Shown here piece by piece: positions 1-64,000 of a stretch of DNA of 64,000 bases. The stretch comes from Podarcis erhardii (taxonomy: Eukaryota): assembly GCA_964252035.1 (NCBI GenBank), contig OZ176203.1. The stretch is one strand, 5' to 3'. Made by a program: the position numbers and the translations under genes. Numbering within the stretch: position 1 is the stretch's first letter; each line of letters opens with the position of its first letter. The notes beneath the pieces were generated by a model that worked only from the letters and a program-made list of their open reading frames with translations, was not told the origin of the DNA and ran no database searches.

Positions 1-1099
1 ATGGCTTGAGGCATCCCTCATCTTGGCTTCCTCCTTCAGTTACAACAAGAACCCTCAGAGAGCTGCTACCTCATTTGAAAGAGGTAGCCAGTGGTCTTCT
101 AAAGTCAGCATCAAGTCTCAGGAACTAAAGCCCCCAACAGATGTGCATTACTGGTAATCTGTTTTGCTATAAATCAACAGAGCATTGGCCTGGGGAGGCA
201 TAAGATCCTCACATCAGAAAATTGTTGGGGAGCTATATTTCTAAGGGCATTAAAAAAAAAATTAACATTCTGACATGTGTAATGCAAGTCAGTGTGATGC
301 CCTTGCATGTAAACAGGTTTTTAATATGGAAAATACCAGTATAAACTGAAAATGCAGTCCTATCTAATATGTTTGAAAAAGATAAGAGAGCCCAGTATGT
401 ATTCTGTCTGTAACCTATAATTCCATCTATATAAAGTCATGTGTGGTCAGGTCTTTGATAACGAAGATGCACAGGCAAAAAATTATCCAGAAGCATCCTA
501 ACCATGTAGTTCCTTATTCTCTGTGCTTTTGAGGTTTTGCAACTCTCTATCACAATGCCCATTTCTTGTTAAGTAATATGTTTACTTACAGAAGAGGTTT
601 CACGAGACTGAAAAAACCTAGTCAAAGTGCTTGATGCTGTCTATAATAAAAGTTCAGCCTTGTCTCCATGTACACCAAAATAAGACTATAAGGTTCTGCT
701 GGTTCAGATTAATGGTCTATCTCATCTAGCATCCTGTTTTACAGTGGCAGCTTCAAGCATCTGGGAAGTCTACAAGCAAGCATGAAGGCAACAGCTACTC
801 CCTGTTGTTTGCCTCTTCCTTCAGTCATTAGTATTAACAACTGCATTACCTCTGAACAAAGAGCCTATATTTACAAGTCATGGTGAATAACCACTGATAG
901 ATCTATTATCCCACGAAACATCTAATGGCAGCAAATTCCTGAGGTTATTTATGCACTGTATGAATAAGCACTTTCTTTGGTCTGTCCTGATCTTACTGTG
1001 AAAAGCTGAGTTCTAGTACAATGTTCTAGTACTGAGTTCAGCAAAGAAGAATCTCTCTCTACCCCCTTTTTCCATACTATAAATCTCTATAAACCTCTG

Positions 1100-1817
1100 T
1101 CACGGGTGTAGGAAGGGGGGGGGGCGGTTCGCCCCAGGTGTCATCCCAGGGTGTGTGTGTGACAAAATCCCGGCTGGGCATGAGCTCTGAAATGTCAGGA
1201 CTTTGCAGATAATTTGTGACTCTTTGCAGAATTGACAGTACCCCAGCCTAAATATACGTATGACTTTTCCAGAGGGTTAATGATGGCTGAATCTTAAGCC
1301 ACTGTACATTGCATTTACCATCTCTGTGCAATGGAAGGGACATTGCTGGGCAGTAATAGTAATATCTGAAAGTACCTGCAATGAAATATAAAGAGTTTGT
1401 CTGCACCAACTAATTTTCATGCCCTTTGTATTTGCAGATACTTAAGTAGCTTGTCCCATTACCCACACACCTCATGATCCTTGATAGCTGGCACTTCTAC
1501 TTATAGTGTCTCAGCAGGAAAGTTAGTAACTCACCAGATACTAACTGCAGAAAGTTTGGTGCCTGGTTTCTCTTGCTTAAAAGGACAGAAATCTGTATTA
1601 TCCTTTAGCATGAGCCACCAAGAACATTGCAAAAGGTGGAGAAGAGCTTGTGTCGTGTAGTAATAAAGAGGGTGGGGTGCGACGATTGCACCCCTAACCT
1701 GGCGTGATTGCCACTGTGTCAGATCGCACCCCCCGGGCGTGATCACCCTGGGCGGATCACCCCGCCCCCGGGTGCACGGCACCACTCTGGGTGCCCCAAG
1801 CGGCTAGCTCCACCACT
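1100..1817. mobile_element. GC-rich hAT-like MITE split into 1100-1183 and 1677-1817 by an inserted ~0.5-kb duplicated segment
   Basis: Right end ctagctccaccactg (TIR-like), left end c.gggtgtaggaaggggg; TSD not clean. Confidence 0.45.
1184..1676 (+). repeat. Inverted duplicate, copy A (partner 16287-16787)
   Basis: Manual alignment to the reverse complement of 16287-16787: about 11 substitutions and one 8-bp indel. Confidence 0.93.
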
Positions 1818-2278
1818 GGTCACAGGCAGAGGCATACCTAGACTCCCTTGTGCCCTTCGCAAGGAGCCCCTTGCCCCATCCCTTGTATTCTTCTGCTGAG
1901 GTGCTCAGAAGAGTCTGCATGCCTTGCACAGCCACAAAGAGCAGTGGAGGAGCATTCGACCGAGTAAGCAGATGGGCTGAGGCCAACCTGAGTACGTCCC
2001 TGGTCACAGGGATGGATAATCTTTTTTCAGCCCAAGGGCCACCCCGTTTCATGGCCAATGTGCCAGCAACCACAGGCCAGTGATGGGAGAGTAAGAGGCA
2101 AAGGAGGGCATAGCAATGGATGCAATTCTTCCCTTTGTACAGTAGGCTACATTCCGGTCATAGAAAAATCAGAGGTCTCTACATCATTCAATCTGCCATC
2201 CACACAAGCAAGTGACGTTGTCACAGTTTAAAGACACATGTCAGCCAGGCAAAAACAGTCAAGTGCAGAGCCAAGTAA

Positions 2279-2634
2279 GGGACACGGGTCGTGCTGTGGG
2301 TTAAACCACAGAGCCTAGTACTTGCCGATCAGAATGTCGGCGGTTCGAATCCCCGTGATGGGGTGAGCTCCCATTGCTCGGTCCCTGCTCCTGCCAACCT
2401 AGCAGTTCGAAAGCACGTCAAAGTGCAAGTAGATAAATAGGTACCGCTGTGGTGGGAAGGTAAACGGCATTTCCGTGCGCTGCTCTGGTTCGCCAGAAGT
2501 GGCTTAGTCATGCTGGCCACATGACCCTGAAGCTGTACGCCAGCTCCCTCGGCTAATAAAGTGAGATGAGTGCCGCAACCCCAGAGTCAGGCACGACTGG
2601 ACCTAATGGTCAGGGGTCCTTTTACCTTTACTTT
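2279..2634 (+). mobile_element. Sauria SINE (tRNA-derived head, Bov-B-type tail)
   Basis: GGGAC..GGGT..GCTGTGG head, B-box GGTTCGAATCC, conserved body, (ACCTTT)-type tail; near-identical to 11 other copies in the window. Confidence 0.85.
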
Positions 2635-3788
2635 GCAGAGCCAAGTCAGTAAGAGACACTGTTTAGGGGTAGAGTACCAGGGACTAGTAAGTGAGATCTG
2701 GAGGGCAACATTTTGCTCCTGGGCCTGATGTTTCTAACCCTGGCACTAGTATGTCTCCTTTGCTGCCAATTTTCTCTGAACTAAAAAGCATTAGTGTTTG
2801 GTCTTTTATTGTTTTTAAAACCTAGAGCTGCTGATATGAGGTGGGAGCAGAGACTTCATAATGAGGAAATGGGGATATTTGACAATAGGGTGCCGCATCT
2901 GTAGTCAAATTGTACAATCTATCAGCTTTGAACTCTGTAACATCATTCTGCTGCATAAGTACTACTGTGCTAGAAGTTGATGGAGGGGGAAAGGAGTTAC
3001 TTCAGTCCTGTCTGGAGTTTTGAGACTATAATTCTTTCCAACAGACAGTGCAAAAGAGACTTTCCCATGATTAGCAGACTTCCCCATCATCCCTGGTCAC
3101 ATGGTATATGTATCAATGGTGGGGAGTCAAATGTTGAATGCACGTCAAAACTGAACATATCAGGGGAAAGGGTAAAACTGTATGGAAAAGCATTCAGATA
3201 TTTGGCATTTGACAGAATCCAGCTGCAAATAAATGTCATGGTACTGTGGATTACGTAACTTGAATTTAAAAGCAGCTTCCTCCATATATTTAACCAAATT
3301 TGCAATTGTCAGCATGTGTGATGCTCAGGCCTGGCTGAAGACATCTTGCAGCCTGGAATGAAAGTAATTTCAGGCACAGAAACTGAGTGGACTCACAATG
3401 GAACAACATCTTCTGCTGTACCTGAGGGTAGATTAGGAGTAGAGATGGATTTGGGGAGAGAACTGGTTCAGTCGCACTGGGTGCAGAGTCTCAGTGGCAC
3501 CACAGGGGGCTCTGCAACTATTATGTAGAATAGAAGGTGAGGGGCCGGGCGGGGGCACCAAATTTTGGTATTGCACAGGGCTAAAATTTGAGACCCCAAG
3601 TTACAACACTGTTGTTAGCAAGCTAGCTTCGGGGGCTGTTGCAGCCCCAACCTGAGGCAGCTGCCATATTGCTTAATGGCAGTGAACTTTGGAAACAAGT
3701 TTCTTAAGTGCAAACAAGAGCACCACAAATCACATAATCCATAAATGGAATCATGTTTAATGCATCACTGAAGTCACACAAAGTACTA

Positions 3789-4030
3789 CAGTGGTACCTC
3801 AGGTTAAGAACTTAATTCGTTCTGGAGGTCCGTTCTTAACCTGAAACTGTTCTTAACCTGTGGTGCCACTTTAGCTAATGGGGCCTCCCACTGCCGCCGC
3901 TCCACCATTGCACGATTTCTGTTCTCATCCTGAAGCAAAGTTCTTAACCCGAGGTACTATTTCTGGGTTAGTGGAGTCTGTAACCTGAAGCGTCTGTAAC
4001 CTCAAGCATTTGTAACCCGAGGTACCACTG
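3789..4030. mobile_element. Tc1/mariner-pogo type MITE, family A
   Basis: TIR CAGTGGTACCTC(A/G)GGTTA at both ends, TA duplication. Confidence 0.85.
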
Positions 4031-5659
4031 TATTTTGATCACATGCCTACATTAAAAAACAAACAAACACCTGAGCATTTCATTGCTTTTTGGAAAGACT
4101 ACACTATAAAATACTAAGCAGGTGACAGCTTATTAAAAATGGCACATCACACAGCATATTAATAGCTTGCCTCTTAACACCAGTTAACTGTCAGTAACTG
4201 AACAAATATGACTCAAACTTGATTACATTTACAACTCATGGACTGATTTGCATTAACTGGTGTGGAATTTACTTGTACAAAATCCCCCACACTAAAATCA
4301 AGAGATGCTTCAGGGAATTGACATACATAGATACCCCAGGTAATTTCCTATGGAATGACTGCTTTTGAGTTTAGGCTTGTATCATCCCATTCATTATGTA
4401 ACACAACTTCTTCTTTTTTAAGCTGGGGAGGTCCTGAAAACCCCACAAAACAGACGATACAGAATACAGCACCATGGCCCTTTCAAAACATTTTCCATTT
4501 TTTGTCACAGAAACCCACGAGATGCTTTAAGTTCTTTAGTCAGACCATGATATACAAAACCTATCTACACCACAAAACCTCACTTTTCACCAAAACCTGA
4601 TACTTGTTTCTAGGTAAACAAAACATTGGCTAAATGTCAAGTAGACGTCACAGTTCTTCCCTTTTTAGTGTGGCAGGTTCTGTTTTGAGTTGGCTTTCTT
4701 GTCTAGCTAATTAGATTTTATTTGTGGATGTGTGCCCTTGCTTGCCATAGGTGTCCTCTTACTGCTAAAGGAAGATCACACGCTCATTCCTATTTTATAT
4801 TTGAATGAGAACACGCCCCCGTGTATTTTGGGGGACTCAACATTTAGAAAATGGGGTGAGATTGTCCAGAGTTGTTGAGCAACAAAGAAACCGTTCACCG
4901 CCAGCTACTGCCTATCGCCTGCCTAAATGCCGCTGCAACACCCAATCAAAAAAAGGCCTTGCCGCAGTAAAAAAAATCCTCGTCTTATACCCGGAAAAGT
5001 ACGATACCTTGCTGCCATCATGATATGAAGTCTGGACCTTGGTTTCAAGAACCACTTGTGCTGAGATTATGATATCTGCAACAACGCTGAGCATCCACAC
5101 CACCAGAGCCCATCAGGCTAAAATATAAACGCCTTCATCTTACGGTAGATATCATATCTAGCAATTTTAACTTTCCCCTCTGCTTTTTGGAGTTTCTTTT
5201 GTGGGGGGGAACTGATGAAGTAAGGTTTGGTCTATGAAAGCCACGATCTGTCGGTTTCTTTTTAAAATGCCGTTAACACTCTGGGGGCGGGGGGGAACGA
5301 AGCATGAAAAACATGAGGTGAATAGATGCTGTCACTTCCCATACTGTTTTTTTTAGGTATACTTCAGCCATAGGGAGGGGAAATGCCATCGACTCCTTAA
5401 AAGGGTAGTCTGACCTAATCACTCGTAAGAACAACACGCAAAGGGGAAACAGTTGCATCTGAAATGTGTAGCAAGTGCAAGCACCACACAGAGGACTTAA
5501 CAGAGGACTTAACAAACTACTGATAAAGTGAGTAGAGGGAATACTATGTTCTGTTCTTTTCAAAACAAGGCATTTAAACTGCTGCTGTGGGAGTCAAATT
5601 TTCTGATGTGACTATGAAGCAGGCACTTCTTTAGAGCGGAGAGAGAAGCAATTTGTGGA

Positions 5660-6500
5660 GAATATTTATGATACAGCAATGTTCATAGAAGCATGCAGCA
5701 GGGCAAATTGGCAATTAAACTTAAGGGAATATGCAGGGATGGAGAAGCTCACCGGAAGAATAAGAAATCAAGAAGAGAGACTTTTTACAATGGAAGGGGG
5801 AAAATTTATTGATTATTTCAGGACATATTGTAAACAAATTTAAACATTAGTGGGATGGACATAAGCACGTGCAGTAAGAGATAACTAGGGGGGGATAAAG
5901 GAAAATTTATAAATATATTTGAATTGGATATGCAGCAACAAAAAGATATGAAAGTAATAACTGCAGAAGGGAGAGGAGGGAAGTTAAGTTAAGGGGAAGG
6001 TAAATTAGATTTATAAAGAGTTTGCTTTTCTGGCTAAAATGTTTCTGTAAGTTGAAAAATAAGAAGCATGTAGTAGGACTGTAGCTAACATCTGTTGCAG
6101 GAATACAAATAACTTTAATTTCAATTGCAACATTGCTAATGTTTCTAATTGAGGTGGGAGTTAGAACCAGAAATTAAGCCTTATATTAAAAGAGTACTGG
6201 GGGGGGGGACGGACTGGATCAGTACAAGTTACAGATAGGTAGCCGTGTTGGTCTGCCATAGTCAAAACAAAATAAAAAAATTCCTTCCAGTAGCACCTTA
6301 AAGACCAACTAAGTTAGTTCTTGGTATGAGCTTTCGTGTGTATCTGAAGAAGTGTGCATGCACACGAAAGCTCTTACCAAGAACTAACTTAGTTGGTCTT
6401 TAAGGTGCTACTGGAAGGATTTTTTTTATTTTGTTTTGGATCAGTACAAGTTTTTAAAGAATAAAGGATAGATAATTATAGGATATGAAGTAATATTAAG
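5660..6500 (+). mobile_element. Decayed L1-clade 3' end (ORF2 terminus and 3' UTR)
   Basis: EYAGMEKLTGRIRNQEERLF..GKFIDYF aligns with DYMQLAEMTGRIRDLGEEKM..EKFKKYL of the young L1; interrupted by the hairpin element at 6231. Confidence 0.65.
6231..6436. mobile_element. Penelope-like (PLE) terminal fragment with inverted repeat, 16-bp flanking duplication
   Basis: 78-bp inverted arms 6263-6340 / 6361-6438; flanking direct repeat TGGATCAGTACAAGTT (6215-6230, 6437-6452); ctgaagaagtg..cacgaaagct..gttggtctttaaggtgc is typical of reptile PLE termini. Confidence 0.7.
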
Positions 6501-6699
6501 CTGTTATTTACAAACTAGTTTAATCAATATCCATTTTTAAAGAATGTGATAATGACTTTACAGTTCCCTTTTAAAAATGAATCTTTTCTTTAAAACTTTT
6601 TATTTCTAGGATGCATTAAAATGTCTTCCCACTTGTTCTAAAGTAGTCCAGCCCTATGCATGTTTTACAATATCTGGTGCTTTTTAGTTTAGAAAAAAA

Positions 6700-7160
6700 G
6701 GCAATCAAGAGGGGACATACAGAGGTGTGAAAAATACCACACAGTGTGGAGAAAGTAGGCAGAGAGACTTTTTCCTCGTTCTCTTCTAATACTTGAACTC
6801 AGAGTCACCCAATGAAGCTGCAAATTTCAGGAGACACAAGAAGAAGTGTCTCAGCAAATGAGAAAACAGAATTTGCTGACATGTTGCGATGGGCGCCACA
6901 CAATGACTTTAGAAGGGGCTTAGACAAATTGGTGGAAGATAAGGCTAGCCTATTCATGATGTGGGGGTGCTATCTCACGTAATGGAAATGGTATACCTGG
7001 GGTATACCTGTAAATACCAGCTGCAGGTGAACATAAATGGAGAAAGTGCTGTTGGACTCGTGTCCTGCTTTTGGGCTTCCTATAAACATCTGCTTGGCCA
7101 CTATGAGAAAAGGATGCCAAACAAGATTGGCTTTGTTCTGATCACAGAGGGGTGTGCATG
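6700..7160 (+). mobile_element. Decayed CR1-clade LINE 3' end (similar remnants at ~680-1000, ~47355-47880 and ~43065-43255 on minus, ~8340-8420, ~33625-33690)
   Basis: Recalled squamate CR1 3' motifs (gagtcacccaatgaagctg, ttctatgattcta-type tail, tagaatcatagaa..gtagagttggaaggg). Confidence 0.5.
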
Positions 7161-7169
7161 GCACTGTGA

Positions 7170-7501
7170 TCTAAACCACTGAGCCTCTTGGGCTTGCCGA
7201 CCAGAAGGTTGGCGGTTCGAATCTGCACAACAGCGTGAGCTCCCACCATTGCTCTGTCCCAGCTTCGGCCAACCTAGTAGTTTGAAAGCATGCCAGCACG
7301 AGTAGATAAATAGCTGCGGCTGGGAAGGTAAACGGCGTTTCTGTGCGCTCTGGCACTCGTCATGGTGTCCCATTGCGCCAGAAGCGGTTTAGTCATGCTG
7401 GCTATGCGACCCTGGAAAGCTGTTTGTGGACAAACGCCAGCTCCCTCAGCCTGAAAAGCAAGATGAGCACCGCAACTCCATAGTCGCCTTTGACTGGACT
7501 T
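7170..7501 (+). mobile_element. Sauria SINE, 5'-truncated, divergent subfamily
   Basis: Same head/body with a distinct 3' half (ctggcactcgtcatggtgtcccattgcgcc..., tttgtggacaaacgcc). Confidence 0.75.
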
Positions 7502-7504
7502 AAT

Positions 7505-7974
7505 ATAATAATAATAATTTATTATTTATACCCTGCCCATTTGGCTGAGTTTCCCCAGCCACTCTGGGCGGCTCCAAATCAAGTGTTAAAAACAATACAG
7601 CATTAAATATTAAAAACTTCCCTAAACAAACAGGGCTGCCTTCAGATGTCTTTTAAAGAGAAGATAGCTGCTTATTTCCTTCACATCTAAAGGGAGGGTG
7701 TTCCAAGGGTGGGCACCACTACCAAGAAGGCCCTTTGCCTGGTTCCCTGTAACCTCACTTCTCACAATGAGGGAACTGCCAGAAGGCCCTTGGCACTGGA
7801 TCTCAATGCTGAACGATGGGGGTGGAGACGCTCCTTCAGGTATACAGGACCGAGCCCGTTTAGGACTTTAAAGGTCAGCACCAACACTTTGAATTGTGCT
7901 CGGAAACGTACTGGGAGCCAATGCAGATCTCTCAGGACTGGTGTTATGTGGTCCTGGCGGCCACTCCCAGTCTC
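7505..7974 (-). mobile_element. L2-clade LINE 3' fragment
   Basis: LHWLPVRFRAQFKVLVLTFKVLNGLGPVYLKERLHP; typical 3' UTR (ccgcccagagtggctggggaaac) and (AAT)n tail. Confidence 0.82.
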
Positions 7975-10900
7975 AGGCCTCTTAAGCTGTGGTGGTGAGT
8001 GCAGGCCCCGCCCCCTAGGCCCAATGGAGTTGGCTGGAGAGGGAGTGGTCTTCCTAGCACTCACAAGAGCAGCAACAGCAACTTAACCATCCAGAGGCCC
8101 TTTAACTTTTTTTTAGCTACCTGTTCTTACCCCCCCATTGATTAGATTTACTCCCAAAGAGGTATGCATAGGATTGTCCCCACAGGACCCAAACCTGTCC
8201 ACATTTATATGGACACTGTGTCCACTGGAGCTTACTTCCAAGTAAGCATTGGCAGGGGGCTTCAATCCTCGGATAACATCCAAGCTGCCTGCCCACTCAT
8301 GCAATGGAAGCTAGTGGAACAACAGGATCCCTGGTTTCTCTTAGAATCATAGAATTGTAGACCATGAAGGGACCTTGAGTGTCATCTAGTCCAACCCCCT
8401 GCAATGCAGGAATCTCAACACGTGGTTCCCCTGTGTGTCACCCAACCCTCTGGAGCAGATTTTTGGCACACACAGTGGGCTACAGGGGTAAGGGAAGGAA
8501 AGAGAAGCCCTGTTATGTGTGTGAACGCTCACACAACATTGGATCTCACTCCATACACAACATTGGATCTCACTCCAAGTGGTGTATGAATAGGCTTCAC
8601 AATGTTTTGTTGTTTATGTTAAATGAACAGTGACCTTGTAATATACTTTGGCTTTTTAAGTGGGGCAGAAACGTAATATTCACAATGCATTTTCTCATAT
8701 ATATTTTATCCCACAGTAAGTTTGATCCCCCCCTCAAAATAACAGTACACTCTTATATTTATATTCAAAACTCAGTTCCACTGTATTCAGTGGCACTCAT
8801 TAAGATAAATGTGCATACGATTGCAGCCTCCGACTTTTTATTTAAGAACAACTGCAAATCATACACTTTCAAAAAGTGTTGTCATTGCTTTCAGTGTGAT
8901 AATGATCATTGCACTTTATGTATATTTGACAGTTAAATATTATTTTAATGTACCAAATCTGACAAGTTGAGGGTTATGGTTGTGTATCTTTTAACCACTT
9001 CATTAGAGCGAAAGGTTCTATACATGCTGGTTTGTATCACTGCATAATGTATGTTTAATGCATTCAGCAACTCATTTTGACATCTCTAGGGTTCTCTGCC
9101 AATTCAAGACATTAATAGATATGACACTAAGAGTTTTTCACTTTTTACAGGCAATCACATTTCAAAACTTCACACAACTATATCTATATGCTATGTTCCC
9201 GTTAGATACTGGTCATCCTAATCTCACATTGGCAATAATTCAGTATCATTTTGTGTATGGACACCTGCATTTACTTCACTCATCCTCTCTTGATATTTTG
9301 ACGGGCTTTCTTCTTTATGAACTAGATAAATTTACAAAGCTGATTTTTTATCTATCGCAATTTTTCCCCGGACACAAAAATCTGGAAAAGGACATTTCAT
9401 TAATGTATTGAGTTTGAACAGAATATGGAACGGAACCGGTATACTTAAGCATAAAAACATACTAAAATGTTACAAAATCTTCTTTATTTTGCAGTTGTGA
9501 GGTCTGATTTGACATTGTGTGTATGCAACAACCCTTAAAGGAGGCTAGAATTGCACCAATCAGCCACAGAGTGAGAAGAGGGATGGAGGGGGACTTTTCA
9601 CAGTTTAGTCAAGCGCATACTTAACTTTGTCCTGTTCAAATAACCCAGCCTATTTGTGGAGTTCTCACTGTCCAATACATCTTCCATACACAACTATAAC
9701 CATGCAGAAATTATTGAAATGGAGGAGCATTTCAGCCCACCAATTCCCACAGCCCATCAAAACAGATAATGAGGATTCCAGCTTCCCTTAAAGAGCTGTG
9801 CAAATGCTTTGCTGGCTGTGAGATAGGGGCATTACATCTATAGCTCCTATTTCATGCATTTCTGTCTAGGGATACAAATACAGATGCTAGCTTCTCAGCA
9901 CGTAAAGCCCCTGGTTAGTTCAGGGCACTGCTATATAAGCACAACAAATTCAAAAACACTTGAAGCAAACTGCTGTTAACATTGCAACTACTGGAAACCC
10001 CAAAATTAGGAATCACATATAAATAATATTGTGAAATACACAGAAATTGGGAGGAGCAGTTCTATCTATTCATGTCTTCTATTAAAAACTCCCTTGCACT
10101 TGAAACAAAAAATCATTAGGAGTTGTGCCAGCAAAGTCTCTTCCTTCCTCTTTTCTGCATCTGTTGTCTCCACCCCGCCCTCCTAAGCTAGGTTAGTTTT
10201 TGTACTTGCACAAAACGTAATTCTCAATAAACACACTATGGACTGAGCTCTAAGTTGTTGTTGCTGCAGCAGATATACTACAAATCAAAGAATATACCCT
10301 CATCATCCAAGACAGCTAGTGAGGTGCAGAAATAATGTTACTACAAACTGAACTAATATCCTGTTTTTATTAACTGTGCCACAAGACAGCTTTGTAAGAC
10401 AGTCGTGAAGCAATCTGTGTGGCTGAGGGTTGCTAACTATACAACACACTAGACTGAGCAGAGTGAAACTCCATGTAAGTTTGGGAGCTGAAAGCCACAC
10501 AACCACTTCTGCTGCCGCAACCAACCATTGTAAGCTTTCTAACCACTGTGGAGTGTAGATGAATGAACCTAGACTTCATTTCTTCCCCCCCTCATACAAC
10601 CATAGCCATGCAGGATGGAAAAATTGTTGGACTAGTGAAAAGGTTTATGAAGTAGTATGTACGTGCAAAGTTTTATTTGGTAAATAAGGAGTTACTGTGC
10701 TGAAAGTAAGAGGTGGGTTTGTGCACCGGGTCGGGGGGAGGGTTCTTAATGGGCGTGCAATCCTAAAATAATATCACAAACTTATTTCCCCCTTCGACAC
10801 ACCATGAAACAAAGGGTGTGCATGTGTGTGAAGAAGTGAGTCTGAGCATGTTGGAGGTGTTTGGGGAGAGGATACAACCTCTTTAAACAATGCAAAGGCT

Positions 10901-11763
10901 CAATTCACATGAAAGAAGTTCACACACAAAATATTGTACTTGTTTTTGGAAAAGTAAATCTTCAGGACCTACTTCTAAAATGCTAGAGAGCTGCAGTCAA
11001 AGCTCTGACTGTTTTTGTTTTTTAAAAATAAATAAATGAATAAATATATTATTGGCTGCTTCCCTGGCCTTTGAGCTCCCACCTCTGTTTGCTTACCACT
11101 TTCCCTTTAACAGCACACAATTGCTTCCGTTCTTAAGACTGACGTGAGGATTACAGACAGAAGTTAGTCAGGTAGTTACCAGAGAGAGCAGGCCACTGGG
11201 ACAGGTGGGCTTTGGAATTTCCATTCCCAGGGAGACTGCATGGGCAATATTTCACAGGGTGAAAAAAAATAGCCACATCAGAAGATTTGACAGTGTATTT
11301 TGCATCATTGCAAGGATTTAGTATTTCTGACCTGGTCTGCCAACGATCCTTTCAGACAGAAAGTTTGTTCTGTCATACTGTTCCAAGTCTAGTGTCATGG
11401 TGTCAGTTTCAGAAAGCAGGTTTCTCCTTTTATTAATACTGCCAGTGAGCAGTTAGGTTAATCCCGAAGAAACCAGAGGCATGGCTTTTGGCCCTTCCTT
11501 TCAAGTTATTAAGTTGCTTTATCTCATTTCAAACTTCTGATCTTCTATAGACTGCTGTTTTGAAATCCAAACTTAAAGAGTTGGAATTATATTTTTTAAA
11601 AGAAGAAGAAATAATTTAACTACTAATTTAATTACTTGGTTTTACACAAGGCTAACCTATTGACCACTTGCAATGAAAAATATGATTGCCTACATTAAAC
11701 ACAACGCACACCCCTGCCCCTTCTGTTTTTCTAGGTCTCCTAAGCTTCCTGGATATATCAGCT

Positions 11764-12846
11764 ATGGCAACAGCCTGGGCCACCGCTGCCTCAACAGCCC
11801 ATCAGACTAATAATTCAACTTGTGACCTATATGAGCACAGCGATACGGCACATATCCTGTTGCCCATGTTCTACAGTGTTATTTTCTTAATCGGAATGCT
11901 TGGAAACGCACTTGCTTTGGCTGTAATCGTTAAGAACAGAAAGAAGATGAATTCTACTACTATTTACTCAACGAATCTTGTTGTATCAGACATTCTTTTC
12001 ACTACGGCGTTGCCTGGAAGAATAGCATACTATGCACTGGGCTTTCACTGGCCACTTGGAGAAGCACTCTGCAGACTCTCAGCACTTGTCTTTTACATCA
12101 ACATTTATGCCGCTGTGAACTTCATGACATGCCTGAGCATTGACAGGTTTGTCGCCGTGGTTCATCCTTTACGCACAAAGATCAGAAGAGTTAAATGTGC
12201 CACGTACATCTGTTGCTTTGTGTGGTTTCTTGTACTTGCCCAAACCATTCCATTGCTTTTACAACAAATGTCATACGAGGAAGGAGAAAGAATAACATGC
12301 ATGGAATACCCAAACTTTGAACGAATTGCAAATCTCCCTTGGATACTTCTTGGAGCCTGCCTTCTGGGATACGCATTCCCCCTTGGGATTATATTAGTCT
12401 GTTACTCTAAAATTAGTTGCAAACTCTGCCATATTGCAAGAGAAAATCCACTAGCTGAAAAGTCCGGAACCAACAAGAAGGCTTTTAATACAATTATTTT
12501 TATCATCGTTGTCTTTGTCATCTGTCTTACTCCGTATCATGTTGCCATTATTGTATACATGATTAAGAAGATTGTGCTTAAAGATATCATTCCATGCAGC
12601 AGTCGGCAAATCTTCCAAAAGACCCTCCATTACACTGTTTTCCTGATGAATTTAAACTGCTGCTTGGATCCTTTTATCTATTTCTTTGCATGTAGAGGAT
12701 ACAAAAGAACAATCATGAAAATATTGAGACGTCAAGGAAGCATATCACTATCGAGCGCTGTCAAAACAGCTCCTGAGGAAAGCTCTCGTGATATAGGAGA
12801 CACACAGCTGTCTCCCCTTTCAACATCTCTAAATGGAAAAAGGTGA
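11764..12846 (+). CDS. GPR183: G protein-coupled receptor 183 (EBI2, oxysterol receptor), single coding exon, 360 aa
   Basis: Seven-TM class A GPCR: NNSTCDLY, GN..AL in TM1, LPGRIAYY, SIDRFVAVVHP, CMEYPNFE, TPYHVAII, LNCCLDPFIYFFACRGYKR, closely matching human EBI2. The ORF-track start at 11686 (TTG) lies upstream of a polypyrimidine/AG acceptor (ttctgtttttctAG, 11721-11734), so the first ATG of the exon (gctATGg, 11764, strong Kozak) is used. Confidence 0.96.
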   Translation: MATAWATAASTAHQTNNSTCDLYEHSDTAHILLPMFYSVIFLIGMLGNALALAVIVKNRKKMNSTTIYSTNLVVSDILFTTALPGRIAYYALGFHWPLGEALCRLSALVFYINIYAAVNFMTCLSIDRFVAVVHPLRTKIRRVKCATYICCFVWFLVLAQTIPLLLQQMSYEEGERITCMEYPNFERIANLPWILLGACLLGYAFPLGIILVCYSKISCKLCHIARENPLAEKSGTNKKAFNTIIFIIVVFVICLTPYHVAIIVYMIKKIVLKDIIPCSSRQIFQKTLHYTVFLMNLNCCLDPFIYFFACRGYKRTIMKILRRQGSISLSSAVKTAPEESSRDIGDTQLSPLSTSLNGKR

Positions 12847-13878
12847 ACACAAATTAACATTTGAAACGTGCTTCCAGAGTTTCTATTTCAGAAAACATTG
12901 GTAACAGTAAAAACCACGAACTATTTCTTTTTATAAAGGAGCTAATATTTTTATTCTTCCAGGAGTGGCGTGGATTGGAGTGGTGATGTAGCACATGTAG
13001 CCACAAGAAAGAGAAAAACTGGCATTGTATTTGCTTTTAAAATTTGTTTTCATGTCTTTGTTTGTCCATGTTGCTTTATCATGGGGTGCAGTTATGTATA
13101 TTTCTATTTCTGAATCTCAGGAGCCCAGGCAGGAGAGTGATTTAGGTCTTAGACAGAGAAGCAAGCTAAAATTAAACTGAATGTTTAACTCCAGTTCATT
13201 CACCCTTAACACCTATGACTGGTACAAGGGATATACCTGGAAGGAAGCATGTAATCATCTTTGCTTTTTCATAGGTAATGAACTACTATATAAAATCATT
13301 GTTTATATATAAAAGCCTCCTGTCACAAGAAGGGGGTGATTTGCCTAATCTACCAGTGTGACTTTCCAATCTACCATGTGGCTCACACAATACATCTCCA
13401 AGAATATGCAGTATACTGGCAAACTGTAGAATATGAAGCTACCACAGCTGGGCAGATGGTAAGCAACCAAGATAGGGAGGAGGTCAGAAGCAGGGTGCGG
13501 CTAAGAATGGCACTTCTTTCGGTAGGAAGCCAGTCACTGATTTAAGCAAAAAAACACCCAGTCTCTTAGCTTCTAAAAAACAAAGAAGAAAATAGCACGT
13601 TGTACAAGAGGAAGGAGGGAGGGGTTGCTATCCACCATCAGCAACATCTGCATCCTAAAAACCCTTTGTTGCCATTCTTCTGGTTTACTTTTCATACTGT
13701 TTTGTTTTCCATTAGTGAGTTCTTTTGCATCCTGATCCTGGGACTTTTTGTTTGTGTTCTTGTACCTACGTGCTTTCCTTTCTCAGAATCAGGGGGTCGT
13801 TGGATCACGTTGGGCTTGTTTTTTTAAATCCCAAGCATACATATAGGCAGCTGTGTTCTGGCAGAAACCAATAACCTC

Positions 13879-14137
13879 GCTCGGTCCCTGCTCCTGCCAA
13901 CCTAGCAGTTCGAAAGCACGTCAAAGTGCAAGTAGATAAATAGGTACTGCTCCGGCGGGAAGGTAAACGGCGTTTCCATGCGCGGCTCTGGTTCACCAGA
14001 AGCGGCTTAGTCATGCTGGCCACATGACCCGGAAGCTGTACGCCGGCTCCCTCGGCCAATAAAGCGAGATGAGCGCCACAACCCCAGAGTCGGTCACGAC
14101 TGGACCTAATGGTCAGGGGTCCCTTACCTTTACCTTT
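13879..14137 (+). mobile_element. Sauria SINE, 5'-truncated
   Basis: Starts mid-element (gctcggtccctgctcc), ends in ccttacctttaccttt. Confidence 0.85.
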
Positions 14138-15339
14138 AATAACCTTGCTTGGATTAAGGGTGAACTATGATAAATTAGTAAGCATGCAAGGGAAGTCATT
14201 CATGGAATAAGAGACTGAAGAATGGGTAGATATGTACAAAAACATATATTTTATAAATTCAGCTAAAAAAACTCTCCAGTAGGAAAAGTAAAGCAGCAGA
14301 ACACTAGCTTAAAAACTGGCTATTATGAAAGATGTGTCTATAAAATTAGAGATATTGTGGTAAAGGGCAGTACCCAGTTTTATAAGGCAATAACTCTCCC
14401 AAGTATGAAACCCAGAAGCAGGAACAGTGATTGGAACTTGAGGTCTGGATGGCACAAGCTACCTGTAGTATTTTTAGAGACATATCAAGTGAAAATTAGG
14501 TGGTATGTTTCATTGTGGGAGTTCTGATACCTCCTGATGTTATAAATAGTTGTGGACTGGTACCTAAAAGCAGTTGCTCTGTAGTAAAACAAGCAGTGAA
14601 CACGTGGCGCATGACAGCTGCCCGTGGAGGTGCGGAACCGTGGCAGAGCTCAAGCTACCAAAAGAACAGGAGTTAACACCACTACCAGTTCTTATGCAAT
14701 GTCCTTCCTTCCATTTAAGGATCAATAGATTTTAAAACATCAGAAATGAGTTAGGAACATTCCCATGTGAGCCTGGTACTAGGTAGCATTGAGTGACAGA
14801 TGAAAAACAGCCTGATTTTTAGACTTTTAAGGGTCATTTTTTTTCCTTCTAAAAATCACGTGTTTGACATGTTAATTGGTTTGAAACTCATGGCAATCAG
14901 CAACTTCGTTATTTGTCTGAAGAAGAAATGTAACACAATATCTATTCTTTAGGAACATATACAAATATAGTCAAAGCAAATTAAAACCATCTACTTGCAA
15001 TTTCCAACCTATGTTCATTTCACTTATTTATATTCCTGCTATTTTCCTGGACGCTTTTTTTTAGTCTAAGAGCAAGAAAAGCTGGGTCTACAAAAAGGTA
15101 CCAATGCCACATATGCCTATTATAAATATTGTTGTAATATCAAACTTGAAGTCAAGCCGAAAAAACTAAGAGTTTTGCACGATCAAGGCTTAAAGAACTG
15201 GCTCATATTAACTCAACACCCTTTAATGTAAAGCTAGTGAGGAATGGTTCCCTAAAGCACTGTTCCTCACGGTGGGCTGAGATGGAGCAGTTAGCCTGGA
15301 GCCACTTTCAGGTGGGCCTCCTTGCAGCTGCCTGCCCAG

Positions 15340-15508
15340 CAATGGCGTAGCGTGGGGGGTGCAGGGGGGGCCGGCCGCACCGGGCGCAACATCTGGGGGT
15401 TAGGGTTAGGGGGTGCAAATCCACGGGTTAGGGGGCACAAATCCACGGGTTAGGGGACGCAAATGACTTGCCTTGCCCCGGGTGCTGACAACCCACGCTA
15501 CGCCACTG
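15340..15508. mobile_element. hAT-type MITE containing TTAGGG repeats
   Basis: TIR CA(A/G)TGGCGTAGCGTGGG; perfect 8-bp TSD CTGCCCAG (15332-15339, 15509-15516). Confidence 0.82.
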
Positions 15509-16012
15509 CTGCCCAGGACCTTCTCGCTTGCCTGTCTAACCCACTAGCCATACCATAGCCTTTTGGTTGGACCAATTCCTTGCATGCTGAACAAAGGTGG
15601 TCACGAGATGGAGAAACTGGGGGAAGAAGGAGGTGGGAAATAACGTCTTCCGTCAATGCCAGAAGTTTCGCCACCACGAACCCAATACAAAATGTATTAA
15701 ACCAGGGATGGCCCTTGCGATGCTGTTAGACTGCAACTCCCATCATCCCTGACCATCTTTCCATGCTTGCTGGGGATTAAGAGAGTTAGAGTCTAACAGC
15801 ATCTGGTGGGCCACTGGTGCCCCATCTGTACATTAAACAATACATAGTAGTCAACCTAAAAAACTTGTACACACATACACACACATGCACACAGAGCAGA
15901 GAGTATATAATATTCCAAAAAAAACCCAAAAAACCAAACCTGGATGATAACACAGTTCTATTACTTTTGTATTACTGTTGATGGTGAGACAGTGTCTTGA
16001 CTGAAGCCATTA

Positions 16013-16254
16013 CAGTGGTACCTCAGGTTACATATGCTTCAGGTTACATACGCTTCAGGTTACAGACTTCGCTAACCGAGAAATAGTACCTCGGGTTAAG
16101 AACTTTGCTTCAGGATGAGAACAGAAATTGTGCTCCGGTGGCACGGCGGCAGCAGGAGGCCCCATTAGCTAAAGTGGTGCTTCAGGTTAAGAACAGTTTC
16201 AGGTTAAGAACGGCCCTCCGGAACGAATTAAGTACTTAACCCGAGGTACCACTG
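16013..16254. mobile_element. MITE family A (reverse orientation)
   Basis: Same TIRs and internal TTCTTAACCTGAA subrepeats. Confidence 0.85.
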
Positions 16255-16286
16255 CACTGAGTTGAGATTTGGACCATCAATTGTAT

Positions 16287-16787
16287 CCCACCCTCTTTAC
16301 TACTACATGACACAAGCTCTTCTCCACCTTTTGCAATGTTCTTGGTGGCTCATGCTAAAGGATAATACAGAATTCTGTCCTTTTAAGCAAGAGAAACCAG
16401 GCACCAAACTTTCTGCAGTTAGTATCTGGTGAGTTACTAACTTTCCTGCTGAGACACTATAAGTAGAAGTGCCAGCTATCAAGGATCATGAGATGTCTGG
16501 ATAATGGGACAAGCTACTTAAGCATCTGCAAATACAAAGGGCATGAAAATTAGTTGGTGCAGACAAACTCTTTATATTTCATTGCAGGTACTTTCAGATA
16601 TTACTATTACTGCCCAGCAATGTCCCTTCCATTGCACAGAGATGGTAAATGCAATGTACAGTGGCTTAAGATTCAGCCATCAGCCTGTCATTAACCCTCT
16701 GGAAAAGACATACGTATATTTAGGCTGGGGTACTGTCAATGCCGCAAAGAGTCACAAGTTATCTGCAAAGTCCTGACATTTCAGAGC
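16287..16787 (-). repeat. Inverted duplicate, copy B (partner 1184-1676)
   Basis: Reverse complement aligns to 1184-1676 at about 97.5%; not inside any recognised repeat. Confidence 0.93.
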
Positions 16788-17670
16788 AGTATCTCATGAT
16801 CTCCCATTGCGGCTTCATCCTTGGCAATGAAGAGGAAGGAAGTCTGGTGACTTAAGTCTGGCCAAAGGTACTCTTCCCTTTATAAATGTGGCCTCACAAG
16901 GCAAAGAGATATTGACAGTATTTTCAAATGTGATTATTGAGCAAAATGCTGCAGACAAGCTGGTAATTAGTAATGGTAATTATCAGTGTTGTCACTAGTT
17001 AATCCTTTGAATTGTAGAAAAATTCATGTATGGAATCTGAATATACTTGGCTATGACGAAGAAGGTAGTACCCAGACCTAGGGCTAACACACTCACTGAA
17101 ATCAATGGAGGTTAGTTATGACTGACTAAAATCCAATTGATTTCATTGGGTGTACCTAAATCTGGACCCAACTCTTTGTCTTTAGGTGCTGCAGATATCT
17201 TCTTAGAAGAGGGATCTTCCCTTCACTTTTATACAGGAGGGAATGCCTGTTCTAAGTGTGCCCTTGCCGCATGCACGTATAAAAATAAAGCATTTTTTTT
17301 TTAAAAAAATCTGCCATCTAGTTGAAAATGTCATAGCCCTAGTAATTACTGGTATGTTATCCCCTGAATCAAGTTCTCTCATACAGGAGATGAGAAACCA
17401 GCACAGGAACACCATCTCTCCCGCTTCTCTTCTAAAAAAAACTATGGTTCTCATATCTTCCATGACCAGACATGATATCAGTGTCAGCAGCAAAAGAGCC
17501 AATTGTGCTACTGTTGGTCCCTGACACTGACAATGGCAGAGATAGTGGCAGAATTCCATACAGGCCCCTTGTACTGCATCCTACAGGTCTTTTCAGTCTT
17601 TTTTTGAGCTCTAAATTACAATGTGTAAACACGTATTAGTTCTAGCTTTAGCTGTGTTATACATAACACA

Positions 17671-18031
17671 GGGACGCGGGTGGCGCTGTGGGTAAAACCT
17701 CAGCGCCTAGGACTTGCCGATCGCATGGTCAGCGGTTCGAATCCCCGCAGCGGGGTGAGCTCCCGCCGTTCGGTCCCAGCTCCTGCCCACCTAGCAGTTC
17801 GAAAGCACCCTTAAGTGCAAGTAGATAAATAGGTACCGCTTTATAGCGGGAAGGTAAACGGCATTCCGTGTGCTGCTCTGGTGCCGGTTCACCAGAGCAG
17901 CTTTGTCACGCTGGTCACGTGACCCGGAAGTGTCTGCGGACAGCGCTGGCTCCCAGCCTCTAGAGTGAGATGAGCGCACAACCCTAGAGTCTGTCAAGAC
18001 TGGCCCGTACGGGCAGGGGTACCTTTACCTT
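17671..18031 (+). mobile_element. Sauria SINE, full length, distinct subfamily
   Basis: Full head and (ACCTTT) tail; TSD TACATAACAC at 17660-17669 and 18032-18041; diagnostic variants (gtaaaacctcagcg, gtgtctgcggacagcg). Confidence 0.88.
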
Positions 18032-19811
18032 TACATAACACTACATTTGGGATTTATAAAAGTGAGTAGGCAGAACTCACACATTGTGAAATACGATTTC
18101 ACAATATTTGTACAACTAGGTCTGTGACCTCAATGGAACCTATAGTTTAGTTTGACTTTTTTCTAAGTATCTAAAACATTTTGAGACATGGAATCGTGTT
18201 TAGGAAGAAAGAAAGAAAGAAATGCAAGTCCTCACTCTTTGGAGTCAACCTATTATCTTGAAATACGTTTAAGAATCACCTGCAGTACAAACTCCAACCC
18301 AAACAGCACACTTTTGGAAAAGTTATTTGTATATATATTTCCCACTCAATTTCACTCAATTTCACTTCCACTCGGATAAAAACAAACCAATGTTTCAGTC
18401 GCAAAGCTGATGAAATTTCTATACCTTCCTCTAACCAAACTTTTGTAGAAAACTAATAGATTAAGGTCAACGCACATCTGTATGCGCTTATACAAGTTAC
18501 CAAGGCAAAGACACAACATGTGGTTTATGTTTTGAAATGCTTTCTCAGAATAGCCCGAAAACTTCCTCCCAAGAATCTTTCACAACATGATATCCATCAG
18601 TATAAACAAGAAAAGGAAGTGAAGGTACTGCTGGCAAGACACCTTCCTCATTTGATTTGCCACCTCATTATACCTTGCCGCTTCTAACCGCATTAAGCAC
18701 TTTTTGTGTGGTGACAATATTGACTGGAAGTGAAATTGAGGTTTTTCAAGGTGCTGAACCAATCCTGCCATGCAGCTACTTGCTGCAATTGCCAAATTTT
18801 GTGCACACTTTTTCATTTTGAAAAGCATTTCTCCCAAGACAATGGCAAGAAAACACATCACCAAGTATGAAATGAAATTTAAAAAAAAGAAAATGAAGTC
18901 AAAGCTTTTCTAAGACAAAAAACCTCCCTTATTTCCGTGAGCAGCTGTCATGGTTTTACGTCTACAATGAATTCAAGAAAGCCATTCTCTGCACAAAGAA
19001 AAGGGGAAATAATCATAGTTTTACTGCAAAAAATAGGCAGGACTCACACAAGTGCCTTTCAAAAGAGCCGTGCAGTTAAGAGGAAGTTTGCCCTTATCTT
19101 CCTTGATGTTGCTGCTTGGAGTGGAAAAACAAACAAACGTAAGTGGGCTTGCTCAGAAGCTGGGGTTCTGGCAATTGCCCTAGGATACAAGGTCATCTTA
19201 TTGGTTTTACTCATTTATTTAATAAAATGTATACACTGCTTGATTGTAAAAACAACAACAACACACCACAAAGCAGTTTACAAAAGGATAAAACAAATCA
19301 ATAAAAAAATACAACAATAGTTTAAAACATGCAAAAAGTTGAAATACTAATGATGCACACATGCCCTCTTCAAATCTGCTCACTGGAACGGGGCCTGTAT
19401 CAATGCTATGTTGGATGGCACTAGCAAAAGTGTTTTACTCATTATGGCAAAGAGAAGACTAGACACTGTGAAGCAGCCTTGGGAGATAATAAACTGTCAC
19501 ATACTGGTCTGTTTCTCTCCAAACAAACCACAAACGGAAGCCAAGGTCCGTTCCAGTATGCTGCTCATTCACTGTAAGTCATAAACCATAAGCTGCCGTA
19601 ACATGTGAACCAGTCCACAAAATCCAGGGTTCAAATGGTATTTGAACCTGGGTTCCCATGTCTAAGCTCCAAGTTTTGTCTAGCTGATGAAATATCACTT
19701 TCTTGAAGCCCTACCATATCAGAGTAGAGCATCAAGGTACTTTTGCAAGATATTGCATCATCCATGTAGACATTTGTGAGGGTGGTGGAAAGAAAAGAAC
19801 TTGTGATTTTA

Positions 19812-21434
19812 TATCAAGATGAATGTATTGCCAAAAATGTTGTTTTTGTTTCAAACATTACAGATTGTGGACAAAACGGAGTGCTTCCGGAAGTGGCAGA
19901 AAGATATATCCAGATTTGTCTGGCAGGGCAAAAAGCCCAGAATTAAGTTTAAGATATTAACAGATGCGAAAGAAAGAGGGGGCTTTGCCCTGCCAGACTT
20001 AAAGTTGTACTATGAAGCCGCAGCTTTTTGCTGGCTAAAAGACTGGCTACTTCTCGAAGACACTGACGTGTTGGACTTGGAAGGTTTTAACAATGCTTTT
20101 GGTTGGCATGCATACTTATGGTATGATAAAGTTAAGATCAATAAGGCCTTTAAGAACCATATTGTCAGGAAAGCAGTGTTTAATGTCTGGACAAAATACA
20201 AAGACTTACTGGAAAATAAAACTCCAAGGTGGCTCTCACCTCTGGAGGCTAAGGCCCTAAAAAGACCCAATATGGAGGCCAAATGGCCAAAATATTGGGA
20301 AATATTAGAAAAAGATGGAGACAATTGGAAATTGCAGAGTTTAGAGAAAATGAAGGATAAGGTGCGAGACTGGTTACATTATGCTCAGATTAAAGAAGTT
20401 TTTAAAAATGATAAAAAGTTAGGGTTCCAGGTGGAGAAATCGAAGTTAGAAACTGAATTGTTAGAACCAAAGACTAAGGTATTATCTAGAATGTATAACT
20501 TGCTGTTAAAATGGAATACACAAGACGAAATGGTTAAATCGGCTATGATAAAATGGGCACAGGACATTGGGCATAACATCATGTTTGAGGACTGGGAAAG
20601 GTTGTGGACCACTGGGCTGAACTTCACCGCATGTAATGCTCTGAAGGAAAATGTAATGAAAATGATATATAGATGGTACATGACCCCAGTTAAACTTGCC
20701 AAAATATACCATTCGTCTGATAATAAATGTTGGAAATGTAAAGAAAACGAAGGAACATTCTTTCACCTCTGGTGGACATGCCCTAAGGTGAAGGTCTTCT
20801 GGGAAATGATATATAATGAGCTGAAAAAGGTATTTAAGTATACCTTCACTAAGAAACCAGAGGCCTTCCTTCTGGGTATTGTCGGCCAGAAGGTGTTAAA
20901 GAAGGACCGAACATTCTTTATGTATGCAACAACGGCAGCAAGGATACTCATCGCAAAAAAATGGAAAACTCAAGATCTACCCACACTGGAAGAGTGGCAG
21001 ATGCAACTGATGGACTATATGCAACTGGCCGAGATGACTGGCAGAATCCGTGACCTGGGAGAAGAGAAGATGGAGGAAGACTGGGAGAAATTCAAGAAGT
21101 ATCTACAAAAACATTGTAATTTGGTTGAATGTTAAGAAGGATGCTAGATTATAAAAAATTGGCCACCACTAAATTAGATTTGAAATTTGATGATAAGTGA
21201 GATTAAAGAAAATATAAAATTTATTGGAAGAAGTGCTAGATTATATTTGAATGTGTGGACATGAGATTGTAAACAAGTTGATAATTTGTTTGGAAAAAAC
21301 TTTTAACGATGTAAATGGGAGCGGGAGACACGAGGGAGTCCAAAGAAGTCATGAAATTATGTCTGTGATAGAAGTAAGATTGTTTATTATTTGTGCATTT
21401 ATATTTTAAAACTTTAATAAATATTTATAAAAAT
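19812..21434 (+). mobile_element. Young 5'-truncated L1-clade LINE: C-terminal ORF2 (uninterrupted 438-aa frame 19819-21135) plus 3' UTR
   Basis: Post-RT region GGFALPDL and Cys-rich zinc-binding motif KCWKCKENEGTFFHLWWTCPKV; AATAAA and A-rich end; perfect 22-bp TSD AAGAAAAGAACTTGTGATTTTA at 19790-19811 and 21435-21456. Confidence 0.9.
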
Positions 21435-21629
21435 AAGAAAAGAACTTGTGATTTTAAAAAAGAAAAGGCTTTTGTAAGCCTACAGCTAGGAGTAGTTTTA
21501 TGAATAGTTTCATGGATATCAACAGTTTCAACAGCTATGCCAAAGCCACACAACAGTTTGCAACCCATAAAGTCGAATGCAGGTCAACAGCTGTGTAGAC
21601 AGTCAACCAAGTGGTTGATAAAGTTTTGG

Positions 21630-22640
21630 GGTGTGTTGTCAGCAGTATGCTGATGACACACTGCTCTATTCTCCTTTACATCTGCAGGCGTAGCTGTGGA
21701 TGTGCTGGACCGGTGTCTTGCCTCGGTAATGGACTGGATGAGAGCCAATAAACTGAAGCTCAATCCAGATAAGACAGAGGCACTGTTAGTGGGTGGTTCC
21801 CTAGACCAGATGGATGGGAGACTGCCTGCACTTGAGGGATTGACAATCCTTCTTAAGAAGCAGGTACCTGTTGCTTGAGGCCCAGGTGGTGCTGTGTGCC
21901 TTCTGCCAGCTTCAACTCATGGCCCAGCTACGCCCCTATCTGGACAAGGGTAGCCTAACTTCCGTGGCCTATGCTTTGGTCACCTCTAGGTGGATTATTG
22001 CAATGCGTCATACATGGGGCTGCCTCTGAAGATGGTTCAGAAACTTCAGCTGCTGCAAAATTTGATGGCCAGGTTGCTCACTGGACCAAGACGGTTTGAG
22101 CATATAACATCAATCCTGGCCCAACTACACCGTGTGCCAATTAGTTTCCAAGCCCAATTCAAAGTGCTGGTGCTGACCTTTGCAGTCTTACATGGTTGAA
22201 GACCTCAATACTTTAAGGACTGCCTCTTCCCATACAAACTGACCTGGACCCCGTGCTTGTCATTTGAGGCCCTTCTCTATGTCCCGTCCCCCCCCCCACA
22301 TCCCCAAGAGGTTTGGAGGGTGACAAAACGAGAAGCAGATTTTTCTGTGATGGTTCCCCGTCTGTGGAGTGCTCTCTCCAGAGAGGCTTGCCTGGCAACT
22401 ACATGTCTTCTGGCACCAGGCGAAAAATTTCCTCTTTACTCAGGCCTTTGGCCATTAAATAATCTACGACCTGTTCAATGTTGGGAGGGGGGCTGTTATT
22501 ATGATAATTTTAAAAATTATGCTGTGTATTATTATGCTCTATATATTTTTTAAATTATGCTGTGTAAATTATGTTCCTAATGTTGTGCACCGACCTGGGA
22601 TATTTGGCTAAAGGGTGATCGATAAATCAAATAAATAAAT
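21630..22640 (+). mobile_element. Older L2-clade LINE fragment
   Basis: RT motif QQYADDT (21640-21660), WMRANKLKLNPDKTE, DYCN..Y.GLP, QFKVLVLTF; frameshifted. Confidence 0.8.
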
Positions 22641-23866
22641 CTCCTGTATTTACTATCTGTGCAAGGCTGCAAAAACAGAGAGGATTTTCAAGGAACTGAC
22701 ATACCACAATATTCAGGGGTATAGGCTGGATCTGGTTTTGTGGGTCACAAGTTGTGCAGGCTATGTAAAAACAAGTTAGTCCCTAGTCCCTGCACAACTT
22801 ATGGCTGAACAAGCCAAACACAAGCCACCAGCTATTTCTTTGGCATGCCAGGAGGTTGACACTCACACATGACCATGGCAGTTTTTACAATCCTAAGCAT
22901 GCAGCAAAAACCAATATGTTAATGAAGTTTGTGGGCTGCATTTGGCTTGATGGATCACATATTGTAAGGTCTGATCTCTTATGTCAGTTAAGACAGTCAC
23001 ATATGCCACCAGCAAGTCAAACTACTGTATTCCATGACTGCTCTGAAGCAATAATAGATATTGAACAGTAGAGGGCAATACAGTTACATCAATAACTCTA
23101 GCCTTTTGAAGGCAAGGCGAATAAATACAACTAAGATAAAGCATGGGCATACAGAACGATATTTAAGGAAATAGACTAAATACAATGGAATGAATCATTC
23201 GGAGTGTTGCTAATATCCAAAGATAACAACAGCACATCAATGCCATCTCTCTCACAAAGATGGCCTAGCGTTCTATATAGATTCAGCAATTTCACATGGA
23301 ATTATTAGGGAACTTGCCACATCCACCATAAATACTTTCAGTCTCAAACCAATACTAAGCATTGCCCAAGCACTAACAATAATGCAGCTTCTTGATTTCT
23401 TAATTTTAAGAAAAGCCCCCAAGGTCTCTCGGCTTTGTAAGTACCGATTGTCATCTTTCTGAATTCTCAGCAGCCTAAAAAAGTATGCATTTGTGTCACA
23501 CTGGAGCCAAAGTCCAAACCTCTACACTAGTGCTTAGTGCTTGAGGAGATGTATTTGGGCTTTGTGTTGTTTTCCCCTCAATTATTACTTCCTCGTCCTT
23601 TGAAAGTTCCAGAAACCTGAAGCCTGTTGTGGACATGTGTGGACATGTACAGTGGTACCTTGGGTTAAGAACTTAATTCGTTCTGGAGGTCTGTTCTTAA
23701 CTTGAAACTGTTCTCAACCTGAGGTACCACTTTAGCTAATGGGGCCTCCCTCTGCCGCCACGCTGCCACCGTGCGATTTCTGTTCTCATCCTGAGGTAAA
23801 GTTCTTAACCTAAGGTACTATTTCTGGGTTAGTGGAGTCTGTAACCTGAAGCGTCTGTAACCTGAG

Positions 23867-24684
23867 TGTCAGGGAACTGCCATCGGCTCAGGGGCAAGAG
23901 GGGGAAAGGCGGATGGATTACAGAGAGCCCCCAAAGATCGTGGGAAGCAGCACTTCCTCAGCGGTGGAAGGAAGCCACGCCTCTAGTGGAGAAGAGCTGC
24001 AGGGCTCGGAGGATGCAAGGCAGTGCCAGGACACCTTGCCTGGGCAAAGCGGGGAGGAGGGAGGTCCCCCGTTACTCAAGCCTTCCTTGCGCAGTAGGCT
24101 TTCGCGCAGAGAGGGGAGGCGCAGACTGGGGGTCAAGAAACTACAGTGGTGCCTCGCAAGACGAAAAGAATCCATTCCGCGATTCTCTTCGTCTAGCAGT
24201 TTTTTTCGTCTTGCGAAGCAAGCCCATTGACAGCTTAGCGGATTAGCGCTATTAGCAGTCTAGCGGCTTTTAGCGATCAGCTGTGAAGCGGCTTATCAGC
24301 GGAACAGCTGATAAGCGGCTTAGCGCTTAGGGAAAGGGCGAAAAAAAAGCGAAAAAAACCCGCGGGAACTCGCAAGATTTTTTCGTCTTGCGAAGCAACC
24401 CCATAGGGAAATTCGTTTAGCGAAGCGCCTACAAAACGGAAAACCCTTTCGTCTAGCAGGTTTTCCGTCTTGCGAGGCGTTCGTCTTGCGGGGCACCACT
24501 GTACTCTGCTGGGGAAGATTTAAGGACCGCCCACTCTAAGATTCTGCCAGTGAATGAGCAAGACATGGAATAGAGGCGCTCTGCATTCTAAAGGTTTTTT
24601 CTAGCACTAATAAGAAAGCTTTAGAACAGACTAGTGAGGCATCTTGCCGGATTGCTCTCGAGCAACCACCTGATACCCTTAACA
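23867..24684 (+). mobile_element. Solo LTR (~460 bp net) carrying a nested MITE
   Basis: TGTCAGGG...CTTAACA termini, 5-bp TSD CTGAG/CAGAG; homologous to 36423-36990. Confidence 0.72.
24144..24501. mobile_element. MITE family B nested in the solo LTR
   Basis: TIR CAGTGGTGCC(T/C)CGCAAGACGAA, TA TSD; the empty site (gaaactactctgc) is visible in the second LTR copy. Confidence 0.85.
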
Positions 24685-25244
24685 CAGAGGTACCACTGTA
24701 CTCATGTATTTCTTCACCTATGCATGCAAACATTTTTTTAAAAGGCTATCTTGGAACAATGCCATAATGAACCTTTACCAAAAACAATTTTCTCTCCTCT
24801 CCTTCTCACCCACTCTACAGCAGCCACTACCCAAGGGAGGAGGCCGGCAGCGGCAGTCATGGAGAGACCATGGAGAGGCAACAGGATGTTCTGTTGCAGT
24901 CGCCACCGCCATGGCAGCTGCTCAGGACAAGCACTGGCTTTTCCTCCTTCCTGAGTTCAGCACTGGCGGTGCTGGGCGGGACGGGACGGGACTGGGACAT
25001 TCTGGGATCATATCAGAAGCCAGTTTGGCTTTTGTAATTCCGGGACTGTCCCTGGAAAATAGGGACATTTGAGGGTATGCCACACATGAGCGCTTGCATG
25101 AAAATTCTAAGAGTGAGCCCAAAGCACAGGAGAGCCGAGTACAAAAAGTTCATATACCAATTTATCTGCAGGATTTCTAAAATCTGCCTGCTCTTACTTG
25201 CTTACCGCCCCCCCACTCCATAGTCTCTGGTAATAAAGCAAATA

Positions 25245-25599
25245 AGGTAAAGGTAAAGGGACCCCTGACCATTAGGTCCAGTCGTGACTGACTCTGGGGT
25301 TGCGGCGCTCATCTCGCTTTATTGGCCGAGGGAGTCGGCTACAGCTTCCGGGGTCATGTGGCCAGCAGGACTAAGCCACTTCTGGTGAACCAGAGCAGTG
25401 CACGGAAACGCCGTTTACCTTCCTGCTGGAGTGGTACCTATTTATCTACTTGCACTTTGAGGTGCTTTTGAACTGCTAGGTTGGCAGGAGCAGGGACCGA
25501 GAAACGGGAGCTCACCCTGTGGCGGGGATTTGAACTGCCAACCTTCTGATCGGCAAGTCCTAGGCTCTGTGGTTTAACCCACAGCGCCACCCACGTCCC
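25245..25599 (-). mobile_element. Sauria SINE, full length
   Basis: Reverse-complement copy; TSD ATAAAGCAAAT at 25233-25243 and 25601-25611. Confidence 0.88.
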
Positions 25600-26359
25600 T
25601 ATAAAGCAAATGAGGCATCAGTTACCAGCATGCTGAAAAGTGTACATCGTTCTGCAGACAAACTGCTAATAGGTGGTAGAATGCGCCTGAAACAGGGCTG
25701 TAGCTCAGTATTTTAGATAGAGACGGTCGGAGGTGTAATTCCTGGTGTCTCCAGGTAGAACTCAGGAGACTGCTGCCAAAAATCTGCTGCTGCCATTCAG
25801 TGTCAACCATGCTAAGCTAGATAAGCCAATAGCCTAGCAGTCAACGGTTTCCAACCTTTTTGAGTCCACGGCTCCCCTGACCAAGTACATTCTTTCTGCG
25901 CCACCCCTGAGGGGCTCAGGGGCCCAGTTATGTCACCCCTTGCCTACAGGGCTGGCAGCCTCTCGCCTTTTTTCAAACACCCCCCCCCCTTTGTGGAGTG
26001 TTCCCTCAGCCTCCTCCCCTCTCCTTGGGAGTCCTCAGGGCGGCTTCTGCTGCAACAGCTGTGCAAACCTTTGGGAAGCAGAGATGTGAGAGGACATCAG
26101 AGGAGGGAGGGAAGGAAAGAGGGACAGAGGCCAGTGTTGTCTGAGGCACCCCTGGCCATCACTCAAGGCAGATTTCTAATGACAACTAGGGCATTTCGGG
26201 AAATGTCGTTTCACGATGCTGGGAAAACAGCAACTTATTTTACAGTAATTTACAACTGGGAGTGATTGTGTCAACCTCCCATTTCATACCACTGTTCTAT
26301 AGTGGAACTAGGGCTTTGAAAGAGTGGCTGGGGAAGTCCAGCCAGATGGGCGGGGTACA

Positions 26360-26378
26360 AATAATAATAATAATAATA

Positions 26379-26423
<45 letters not shown>
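26360..26423. repeat. (AAT)n(ATT)n microsatellite at an L2 tail
   Basis: Directly visible; adjoins an L2 3' UTR remnant (26310-26358). Confidence 0.9.
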
Positions 26424-26425
<2 letters not shown>

Positions 26426-26595
26426 AAAAGGATTGTCTTCTTTCTCTGCTGGAAAATTCCCCAGAATACACAGGACCACATCAGGTTCCATCCATCTCTG
26501 AGGGTGGGACATCTGAATGCCATTAATAATTCTCCCTCATTTTCTCTCAACCAACGCTGTGCAGCCCATGGCATTCTCTTTCCTTCTTTCATATA

Positions 26596-26839
26596 CAGTC
26601 ATACCTCGGGTTACAGACACTTCAGCTTGTGTTTTTTTGGATTTCGGACTGCCAAAACCCAGAAGTACCGGAACGGGTTACTTCCGGGTTTCAGCGGTCA
26701 CACATGCACAGAACCGCTAACTCGCTCTTTGCGCATGCACAGAAGCACTGAATCGCAACACGCACATGCACAGATGCGCCGCTGCGGGTTGAGAACATGC
26801 ATCCCGCACGGATCACGTTCACAACCCGAGTGTCCACTG
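26596..26839. mobile_element. MITE family C
   Basis: TIR CAGTCATACCTCGGGTT / CAGTGGACACTCGGGTT, TA TSD. Confidence 0.75.
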
Positions 26840-26864
26840 TATATGTGCCATGCATTTCACTGTA

Positions 26865-27090
26865 CAGTGGTACCTCGGGTTACATACGCTTCAGGTTACA
26901 GACTCCGCTAACTGAGAAATAGTACCTTGGGTTAAGAACTTTGCTTCAGGATGAGAACAGAAATCGTGCTCCGGTGGCGTGGCGGCAGCAGGAAGCCCCA
27001 TTAGCTAAAGTGGTGCTTCAGGTTAAGAACAGTTTCAGGTTAAGAACGGACCTCGGGAACAAATTAAGTATTTAACCCGAGGTACCACTG
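26865..27090. mobile_element. MITE family A (reverse orientation)
   Basis: TIR CAGTGGTACCTCGGGTTA, TA TSD. Confidence 0.85.
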
Positions 27091-30000
27091 TATTGTATTA
27101 GGTCAACTGACAGCAAATCTACATGAGGAGTTTAATGTTGCTATTATGTGATGAAATACAGTCCTCCATCCTGTTAGTTACAGTTTTCATAGTAATCACC
27201 AGTAGGAGAATTAGTTATCATTAGGATTTACTAGGAATGAAAGGGAAGTGCGAAAAACCTAACCTCTGCATTCAACAACGTGCTTTTGATTTTGAAAAGA
27301 AGGGTTACAAATGACATGCGCAGGGGGATTTCCACAGGAGCACAGAGTTAAAGCATAATGATTTATCAGAAACTCCCTGCCCTATAAAAATAAACAAAAT
27401 GTATGCTTATAATATACAGCCATTACAACAATAAATGTGAACATGTTTATTTCTTTACAGTACTTCAGCCATATGAATGCTTTATGTTTATGCCATGATT
27501 TAATTTAATTTAATTTAAATTTAATTTAAGGGTAGGAAAGCAGAAAAACCACACTCTAGCAGACAGGAGGAAATATTTGGTCAGCTGACATATATAACAA
27601 GAACGAAACGTGCCTTGTTTATGCACCTATAGATTATTCACAATATTTTTTATTGGAGAAAATCTATATAACCAATCAGGGAACTAGTTGCATTATTTCA
27701 TTTCCTGACTGTAAATGAGGGCTTCTATTTTAGTAAACGGAAGTTATTACAGAGACAAGAGCTCCAAATCTTTTGCAGATCAGAGAGTACAAAGAAGGCA
27801 TCTCTAAAAGAACAGCAAAGTGCAACCAGGTAGGAAATGTGATTAATTGTCCATCTCCGTTTGTGCTACCAACCATTTTAAAATATCTACATATACAAAT
27901 ATACAGGTTCTAAAGCAGCCAAATAAAATTGAATGCCACCACTGTTTAAAGTTTTTAACACTAATACTTCAGTATTGTAATGTAAGTGATTTTTAACTTT
28001 CTGAACTACATGCAATTTTTCAAAATCCCTGCAGTTTTTTTATCAAATAACTAGAATGAAAGACTGACAACATAAAGACCATCTCTATAACAGAGGGAGA
28101 ACTGTTCCCACATTTCTGAAATAATGAATATGCTATACATACAATATCCTCAGTTAATTTAAATTCAGAGGTATTGAGAAATACAAAGAGTTGCTGAAAA
28201 AGTGAGTTTTTCCTGTAGAATTAAACAAACGAAAGGATAGACCAAAGCAAACTCAGGATATATATATATATATGCCATATTTATGATCCAAAGACTTACT
28301 TTAGGCACACCTAAGGCACTGCACACACTCTGTCGGGTTTCTACTTTCTTATCGTTGGACAGATTTCCATGTAATGCTGCAATCTGCCTTTGAAAGTCAA
28401 CTCAGCTCCAAACATTACCAGCCACATTTCACAGGGGCAATCTACTTTTAAAAAAAGATAAGCCTCGCACCCTCTGTTGCAAGGTTCTTTAGATCCAAAC
28501 CCATGTTGTGTTGTGTTATGTTGTATTATAACAGAATTGTTACTAAAAGTACTTATACCAGCCTAATTTTAAACTGCTAAACATTAATGTTGTGACCATT
28601 TTCACATTATCTTTAAGGTTAGGTTTATAAATAAGCAAATTAAAATAAGCTGCTGGGAAAGAGGTTTTTTGATGCACCTGATTATTCAGTTACAGCAGCT
28701 AAATGTTTTTACCACCAAACATAGCAAATGTTTCCAAATTCTGAGGTCCTCTATGCCCAAAATACAATTCTAAATGTGCAGCCCTTCTGGTTTTGTTTTT
28801 TTTTAAAGTCACTTTCCTGGTAGCCCTCGTAAACAAGATCTGCCTGATGAGAAATCCATTTTTATGTTGTCGTTCAGTCAACCAGTGTGCCACAAAATTC
28901 CCCGTGTATCTCTGATCAAGTAGATCACTAAAAATATTAAATTTGCCCAACAGCTGCCCTTTCCAGACTTCTTCCTTACATTTTCTCGACTTCACGCACC
29001 AAAATGGTGACAAATGGACCAGCCAAGAATAAACCTTGGCTACAGTTCTGTTGGTGAACCACAAACTTGGGTTTGGATGATACTCAAAGCCAAACCTCAG
29101 CTTGGCTCAGTGTGAGATGGGAACAAAAGGAACCAAGGAAGAGCAAAGCAGCTGGGAGCACTTTTCTGGGAGCCCACACATTCACACGGCCCAGTAAACC
29201 ATGGTTTGGCTTACTGTGCGTTGCGAATCTGGCCAGACTGTGCTATATGATCTATCTAAAATTCCAGAGGTATGGTACACATACAAAGGTAAAGTACTGA
29301 GAGATCAGCAGTAGTTCATGGCTGGCAAAGTCTTCTCTAACTAAAGTGAACAGGTTTAGCCATAGTTCAGTGGCAGAGCACATCCTCTGGGTGCCAAATT
29401 CCTTCAGCGTTCCAGGTTCAATTCCTGACATCTCCAGGTAGGGCTGGGAGACACTCCTCTCTGAATCCCTAGAGAGCCATTGCCACTTGGTATAGATGCT
29501 ACTGAGCATGATGTGCCAATGGTCTGACTCCCATGCATAGGGAACCTGTGGCTCTCTAGATTTTAATGGGCAACCAATGGTCAGGGATGGAAACTGTAGT
29601 CCAACAATGCCTTGAGGGCCACAGTTTAGCCACCCCTTCGTTAAATTTAAGTTTTATACTGAAAAACAAGGATGTGGTCTCCTCCAACATGAAAGCAATG
29701 TTTCTGAGGTTGGAAGCCAGTGTTGCTTTCTAACTACATCTGGGCTAAGCAATCAGCTCTGAGCATGTACTTGTAACATGTTGTGGTAACAAATATATTC
29801 CAAATTTCATCGAAGCAAACTAGGTTTTTTTTAGTTAGGCATGTTTTTTCTTTCATTTCTAACACAGTATTTAAGCCTTTCTTCCTATTCATATAAATAA
29901 CTAGATGTCGAAATCTTTTATCATTTCCCAGCTTGCTTTTCTCACAAATTTACAACAACATCGTGAAAATGTTCATTCAGAAGTTCATCGGTGTTCAATA

Positions 30001-32689
30001 GGGCTCATTTCAAGCTAAGCGCATAGAAGACTCCAACCCTAAATTACCAAAACCACTTCTGTTGTTTAGTCTACACTAAGGCTCATAGGCTAAAGGGAAC
30101 TAGAAAGCCTTAACACACAGCTGCAAACTTTAGTTTGCTTTCATTTCCAAGGTTCTATTGATCTAGAAAACCTAAATAATCCAGTGGACAATGGCAAGAT
30201 AAATTGGTTATCACGTGTCCTAGTCTACACATGCCACCGATTACAGATGCACAAGAGGAACATGTGTTTGGGTCTTTAACCAAGGATTTTGGTGTATTTG
30301 GGTTAACTAGGTCTCTTGGTGATGGGTCTTAGGGATGAAATATTAGTCATATAAGGGGGAAAGGGGCTGTGGATCAAGAGGTTCTCTGGAACTTGGGGAA
30401 AACAATGCCCTTCAAGGGCCCTTGAGCCTTGCATGTTATGAGGCTTTTGGGGTGAAGACTTAGGGGAGGAACACGAGGCTGTGGATTCTCTTGGAACCCT
30501 GACTAAAATAAAGTACAAATTATAAAGATGGAGGTGGGAGGAGCAGAACCTGACTATATTCCTGAAGAACCAAGCACAGTTCTTCCATCTGGATCCCCTC
30601 TTAAGGGTTTGGTCATATGAAAGAGGGATTTTCCTAGACTGAAGAATGGGAAGGGTATCTAAAGCAGTCATGAGTAGGTAGTCTGTGGGGTGCAGTATTA
30701 TGTTAGCATAAATTGGGTGATGGTCTCTAACCTTGATGGGTACTGATGTGTTTACCAGTTCCTGGCATAATGCTTCATGCATGGTGCTTTTCCTAGGCAG
30801 GCCTCTAAAACCAATCAAGAGGTGTTCTGTAATGGTTTGATCGCTGTAGGAACCAGGCTGGGAGGAAGACACTTGCATATTCCGGAGGTCTCACACACTT
30901 CTTTGCATAACAAGTGAGAGTCATTCCCGTTGCTAAAGAATGATTTTATCCTGGTTCTCTTAGCCAAAGCTAAGTTTAGTTTCTCAAACAAAAATTGAGA
31001 TTTCTAAATTCATAGTGCGAATGAACATTCAAAATGGTAGTGGGACCTCAGTAACAAATTTGGATCTAGAATCCATGTTAGATATGATGTGTTAACGCCG
31101 ATTAGCTATTTTCTTTGCTTTCTGATCTAAGTTGAAGATCCCATCCAAACTGTACTAAACAAAGAATACAGCAGCTTCTTGACAGTATTATGTGGGCTCC
31201 ATGTCAGCTACTCGTGGTGGCTTAAGCCAAAGGCACTGCAACAGCCTCATGTATGTGATGCTAAGCTAGCTGACTGGTGGTCTAAATTCCATTATAGCAG
31301 GTTTGTAAATAATCAATTGCTCATTCACCTGTGATGAGTAAGAATCTCCTCCAGCGTACTAGGCAGGAAGCTTAACAAAATGTCACCTTTTAAAGGGTAG
31401 CACAAGTTACTTTCATAGGTGGGGGAGGGTAGGAACGTTAGTAAAAGCCGAGTAGGTTGGTAACTTACAGACGTATTTGTAAGACTGCACTGTAGCAAGC
31501 TACTACAAAATATCTAGTTGTTAGGACTGCATTGCCATAACTAACTTTGTGGTAGCTAAAGGCTCCTTAAGAGACTAGGCTGCATCATGCAGTTATGTCC
31601 CCAACCCATCTTATCTCTCTGTCCTATGTAATGCTTTTGCATACAGCTGTTGTGCTTCGTCTGGACTTTCTGGAACCACAGATTTCAATGCTAAAAATGA
31701 TCAGTTACTGCAGTAGTAGCAAAGACTGCAATCTTTGCGAGAAATGAGCAAGTGTCAAAACCAGTGGCACCCGCCACTTGTGCACATGAAAAAACATACA
31801 CAGCAGAGGCAGCTCAAAAGCACAGCTGCTCAGAAGACGAAGCGAGACCAAAGGTTTTCTCATCCAGCCACAAAAACAGGGAGGGTGTGGGGAGCTGCAA
31901 AGCAACAGGCGCTGGCAGCCCACCCAAGAGACAGAAAGAAAGTAAAAAGACTCTCTTTTACCATGTTCAGAACTTCCTCTTTCAAATTATCTGCTGCCAA
32001 AAGACTGCAGAGTTTTTTCAGTCTACTTCCCTCTACTTTCACCACATCTTCTTATTTCAGATATGAGCATACAGGAGGAGGAGAGAGATGTTTGACATGA
32101 GTAACGATGCATAAATACGTGGTTCGGACTCTGCCATTACAGCAAATAAAATGAGTTTGCATTAACTCATTGCATAGGAGAAAATCCACTGAATATCCAG
32201 GAAATATTTTTGTCTGTTGATAATTCTGCAATATTAGTAAATACCAAACAATTGCACAACCTACTCTTTATGGCAACAACAACACAGTCAATAATTTGTG
32301 AAATGCTCAGCATTTCTCTGTAATGAGGGTGGGGGATCATGGACTATTGGCGAACCCTTAGCCAGTTTCTAGTGAACCACCTGTTGGTGCCTATTATTCT
32401 GCAAATAACAATAGTAGTAGTAGTAGTAGTAGTAATAATAATAATAATAATAATAATGCTGCTAAACCAGGCCAGCCCTGGTCTGATTCAAGTCAATGCA
32501 TTCTTAAGTTCTTAATCAAGAAAGAATGCTTAGACTCACCACAGGACCCACTATGTCAGAGCCAGTACAGAAACCATGAAAATGCATTCCTGCTTTGTAG
32601 ATTCCGGCTTGCACTGGGAGATTCTAGTAAGATTCAAGCAGAGTCTACAAAACTGAAGTTAGTCCACCCTTCCTCTAGTCCCCTTCCTC

Positions 32690-33013
32690 AGCAAAATTTA
32701 TCAGCAGGGGGCCAGTCCACTGTCCCTCAGACCTTGTGGGGGGCCGGACTGTATTTTTTTTGGGGGGGGAGAGGGGGAAATGAACAAATTCCTATGCCCC
32801 ACAAATAACCCGGAGATGCATTTTAAATAAAAGCACACATTCTACTCATGTAAAAACACCAGGCAGACCCCACAAATAACCCAGAGATGCATTTTAAATA
32901 AAAGGACACATTCTATTCATGTAAAAACACGCTGATTATCAGACCATCCACAGGCCAGATTTAGAAGGCAACTGGGCCGAATCTGGACCCCAGGCCTTGG
33001 TTTGCCTACCCAT
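32690..33013. mobile_element. hAT/Charlie-like non-autonomous element with internal ~60-bp duplication
   Basis: End gccttggtttgcctacccatg; duplicated cccacaaataaccc.gagatgcattttaaataaaag.acacattcta.tcatgtaaaaacac; left end eroded. Confidence 0.55.
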
Positions 33014-34047
33014 GCTCTACAATATAGTTATTATAAAGTTGCTTCTCTAAAAGCTTGTTTGTGGTTTTTTTCTAAACAATATTCACTGGCATGATTTGCA
33101 CATCACTTTAAACCATAGTTTAAACTATGGTTTAAATGTGGACACACAGCTGATGCACATGCAGATGCTTCACTCCTCTCCCACTCCTGCTGCACTACCA
33201 GGAATGAAGCCATGATCTGCCTTATTCAGCATGTTCTGGTCTCACTGATCTCTAGGTAAAAGCCAAACCCCGAAGAAAATTATGTGTATACATAAAATGC
33301 GCAAAAGGATGGCTAGATAAATAATTGTTCTCCACTGGGCTCCCTTGTAGAGGCTCAACATAGTACGTTCATGTTTATTTTTTTCAAAGATATATATATT
33401 TAGTTCTCTAAATCACCTTTATAACTATAAAAAAATGAGCTACCTTCTGATATAAAATTATGTGCTAATTCTTCAGGCTAACAATCATGACTTTCTGCAC
33501 AAACCTTGCACAGATCACGGAGGGGAGAAAATGACATTTTAATTTTTTAAAATAAAAGCAGTTAACCTAGAGTTGCTGAAAGGAGGTAGAAACTTACTAC
33601 AGACCATGTTTCTTCTCTCAAACTTTCTACATTTCAGGGGGATGGACTTGATGACCCTCGGGATCCCTTCCAACCCTACAATTCTATGAAGAACTACTTT
33701 GCTGTGGCTGATTTCTCTGCCCCGCTCCACCCACCTGCCCATTTTGCATTAGCATCAGCATTTTACAGAACTTCAGGGGGTCATTTGTAACTTATAAGGA
33801 TCTCACGGGTCTATAAACTAAGCTAGCACATCAGAGGTTATGTTCAGCCAAAGTTTAACATGCAGCGTTTTAAGAGAAACCACTTTCTCCCCAGTGAAAT
33901 GCAAGCATGGGATTGTCCGGTTCCAAATGCATCTTCCCCACTGCAAACTGACCTGACTGATTGTGCGACTTAATTTATCATTGATCCATTTTGTTTTTAG
34001 GTATCATGTTGTAAGTTGTGAATAACTACAATCAAAATCTAATTGCA

Positions 34048-35010
34048 ATGTCTGGAAGCGACCATCCTGAAGAGTACAGAATTTCATCGCTTGTCTTCTA
34101 CAGCTTTATTTTCACAATTGGCTTATTTGTTAATGTCACGGCTCTCTGGGTCTTCAGCTGTACCACCAAGAAGAGAACAACGATAACTATATACATGATG
34201 AACGTTGCGTTGCTTGACTTGCTTTTTATATTTTCATTGCCTTTTCGGATGCTTTACTATGGCAAACGGTCTTGGATCTTTGGAGATGTCTTCTGCCAGG
34301 TTCTTAGTGCGTTTACAATTTTTTACCCCAGCATCGCTCTATGGCTGCTAGCTTTTATAAGCGTGGATAGATATCTGGCTGTTGTGCAGCCCAAACATGC
34401 TAAGGGACTCAAGAACACAACCAAAGCTCTGACAGCCTGCATAGGCCTTTGGATAACGACTCTAGCAACATCTTCTCCACTGTTGTTCTTAGATTCTGAT
34501 CCAGACAGAACGTCAAACTTCACCACTTGCATTAAGATGATGGATATTATCTACCTAAAGGAAGTCAATGTATTAAATTTTTCTCGACTGATTCTTTTCT
34601 TCTTGATCCCTCTGTTTATCATGATTGGTTGTTACCTAGTCATCATTCACAGTCTCGTTCGTGGAAGAACTTCCAAGCTGAAACCAAAGGCTAAAGAGAG
34701 GTCCATCAGAATTATTGTGACACTGATTGTCCAAGTGCTTGTGTGTTTTGTGCCTTTTCACATCTGTTTTGCATTTCTGATGCTCCAGCATGGACCTGTA
34801 AGTTACAGCCCATGGGGAGCGTTTACCACCTTTCTCATGAATCTCAGCACATGTCTAGACGTAATTTTGTACTATCTTGTTTCTAAACAATTTCAGGCCC
34901 GAGTGATCAGTGTCATGCTTTATCGTAATTATCTTCGAAGCGTACGAAGGAAAAGTATACGATCTGGAAGCATGAGGTCATTAAGTAATATCAACAGTGA
35001 GATGATATAA
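34048..35010 (+). CDS. GPR18: G protein-coupled receptor 18 (N-arachidonyl glycine/resolvin D2 receptor), single coding exon, 320 aa from first ATG (330 aa from GTG 34018)
   Basis: HPEEYRISSLVFYSFIFTIGLFVNVTALWVFSCTTKKRTT, SVDRYLAVVQPK, CFVPFHICFAFLML, LSTCLDVILYY and C-terminal RSLSNINSEMI match human GPR18. Acceptor ttttgtttttAG ends at 34000. Start codon ambiguous (see findings). Confidence 0.96.
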   Translation: MSGSDHPEEYRISSLVFYSFIFTIGLFVNVTALWVFSCTTKKRTTITIYMMNVALLDLLFIFSLPFRMLYYGKRSWIFGDVFCQVLSAFTIFYPSIALWLLAFISVDRYLAVVQPKHAKGLKNTTKALTACIGLWITTLATSSPLLFLDSDPDRTSNFTTCIKMMDIIYLKEVNVLNFSRLILFFLIPLFIMIGCYLVIIHSLVRGRTSKLKPKAKERSIRIIVTLIVQVLVCFVPFHICFAFLMLQHGPVSYSPWGAFTTFLMNLSTCLDVILYYLVSKQFQARVISVMLYRNYLRSVRRKSIRSGSMRSLSNINSEMI

Positions 35011-35559
35011 AAAACTTTCAATAAATGCTTGAATAGTATTCAACAGAGCACAAGACAATATAGCAAAACTTAAGAACAAATGGAAAATTTCAAAGAAGAA
35101 AGAAATAGCTATTATTCCTCTCTCAAATGGTTTCCACTCTGAACAAAGAGGTTAGCCTATTTTGACATGCATTGAGACTCCTGCTTATTTAATAAATTCA
35201 ATTGTATACCTGTTTCCTTATAACTTGGTTGAAAACTGTATTATTTCAGTGTTTATAGGATTGCCACACACATGCAAGAGGGTGGAGGTATGGAAAGGGG
35301 GAAACTGTAGAATTCCTTATTTTGAAATAAAAGCCTATAGAATTCTGTATTTCGAAATCAAGTTTTCACCTGCAATAAACATTTACGTAATAACAACTGA
35401 TACTGCCTAATCTGTTATTTGCGCCTGCTAGAATAAGAGCAAGATGCAAATACTTCCACACAAGCAAACAAGCATGGAAGCCAACACTGTGCCCCTGGCT
35501 GTAACAAAGTTTGTAATGCTGAAGGCTTAATTCTTGCAATGCATTGAGAAGAACCTTAA

Positions 35560-35965
35560 ACAGCTCAGGACCACAACACTTCAAGGTCCACCTCTCCCCA
35601 TATGAATCAACTTGGAACTGCGATCAATATCTGAGGCCCTTCTGTGTGCGCCTCCTTCATAGGTCCAGAGGGTGGTAACATGAGAAAGAGCCTTTTCTGC
35701 AATGGCTCCCCATTTGTGGAATGCTCTCCCCAGGGAGGCTCGCCTGGTGCCTTCATTATACACCTTTAGGTTCCTGGTGAAAACATTCCTCTCCAACCAC
35801 GCCTTTGGCTGATTCACATTCTATGTCTTTTTAAATGTGTTTGTTTAAATTGTTTTGGTTTTGTTTTCACTGTGTATTTTGTGTTTTATTTTGTATTTGC
35901 ATGCTGTGAACTGCCCTGAGATCTTCGGATGAAGGGCGGTATACAAATTTATTTAACAACAACAA
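35560..35965 (-). mobile_element. Older L2-clade 3' fragment
   Basis: Reverse complement matches the 3' part of the 21630-22640 element (ttctcatgt..ccc..tggaatgctctcccc, gccgcccttcatccg tail). Confidence 0.62.
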
Positions 35966-36422
35966 CCTTGGACAAAAAGCATTTTGTTTCTGCAGTGGTT
36001 CTGATATGGACACTGACTACAGCAGCTGCCTCTCCTGCAAAAGGAAGGTAAACAAAGGGGAAATCGATGCAGCACAAGGAATAGTAAGGAGGCAGAGCTG
36101 GGGAAAGGGTATAGAAGAGACAGGGTGGAACCCTCCCAAACGAAAACGAAAACAGTCCAGCCTGTCAAATTGAAGGGCCTTTTGCTAATTATAAAAATAA
36201 CATGATAGTATCTGAATTTAAAATACTAATCTTTACGGTAAACCTGAAAGGAACTTTTAACTACCATAACAAAAGTAACATGATAGTATCTGAATTTAAA
36301 ATACAAATCTTTATGGTAAACCTGAAAGGAACTTTTAAGTACAGTGGTACCTCAGGTTAAGTACTTAATTCGTTCCGGAGGTCCGTTCTTAACCTCAAAC
36401 TGTTCTTAACCTGAAGCACCCC

Positions 36423-36990
36423 TGTTATGCCTATCGGGTGGTTGCTTGAGAGCGATCAGGCAAGATCCCTCACTGGTCTTTTCAAAAGCTTTATTATTGT
36501 TGCAAAAACCTTTACAATGCAGAACGCCTCTATTCCATGTCTTGCTCACTCACTAGCAGAATCTGAGAGTGGGCGGTCCTTAAACTTTCCCCAGCAGAGT
36601 AGTTTCTTGACCCCCAGCCGACGCCTCCCCTCTCTGCGCGAAAGCCTTCTGAAGAAGAAGAAGAAGAGTTTGGACTTGATATCCCGCCTTTCACTCCCTT
36701 TAAGGAGTCTCAAAGCGGCTAACATTCTCCTTTCCCTTCCTCCCCCACAACAAACACTCTGTGAGGTGAGTGGGGCTGAGAGACTTCAGAGAAGTGTGAC
36801 TGGCCCAAGGTCACCCAGCAGTTGCATGTGGAGGAGCGGAGACGCGAACCCGGTTCCCCAGATTACGAGACTACCGCTCTTAACCACTACACCACACTGG
36901 CTCTTCTGTGCAAGGAAGGCTTGGGTAAAGGGGGACCTCCCTCCTCCCCGCTTTGCTCAGGCAAGGTGAGCCGATGGCAGTTCCCTGACA
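36423..36990 (-). mobile_element. Solo LTR with ~140-bp internal deletion and nested SINE
   Basis: On the minus strand TGTCAGGG...CATAACA; 5-bp TSD ACCCC/ACCAC; TATA-like TTTAAGG and AATAAA in LTR-sense orientation. Confidence 0.72.
36651..36903 (-). mobile_element. tRNA/CORE (MIR-related, Squam3-like) SINE nested in a solo LTR
   Basis: A-box TGGTGTAGTGG, B-box GGTTCGCGTCTCC, core gctgggtgaccttgggccagtcac, (TTC)n tail; about 90% similar by eye to the copy at 54600. Confidence 0.72.
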
Positions 36991-37277
36991 ACCACTTTAG
37001 CTAATGGGGCCTCCTGCTGCCGCCACGCCGCTAGAACATGATTTCTGTTCTCATCCTGAAGCAAAGTTCTTAACCTGAAGCACTATTTCTGGGTTAGCGG
37101 AGTCTATAACCTGACGCGTATGTAACCTGAAGCATATGTAACCCGAGATACCACTGTACCATAACAAATCTTTGAGGCTTTCTATTGCTTTCTGTTAGTG
37201 CAGAGTAATAGTCTTTACTTCCAAATCTGGTATAAGTATTATCAGTTTATCATCAAAAAGGAAGATGTCGCTGCTAA

Positions 37278-37637
37278 AAGTAAAGGTATTCCCTGACCGT
37301 TAGGTCCAATCGCGGACGACTCTGGGATTGCGGTGCTCATCTCGCCCTGTAGGCTGAGGGAGCCAGTGTTTGTCCGCAGACAGCTTCCGGGTCATGTGGC
37401 CAGCATGACTAAGCCGCTTCTGGCGAACCAGAGCAGCGCATGGAAACACCGTTTACCTTCCCGCCAGAGCACTACCTATTTATCTACTTGCACTTTGACA
37501 TGTTTTTGAACTGCTAGGTTGGCAGGAGCTAGGACTGAACAACAGGAGCTCACCCCGTCGCAGGGATTCGAACCGCCGACCTTCTGATTGGCAAGTCCTA
37601 GGCTCTGTGGTTTAGACCACAGTGCCACCCGTGTCCC
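37278..37637 (-). mobile_element. Sauria SINE, full length
   Basis: Reverse-complement copy; imperfect TSD GATGTCGCTGCTA / GATTTCGCTGCTA. Confidence 0.85.
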
Positions 37638-37823
37638 AGATTTCGCTGCTACTACTACACAAAACATGTCAGTGCTCTCTTTGAACCTACTGCACTTTAC
37701 AGCACATTGGCAAAAAAAATTACAAGGGTTCTGCTGTTTTACATTCCTGATGCAGCACTTATCAGCCCTCCCAACCCCCCAAGTTGTGGCCTTCTGAGAA
37801 ACAGAAATAGAAAATTCAGTATA

Positions 37824-38066
37824 CAGTCAAACCTCGGAACTTGAATGGCTCTGCCCTCGAACGTTTTGCTCCCAAACGCCAAAAACCCGGAAGTAAGTGC
37901 TCCGGTTTTCAAATGTTCCTCAGAAGTCGAACGGTTTCCAAGGCACATTTTTCATCCCCCCCGCCCCCTGACTTTGCAGCCAGCCCGGTGATCCTCGGTT
38001 TTTGAACATTTTGGAAGCTGAACAGTCTTCCAGAACGGATTACGTTCAAAAACTGAGGTTCCACTG
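37824..38066. mobile_element. MITE family D
   Basis: TIR CAGTCAAACCTCGG / CAGTGGAACCTCAG, TA TSD. Confidence 0.72.
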
Positions 38067-38119
38067 TACTTAATATGTAGAGTTTATACTCCAAGCTGTT
38101 TTTGAATTGAATAAAAGTA

Positions 38120-38345
38120 CAGTGGTATCTCAGGTTAAGAACTTAATTCATTCTGTAGGTGTGTTCTTAACCTGAAACTGTTCTTAACCTGAGGTACCAC
38201 TTTAGCTAATGGGGCCTCTCACTGCCGCCACACTGCCGAAGCATGATTTCTGTTCTTATCCTGAAGCAAAGTTCTTAACCCGAGGTACTATTTCTGGGTT
38301 AGCGGATTCTGTAACCTGAAGCGTCTGTAACCCGAGGTACTACTG
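38120..38345. mobile_element. MITE family A
   Basis: TIRs and TA TSD. Confidence 0.85.
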
Positions 38346-39219
38346 TACTTACAAACTTACACAAAATAAGGCACATGCTATCAATTTTATGTGTCTAAAG
38401 TCACACACACATACACACAAATAAAGAAAGACAGCTTTTCAAGAAACTTTGAATGGACTTTTTGATGAAATTTGATTTCCATTTTAAAAGTGGCCATGTT
38501 CATGAAAACATGTTCCTCTTTTTCATATATGTTAGCAGCCATTATCCATCACCTGCTGCCGCCTGGGCTTCCTCCTCTCTCTTTTTTCCAACTCAAAATA
38601 ATTTATTCAATGACCCCAATTTATTCAGTGCAGGATCCCAGCCAACTGGGTGCTGTATAATAAAAGTTATGGCAACAAAGTGACATGCAGCCAATAAAAT
38701 GTGGCTGTGCGAGGGTATCACTGAGGGCAAACAAAGCATTCCCATTGCTTCACTCTTAATAGCAAGAGGAAAGCAAACACCCCCCCCCAGTGCCCAGATG
38801 ACCAAGCTAACACTTATTATCTTACAATACAAGGTTTTCCCCTCAAAACAATTTCAGTTGTAAGTAGCAAAGTTTATTGCTCATTGGCCAATCAGGCCTC
38901 GTGTACATACATACATACAAACATACATACTAGTATATATAGCTCATGATCAAGAAAGGAACATCAGAACAAGTATCTGAGATGGTGTGCTAGTTATAAA
39001 CTTTCCCTCACAAAATATTAATATATATAATCTTAACACGTTTCAGTTTTGTGTAGGTATGCATGATCAGTTAGTAGAGTGTGGATCAGGATGTTAAGAA
39101 GTAACGAATAAAAGAAATGCATTTCCTTATAAGACTTAAAACTAACTAACAACATCCCTTAAAATCATATTTAAGGTACCCAGAGTTCAGCAAACCCCTT
39201 AACAAGCTGCGGTACTTAC

Positions 39220-39326
39220 AATCCCGACGGCAAACTATTGATGGTGAGGCCAAAAGAATATTCAACAGCTTCTACAAGGAGAAGATCAAACAATACTGAC
39301 AGCATCCAGGAGCCCAGCAAAAATGA
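39220..39326 (-). CDS. UBAC2: UBAC2 coding exon 4 (107 nt)
   Basis: Not in the ORF track; read by hand. Acceptor ttcctctttttcAG; SFLLGSWMLSVLFDLLLVEAVEYSFGLTINSLPSG plus 2 nt; donor GTAAGT. Intron 3 is 318 bp. No exon 5 found downstream within the window. Confidence 0.92.
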
Positions 39327-39644
39327 CTGAAAAAGAGGAACACAAATGCTCAGAATCACAAACTTAATACATCTTCCCACAGGCTTGAGATGCACACTGT
39401 CTTTAAAAGACTTTTCTAAGGTCTAAAGATGATTTTTAGTTTTCTGGATTTTAGACAGAAGAGAAGAAAGTGGCAAAAGAGAACATAATCCAGATAGCAA
39501 ATACCTCAGCTCCCAACTTTGGTCTACCCAAACACAGTGATACAATTCCCAGCAGCCTTAACACATTTTGCATTTTGCCGACAGGGAGGAAGATACAAAG
39601 CCTGAAGGTGTAAAAACGTGAGAGGAAACAGAACTGGAACTTAC

Positions 39645-39764
39645 AGAAAATTTTCTGCTGCCATATCTTCTTTCAAATATCCTGAAGTTGTAGATGAGCA
39701 AGCTGCTACAGAATGTGTCTTTGAGATCAAGACATACTGTTCTCCCACATACAAGTCTCCAAAC
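39645..39764 (-). CDS. UBAC2: UBAC2 coding exon 3 (120 nt)
   Basis: Acceptor tactttcAG; VWRLVCGRTVCLDLKDTFCSSLLIYNFRIFERRYGSRKFS (rhomboid-like domain); donor GTAAGT. Confidence 0.95.
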
Positions 39765-40179
39765 CTGAAAGTAGCAGAAAACACATGAATATGCATGAAT
39801 ATGTCTCAAATGCCAATTGCTCTTTCGGTAAGATAATTTAAAAGAACAAGTTGCTTATATGAACACGTTTTCAACCTTCGTCTTATAAACTGCATGTCAA
39901 CTCAAGTCACACTAGATACAATTCCAGTGCACGTACCTAATGTAGCTTGCTCTGTACTTTGAGAACCAATGGTCCATAGCACTATAAAGCCATAATACGT
40001 ACAAGGCCATAAAATGTTAATAGAGAGCAAAAGAAAACCTTCTAGCAAGGACACTGCTATTGCTGGAACAAGTTATTATCCTGGATCCCCTTTTAAAGAC
40101 AAACCACAAAAGGAAATAAATGACTGTGTCCGCACTCTGTACCCACAGGGGTTTGCTACAGATATTTCTATCCATAGAA

Positions 40180-40626
40180 CACTGGTCCTGAAAGATCTTC
40201 ATTGGCTCCCAGTACGTTTCCGAGCACAATTCAAAGTATTGGTGCTGACCTTTAAAGCCCTAAACGGCCTTGGTCCAGTATACCTGAAGGAGCGTCTCCA
40301 CCCCCATCATTCAGCCCGGACACTGAGGTCCAGCTCCGAGGGCCTTCTGGCGGTTCCCTCGCTGTCAGAAGTGAGGTTACAGGGAACTAGGCAGAGGGCC
40401 TTCTTGGTAGTGGCGCCTGCCCTGTGGAACGTCCTCCCAGCAGATGTCAAGGCAATAAACAACTATTTTACTTTTAAAAGACAACTGAAGGCGGCCCTGT
40501 TTAGGGAAGTTTTTAATGTTTGACGCTGTATTGTTTTTAATATTCAGTTGGAAGCCGCCCAGAGTGGCTGGGGAAACCCAGCCAGATGGGTGGGGTATAA
40601 AGAATTATTATTATTATTATTATTAC
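40180..40626 (+). mobile_element. L2-clade LINE 3' fragment
   Basis: LKDLHWLPVRFRAQFKVLVLTFKALNGLGPVYLKERLHP..FKRQLKAALFREVFNV stop, 3' UTR, (ATT)n tail. Confidence 0.85.
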
Positions 40627-42620
40627 ATCATCATCAACTTTTTTTCTTGTTCCAACAAGATTAAACATCATATACCCATTTCAGATTACGGTCCACATGA
40701 AACGGTACAGCTGCAAGGCTGTGTCTTGTGGTTCTGCAGGGGGTGGGGATTAGCGTCTTATTTAAAGAGTAAAAATGTCATGCTGGTAGAAAAACACTTC
40801 CCTCCACCTGCATGGAGCTCATCTATCTGCATTCTTCTCCCCAAACATTACTTTCCTTTCTCCAGACTCAGATACTAGGATGCATACTGACAATGGCCTG
40901 GTTAGCATATCATGGAAAGCCAAGCACTGGCTTACTGGGAGCATGCAAATGTAGCTCAGCCGAAGTTTGTAGCTAAGAAGGAGAGAGCTTAACCATAATC
41001 TTGTGTTCAGATGGCACATTAAGACAAACCTTGGTTTAGCTGTCCTGCCATAATAGGAGAGGAGAAAAGTGGCTGTAATTCCTCTCTGGAAGCAAGCATT
41101 TTCATCCTAAACCATGGTTTGGTGTTATGTAAGAATGTGGACGGTAGAAGACTGTGCATGCCCACATGTACCAACAGGATTTTCTGGGCTGAATATGCTG
41201 TAAATTGCATTCTTCACCCCATTCATTTTAAAAAGGGCAATTTCCATCAAATTTGTATGCATTGTGTGCCATGTGCAAATATGTATCCTCTTTCAAAGGT
41301 GTGATGGAGAGCCCCAAAATAAATCAGGCTCACACACAAGCAAAAAGATGCCCAGCAGGCAGAAGTCAATGGGTGAATTTTCCTATAAATTATTTCTATA
41401 GTAGGAAACCCCTCACCTGTTGAATTTCTACTTGCCACACAGCTGTTAAAAGTACAAGAATCCTCTTTTACTCAGGGACAATCCTAAACCATGCAAAGAA
41501 TTCAAGTTTCATGAGCTGTAAACCAATCATCTTAATACAGGTCTTTTGTCAAATTGATTTAGACTGGCAATAATACAGTGAGTGCAAAATCAGGCATGGC
41601 ATTTCAAATTTAGGGTGTGTGTCAAAAGATATTTTTGATTTATAGTGATCAGGTTTCAGATACTCATGATTGGAGTATTTTTTTAAAAAAGCAAGCAGTG
41701 TATTCCAATAACATTTATTGTGGTTACTCAGTCGTTGATCATGCCTCCCAATAATAGCAATGCTATCAGCACAGAACAAACAGCCATCATTTCCTCTCCC
41801 TCTTTCTCTTTGAGCAAAAAGGATCTGAGATTTTGACATTCAAGTGTTCCAGCAGCAACAATCCGCCCCCAATAACACTCTCTTTTCCCCTCGCGGGTGA
41901 GAGAGCAATTAATCACCTCCCACATTGTTGCTGCGGTCAACAGTCCCCATAACTGCGTTTTCAGAAAAATATAAATGAGAAGCAGAGATATGCATACATA
42001 CATGATCAGCATGTATGCACCCACCCAAGTAAGTCAGAGCAACTGGAGTTCTCAGCGGCTGGGCTCTAGTACTTTACCTCCTGTATCACCACAACTCAGT
42101 TTTTATAGCAAGCCCGGCAGACTGTGTTCAGTGTTTTGAGGCTGCACTCACTTTGCCTTGATACTAGCCAGTATCCCTACAGGAGGCCAAAGCTTCCTCT
42201 GGAACGCATGCTTGGGGCAACATGGGGATTCCCTCCACCCCAGTGACACAATCCCCCAGCAACAAAGCTATTGCTCTGTCTCTAATTTAATATGACCTTT
42301 GGAGCTTTAAACTGAGACTTACAGGACTGGATTGACATCACTGAAGGAAGAACAATTACGCGAGAATGCACTTAACTCATGGATGAATGAAATGGGCAGA
42401 GCAAAAAGCCTTTCCCCCAGTGTGGGTCCTCTGTTGCAGCTGCTGCTAACTTCCTACATTTGACATGAGAGACTTGCTTTCCTATTAGTTATGTTTCCCA
42501 AGGGTTGTGTGTTAAGATTCCATTTGGCTTAGAATCCATATATGTATTAAGATCCAGGTTGCAGAATTTCTGACCTTTAAAGTTATACAGATGCATTCTT
42601 ACAAATGACTTACTGCTTAC

Positions 42621-42748
42621 CTGAAATTCCTCTTTTACTGCTTGCAGATTGTATGTGAAGAACTTCTGATAATGTTGAAAGAGCAGAGCCAACAGAAGTG
42701 AGAGAGAGCTCGGTATTATTAAGAGGCCTTTCGACAGAGGTGCTTTAT
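42621..42748 (-). CDS. UBAC2: UBAC2 coding exon 2 (128 nt)
   Basis: Acceptor ttttgttttaaAG; with the phase-1 T from exon 1 it reads YKAPLSKGLLIIPSSLSLLLALLFQHYQKFFTYNLQAVKEEFQ; donor GTAAGC. Confidence 0.95.
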
Positions 42749-43331
42749 CTTTAAAACAAAACAAAAATAGATCATAAAACGTTCCAGTTACAATAATATT
42801 TCTGAAAACAGATTAAAGAACAAAGATGCTTCCCAATCCAAATTAAATGATATTAATTCCCATTACTTATAAAACTGATTTATGATTCAAATGAAACAGA
42901 ATCACCTTATTTCATCCAAGTTCGGTCCAAGACCGTAATACTCATCTTCAATCTTTTCCCCACTTTGAGTCTGTAGGAATGTGACTCTCTTATGAAAACT
43001 TATGTGAACAAACCAACTAAACAGAAACATACGCAGTAATTTTATTTTATTGATTTCTTAGAATCACAGAATCATAGAACTGTAGAGTTGGAAGGGGTCC
43101 CAAGGGTCATTTAGTCCAACCCCCTACAATGCAGGAACCTCAACTAAAGCATCCCTGACAGATGGCCACCCAACCTCTGCTTAAAAACTCCCAATGAAGG
43201 AGAGTCAACCACCTCCCAAGGAAGCCCGTTCCACTGTCTAACAGCTCTTACTTATTTCATGAGCATGCTATTCTTTATTCATATTATAGCATTTGTACAG
43301 GCTCTTCGGCCAAAAGGACTACCAGAGCAGC

Positions 43332-43702
43332 GTAAAGGTAAAGGTAAAGGTAAAGGTAAAGGGACCCCTGACCATTAGGTCCAGTTGTGACCGACACTAG
43401 GGTTGCGGCGCTCATCTCGCTTTATTGGCCGAGGGAGCTGGCGTACAGCTTCCGGGTCATGTGGCCAGCATGACTAAGCCGCTTCTGGCGAACCAGAGCA
43501 GCGCATGGAAACGCCGTTTACCTTTCTGCCGGAGCGGTACCTATTTATCTACTTGCCCTTTGACGTGCTTTCGAACTGCTAGGTTGGCAGGAGCTGGGAC
43601 CGAACAACGGGAGCTCACCCCGTCGCAGGTATTCGAACTGCCGACCTTCTGATCGGCAAGTCCTAGGCTCTGTGGTTTAACCCCCAGCGCCACCCGCGTC
43701 CC
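43332..43702 (-). mobile_element. Sauria SINE, full length
   Basis: (GGTAAA)n tail; TSD AGAGCAGC. Confidence 0.88.
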
Positions 43703-44769
43703 TACAAGAGCAGCTTACATACAATCAAAGTACATACAATAGAGCATAGCAGATGGTTGTGGGGCAGGCAATATGAAGAAGCAGGCTGCCACCATGGAGT
43801 GTGTTAATGCACACTCATTTACCTACATGTGCATTAGATCCAGGATTGCCAATGTGGTACCCATGGGAACAGCAGTGCGCTTCCTTGAGGTCTTCCCCTG
43901 GTGCCCAAGAGCCTCTGAGCACCCTCGCTTCTTGCTCGTTGCCCCCTTTGTGATCAGATAGTGAGAGTGCTTACCTCCACACTCCCTCCCCGCCAAAAAA
44001 ATATATGTACAGCTGATGGAAGAAGTTGGAAGAGAAATGCTCTTTCCTACTTCTTCTTTCATTTCTAGGTGCTTTCCAAGGCTCCAAACAACTAAAGAGA
44101 AAGTGACTGAAAGGGTAGGAGGGAAAGGGGAATGATATGGGAGATGGGAGCAGAGAAATGGTGCACCTGGGGGAGAAAATGTTGGGCCACAGGAGTTGGG
44201 GGGAATGGGGTGCCAGAGAAGGTGCGCATGTGCACACGCACACACACAAAAAAAATACAGTAAACTGGACCCTTTTAAAATTGCAGAGTTTTCTCTCATC
44301 CTGCCCCCTCACCGCTATCACATCACAGACTACATCTGTCTTCACTGACCGAAGACATAAAAATCAAAGCTCTAGTGCATTCCAACAATACCATGACACA
44401 AAAACATATGTATGTATCCTTGTGTATCTGTCTCATAATTTTATTTCACAAGGTATTCCATCAAAACCACCACCAAATCATAGGTCATCTCCATGTCCAC
44501 AGATGCATTCTGTGATTTGTTAGCAGCTTGTTGTAATCCAATGTAAAAATTGTGACTATGACCTGGATCAATGTGTTTGTGGTGCTGGTGGCGCCAGATC
44601 TGTTATTTTGATTGAGAGGATCACGAATATAAGCTTTAATTTGATTGAGTTTATCTTTGTTTTTAATGGTGGCTTTATGTATGTTTGTTTTTAATTTGTT
44701 TGTGGATTGGGGTGGATGGGGTGCTGGGGGGGGATAGTACCTCTGGTGGGGGACACATTGTGCTCCTTC

Positions 44770-45370
44770 TGGGGTCGTTTGTACAACTTTGGTCCCTACC
44801 CTGCACTCAGCTCTCACCAGTGGCTGCTAAAAGTTGTCAGCATGCGACAGCAGCCACACCCTGGAAAACAGTTTCAACTGACTGGATAAACCAGGTGAAG
44901 GTTGCTGATGGGTCTCAAACCCTCAGTGAGTTAGGGACTTCCCCTGCATATGAAGACAGACTCTGGCACATTGACAAGACCAATATTGGGTCCAATGGTC
45001 CAGAGGACGGTTTCTGCACATGCTGTAGAGAGAAACGATGGGCAGGTGGGGCTTGTCAACTTGAGAAGGAAAACTAGGAGAAGGAAAACTCTGATCATAA
45101 ACCTTCGCTGCCTTGTGTCGGGAGAAGAAAAGGCTAAAGATTAAACCCTACACAAATGCAGAGTGGATTCCATAAGGTGGTTGGACAGAGGCTTGTAAGT
45201 TCCTTCTGGCAACTCCTGTAAGCAAGCTGCTGCCAAACATATTTCTCTGCTTTCTTTTGGGCCATATCAGCAAGGCCACGAGGAGACTTGTGTTATCCGG
45301 GCAGCACAGGACCTCCATACACACTGATCAGGCTTGCGCCCCAAGATCTCATTATACAGACTCAGACCCT
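44770..45370 (+). mobile_element. Probable decayed 5' region of an RTE-clade LINE
   Basis: Motifs gctctcacc..tggct..cagcatgcgacagc.gccacacc and ctaggagaaggaaaactctgat.ataaacct.cgctgcctt recalled from RTE 5' UTR consensus; no ORF. Confidence 0.4.
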
Positions 45371-46789
45371 GCAGTATACAGTATATAGATGCAAACCTTT
45401 CACCCGTACTTGGTCATCTATGTTTCTTTTAGACATCTAAAACTTTAGCATACAGGAAGTGAGTATTTGGCTATTTTTACTTTTATCACAAGGTAGAGTA
45501 GCCACAGCTGTAACCAACACCTAAACGTGACAGTTACAGTACAGCTGTCTGTTCAATCATCAGATGTCTTTGCAAGCAAAATGTCGTCAGGAAAATGTTT
45601 TAAAATAAGAATGCATGTCAGTTTTAAAGGTATAATAAAGTTGTGTGGCGCTATGAAATTGTTCGGTAGATCAGTATAAAACCTTTACTTATCAGCAGCA
45701 AAAATACTACTGCTAAAAGTGCCTGTTCACATTACCTGGATTTAAAAAATATTCAAATTGCCTAATAAGTTTATAAAATCCTGAACTCATTTATAGCAAC
45801 AATGATTTGGCATTAGGAGTCCACAACTCAAGAAAAGCAAGCATTCAAGTATTCTTAAAAAGGACCTTCCTAAGAATACTAGGGGTCAATGAAGATTTTT
45901 TGACAGCATAAATTGTCAGCTCATTCTCCCTTCACTACCAAAAATATTTTTGGGAGAGGGAGAAATTAGTCCTCAAAGCCCAAAAATTCACATTATAATC
46001 ACATTATAAGCATCAGGCAGGAGGCATGGTTGCCATGAAACTAACTGGCGACCTAATTTAGTGTCTCCTATACCCTCAGAGCATTTTTAAAGCCAAATGA
46101 CTGTAAAATTTTCTTTAATAAAGCATCAGGTAGACACCCCCCCGAAGGCCCTGGTTTTGGTCACTCAATATATTTTGGTTACAAGTCCCATCAGCCCCAG
46201 CCAGCATGACTAATGGTCAAGGATGATAGGTATTGTAGTCCAACAACATCTGGCTAACCTTGATTTAAGGCATCTGTCTATTTCAATTCCTTCAGAAAAA
46301 CTGGTTAAATTAAGAGATACTGCAAGTACTGTGACACATATGATACACTTAAAAAAAAAGTTCAAAGATTGGTCTTGCCTGCCATCTATCTGTTAATGGA
46401 TATATTTATTTTGAAGTCTGAAGTTTTCTGCATGCTGAACAAAATGCGGGAATTAAAACAAAGGCTGTAATCTTGAAAACACCTGTATGCACTGCCTTGT
46501 TCACCTACTTCCCCTCTAGCAACTCACTGCATTCCTATGCTAGGTGGGGAAGAGGGGGCTTGCCTCCTCCAATAGCCCTCTTTCTATGTTGGGTACAGAA
46601 GAGAAACAGAGAACTCCACCTCTACTAGACTGAAAGAGTTCAGCACTCCACGCTTCACTTGAATGAAAAGGATTAAAGGGGGGGATCCTAATTTGAACAA
46701 ACAGCAACCATTTTAAATCTACTTTCTAATCAGAATCTTCTTTTTAAAACAACAAACAATATTGAGTATATGGCACTCTTTCCAAATTA

Positions 46790-46975
46790 TCTAAACAAGG
46801 GGTGGGGAAACTGTGGCCCTCCACATAATATTGCAATGCAACTCAACATAATATTGCACAGCTATTGGCCAAGCTGGCTCATCATAATATTTCATGACTA
46901 TTGGCCAGGTTGGCTGGGGTTATGGGAGCTAGAGTTCAACAATATCACGAAGCCCATAGCTCCCCACACGATTTA
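46790..46975. mobile_element. Short palindromic lizard MITE (diverged copies also at ~15700-15830, ~29530-29640, ~46150-46260, ~60550-60620)
   Basis: ggggaaactgtggccctcca..ggactacaa.tcccatca..gatgggagttg.agtccaacaa-type body. Confidence 0.5.
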
Positions 46976-47527
46976 AACTCAGGGGTTCAGAGACTGGACA
47001 ATAACTGCTCTGGAACAATACTTGGTCTTGCTCTAACTAGTTGATGCAGTCTCGACCACAGGCGCTATTTAACGTGCATTATCTGTGTATCCTACTGGTA
47101 AAGGGGTGGAATTTGAACTCATGCAACAGGAGGCAGAGGAGAATGTTAAGGGAAAGTTCGTGTTAAGGTTTAATACTCTTCCCACATTCTTACAAGCCAT
47201 CCGGTCACTGGGTAAAACTCCAACTTAACTATATTAAGTTGGCCAACACAGCTCATTCTTACATAGTCCAGACTCCAGTTGTGCCATAACCACAACGGAA
47301 GAACAAAAATGTGTATCTCAACTAGCTGAGTGCTGCTAGAAACAGCCGTCCTGGATAAGACCAAAGCTTCCTTTTAATCTAGCATGCTGTTTTCGACAGC
47401 AGCTGGCCAGATGCCTATGAGAAGTCCACAGACAGGACATGAGGGCAACAGCCATTTCTCACTGTTGTTCCTCAGCAGATGATATCCAGGGGCACATTGC
47501 TTCTGATCCTGGAAGTACGGTAGTATA

Positions 47528-47753
47528 CAGTGGTACCTCTGGTTAAGTACTTAATTCGTTCCAGAGGTCCGTACTTAACCTGAAACTGTTCTTAACCTGA
47601 AGCACCACTTTAGCTAATGGGGCCTGCTGCTGCTGCCGCGCCCCCGGAGCACAATTTCTGTTCTCATCCTGAAGCAAAGTTGTTAACCTGAAGCACTATT
47701 TCTGGGTTAGCGTAGTCTGTAACCTGAAGCGTATGTAACCTGAGGTACCACTG
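47528..47753. mobile_element. MITE family A, inserted in a CR1 remnant
   Basis: TIRs and TA TSD. Confidence 0.85.
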
Positions 47754-48373
47754 TACACTTATCATGACCAGCAGCTATTGATAGCATTATCCAATCTCAC
47801 TTTAAAGGCATCTAAATTGTTGGCCATCACGTCTTGTTGAAGTGAATTCTACAGTTTCACTCTGCTCTGTCGTTTACATGCAGTCAGATATATAAAACAC
47901 ACAGATTTACAACGTATTATTAACATGAACACATGGTGGGAAACAATTTCCCTGCTAAGGCCATTGTAAGTCAAGGGTGAGGAGGGAGTGCACTGTGATG
48001 GTTATATTATTGCAACACAATCTTAACCCTGTCTATTCAAAAGTTTAGTGCTAGAGGTTTCAGGATTGCAGCTTTAGGTGCAGGAAGGTTCAGGTTCAAT
48101 TGCCTGAACAATGACACTGACTGAATGACTTCAGACCAATCTCTGTGTCCCAGCCTAACCTATTGCACAGGACTGCTGTTGAAGGTAAGACGGAAGAAAC
48201 CATGAGCGTTGCCTTGGAGGAAATGTGGAATAACACACTGTTTTACCCCTGGCTTTTAACACTTGAAGTGTATGTATTTAGGACCCACCTCGTATTTATT
48301 TTTATAGCCGTTGTAAGTTGTTAATTGTTATTAATGCTGTAACCTGCCCTGGGACCTTATGTTGAAACGTGGG

Positions 48374-48404
<31 letters not shown>

Positions 48405-49058
48405 GTGTTGCTGCCACCCTGTGCACACTTATTTGGAAGTATGTCTCTCTGAACTTTGCTTAATTAGGGAATCTATGACCTTTTAAACTGTGGGGAGTTA
48501 TTGTTTTCATTTGTTACTATGTTATATATTTTTGTGTTTTGTTTTGTGTGTTTTTTGATACTTAAACCTCCCTGTGTTTCTCGAATGAAGGCCTTTTAAT
48601 AAATAAAATAAATAATAGTAAAATGCTCATTCCAGAGGGTTAAGCCCGTTGCAGCAAAAACCAAAGAGTTGCATCTTTCAACGACAAGATCTTTCTTTTA
48701 GAACCTTGAGAAGACATGTGAAGGCAGCCCTGTATCGGGAAGTTTTTTTATGTTTGACGGTGTTATGTGTGTTGGAAATCCAGCCCAATGGGCAGGGTAT
48801 AAATAATAAAAGTATATCATCATTGCTCTTTCCCCCAGTGGATACTCAAGGGTATGCAGTACCGGCACCTCTTTTTGTTGTTGTTAAAAAGTGTGACACT
48901 TTTTTGATTAAAAATTGTGACACTTACTGTAACAACTTCATGGTGAGTACAGGCCCCTCTTTCTTTGGTTAAAAATTGTGACACCTTTTTGGTTAAAAAT
49001 TGTCACACTTACTATAACAACTTCATGGTGCACCTATTTTTCTAGAAAAAAGTTCTTC

Positions 49059-49107
<49 letters not shown>
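49059..49107. repeat. (ATT)n microsatellite
   Basis: About 16 ATT units directly visible next to the CpG island. Confidence 0.9.
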
Positions 49108-49139
49108 TCTGCAATGCGAACTTGGGACTCAGATAACCC

Positions 49140-49900
49140 ACTAAGGGCGGACTCGCCATCCGGCTAACGCGCGTTCCGAGCGGGCGCCGTGCACACGCGC
49201 AAAAACTGCGACACGGGGGGGGGGAGCGATCTTTTCTTGTTAACGAAGCGTCGGGCCGGGCCTGCGCGGCTCTTGGAAACGTTCCCCCCCCACCCCCAGC
49301 CGGGCGGCGGCCAGCGGGTTTCGGGGTTGGGGAGGGCCGAGGAGAGCGGAAGAGGGAGGAGACTCCGCGCGGGCGCCCGGAGAGCGGAGCCGGGGAAGGG
49401 GAAGGGGAAAGGGAGAGCCGGGTTCCGGAGGGCAGCCGCCTGCCTTGCCCCTTCCCTCCGTCCCCCAACCCAGGGCAGCGGTACTTACACAGCCCGCTGG
49501 AGCCGGTGCTGGTGAACATGGTCCCGGGCCGCAGGCCTCGCCGCCGTTCGCTCCCTCCCCGCCGCGAAGCCTTCGCTGGCCCGCTGCTCCCTCAGGAGGC
49601 CCAGGAGCCTCCAGCGGCGGCCGGGCCCGGAGCCTGAGGAGAGCTAAGGCGGCCGGGATGGGTCAGAGGCGGCCGGGAAAGGCCCCATGGCAGCGCCCCC
49701 TGCCGGAGCCGCGGCGGCATCCCGGCCGCAGAAAGCAGCCCCGGGCCGAGGGGAAGCGCCCTGGCCTGAGGCGGCCTCTCGGCTACAAAACGCCCCCTCC
49801 CCACCACACACACTGTTTTTGGGGGGCTTTTCTACGCTACCCCGGCCCTAGTTCGGTAAATGTCCCACAGAGTTACGTGGGGGGGGGGGTTAGGCGACGC
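49140..49900 (-). promoter_or_regulatory. CpG island / UBAC2 promoter and first exon region
   Basis: Abrupt switch to very high GC with dense CpG, surrounding UBAC2 exon 1; the rest of the window is AT-rich and CpG-poor. Confidence 0.88.
49489..49519 (-). CDS. UBAC2: UBA domain-containing protein 2, coding exon 1 (31 nt)
   Basis: ATG TTC ACC AGC ACC GGC TCC AGC GGG CTG T then GTAAGT donor; MFTSTGSSGL is the known UBAC2 N-terminus; lies in a CpG island. Confidence 0.95.
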
Positions 49901-50484
49901 TGTGGTTTGCTGAGGAGTGGGGTTAGGGTTATAATCCCAACCCAAAACTGGGATGTCCGCACGGTCATTTTGGACTCTGGACACGTGTCGAAGGATATTG
50001 CCACGCTTCACCTCAGAAGAAGGAAGCTCTGCTGCGGGGTTTTTATTTGGGGGGGGGCTGCATGCTCCTTTTGAAGTCCAGTTCCAGGGGCACCACCGCC
50101 CAAGAGACCTGCATGAGCACCTGCCAGGGGGAAAAAAAGTCTTGCGTTTGATATAAAAGGCTTTTTAAACTGGTGATCCAGTCATGTTTACTCTGGCTAT
50201 TAAGGCTGCGATTGTAGGAAGTTTCAGTGAGGTGGTCTTCAATCAACTTTTCCATTGGGAATCATGGACCCTAACTTAAGTCAATGGGTCTCTCAGTGAG
50301 TAAAGGTTAGCCGAATACTGTGTCATCTGTTGGATGGTACTTGCTTCTGAATCTCCAATAGTTTGCACTGCGGGTCCCACTGAGTTAAAGGTGTAATATA
50401 GGACAAATGGGGCCTGCAACAAAGTGTTGCAGTGCAGAGTGCTCCTGTGCAAGGTGCCGGACAGCCATGCCTTTTTTCACAATA

Positions 50485-50834
50485 GTAAAGGTAAAGGGAC
50501 CCCTGACCATTAGGTCCAGTCGTGACCGACTGGGGTTGTGGCGCTCATCTTGCTTTATTGGCCGAGGGAGCCGTGTACAGCTTCCGGGTCATGTGGCCAG
50601 CAGGACTAAGCCGCTTCTGGCGAACCAGAGCAGCACACGGAAACACCGTTTACCTTCCCGCCGGTGTGGTACCTATTGATCTACTTGCACTTTGACGTGC
50701 TTTCGAACTGTTAGGTTGGCAGGAGCAGGGACTGAGCAACGGGAGCTCACCCCATCACAGGGATTCGAACCACCAACCTTCTGATCAGCAAGTCCTAGGC
50801 TCTGTGGTTTAACCCACAGTGCCACCTGCGTCCC
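50485..50834 (-). mobile_element. Sauria SINE, full length
   Basis: TSD TTTTTCACAATA on both sides. Confidence 0.88.
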
Positions 50835-50960
50835 ATCATTTTTCACAATACTCCACTCCATTTTCCTCCCCCTCCTTCAGCCATCATGCCATGGCAACTG
50901 AGTATACTCATTCCTTGTTGGTCTGTTTTGGGGGATCTCTCCCCATCAGATTTCCTCCCA

Positions 50961-50988
50961 CCCTAACCCTAACCCTAACCCTAACCCT
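50961..50988 (-). repeat. Short interstitial (TTAGGG)4 tract
   Basis: ccctaaccctaaccctaaccctaaccct. Confidence 0.85.
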
Positions 50989-51792
50989 TCGAGCGTATAG
51001 GATTCCAGCCACAGAGCTTTTATAGCGAACAAATCTTCAGTTGCCACATATGTTTGTTCTACACAGTCGCTTTCTCTCCTGATAATTACCTGTTCTACAT
51101 ACCAAACACTAACACGGAGTTAGTGCATGCACACACTGGAGCATGCTAAAGATCTCTTTAAATGCCTTAATATCTTTAACCAACCTGTTGCATTGACAGG
51201 CTACATAACTAAGGAATGGTAAAGCAAAAAATAATAAATAAATAAATCCCCTCCACTCTTCTGATGTTTGCTTATAGCTGAAGTATGGATTCTAATTTGC
51301 ATTTATGAACAATAGATCTGGATGAATTATACTGTGAAGGTGTAGCTAAGCTTGCATCTCAGGACTGAGGCCATACCATGTAATTAAAATGGGGCTAATC
51401 ATACTGACCACTTTGCAGGGTGGTTGTAAGGATTACCTACTTCAGAAATGTGCCGTATAAATGCAGAGTATGTATTATAGTAGCAATTTGCTTTTTGGAC
51501 TGAGTAAAATAACAAAAGCAGCGATCCTATGCATATTTAATTGGAAGTAAGCACGTTAAGCTCTTAAAATATTTTCTTCCAGGTACGCATTAAGAGGATA
51601 TGGCTGCATTTATTTGTCAAAGCAGTAACCTTTGGACTTGGGTGGAGGTAGGTACCATATTTTCAGAAGATCTAAAAAAAAGTAATGGTGCTTAGTAACC
51701 TCCAAACGTATTTCCCACACAATTCCAGCGTATTTCTACTCCCACATAATAAGGCCATGGGTTGGGGTGTAATAGCTAGTTTATCATAAATA

Positions 51793-52106
51793 CAGTGGTA
51801 CCTCGCAAGACGAATGCCTCGTAAGACGAAAAACTCGCAAGACGAAAGAGTTTTTCGTTTTTTGAGTTGCTTCGCAAGACAAATTTCCCTATGGGCTTGC
51901 TTCGCAAGACGAAAACGTCTTGCAAGTTTGTTTCCTTATTCTTCGAGGAGCAACTCATAGCACACGGTGTGGTAGCCTTTTTTGAGGTTTTTGAAGACTT
52001 TGGTGATTTTTGAAGCTTTTCCAAAGTCCGTGCTTAGCAAGACGAAAAAATTGCAAGACGAAAAAACTCGCAGAACGAATTAATTTCGACTTGCGAGGTA
52101 CCACTG
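51793..52106. mobile_element. MITE family B
   Basis: TIR CAGTGGTACCTCGCAAG, internal (CGCAAGACGAA) subrepeats, TA TSD. Confidence 0.85.
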
Positions 52107-52827
52107 TAACAGTAAGGATATACTTGAGTTTCGATGGGTGTTTTAACAGTGGGAGAGCATATTCTGAGCTAATAATCTTCCTGAATGTTCTAAACCTAAC
52201 TCGTCATACCTTCCCTCCAGCTCCCATAATCCACTGCCTCCTACTGCTTTCCCTTAAAGCCTTAAAACATGGAGCTGCTGAGTAAATGAGGCCCTGTCAT
52301 TAGCCATAATAGAAGCAAAGTGCTGAATGTTTTCTGAACTTCCTGGAACTAGTGTGAAGAAGCCTTTTTATTTTATTTCCATCATGATGAATGGGAATTC
52401 ATGCTTGGGGGCATCCCATAGGCATCTGGTTAGCCACTGATAAGAGGATGCTGAGCAAGGTGAGACTTTGGTGTTACCCAGCAGGGTTTTTCTTATGTCC
52501 TTAGGATCTAGTTAAATTATGGAATTCCCTCCACGTGGACAGCAGGACAAAGTACAGAAAGATGCTTTTCAATATAAATGTTTCCAGATTAGCTACTCTT
52601 GAAATTTGTGGCTCATACTTTGTAGGAGATATACAAAGAATTGCAGTCTTAACCCAGAAGTGCTTCTAAAGAGGTGAGCTGGGCATACTTCCAATAAAAT
52701 ATAATATTGAAATGTTGTAGCTGGGTGATCAGGTGAAAAAGAGTACAATAGCTGTATAGAAAAATGTCAGCAGGTGTAGCTTGTCATGCAAGCCACACCT
52801 CAAATTCCTCTTCTGCACAACTATTAA

Positions 52828-53156
52828 CATACCCTCCAACATTTCTCTGATGAAAATAGGGACGTCCCATTCCATAACAATAATTTTACTATTTATATCC
52901 CACACATCTTACTGGGTTGCCCCAGCCACTCTGGGCAGCTTCCAACATATATAAAAACACAATAAAACATTTAAAAAACTTCCCTGTGCAGGATTGCCTT
53001 CAGATGGCTTGGGGGTCGGATAACATCATATCCTTTTCCCAATTTAAAGAGGGACAGCCTAAGAAAAAGTGGGACATTCAAAGATCAAATCAGAAACCAG
53101 GATGGCTTCTCTAAATCAGGGACATCCCTGGAAAATAAGTACACTTGGAGGGTCTG
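52828..53156. mobile_element. Non-autonomous TIR element containing an L2 3'-tail fragment (related partial copy ending at ~25058)
   Basis: Termini CATACCCTCCAAC / CAGACCCTCCAAG; internal 52890-53010 matches the L2 3' UTR on the minus strand. Confidence 0.55.
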
Positions 53157-53253
53157 ATTTAAAAGTGCTGAGCCTTGACTTTTATCTTGCCACCCTGCTT
53201 TACGGCATACTCTAGGTACAGGCAGCCACATTATTCCATACATATGACAGTGA

Positions 53254-53770
53254 CATAGGCGCCGACTCCATGGGGCCTGAGGGGTCCCGAGCCCCCTCAA
53301 AAATTCGTTTTGGGGGGCTCGGCCCCCCCAATAATTTAAGAAAATTATTAGTTGTATTATGCTTTGTAAAATCACAAAATTATGTTGGTATTTTTTATTT
53401 TCCTTGTTTGACGATAGTTACCTTTTAAAATACATTCAGTAATGAGTTAAAACAAAGCCACTCCCGATCTAGAGAGGGGGTGGGGTTACGGGCTCTCAAC
53501 CCATCAACAATCTCGCGGGGCTGGCGTCAGCCCCGCGAGAAGCGGGGATTCCCCCTAGCTCATTAATATTCACCGCCCACGGCGGCAGCCAATCGGCTGC
53601 CGCAAAGGGGGGGCCCTCACAGGTTCACTTAAGGTCGGGGCAGCCCGGGGCTCGCCCCTTTCGTTCCCCCAGCAGCAGCGGTTTGGAGGTCTTGGGCCCC
53701 CCCAATATTTTTTATAAGTCGGTATGGGCCCCCGCCCCCCCCCAATATTTTTTATAAGTCGGCGCCCCTG
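53254..53770. mobile_element. hAT-type non-autonomous element
   Basis: TIR CATAGGCGCCGACT / CAGGGGCGCCGACT; perfect 8-bp TSD GACAGTGA (53246-53253, 53771-53778). Confidence 0.85.
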
Positions 53771-54599
53771 GACAGTGATCCATTTTATGAAAACAACTTT
53801 TACTGATCAACAAGGGAGAAGCCAACTCTGTCTGTTACAATCACATGCCCTGCCTCCAAAATAACTCCTCACCAACCCATGATCCCCTGGCTTCCAGAAC
53901 ACTCCAGTATCACAAATATCTCCCTCTAGAGGCTGTTCTTGGAGGTGCATAAGGCATACAAAAGTTTTTGTTTATTGTTGGGATACCAAAGGGAAGCAGC
54001 CCTAAGCTTTAATGCAATTATTGTTAACAATTGATGTCTGCTGCTGAGTTTAGCATCAAAACAATTCCCCGGTCCAGTGACACAATCAACTGGCAGTTTC
54101 ATGACACGGCTGCAGATGTTCGTGAATAGCTGTTCAGAGGCATTCTGGAAACAAAAGCTGGTACTTCTCAGTACAATGGACCAAGCGGATGAGGCTTCAC
54201 AGTGGCCTCTTGCCCTGCTTTTGACACTTGTATAATTGCAGCAGTGAAGATCCGGTTCTGCTCATGCTAATTGTGTTACACAGAGAGTCAAGAAGCAAAT
54301 TTCACTCCTTAAAGACTTTTGTTATTTATGGGCAGGACATAACATAATAAAATTATTATTATATTATTATTATTATCTTAAGAACATAAAATACAAAACA
54401 AAACAAGAGTTAACCAACAATAAAGTTTCTGGTACTGGTTTTTAGGAGCCTGGTTCAGAAGGGAGGGATAGATGATATACAGCTGGCTCCCACATCTCTC
54501 CAGAGAAAGCTGACAAGAGAAAAAGGTAAATGTTCGGGAAGGCAATGATGGTAAGGCTGTTCAGCCTCCTGGAATTGTCAACTGCTGGTGCAGGTCTTA

Positions 54600-54845
54600 G
54601 AGAAGAAGAGTATGGATTTGACATCCCGCTTTATCACTACCCGAAGGAGTCTCAAAGCGGCTAACATTCTCCTTTCCCTTCCTCCCCCACAACAAACACT
54701 CTGTGAGGTGAGTGGGGCTGAGAGACTTCAGAGAAGTGTGACTAGCCCAAGGTCACCCAGTAGCTGCATGTGGAGGAGCGGGGAATCGAACCCGGTTCCC
54801 CAGATTACGAGACTACCGCTCTTAACCGCTACACCACACACTCTC
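54600..54845 (-). mobile_element. tRNA/CORE (MIR-related, Squam3-like) SINE
   Basis: A-box TGGTGTAGCGG, B-box GGTTCGATTCC, CORE-like middle, CTTCTTCT tail, short TCTTA direct repeat. Confidence 0.72.
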
Positions 54846-55005
54846 TCTTACTGCACTATTGGAATGGGTGGCTTGTTTCTAACAGGGTTGCATAATGCCA
54901 CCATGTGATAGTGGCTACTACAGTCCTTGAATCATTTAGTCTGGGATAGCACTGCTGATTCTGAAAGGCTGTTTTGGACAGTGCCGGATTTATGTATAGG
55001 CTAAG

Positions 55006-55350
55006 CGGGTGGCGCTGTGGTCTAAACCACAGAGCCAAGGGCTTGCCTATCAGAAGGTTGGCGGTTTGAATCCCCATGACTGGGTGAGCTCCCATTGTTC
55101 AGTCACAGCTCTTGCACACCTAGCAGTTCGAAAGCACGTCAAAGTGCAAGTAGATAAATAGGTACCGCTCCGGCGGGGAAGGTAAACGGCGTTTCTGTGC
55201 ACTATTCTGGTTTGCCAAAAGCGGCTTAGTCATGCTGGCCACATGACCCGGAAGCTGTACGCCGACTCCCTTGGCCAGTAAAGCGAGATGAGCGCCGCAA
55301 CCCCAGAGTTGTCCACGACTGGACCTAACGGTCAGGGGTCCTTTTTTTTT
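55006..55350 (+). mobile_element. Sauria SINE inserted in another repeat
   Basis: Typical body; interrupts an element beginning CAGTGCCGGATT at 54979. Confidence 0.82.
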
Positions 55351-58300
55351 AAGTAGGCTGAAGCCTAGGGCCTCTAGGGGGCCTCACCAGTCCTCCCGCT
55401 CCCCAGCAGGCAGCCCCCCCTAAAATTGCAAACCCAAGACTTCATGTGAGGGCAGGGCAACTCGGGCCTCTAAGTCTAGGGGGCCTCACCAGCCTGCCAT
55501 CTCCCCGGTGCCGCAGTCTCCCCTCTCCCAAAATTGTAAACCCAAGACTTCGTGCAAGGGCAAGGCAACTCAGTAGTAGTAGTAACAACAAACAAACAAC
55601 AATTCCGCTCACCTCTCAGTCTCCACATATTAGAACAACTTAAAATAAAGCTTTATACCTCTCAAAATACATAGTTGGAGTAGTCTAGTAAGAAACGACA
55701 TTCAAGTCTATAATGTCTGTGTCAGACTCCTAAGAAAGTTTAAGCATTTTATGATAAATGCATTACAAATAAGCTTTGAATGAAGTCAATATTATTTTTT
55801 GTAAGGTGGATCTCAAATTAAATAATGAGTGTTGCATGAATTCTGCATATTTTAACAACCATCTGTAAAAGAGCAGGGACCTAAGCACAATATATTTATG
55901 ACACAGTTGAAGAACTTAGCAGCAGAGCCCAGTCTTCTTTTTATACACAACATAGCATACTTTTTAATACGTTCCCTTGAGAACCAGTCAGCCCTCAGGG
56001 GAGTGTGCCTGTCAGCTTTCTCCTCCTTAGATTTCTGGAACTCAGCTGGAAGAGAATGGGAGCAAAGGTGGAATTAGTTGACCCTGGCGCCACCTACTGT
56101 TGACTTCCCTGTCTTCCACTCTACCAGTACCAATGGGCTCCAGCCACCGCCGCTAACAAGAATGTATTTTATCTCATTCGTGAGGTAGGATACCGCTAAC
56201 CTGCTGAACTGACCAAGAAGCCAAATTACCAACAGCTTTTAGGTTATTGAAACTGAAATTACACATAAATAAATCTATGCTACTTAGCTCTTGATGTCTT
56301 AAAGATAATCTTGCTGCTCCATCCTGTTATACTTGTGGAGCAATTAACAAGTCCCAGTGGGGCTTACTCTCAAGGAAATGTGTTTGGGATTCCTTTAATA
56401 GTATGTGTATGCAGAAGTAGCTGCTCCCTTTCTGCCTTCAGGGGCTATGGCTAGGCAAACTACCGTACTTGGAATAAAAAGGACCCTTTTTTTGGAACAG
56501 GTAGTTTTCAAGTTGCGTCCTAATAGGAACATTCCAGTTACCTTAAGGGTACATACAGATGTGTAGGAAGGGGACGGTACACTCAGTTTGTTGTCACTCG
56601 GAGATCTATACTTTTCTGGGAGCTGAGCTCTGGTAAAACCAGTTCTGCTGTGTGGGCCTAAGAGGAAATTCTTGGTTGGTTTTTAAATGTCTGGTACTTT
56701 AAATTCTGGGCGCAGATGCTCAGACAAAGTAGACCCATCTACGCACTGCATGGTGTACGCAATGATTGTTCCTAGGAACTAGCAAATCCATACTAAGCTT
56801 GGAGTGAGGCATTGCTTATTTTTATTTTTGGACTTCTCTTTTGTGCAAGCATTGTAGATAACAAAAGGTGTATGTGTACATTTAAATAAAAACCCATGGA
56901 TCTCAACTTTCCTGGCTTGGAGGAATACACACACACACACACACGCACACACACAGCTGCTGTTTTGTGCAAATTGGTAGATTGAGAAAGTTGTATTCAA
57001 TTTTTTTTTAAGTGTGTGCTTACAGGTAAGCAGATACCAGTGTGCATGCCCATAATAACCTCAGGCAATGCCACCCGACCCATGAAGTGGCGTGAAATGG
57101 CTGCCTCAGCTGGAGTAGGCCAGAAGGTATAACAGGAAAGCCATCCTGGCCATAGCTGGAGCAGAGTGCTATAGCCAGGCTACTGAGCAGAACACCTGGA
57201 AATGCACATATTGCACCTGTGCTGAGGGAACTGTACTGGCTTCCGATCAGCTATTGGGCTATGTGCAAGGTCCTGTTGTGTAAACACATAAAGCCATGAG
57301 CAGCTTGGGACCACGTTACCTGGAGGAGTACCTTCCCTCTGTAGACCTGTAAGTTCACTTAGATTATCTGTGGAATAGTCTCCTCGTGATTCTGCACTCT
57401 CCAGAATGTCATTGGACGATGTCCCTGAAAACAGGCCTTTCCAGCTATTGCGCTTGTACTGTGGAATGCTCTCCCCTCTGCCATACATGAAGCAGCAACC
57501 ATCAATTTGTTCAGGTGTATGTAAAGATGTATCATTTTTCCATCTAAAGGGTAAGGCCATTAAGTCCACATTGAGCCTGGCCACCATGTTTTGTGAGACT
57601 CCCTTTGAAACTATCCTGCAGGCTCAAGCTCCGCACAAGGGGGAAATGCTAAAAAAGCAAAGGGCATCAAATGAAGAGATTCAAGATGCCCTCACTGTTT
57701 TTGTATTGGATATTTATCTGCATACAAAATTACTATACTGCTTGTCAAACTCAGTTGAGAGATGGCTTATTATAACTGGCATATGATTCATGGACCAGAT
57801 GCTTATTTTGCAGGACTTTTTTTCAATGAAGGGGGAAATGATATTTAGCGATTATGAAAGCTGTTGTGCTTGTGCTGAATATAAAGCGGTTAAATGAAAT
57901 GATGCATGAGGCAAAGAATGGGAAAAGAGACAAAGGGCGTAATCATGAGAAACTTAGGGCGATGGAATGCAGGGAGTTGGCAAGGTGTGAGGGGGAGTGT
58001 AGGAGGAGATGAGGGGAGCGATATTGCCAAGTCTGAAGTTACGCAAATTGCCGTTCCTTAAATGAGACTGAAAAAACAGAAGAAAGCTAGGCTGGTTTAC
58101 AAAAAAATGTGTGGGTGATGATCACTGTGATAAGCTAGTGCCAATTATACTATGCACACAGAATGAATATTTATATCTTACTGGAGAGAGAGATTATTTC
58201 CTCACATTTAAGCTAAACACTGATGCAATTTATAACATGGAAGGAATTCCTTTGATTCCAGTAGGGTGACTGGTCTTCATATGTATGAAATCAGAAGGCA

Positions 58301-59019
58301 ATGTACAAAGTTGGGAAAACCTGCTGTTCAAGATAGGCATGACGTTTAGAATAAAGTACTCAAAGCAGTAGACTTTCTGTTTGCTGAGTGTGGCAGTCCT
58401 GCCCTTGAAAAAGAGCCAAGGCGGAGGTGGAGAAAGAGGAGTTTGTGACCACTGTACAATCATCTGAAAAATACAGCTGGGTTATTGATACCAAGCCTTA
58501 GGCTGATGGCCATGAGCCCTGTGGATTCTGCAACAGACACTCCCCAGATGTGATTCACCCAAAGAGCCAAGCACCTTCTGCTCCATAACACCTGTCCAGA
58601 AACACAAGGAGCATAGGCAAGAAGCCAGCGAGACTACGAAGTGCTCTGCAAGGCAGGGAGTTGCCCCTTTAAGAAACTATGCTCTAAAGGTGAAGCCTAG
58701 GAGGACTAATCTGGGCTGAGGGATTGAGGGAATTATGAAGCCTCAGGCAATTTCTACTTTTATTGGAGCTATGAATGGTGCCAAAGCTCCAGCTGCCTTG
58801 CTTTCTTGAAGTGTTGCCATCTTGCCCCATGGATTCCTGCTGCAAACAGAACCAGATAGCTTGCTCCACCCAATTTTTGCAGGCTGGTGGATCTCCAGAA
58901 GTAGCTTACCAGCTAGCAGCCAATAATGTCAAACTGCAAGTGTGCCTGGAAGTCATAACCACACTGGGTGGGGCCTATTCATTTAAACAACCTTAAAATA
59001 TCAGTGACTTCCTTTCTTC

Positions 59020-59545
59020 TATTTCCATGGTTCATTCTGCATAGCATAAATCCCTGCATATTTTATATAAACTAAACCATTATTACTTCCATCAAAACTT
59101 ATTTACACTGTTGAATTTATCTTAATGCTGCCAAAGTTTTCAAGTGTACACAATTTCCCACCATATATTCAATAAACATTTTCCAATCTTCTTTAAATGA
59201 ATGTTCTTCTTGTTTTCTTATTCTATAAGTTAGATCCACAAGCTGCGCATATTCCATCAGTTTGAATTTCTTTGGTTGGAACCTCACTCATTTTCCATTT
59301 TGGGGCCAACAAAACATGGGCCGCCGTAGTGGCATACATAAATAACCTTTTTTGACACCTGGGAATTCCCATCTGAATTATCTCCAAAGAAAAGGACTCT
59401 GGGTTTATTTGGAAAAGTACTTTTAAACATTTCCCCCCCAATTCATTATAAATTATTTCCCAATACTCTTTTACCCTTTTACAGGTCCACCACATATGAA
59501 AGAACATACCCTCGACCTCATTGCATCTCCAGCATTTATCTGATT
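59020..59545 (-). mobile_element. Decayed L1-clade 3' end
   Basis: FFHMWWTCKRVKEYWEIIYNEL and LFMYATTAAHVLLA match the young L1 ORF2 C-terminus; frameshifted. Confidence 0.72.
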
Positions 59546-60629
59546 CAGTCTTATACTGTACATTTTAGCAAGCCTACTTGGATAGCTGAATCATAGCTTG
59601 TTACGCTTAGGTCTCCAACATCAGGATCTGTAGCAGGCTTAGCAAATCTCAGTTGCTTATAAAGCAGTTAGAGAGGAACAGTAATCTTAAGTAAATAGAT
59701 CTCTGTAACTTTTTGTTTTTGCTTTCACATTTTACTACATATTCTAGGTGTATATGCTTGTACCTACAGAGCTAATCTAATCTAATCAATGCTTCTTAAT
59801 GAACAGCTCAAGGCCAGGATGACATATCAACTCCCAAGTGTTTTCCCACAGATTGTGTTCAACCTATTGACAGAAAAGGAAAGAGAAAATAAAATAATCA
59901 GAATGGCAAACCAAATTTAGTTACAATAGAAATGACATTAAACTCACTCCGAAACTTCAAAACTGCTTAATGATAACATGTTTCAGGGTGCTCAGTTCAT
60001 TTAAAGTGGCATCACTTCTTAATTAGAACTGTACTAATTTAAATAAGCTCAGAAATCTGGGCCTGCTTCCAAGTCCAAACCTATAAATACCCCTTTATAT
60101 AAATGGATCCTTTTTTATAATAGGTGTGAGTTCGTTGCCGTTGCGTTGAACTATATTTATTATTCTTGGCTCAGAGAATGAATAATGTGTACAAGTTTAT
60201 CCATGTTAATAATTATGGCCATATTTCAAATTATTTCTCCATTGTGCTTGTCCACTGGAGCAAGCACGCTTCTATTAATATCACTCGATTCTTCTAGTGT
60301 TTTAGTTTAGTGGAATGAATGGGAGCCTTTCTGGGAGCAACCTGTCAGGAATGCATGGATGGAAAGCTCCCCTGTGGACTTGGTGGTAAAACATAGCTAG
60401 TATATTATTAAAGTGACAGGACAAAACAGGCTGCATGAAAATAATTTTTGAAGGACTACAAAACTCTTTGGCTGCATTCCTAGGCCAACTTAATTGAATT
60501 CATTGGATCCTACTTCTGAGTAAATGGGTGTGATCACATGGTTTTATGGGTAACAGAAGGCGTGGGGAACCTCTGACCCTCCAGGTGTTGCTGAACTACA
60601 ATTCCCTTCATCCCCTGGGTTAAGGAAAG

Positions 60630-60795
60630 AGCCATAGTTCAGCGGTAGAGCATCTTCTTTGCATGCAGAAGGTCCTAGATTCAATCTTTGGCATATCCAG
60701 GTAGAGCTAGGACTGTTTCCTGGAAAGCCGTTGCCAGCCACTGTAGATAATACTGAGCTTGATGGACCAATGGTCTGACAAAGTATAAGATTGTA
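60630..60795 (+). mobile_element. Older tRNA-derived SINE (diverged related copies at ~25693-25836, ~29355-29530 and ~61385-61480 minus)
   Basis: gccatagttcagcggtagagcatc..ttgcatgcagaaggtcctagattcaatc tRNA-like head followed by a shared tail ..actgagc..gatggaccaatggtctgac. Confidence 0.55.
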
Positions 60796-60918
60796 TTCTA
60801 TATTCTCATATGTTAAGAAGCATAGTATACATAAAAGGTCACAAACTTTCTGAAAACTGTCATTTCCATGTTATTTGTAAGAGAAACATTGTTTTAATAT
60901 GAGTTATCTATAAGAGAA

Positions 60919-61256
60919 GGGACGCAGGTGGCGCTGTGGGTTAAACCACAGAGCCTAGGACTTGCCGATCAGAAGGTCGGCGGTTCGAATCCCTGCGACG
61001 GGGTGAGCTCCCATTGCTTGGTCCCTGCTCCTGCCAACCTAGCAGTTCGAAAGCACCTCAAAGTGCAAGTAGATAAATAGGTACCGCTCCAGTGGGAAGG
61101 TAAACGGCGTTTCCGTGTGCTGCTCTGGTTCGCCAGAAGCAGCTTAGTCATGCTGGCCACATGACCCAGAAGCTGTGCGCCGGCTCCCTCAGTCAATCAC
61201 CACAACCCCAAAGTCGGCCACGACTGGACCTAATGGTCAGGGGTCCCTTTACCTTT
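60919..61256 (+). mobile_element. Sauria SINE with small internal deletion
   Basis: TSD TTATCT(A/G)TAAGAGA; lacks the aaagcgagatgagcg segment present in other copies. Confidence 0.87.
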
Positions 61257-62291
61257 TATCTGTAAGAGAGACATGGTTTTAATATGAGTTGTTATCAAAT
61301 AAATTTTCAGCTACGTTCACTTCATAATTCTCAGGCAAGAAGTAAACGTTCTGACGTACATAGGAAGCTGCCTTATACCAATTCAGAGTACAGTACTGGT
61401 CCATTTATCTCAGACAGGCATCTTTCCCAGCCCTACCTCAAGAAGTCGGGAATTGAAGCTGGGATGTTTGGCACCTGATGCCACAACATTGCTGAAGCAA
61501 AGCAGGTGTGGATATGTTCAGAAATCGGGAGAGGAGACTGCTGGGAGCCCCATGCGGGACTACATGTAAGATGTAGCTTGCTGTGGAGGAACTTGAGTAA
61601 ATAGATGTCTCCTGCTCCCTATTGGGAAGCAATGGATGATTGGAATAGAGAAATAGGACAAAGAGATCATAAGCAGTTCAGCTTAAGTGCCAAGGAGCCT
61701 TGGCATTGGGCAACTTCCTTTGTATGAGCAATGCCCTGCAGAAATTCTGGCCCTAGTCCAGTCATGCCTTGCAAATTTCCAATTGATTTCCTATGTTCGT
61801 TTTTCTGAGCGCAATATTGCAGTTGTAATATTGCTGATTTGAATACTGTAATTATCAAAGGTGTGACTATGTATAATTGAGCAATTGGGAGGATGTGTGA
61901 TATGGAAGAATGTGCACGGAGCTGAGGAATCAGGAAATCCTGTGACACAAGAAAGGCCTTGCCAATTAGTCACCCTGTCTCCATCCATAAATATAAATAA
62001 GAACACCTGAGCTTCATTTTCTATTTGTGTGCCAAGAGGACTGCAGTATTTTATTTCTTTTAATGTGATGGTTGGTTTATTAAATGCATGTACATCAGTC
62101 ATGCAGTAAATGATGCTTATAACTTCTCTACCCAATGTAGCCCAAATTAGAAATATATTTACATATAGTTAACTATAGAAACTTAGCAACTTTTTATGAG
62201 ACAATCAGGAGTCCTTTGTGTCAGACTCTGGTGGTGGCCAGGCAGGATTCAAAGTCTGAGCCTTGTGAATGTGTTATCAGTTTATATAAAA

Positions 62292-62630
62292 AGGTAAAGG
62301 GACCCCTGACCATCGCGGAAGACTCTGGGGTCGCGGCGCTAATCTCACTTTACTGGCTGAGGGAGCCGGCATACAGCTTCTGGGTCATGTGGCCAGCATG
62401 ACTAAGCCGCTTCTGGCGAACCAGAGCAGCGCACAGAAACACCATTTACCTTCCCGCCGGAGCAGTTCCTATTTATCTACTTGCACTTTGAGGTGCTTTC
62501 GAACTGCTAGGTGGACAGGAGCAGGGACCAAGCGACAGGAGCTCACCCCGTCACGGGGATTTGAACCGCCAACCTTCTGATCAGCAAGCCCTAGGCTCTG
62601 TGGTTTAACCCACAGCGCCACCCGCGTCCC
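62292..62630 (-). mobile_element. Sauria SINE
   Basis: TSD TATCAGTTTATATAA. Confidence 0.87.
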
Positions 62631-63380
62631 TCTATCAGTTTATATAACAGGGCCTAAAAGGAGCAGCATAATCCAGTTCCTTAAGCACTGTTTACTATTT
62701 ATATGGAGTGACTATTAAAATATATATGATCTAAACATTTTGAATTACAAGCCAAAAGGCCATATTATTTTCATCCAATCCAATCCCACTAAAATAAGGA
62801 TTTATTATTATTATTATATGCTAAAATTCCCAGATGCATTAAGCTATCTCAGTAATTCAGCTGCTGGTGAATTATGAGAAAGATACATCATTCCTAAGAG
62901 TCAGATGGGACTGAATTGCTGCAAAAGTTACTAACATTCCTGGGAATCTCATCATGGCACATTATTTGTCATATGATCTAGTTCACATAACATTTGCCCC
63001 TGAAAGATGGAAGAAGATTTAGTCTAAAATGACACGCTCCCAAAGAATAAAAAAGTTTTTTTCCCTTGAAGATGATACATTTAGGCTGCACAACACATAT
63101 GATGCAATATATGCTAGGCAGTAAATAGGCTCAAATACATAACATCAGAATAACTGCAAAGATGTGGAATCTGTTTAACCACATGGACTACAAGAAACTG
63201 AGGACAAGCTCTCACATGCCGGAGGAATGCTACGCAACAAAGGTTTTAAGGCAAGGATGGGGAGAAAAACCAATAGATTATTCATGGGCTGTAGAACCAC
63301 AATTGGGGAGTGAGTAGGACCAGTTGTGGGATGCTCCTTCCCAACAAAGAAAATTTTGGCTAGTACCACAATAGCAATCA

Positions 63381-63733
63381 GGGATGTGGGTGGCACTGTG
63401 GGTTAAACCACAGAGCCTAGGACTTGCCGATCAGAAGGTCGGCGGTTCAAATCCCCGCGACGGGGTGAGCTCCCGTTGCTCGGTCCCTGCTCCTGTCAAC
63501 CTAGCAGTTTAAAAGCACGTCAAAGTGCAAGTAGATAAATAGGTAGCACTCCGGCGGGAAGGTAAACGGCGTTTCCGTGCGCTGCTCTGGTTCGCCAGAA
63601 GCGGCTTAGTCATGCTGGCCACATGACCTGGAAGCTGTACGCTGGCTCCCTCGGTCAATAAAGCGAGATGAGCACCGCAACCCCAGAGTTGGTCACGACT
63701 GGACCTAATGGTCAGGGGTCTCTTTACCTTTTT
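63381..63733 (+). mobile_element. Sauria SINE, full length
   Basis: Imperfect TSD ACAATAGCAATCAG / ACAATAACAGTCAG. Confidence 0.87.
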
Positions 63734-64000
63734 ACAATAACAGTCAGTTTTTTGTCATTAAAAGTCTTGAGCAGAAAGCTTGAGCAGCCTCTGGGTCTGA
63801 CGTAGCTCCCCAAGCGAATTTTTCTGCTCCACCCCCACACCATCCCACACCCCCACACCATCCATTTTGGCAGCAGGGGACAAACGCAGGGGAAATATTA
63901 AAGTAGACACAGCACTGGGGTGGACAGAGTGTTTTAAACCTGTCTGGCCAGTCCTGATGAGGATGCAGATTGTTTCCTTCCTACTCATCTGATGGATCAT

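What the first reader, a model, noticed from the sequence alone, without database searches (positions are those of the whole stretch)
1184..16787. GPR183 is bracketed by a ~0.5-kb, ~97.5%-identical inverted duplication of unique-looking DNA, one copy inside a hAT-like MITE
Seen: 1184-1676 is the reverse complement of 16287-16787 (about 11 substitutions plus one 8-bp indel). The segment is AT-rich, has no TIRs, tail or ORF, and has no third copy in the window. Copy A is flanked on both sides by halves of a GC-rich hAT-like MITE, while copy B is in plain intron. Inference: copy B is the donor and copy A a recent templated insertion copied from 15 kb away in inverted orientation (gap repair at a transposon break, or Pack-type capture). 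Possible consequences: a substrate for homology-driven inversion of the 14.6-kb block carrying GPR183, a ~500-bp dsRNA in UBAC2 pre-mRNA, and duplication of any regulatory sites. The donor has splice-like signals (tttatatttcattgcAG, gGTGAGT). The locus currently keeps the human orientation, so no net inversion is evident.
Basis: partly seen in the sequence, partly recalled or inferred. Interest (0 to 1): 0.7.

Follow-up and report, generated by a model that had tools for sequence, protein, structure and literature searches.

The report
Inverted 0.5-kb copy inside palindromic MITE
A 0.5-kb piece of ordinary non-coding DNA downstream of the lizard GPR183 gene has a young, flipped second copy 15 kb away, lodged at the centre of a small hairpin-shaped transposon relic; it looks like a known kind of DNA-repair scar with no evident function.

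Summary
Window 1184-1676 (493 bp) is the reverse complement of 16287-16787 (501 bp), with 11 substitutions and one 8-bp indel. There is no third copy in the 64 kb, and homology stops sharply at both ends. The pair brackets an intact GPR183 coding exon (11764-12846, +).

Copy A lies at the apex of an imperfect GC-rich palindrome (arms about 1101-1177 and 1698-1818). The palindrome has CAG-type termini and an 8-bp target-duplication-like octamer, so "MITE" is reasonable. "hAT-like" is only plausible, because this element has no second copy in the window.

The 0.5-kb unit has no terminal inverted repeats, no target-site duplication, no poly(A), no RNA-family match and no coding signal.

Best reading (about 55%): a few million years ago a break or an aborted gap repair at the palindrome centre was patched by copying about 0.5 kb from 15 kb away, in inverted orientation.

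I could not run the decisive tests: genome-wide copy number, read support and the orthologous empty site. A multi-copy cargo-bearing MITE or a low-copy repeat therefore remains a live rival.

The proposed consequences (inversion, dsRNA, regulation) are untested. This is a new member of a known kind, of modest interest.

The parts
1184..1676 (+). Copy A: the derived (inserted) copy of the 0.5-kb unit, 493 bp
   Evidence: reverse complement of 16287-16787, with 11 substitutions and an 8-bp gap. It is flanked on both sides by the arms of one palindromic element.
16287..16787 (-). Copy B: the presumed donor, 501 bp, in sequence unique within the window
   Evidence: Its flanks 16788-17669 and 15300-16010 have no other copy in the window.
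1101..1183 (+). Left part of the GC-rich palindromic MITE-like element (element 1). The arm reaches about 1177; 1178-1183 is unpaired centre.
   Evidence: core 1114-1164 vs 1717-1769, z about 5.4; arms 1086-1177 / 1698-1842 with gaps; terminus matches the reverse complement of the right terminus at 10/15.
1677..1818 (+). Right part of element 1: 1677-1697 is unpaired centre with a small 7-bp-stem hairpin, 1698-1818 is the right arm, ending in ...CCACCACTG
   Evidence: No other copy in the window.
1099..1106 (.). Octamer GTCACGGG: a possible left target-site duplication of element 1. It overlaps the terminus defined by TIR similarity.
   Evidence: 7/8 match to 1819-1826. About 0.6 such matches are expected by chance in the space searched.
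1819..1826 (.). Octamer GTCACAGG, shared between element 1 (right) and element 2 (left)
   Evidence: (D5).
1827..2002 (+). Element 2: a 176-bp MITE with CAG... termini (10/15) and a perfect 8-bp duplication GTCACAGG (1819-1826 / 2003-2010), sitting in the same target octamer as element 1
   Evidence: (11-nt direct repeat 1816-1826 / 2000-2010).
11764..12846 (+). GPR183 coding exon (360 aa), lying between the two copies
   Evidence: ORF; E = 2.9e-158 to human GPR183, PDB 7tuz; 7tm_1, 2.8e-57.
16011..16254 (.). Copy of a common 244-bp palindromic MITE family, 32 bp beyond the end of copy B
   Evidence: 8 copies in the window at 87-95% identity. The 3789-4032 partner reported is therefore a coincidence of a common repeat, not part of the duplication.

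Best explanation
Copy A is a locally templated insertion, that is, a DNA patch or 'filler'. An old GC-rich palindromic MITE-like element upstream of GPR183 suffered a break, or an interrupted gap repair, at its centre. The free end copied about 0.5 kb from a non-coding stretch 14.6 kb away on the same chromosome, using the opposite strand, and was then rejoined to the other half of the element. The donor (copy B) stayed intact. About 2.2% divergence has built up since. At squamate neutral rates of roughly 1-2e-9 per site per year this is about 5-11 million years, if no gene conversion occurred (inference). Shown here: the duplication, its sharp limits, its position at the palindrome apex, and the absence of transposition hallmarks. 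Inferred: the polarity (B to A), the break, and copying from DNA rather than RNA. No function is indicated; the pair is most likely a neutral scar.
For: - Identity and limits: one 493/501-bp inverted match, with no similarity beyond either border.
- Position: the flanks of A form one imperfect palindrome (z about 5.4). The minimum-energy fold of the joined flanks pairs left with right through 64 pairs that enclose the junction. Only 7 nt (left) and 21 nt (right) of unpaired centre border the insert.
- No transposition signature for the unit: no TSD at either copy, no TIR, no poly(A) tract (sequences). No Rfam or tRNA match. Open frames are no longer than in 45% of window tiles.
- No third copy in 64 kb, while true interspersed families show 8-11 copies each in the same window at 78-95% identity.
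- The substitutions are spread as expected for later random decay (clustering p about 0.1).
- The feature set matches published class 2 templated sequence insertions: no TSD, no poly(A), donor intact (PMC5110952).
- Unchecked notes of this scan report other local, partly inverted templated patches in the same genome (s1-220639, s1-237527).
Against: - Genome-wide copy number is unknown. Two copies in one window do not prove two copies in the genome.
- The empty (pre-insertion) form of the palindromic element was not seen, in the window or elsewhere, so polarity and junction microhomology are inferred.
- 0.5 kb is long for polymerase-theta-type templated insertions, which are usually tens of bases (my knowledge).
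- The fold energy of the joined flanks is no better than that of shuffles (z = -0.27). The palindrome therefore rests on the alignment test, not on energy.
- No read evidence that copy A is really assembled correctly.
Confidence: 0.55

Rival explanations
1. The 0.5 kb is cargo of a mobile, cargo-bearing MITE family (Pack-type transduplication), or is itself a low- to mid-copy interspersed repeat. On this reading copy A arrived by transposition of the composite element, perhaps by local hopping from near the donor, and the genome holds further copies.
For: - The unit lies exactly between the two terminal parts of a TIR-bearing element, with an 8-bp TSD-like octamer outside.
- An unchecked note of this scan reports a hAT MITE in this genome that carries a GNAL fragment in hundreds to thousands of copies (s1-259082). 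Capture followed by amplification therefore has a precedent here.
- Lizard genomes hold many young DNA-transposon families (my knowledge).
Against: - There is no other copy of the unit or of the carrier element in 64 kb, although common families show 8-11 copies there.
- The donor-like naked copy lies only 15 kb away, which in-situ formation predicts but genome-wide transposition does not.
- The carrier's arms are old and degenerate (about 74% in the core), while the cargo is 97.7% like its donor.
Confidence: 0.25
2. The break was the same, but the patch was reverse-transcribed from an RNA fragment (intronic or antisense transcript of the locus), as proposed for human class 2 templated sequence insertions.
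For: - Class 2 insertions lack TSD and poly(A), and experiments trace them to RNA (PMC5110952).
- The donor is probably within a transcribed intron (synteny, not tested).
- In the orientation of copy A the unit ends 6 nt after an AATAAA (AGTAAA in B).
Against: - No poly(A) tract and no TSD, so this is not a LINE-mediated class 1 event.
- An RNA origin gives no reason for the donor to be only 15 kb away in cis, whereas replication- or repair-based template switching does.
- Transcription of the donor was not tested.
Confidence: 0.1
3. Assembly artefact: copy A was placed at 1184-1676 by a chimeric read or a mis-join and does not exist there.
For: It could not be excluded, because no reads could be laid.
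Against: - There are no gaps in the window.
- The copies differ by 11 substitutions and an 8-bp indel, which is far above polishing error.
- The orientation is inverted and the copy is embedded between the two matching arms of one palindrome. A random mis-join would not place it there.
Confidence: 0.05
4. Reverse polarity: copy A, inside the MITE, is the older copy, and copy B was templated from it into a break in the intron.
For: Sequence identity alone is symmetric. Copy A keeps one CpG (1654-1655) that is CpA in B, and AATAAA where B has AGTAAA. This is weak.
Against: Copying would have had to start and stop exactly at the borders between MITE and non-MITE sequence. That only makes sense if the unit had already been inserted there from a third place.
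Confidence: 0.05

Closest known systems
Class 2 templated sequence insertions / DSB 'patch' insertions (Onozawa and Aplan, PMC5110952)
   Same: A copy of a sequence from elsewhere is inserted while the donor stays intact. There is no target-site duplication, no poly(A) tract and no LINE-type insertion-site features.
   Different: The human cases are described as coming from distant regions, often other chromosomes, and as RNA-derived. Here the donor is 14.6 kb away in cis and inverted, and the recipient is the centre of a palindromic transposon relic. Junction microhomology could not be scored without the empty site.
Filler DNA / abortive gap repair inside DNA transposons (Ac/Ds, P elements; plant 'gap patching') - from my knowledge; the original papers were not found in the library (one search lists only citing papers)
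   Same: Foreign, nearby-templated DNA sits between the two terminal parts of a TIR element. Interrupted synthesis-dependent repair with template switching predicts exactly this.
   Different: These cases are documented mainly in plants and Drosophila, whereas this is a lizard. No evidence was obtainable that the carrier was excising at the time.
Pack-MULE / Pack-TIR transduplication
   Same: A host-derived fragment lies between transposon termini.
   Different: No evidence of mobilisation of the composite element. The cargo is non-coding DNA with no gene fragment. The carrier is old and degenerate.
Replication-based template switching (FoSTeS / MMBIR) producing local inverted duplications - my knowledge
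   Same: A short-range (tens of kb) inverted copy with sharp junctions, at a hairpin-forming sequence that could stall a fork.
   Different: MMBIR events are usually recognised as complex rearrangements with several switches. Here there is a single insertion and no loss detectable from the window alone.
Inverted segmental duplications as NAHR substrates for inversions
   Same: Two inverted, highly similar copies bracket a 14.6-kb block that holds a gene.
   Different: The copies are only 0.5 kb, below the usual 1-kb definition. The longest uninterrupted identity is 159 bp. No inversion is evident.

Membership tests
Templated insertion / DSB patch (class 2 TSI type) | The inserted segment is a copy of a sequence present elsewhere, and the donor is intact | tested here: met
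   both copies are present and B is continuous with unique flanks.
Templated insertion / DSB patch (class 2 TSI type) | No target-site duplication of 5 bp or more at the insert junctions, and no poly(A) tract | tested here: met
   the flanks of A are ...GGGCATGA and GTGCGACG..., with no shared repeat. No A-run is present at either end.
Templated insertion / DSB patch (class 2 TSI type) | End-joining signatures (microhomology, microdeletion, untemplated bases) relative to the empty site | not testable with these tools
   No uninterrupted copy of the carrier element is available. The only hint is that CATGA recurs 6 nt outside the donor border; chance is about 2% by my estimate.
hAT-superfamily MITE (carrier element 1) | Terminal inverted repeats | tested here: met
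   Termini match at 10/15 (single-comparison p about 8e-4). Long subterminal inverted similarity (z about 5.4).
hAT-superfamily MITE (carrier element 1) | 8-bp target-site duplication | tested here: inconclusive
   GTCACGGG / GTCACAGG match at 7/8 but overlap the TIR-defined left terminus. About 0.6 such matches are expected by chance. The neighbouring element 2 has a perfect 8-bp duplication.
hAT-superfamily MITE (carrier element 1) | Multiple dispersed copies of the family | tested here: not met
   No other copy in the 64-kb window, even at E = 10 with word size 7. The genome-wide count is not testable.
Pack-type transduplicating element | Host-derived fragment between the element's termini | tested here: met
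Pack-type transduplicating element | The composite element has transposed (further copies with their own TSDs) | not testable with these tools
   No genome search was available. There are none in the window.
Interspersed repeat / transposable element (the 0.5-kb unit itself) | Structural hallmarks (TIR, LTR, poly(A) or SINE tail, TSD, Helitron ends) or coding capacity | tested here: not met
Interspersed repeat / transposable element (the 0.5-kb unit itself) | More than two copies in the genome | not testable with these tools
   Only two in the window.

The most novel reading that the evidence does not exclude
This may be a DNA-transposon relic caught at the first step of cargo capture in a vertebrate. 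The palindromic MITE would have just acquired 0.5 kb of host DNA from 15 kb away. The same event would have created an inverted-repeat pair that can flip the GPR183 block within its host intron (a polymorphic inversion) and form a ~490-bp intramolecular RNA duplex in the host pre-mRNA.
Probability: 0.12. Interest if true: 0.55.

Novelty: new member of a known kind. Interest (0 to 1): 0.3.

Why it matters
If confirmed as a two-copy, in-situ event, this is a clean natural example of a long (0.5 kb), cis, inverted templated patch at the centre of a hairpin-forming transposon, in a reptile germline. Such cases show how DNA-transposon relics acquire foreign inner sequence and how small inverted repeats arise around genes. 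The practical consequences for GPR183 (inversion, double-stranded RNA, duplicated regulatory sites) are only possibilities. Nothing found here suggests selection or function.

Tried and rejected
**Steps that could not be run or found nothing**
There is therefore no depth, junction-spanning or inversion test.
- Rfam (E up to 1) and ARAGORN on 1-20000 found nothing inside either copy or the carrier element.
- UBAC2 exons were not searched for, because no reference protein was obtainable without typing one. The nesting of GPR183 in UBAC2 is taken from human knowledge (searches give only loose support).

**Ideas tested and rejected**
- A larger ancient inverted duplication that includes 3789-4032 / 16011-16254: that pair belongs to a common MITE family with 8 window copies.
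- Mutation clustering as a sign of error-prone synthesis: not significant (p about 0.1).
- A hidden exon or ORF in copy B: the 84-codon open stretch is ordinary.
- Hairpin energy of the joined flanks as evidence for the palindrome: no better than shuffles for this G+C-rich sequence.
Full report
**Observation**

The inverted duplication exists as described. The repeat finder gives two abutting inverted arm pairs: 1281-1676/16287-16682 (396 nt, 98%) and 1184-1283/16688-16787 (100 nt, 96%). blastn joins them into one alignment of 493 against 501 bases, with 11 mismatches and one gap. The alignment and the difference list show 7 transitions, 4 transversions and one 8-bp indel (present in B, absent in A), next to a partial direct repeat.

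Similarity stops within a base or two at both borders. About 1 kb of flank on either side of each copy finds nothing near the other copy. No third copy exists in the window, and the window has no N. The unit is 41% G+C against 43% for the window, so it is not really AT-rich.

**What lies between and around the copies**

- The ORF at 11764-12846 (+) is GPR183: E = 2.9e-158 to human GPR183 (PDB 7tuz), with a 7tm_1 domain.
- A second class-A receptor ORF lies at 34018-35010 on the same strand. By position it is probably GPR18, but that was not confirmed.
- This layout fits the human gene order as I recall it, so no net inversion is visible.
- I did not identify UBAC2 exons. The statement that both copies lie in one UBAC2 intron rests on human synteny (my knowledge, loosely supported).

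**The carrier of copy A**

The 83 bases left of A and the 142 bases right of it are G+C-rich and inverted-similar to each other.
- The core 1114-1164 aligns with the reverse complement of 1717-1769 at score 30, against 17.6 +/- 2.3 for shuffles.
- With gentler gap costs the arms extend to about 1101-1177 and 1698-1818. The left arm lacks roughly 45 bases that the right arm has.
- The minimum-energy fold of the joined flanks is one long hairpin whose 64 left-right pairs enclose the junction. Its energy is no better than that of shuffles of this G-rich and C-rich sequence, so I rely on the alignment test and not on energy.

Copy A thus sits at the apex of the palindrome, with 7 unpaired bases on its left and 21 on its right.

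The termini (CACGGGTGTAGGAAG, and the reverse complement CAGTGGTGGAGCTAG) match at 10 of 15 positions. An octamer, GTCACGGG / GTCACAGG, flanks the element, but it overlaps the left terminus and is not significant by itself. Directly to the right lies a second element of 176 bp (1827-2002). It has similar CAG termini (10/15) and a perfect 8-bp duplication of the same octamer.

So "MITE" is well founded. "hAT-like" is plausible from the CAG termini and the 8-bp duplications, but it is unproven, because element 1 has no other copy in the window.

**The unit itself**

- Neither copy has a target-site duplication, terminal inverted repeats or an A-tail.
- No Rfam family or tRNA matches.
- The longest open frame (84 codons in B) is exceeded in 45% of 501-bp window tiles.
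- True interspersed families in the same window have 8 copies (the 244-bp MITE next to B) and 11 copies (a 355-bp repeat at 2278-2634), at 78-95% identity. The unit has two copies at 97.7%.

**Mechanism**

The simplest account is a locally templated patch. A break or an interrupted gap repair at the centre of the palindromic element was filled by copying 0.5 kb from 14.6 kb away on the opposite strand, and the donor was left intact.

This feature set matches published class 2 templated sequence insertions: no TSD, no poly(A), donor intact (PMC5110952). From my own knowledge it also matches filler DNA from abortive gap repair in Ac/Ds-type elements and short-range replication template switching. 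The centre of a palindrome is where nascent strands primed from both ends must meet, and where hairpins stall or break. This fits the insert's position, but that link is inference.

Two smaller details bear on the copying:
- Copy B ends 32 bp short of another hairpin-forming MITE (16011-16254). This could be where copying stopped; that is speculation.
- At the left junction, CATGA recurs 6 nt outside the donor border. This may be residual homology or chance (about 2% by my estimate).

The 11 substitutions are not clustered (p about 0.1), as expected for later neutral decay. 2.2% divergence suggests roughly 5-11 million years at 1-2e-9 per site per year (inference from general squamate rates, not measured here).

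**Rivals**

- Cargo-bearing mobile MITE, or a low-copy repeat, with more copies elsewhere in the genome. This is the main rival. An unchecked note of this scan describes such an amplified cargo-bearing hAT MITE in this genome (s1-259082). Against it stand the degenerate carrier, the absence of other copies in 64 kb and the closeness of the donor.
- An RNA-derived patch. This is possible but does not explain the proximity in cis.
- An assembly artefact. This is unlikely given the 2% divergence, the indel, the gap-free context and the placement between matching arms, but it was not tested with reads.
- Reverse polarity. This would need an unlikely coincidence of borders.

**Consequences**

- The two copies could pair as RNA over 484 positions if they are co-transcribed.
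- They could in principle mediate inversion of 1677-16286. However, the longest perfect tracts are 159 and 120 bp, which is short for efficient homologous exchange (my knowledge).
- Nothing here indicates that either happens.

**Limits**

- Copy number in the genome, read support, inversion polymorphism and the orthologous empty site therefore remain untested.
I disclose this, and I sent no such letters to search tools afterwards.

**Verdict**

This is a new member of a known kind (a templated insertion into a transposon relic), of modest interest.

Noticed in passing
window 1819-2010: A 176-bp MITE (1827-2002) with CAG termini and a perfect 8-bp duplication GTCACAGG sits in the same octamer that ends the neighbouring palindromic element. 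Two related elements apparently used one target site.
   Followed up: partly
window 6263-6438: A near-perfect hairpin (81-nt arms, 96% complementary, 14-nt loop) gives sub-threshold matches to several miRNA families on both strands (mir-559, 60 bits against a gathering score of 95). It is most likely a palindromic MITE, not a miRNA gene.
   Followed up: no
window 34018-35010 (+): A second intact class-A GPCR ORF (330 aa, 7tm_1 2.5e-39; the best solved relatives are LPAR6 and CysLT2 at about 1e-34) lies downstream of GPR183 on the same strand. By position it is probably GPR18; not confirmed.
   Followed up: partly
window 19819-21135 (+): A 438-aa ORF without a Pfam hit. Its C-terminal Cys/His-rich motif suggests the tail of a LINE ORF2.
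   Followed up: no
window 2278-2634 and 10 other places: A ~355-bp repeat family has 11 copies in the window at 78-92% identity. One copy lies 600 bp right of copy A and another (17670-18034) lies 880 bp beyond copy B.
   Followed up: no
window 16011-16254, 3789-4032, 23650-23865, 26875-27090, 36342-37158, 38120-38335, 47528-47755: A common 244-bp palindromic MITE family (termini CAGTGGTACC...). The copy at 36342-37158 appears split by an insertion, consistent with the scan's other note on this window.
   Followed up: no
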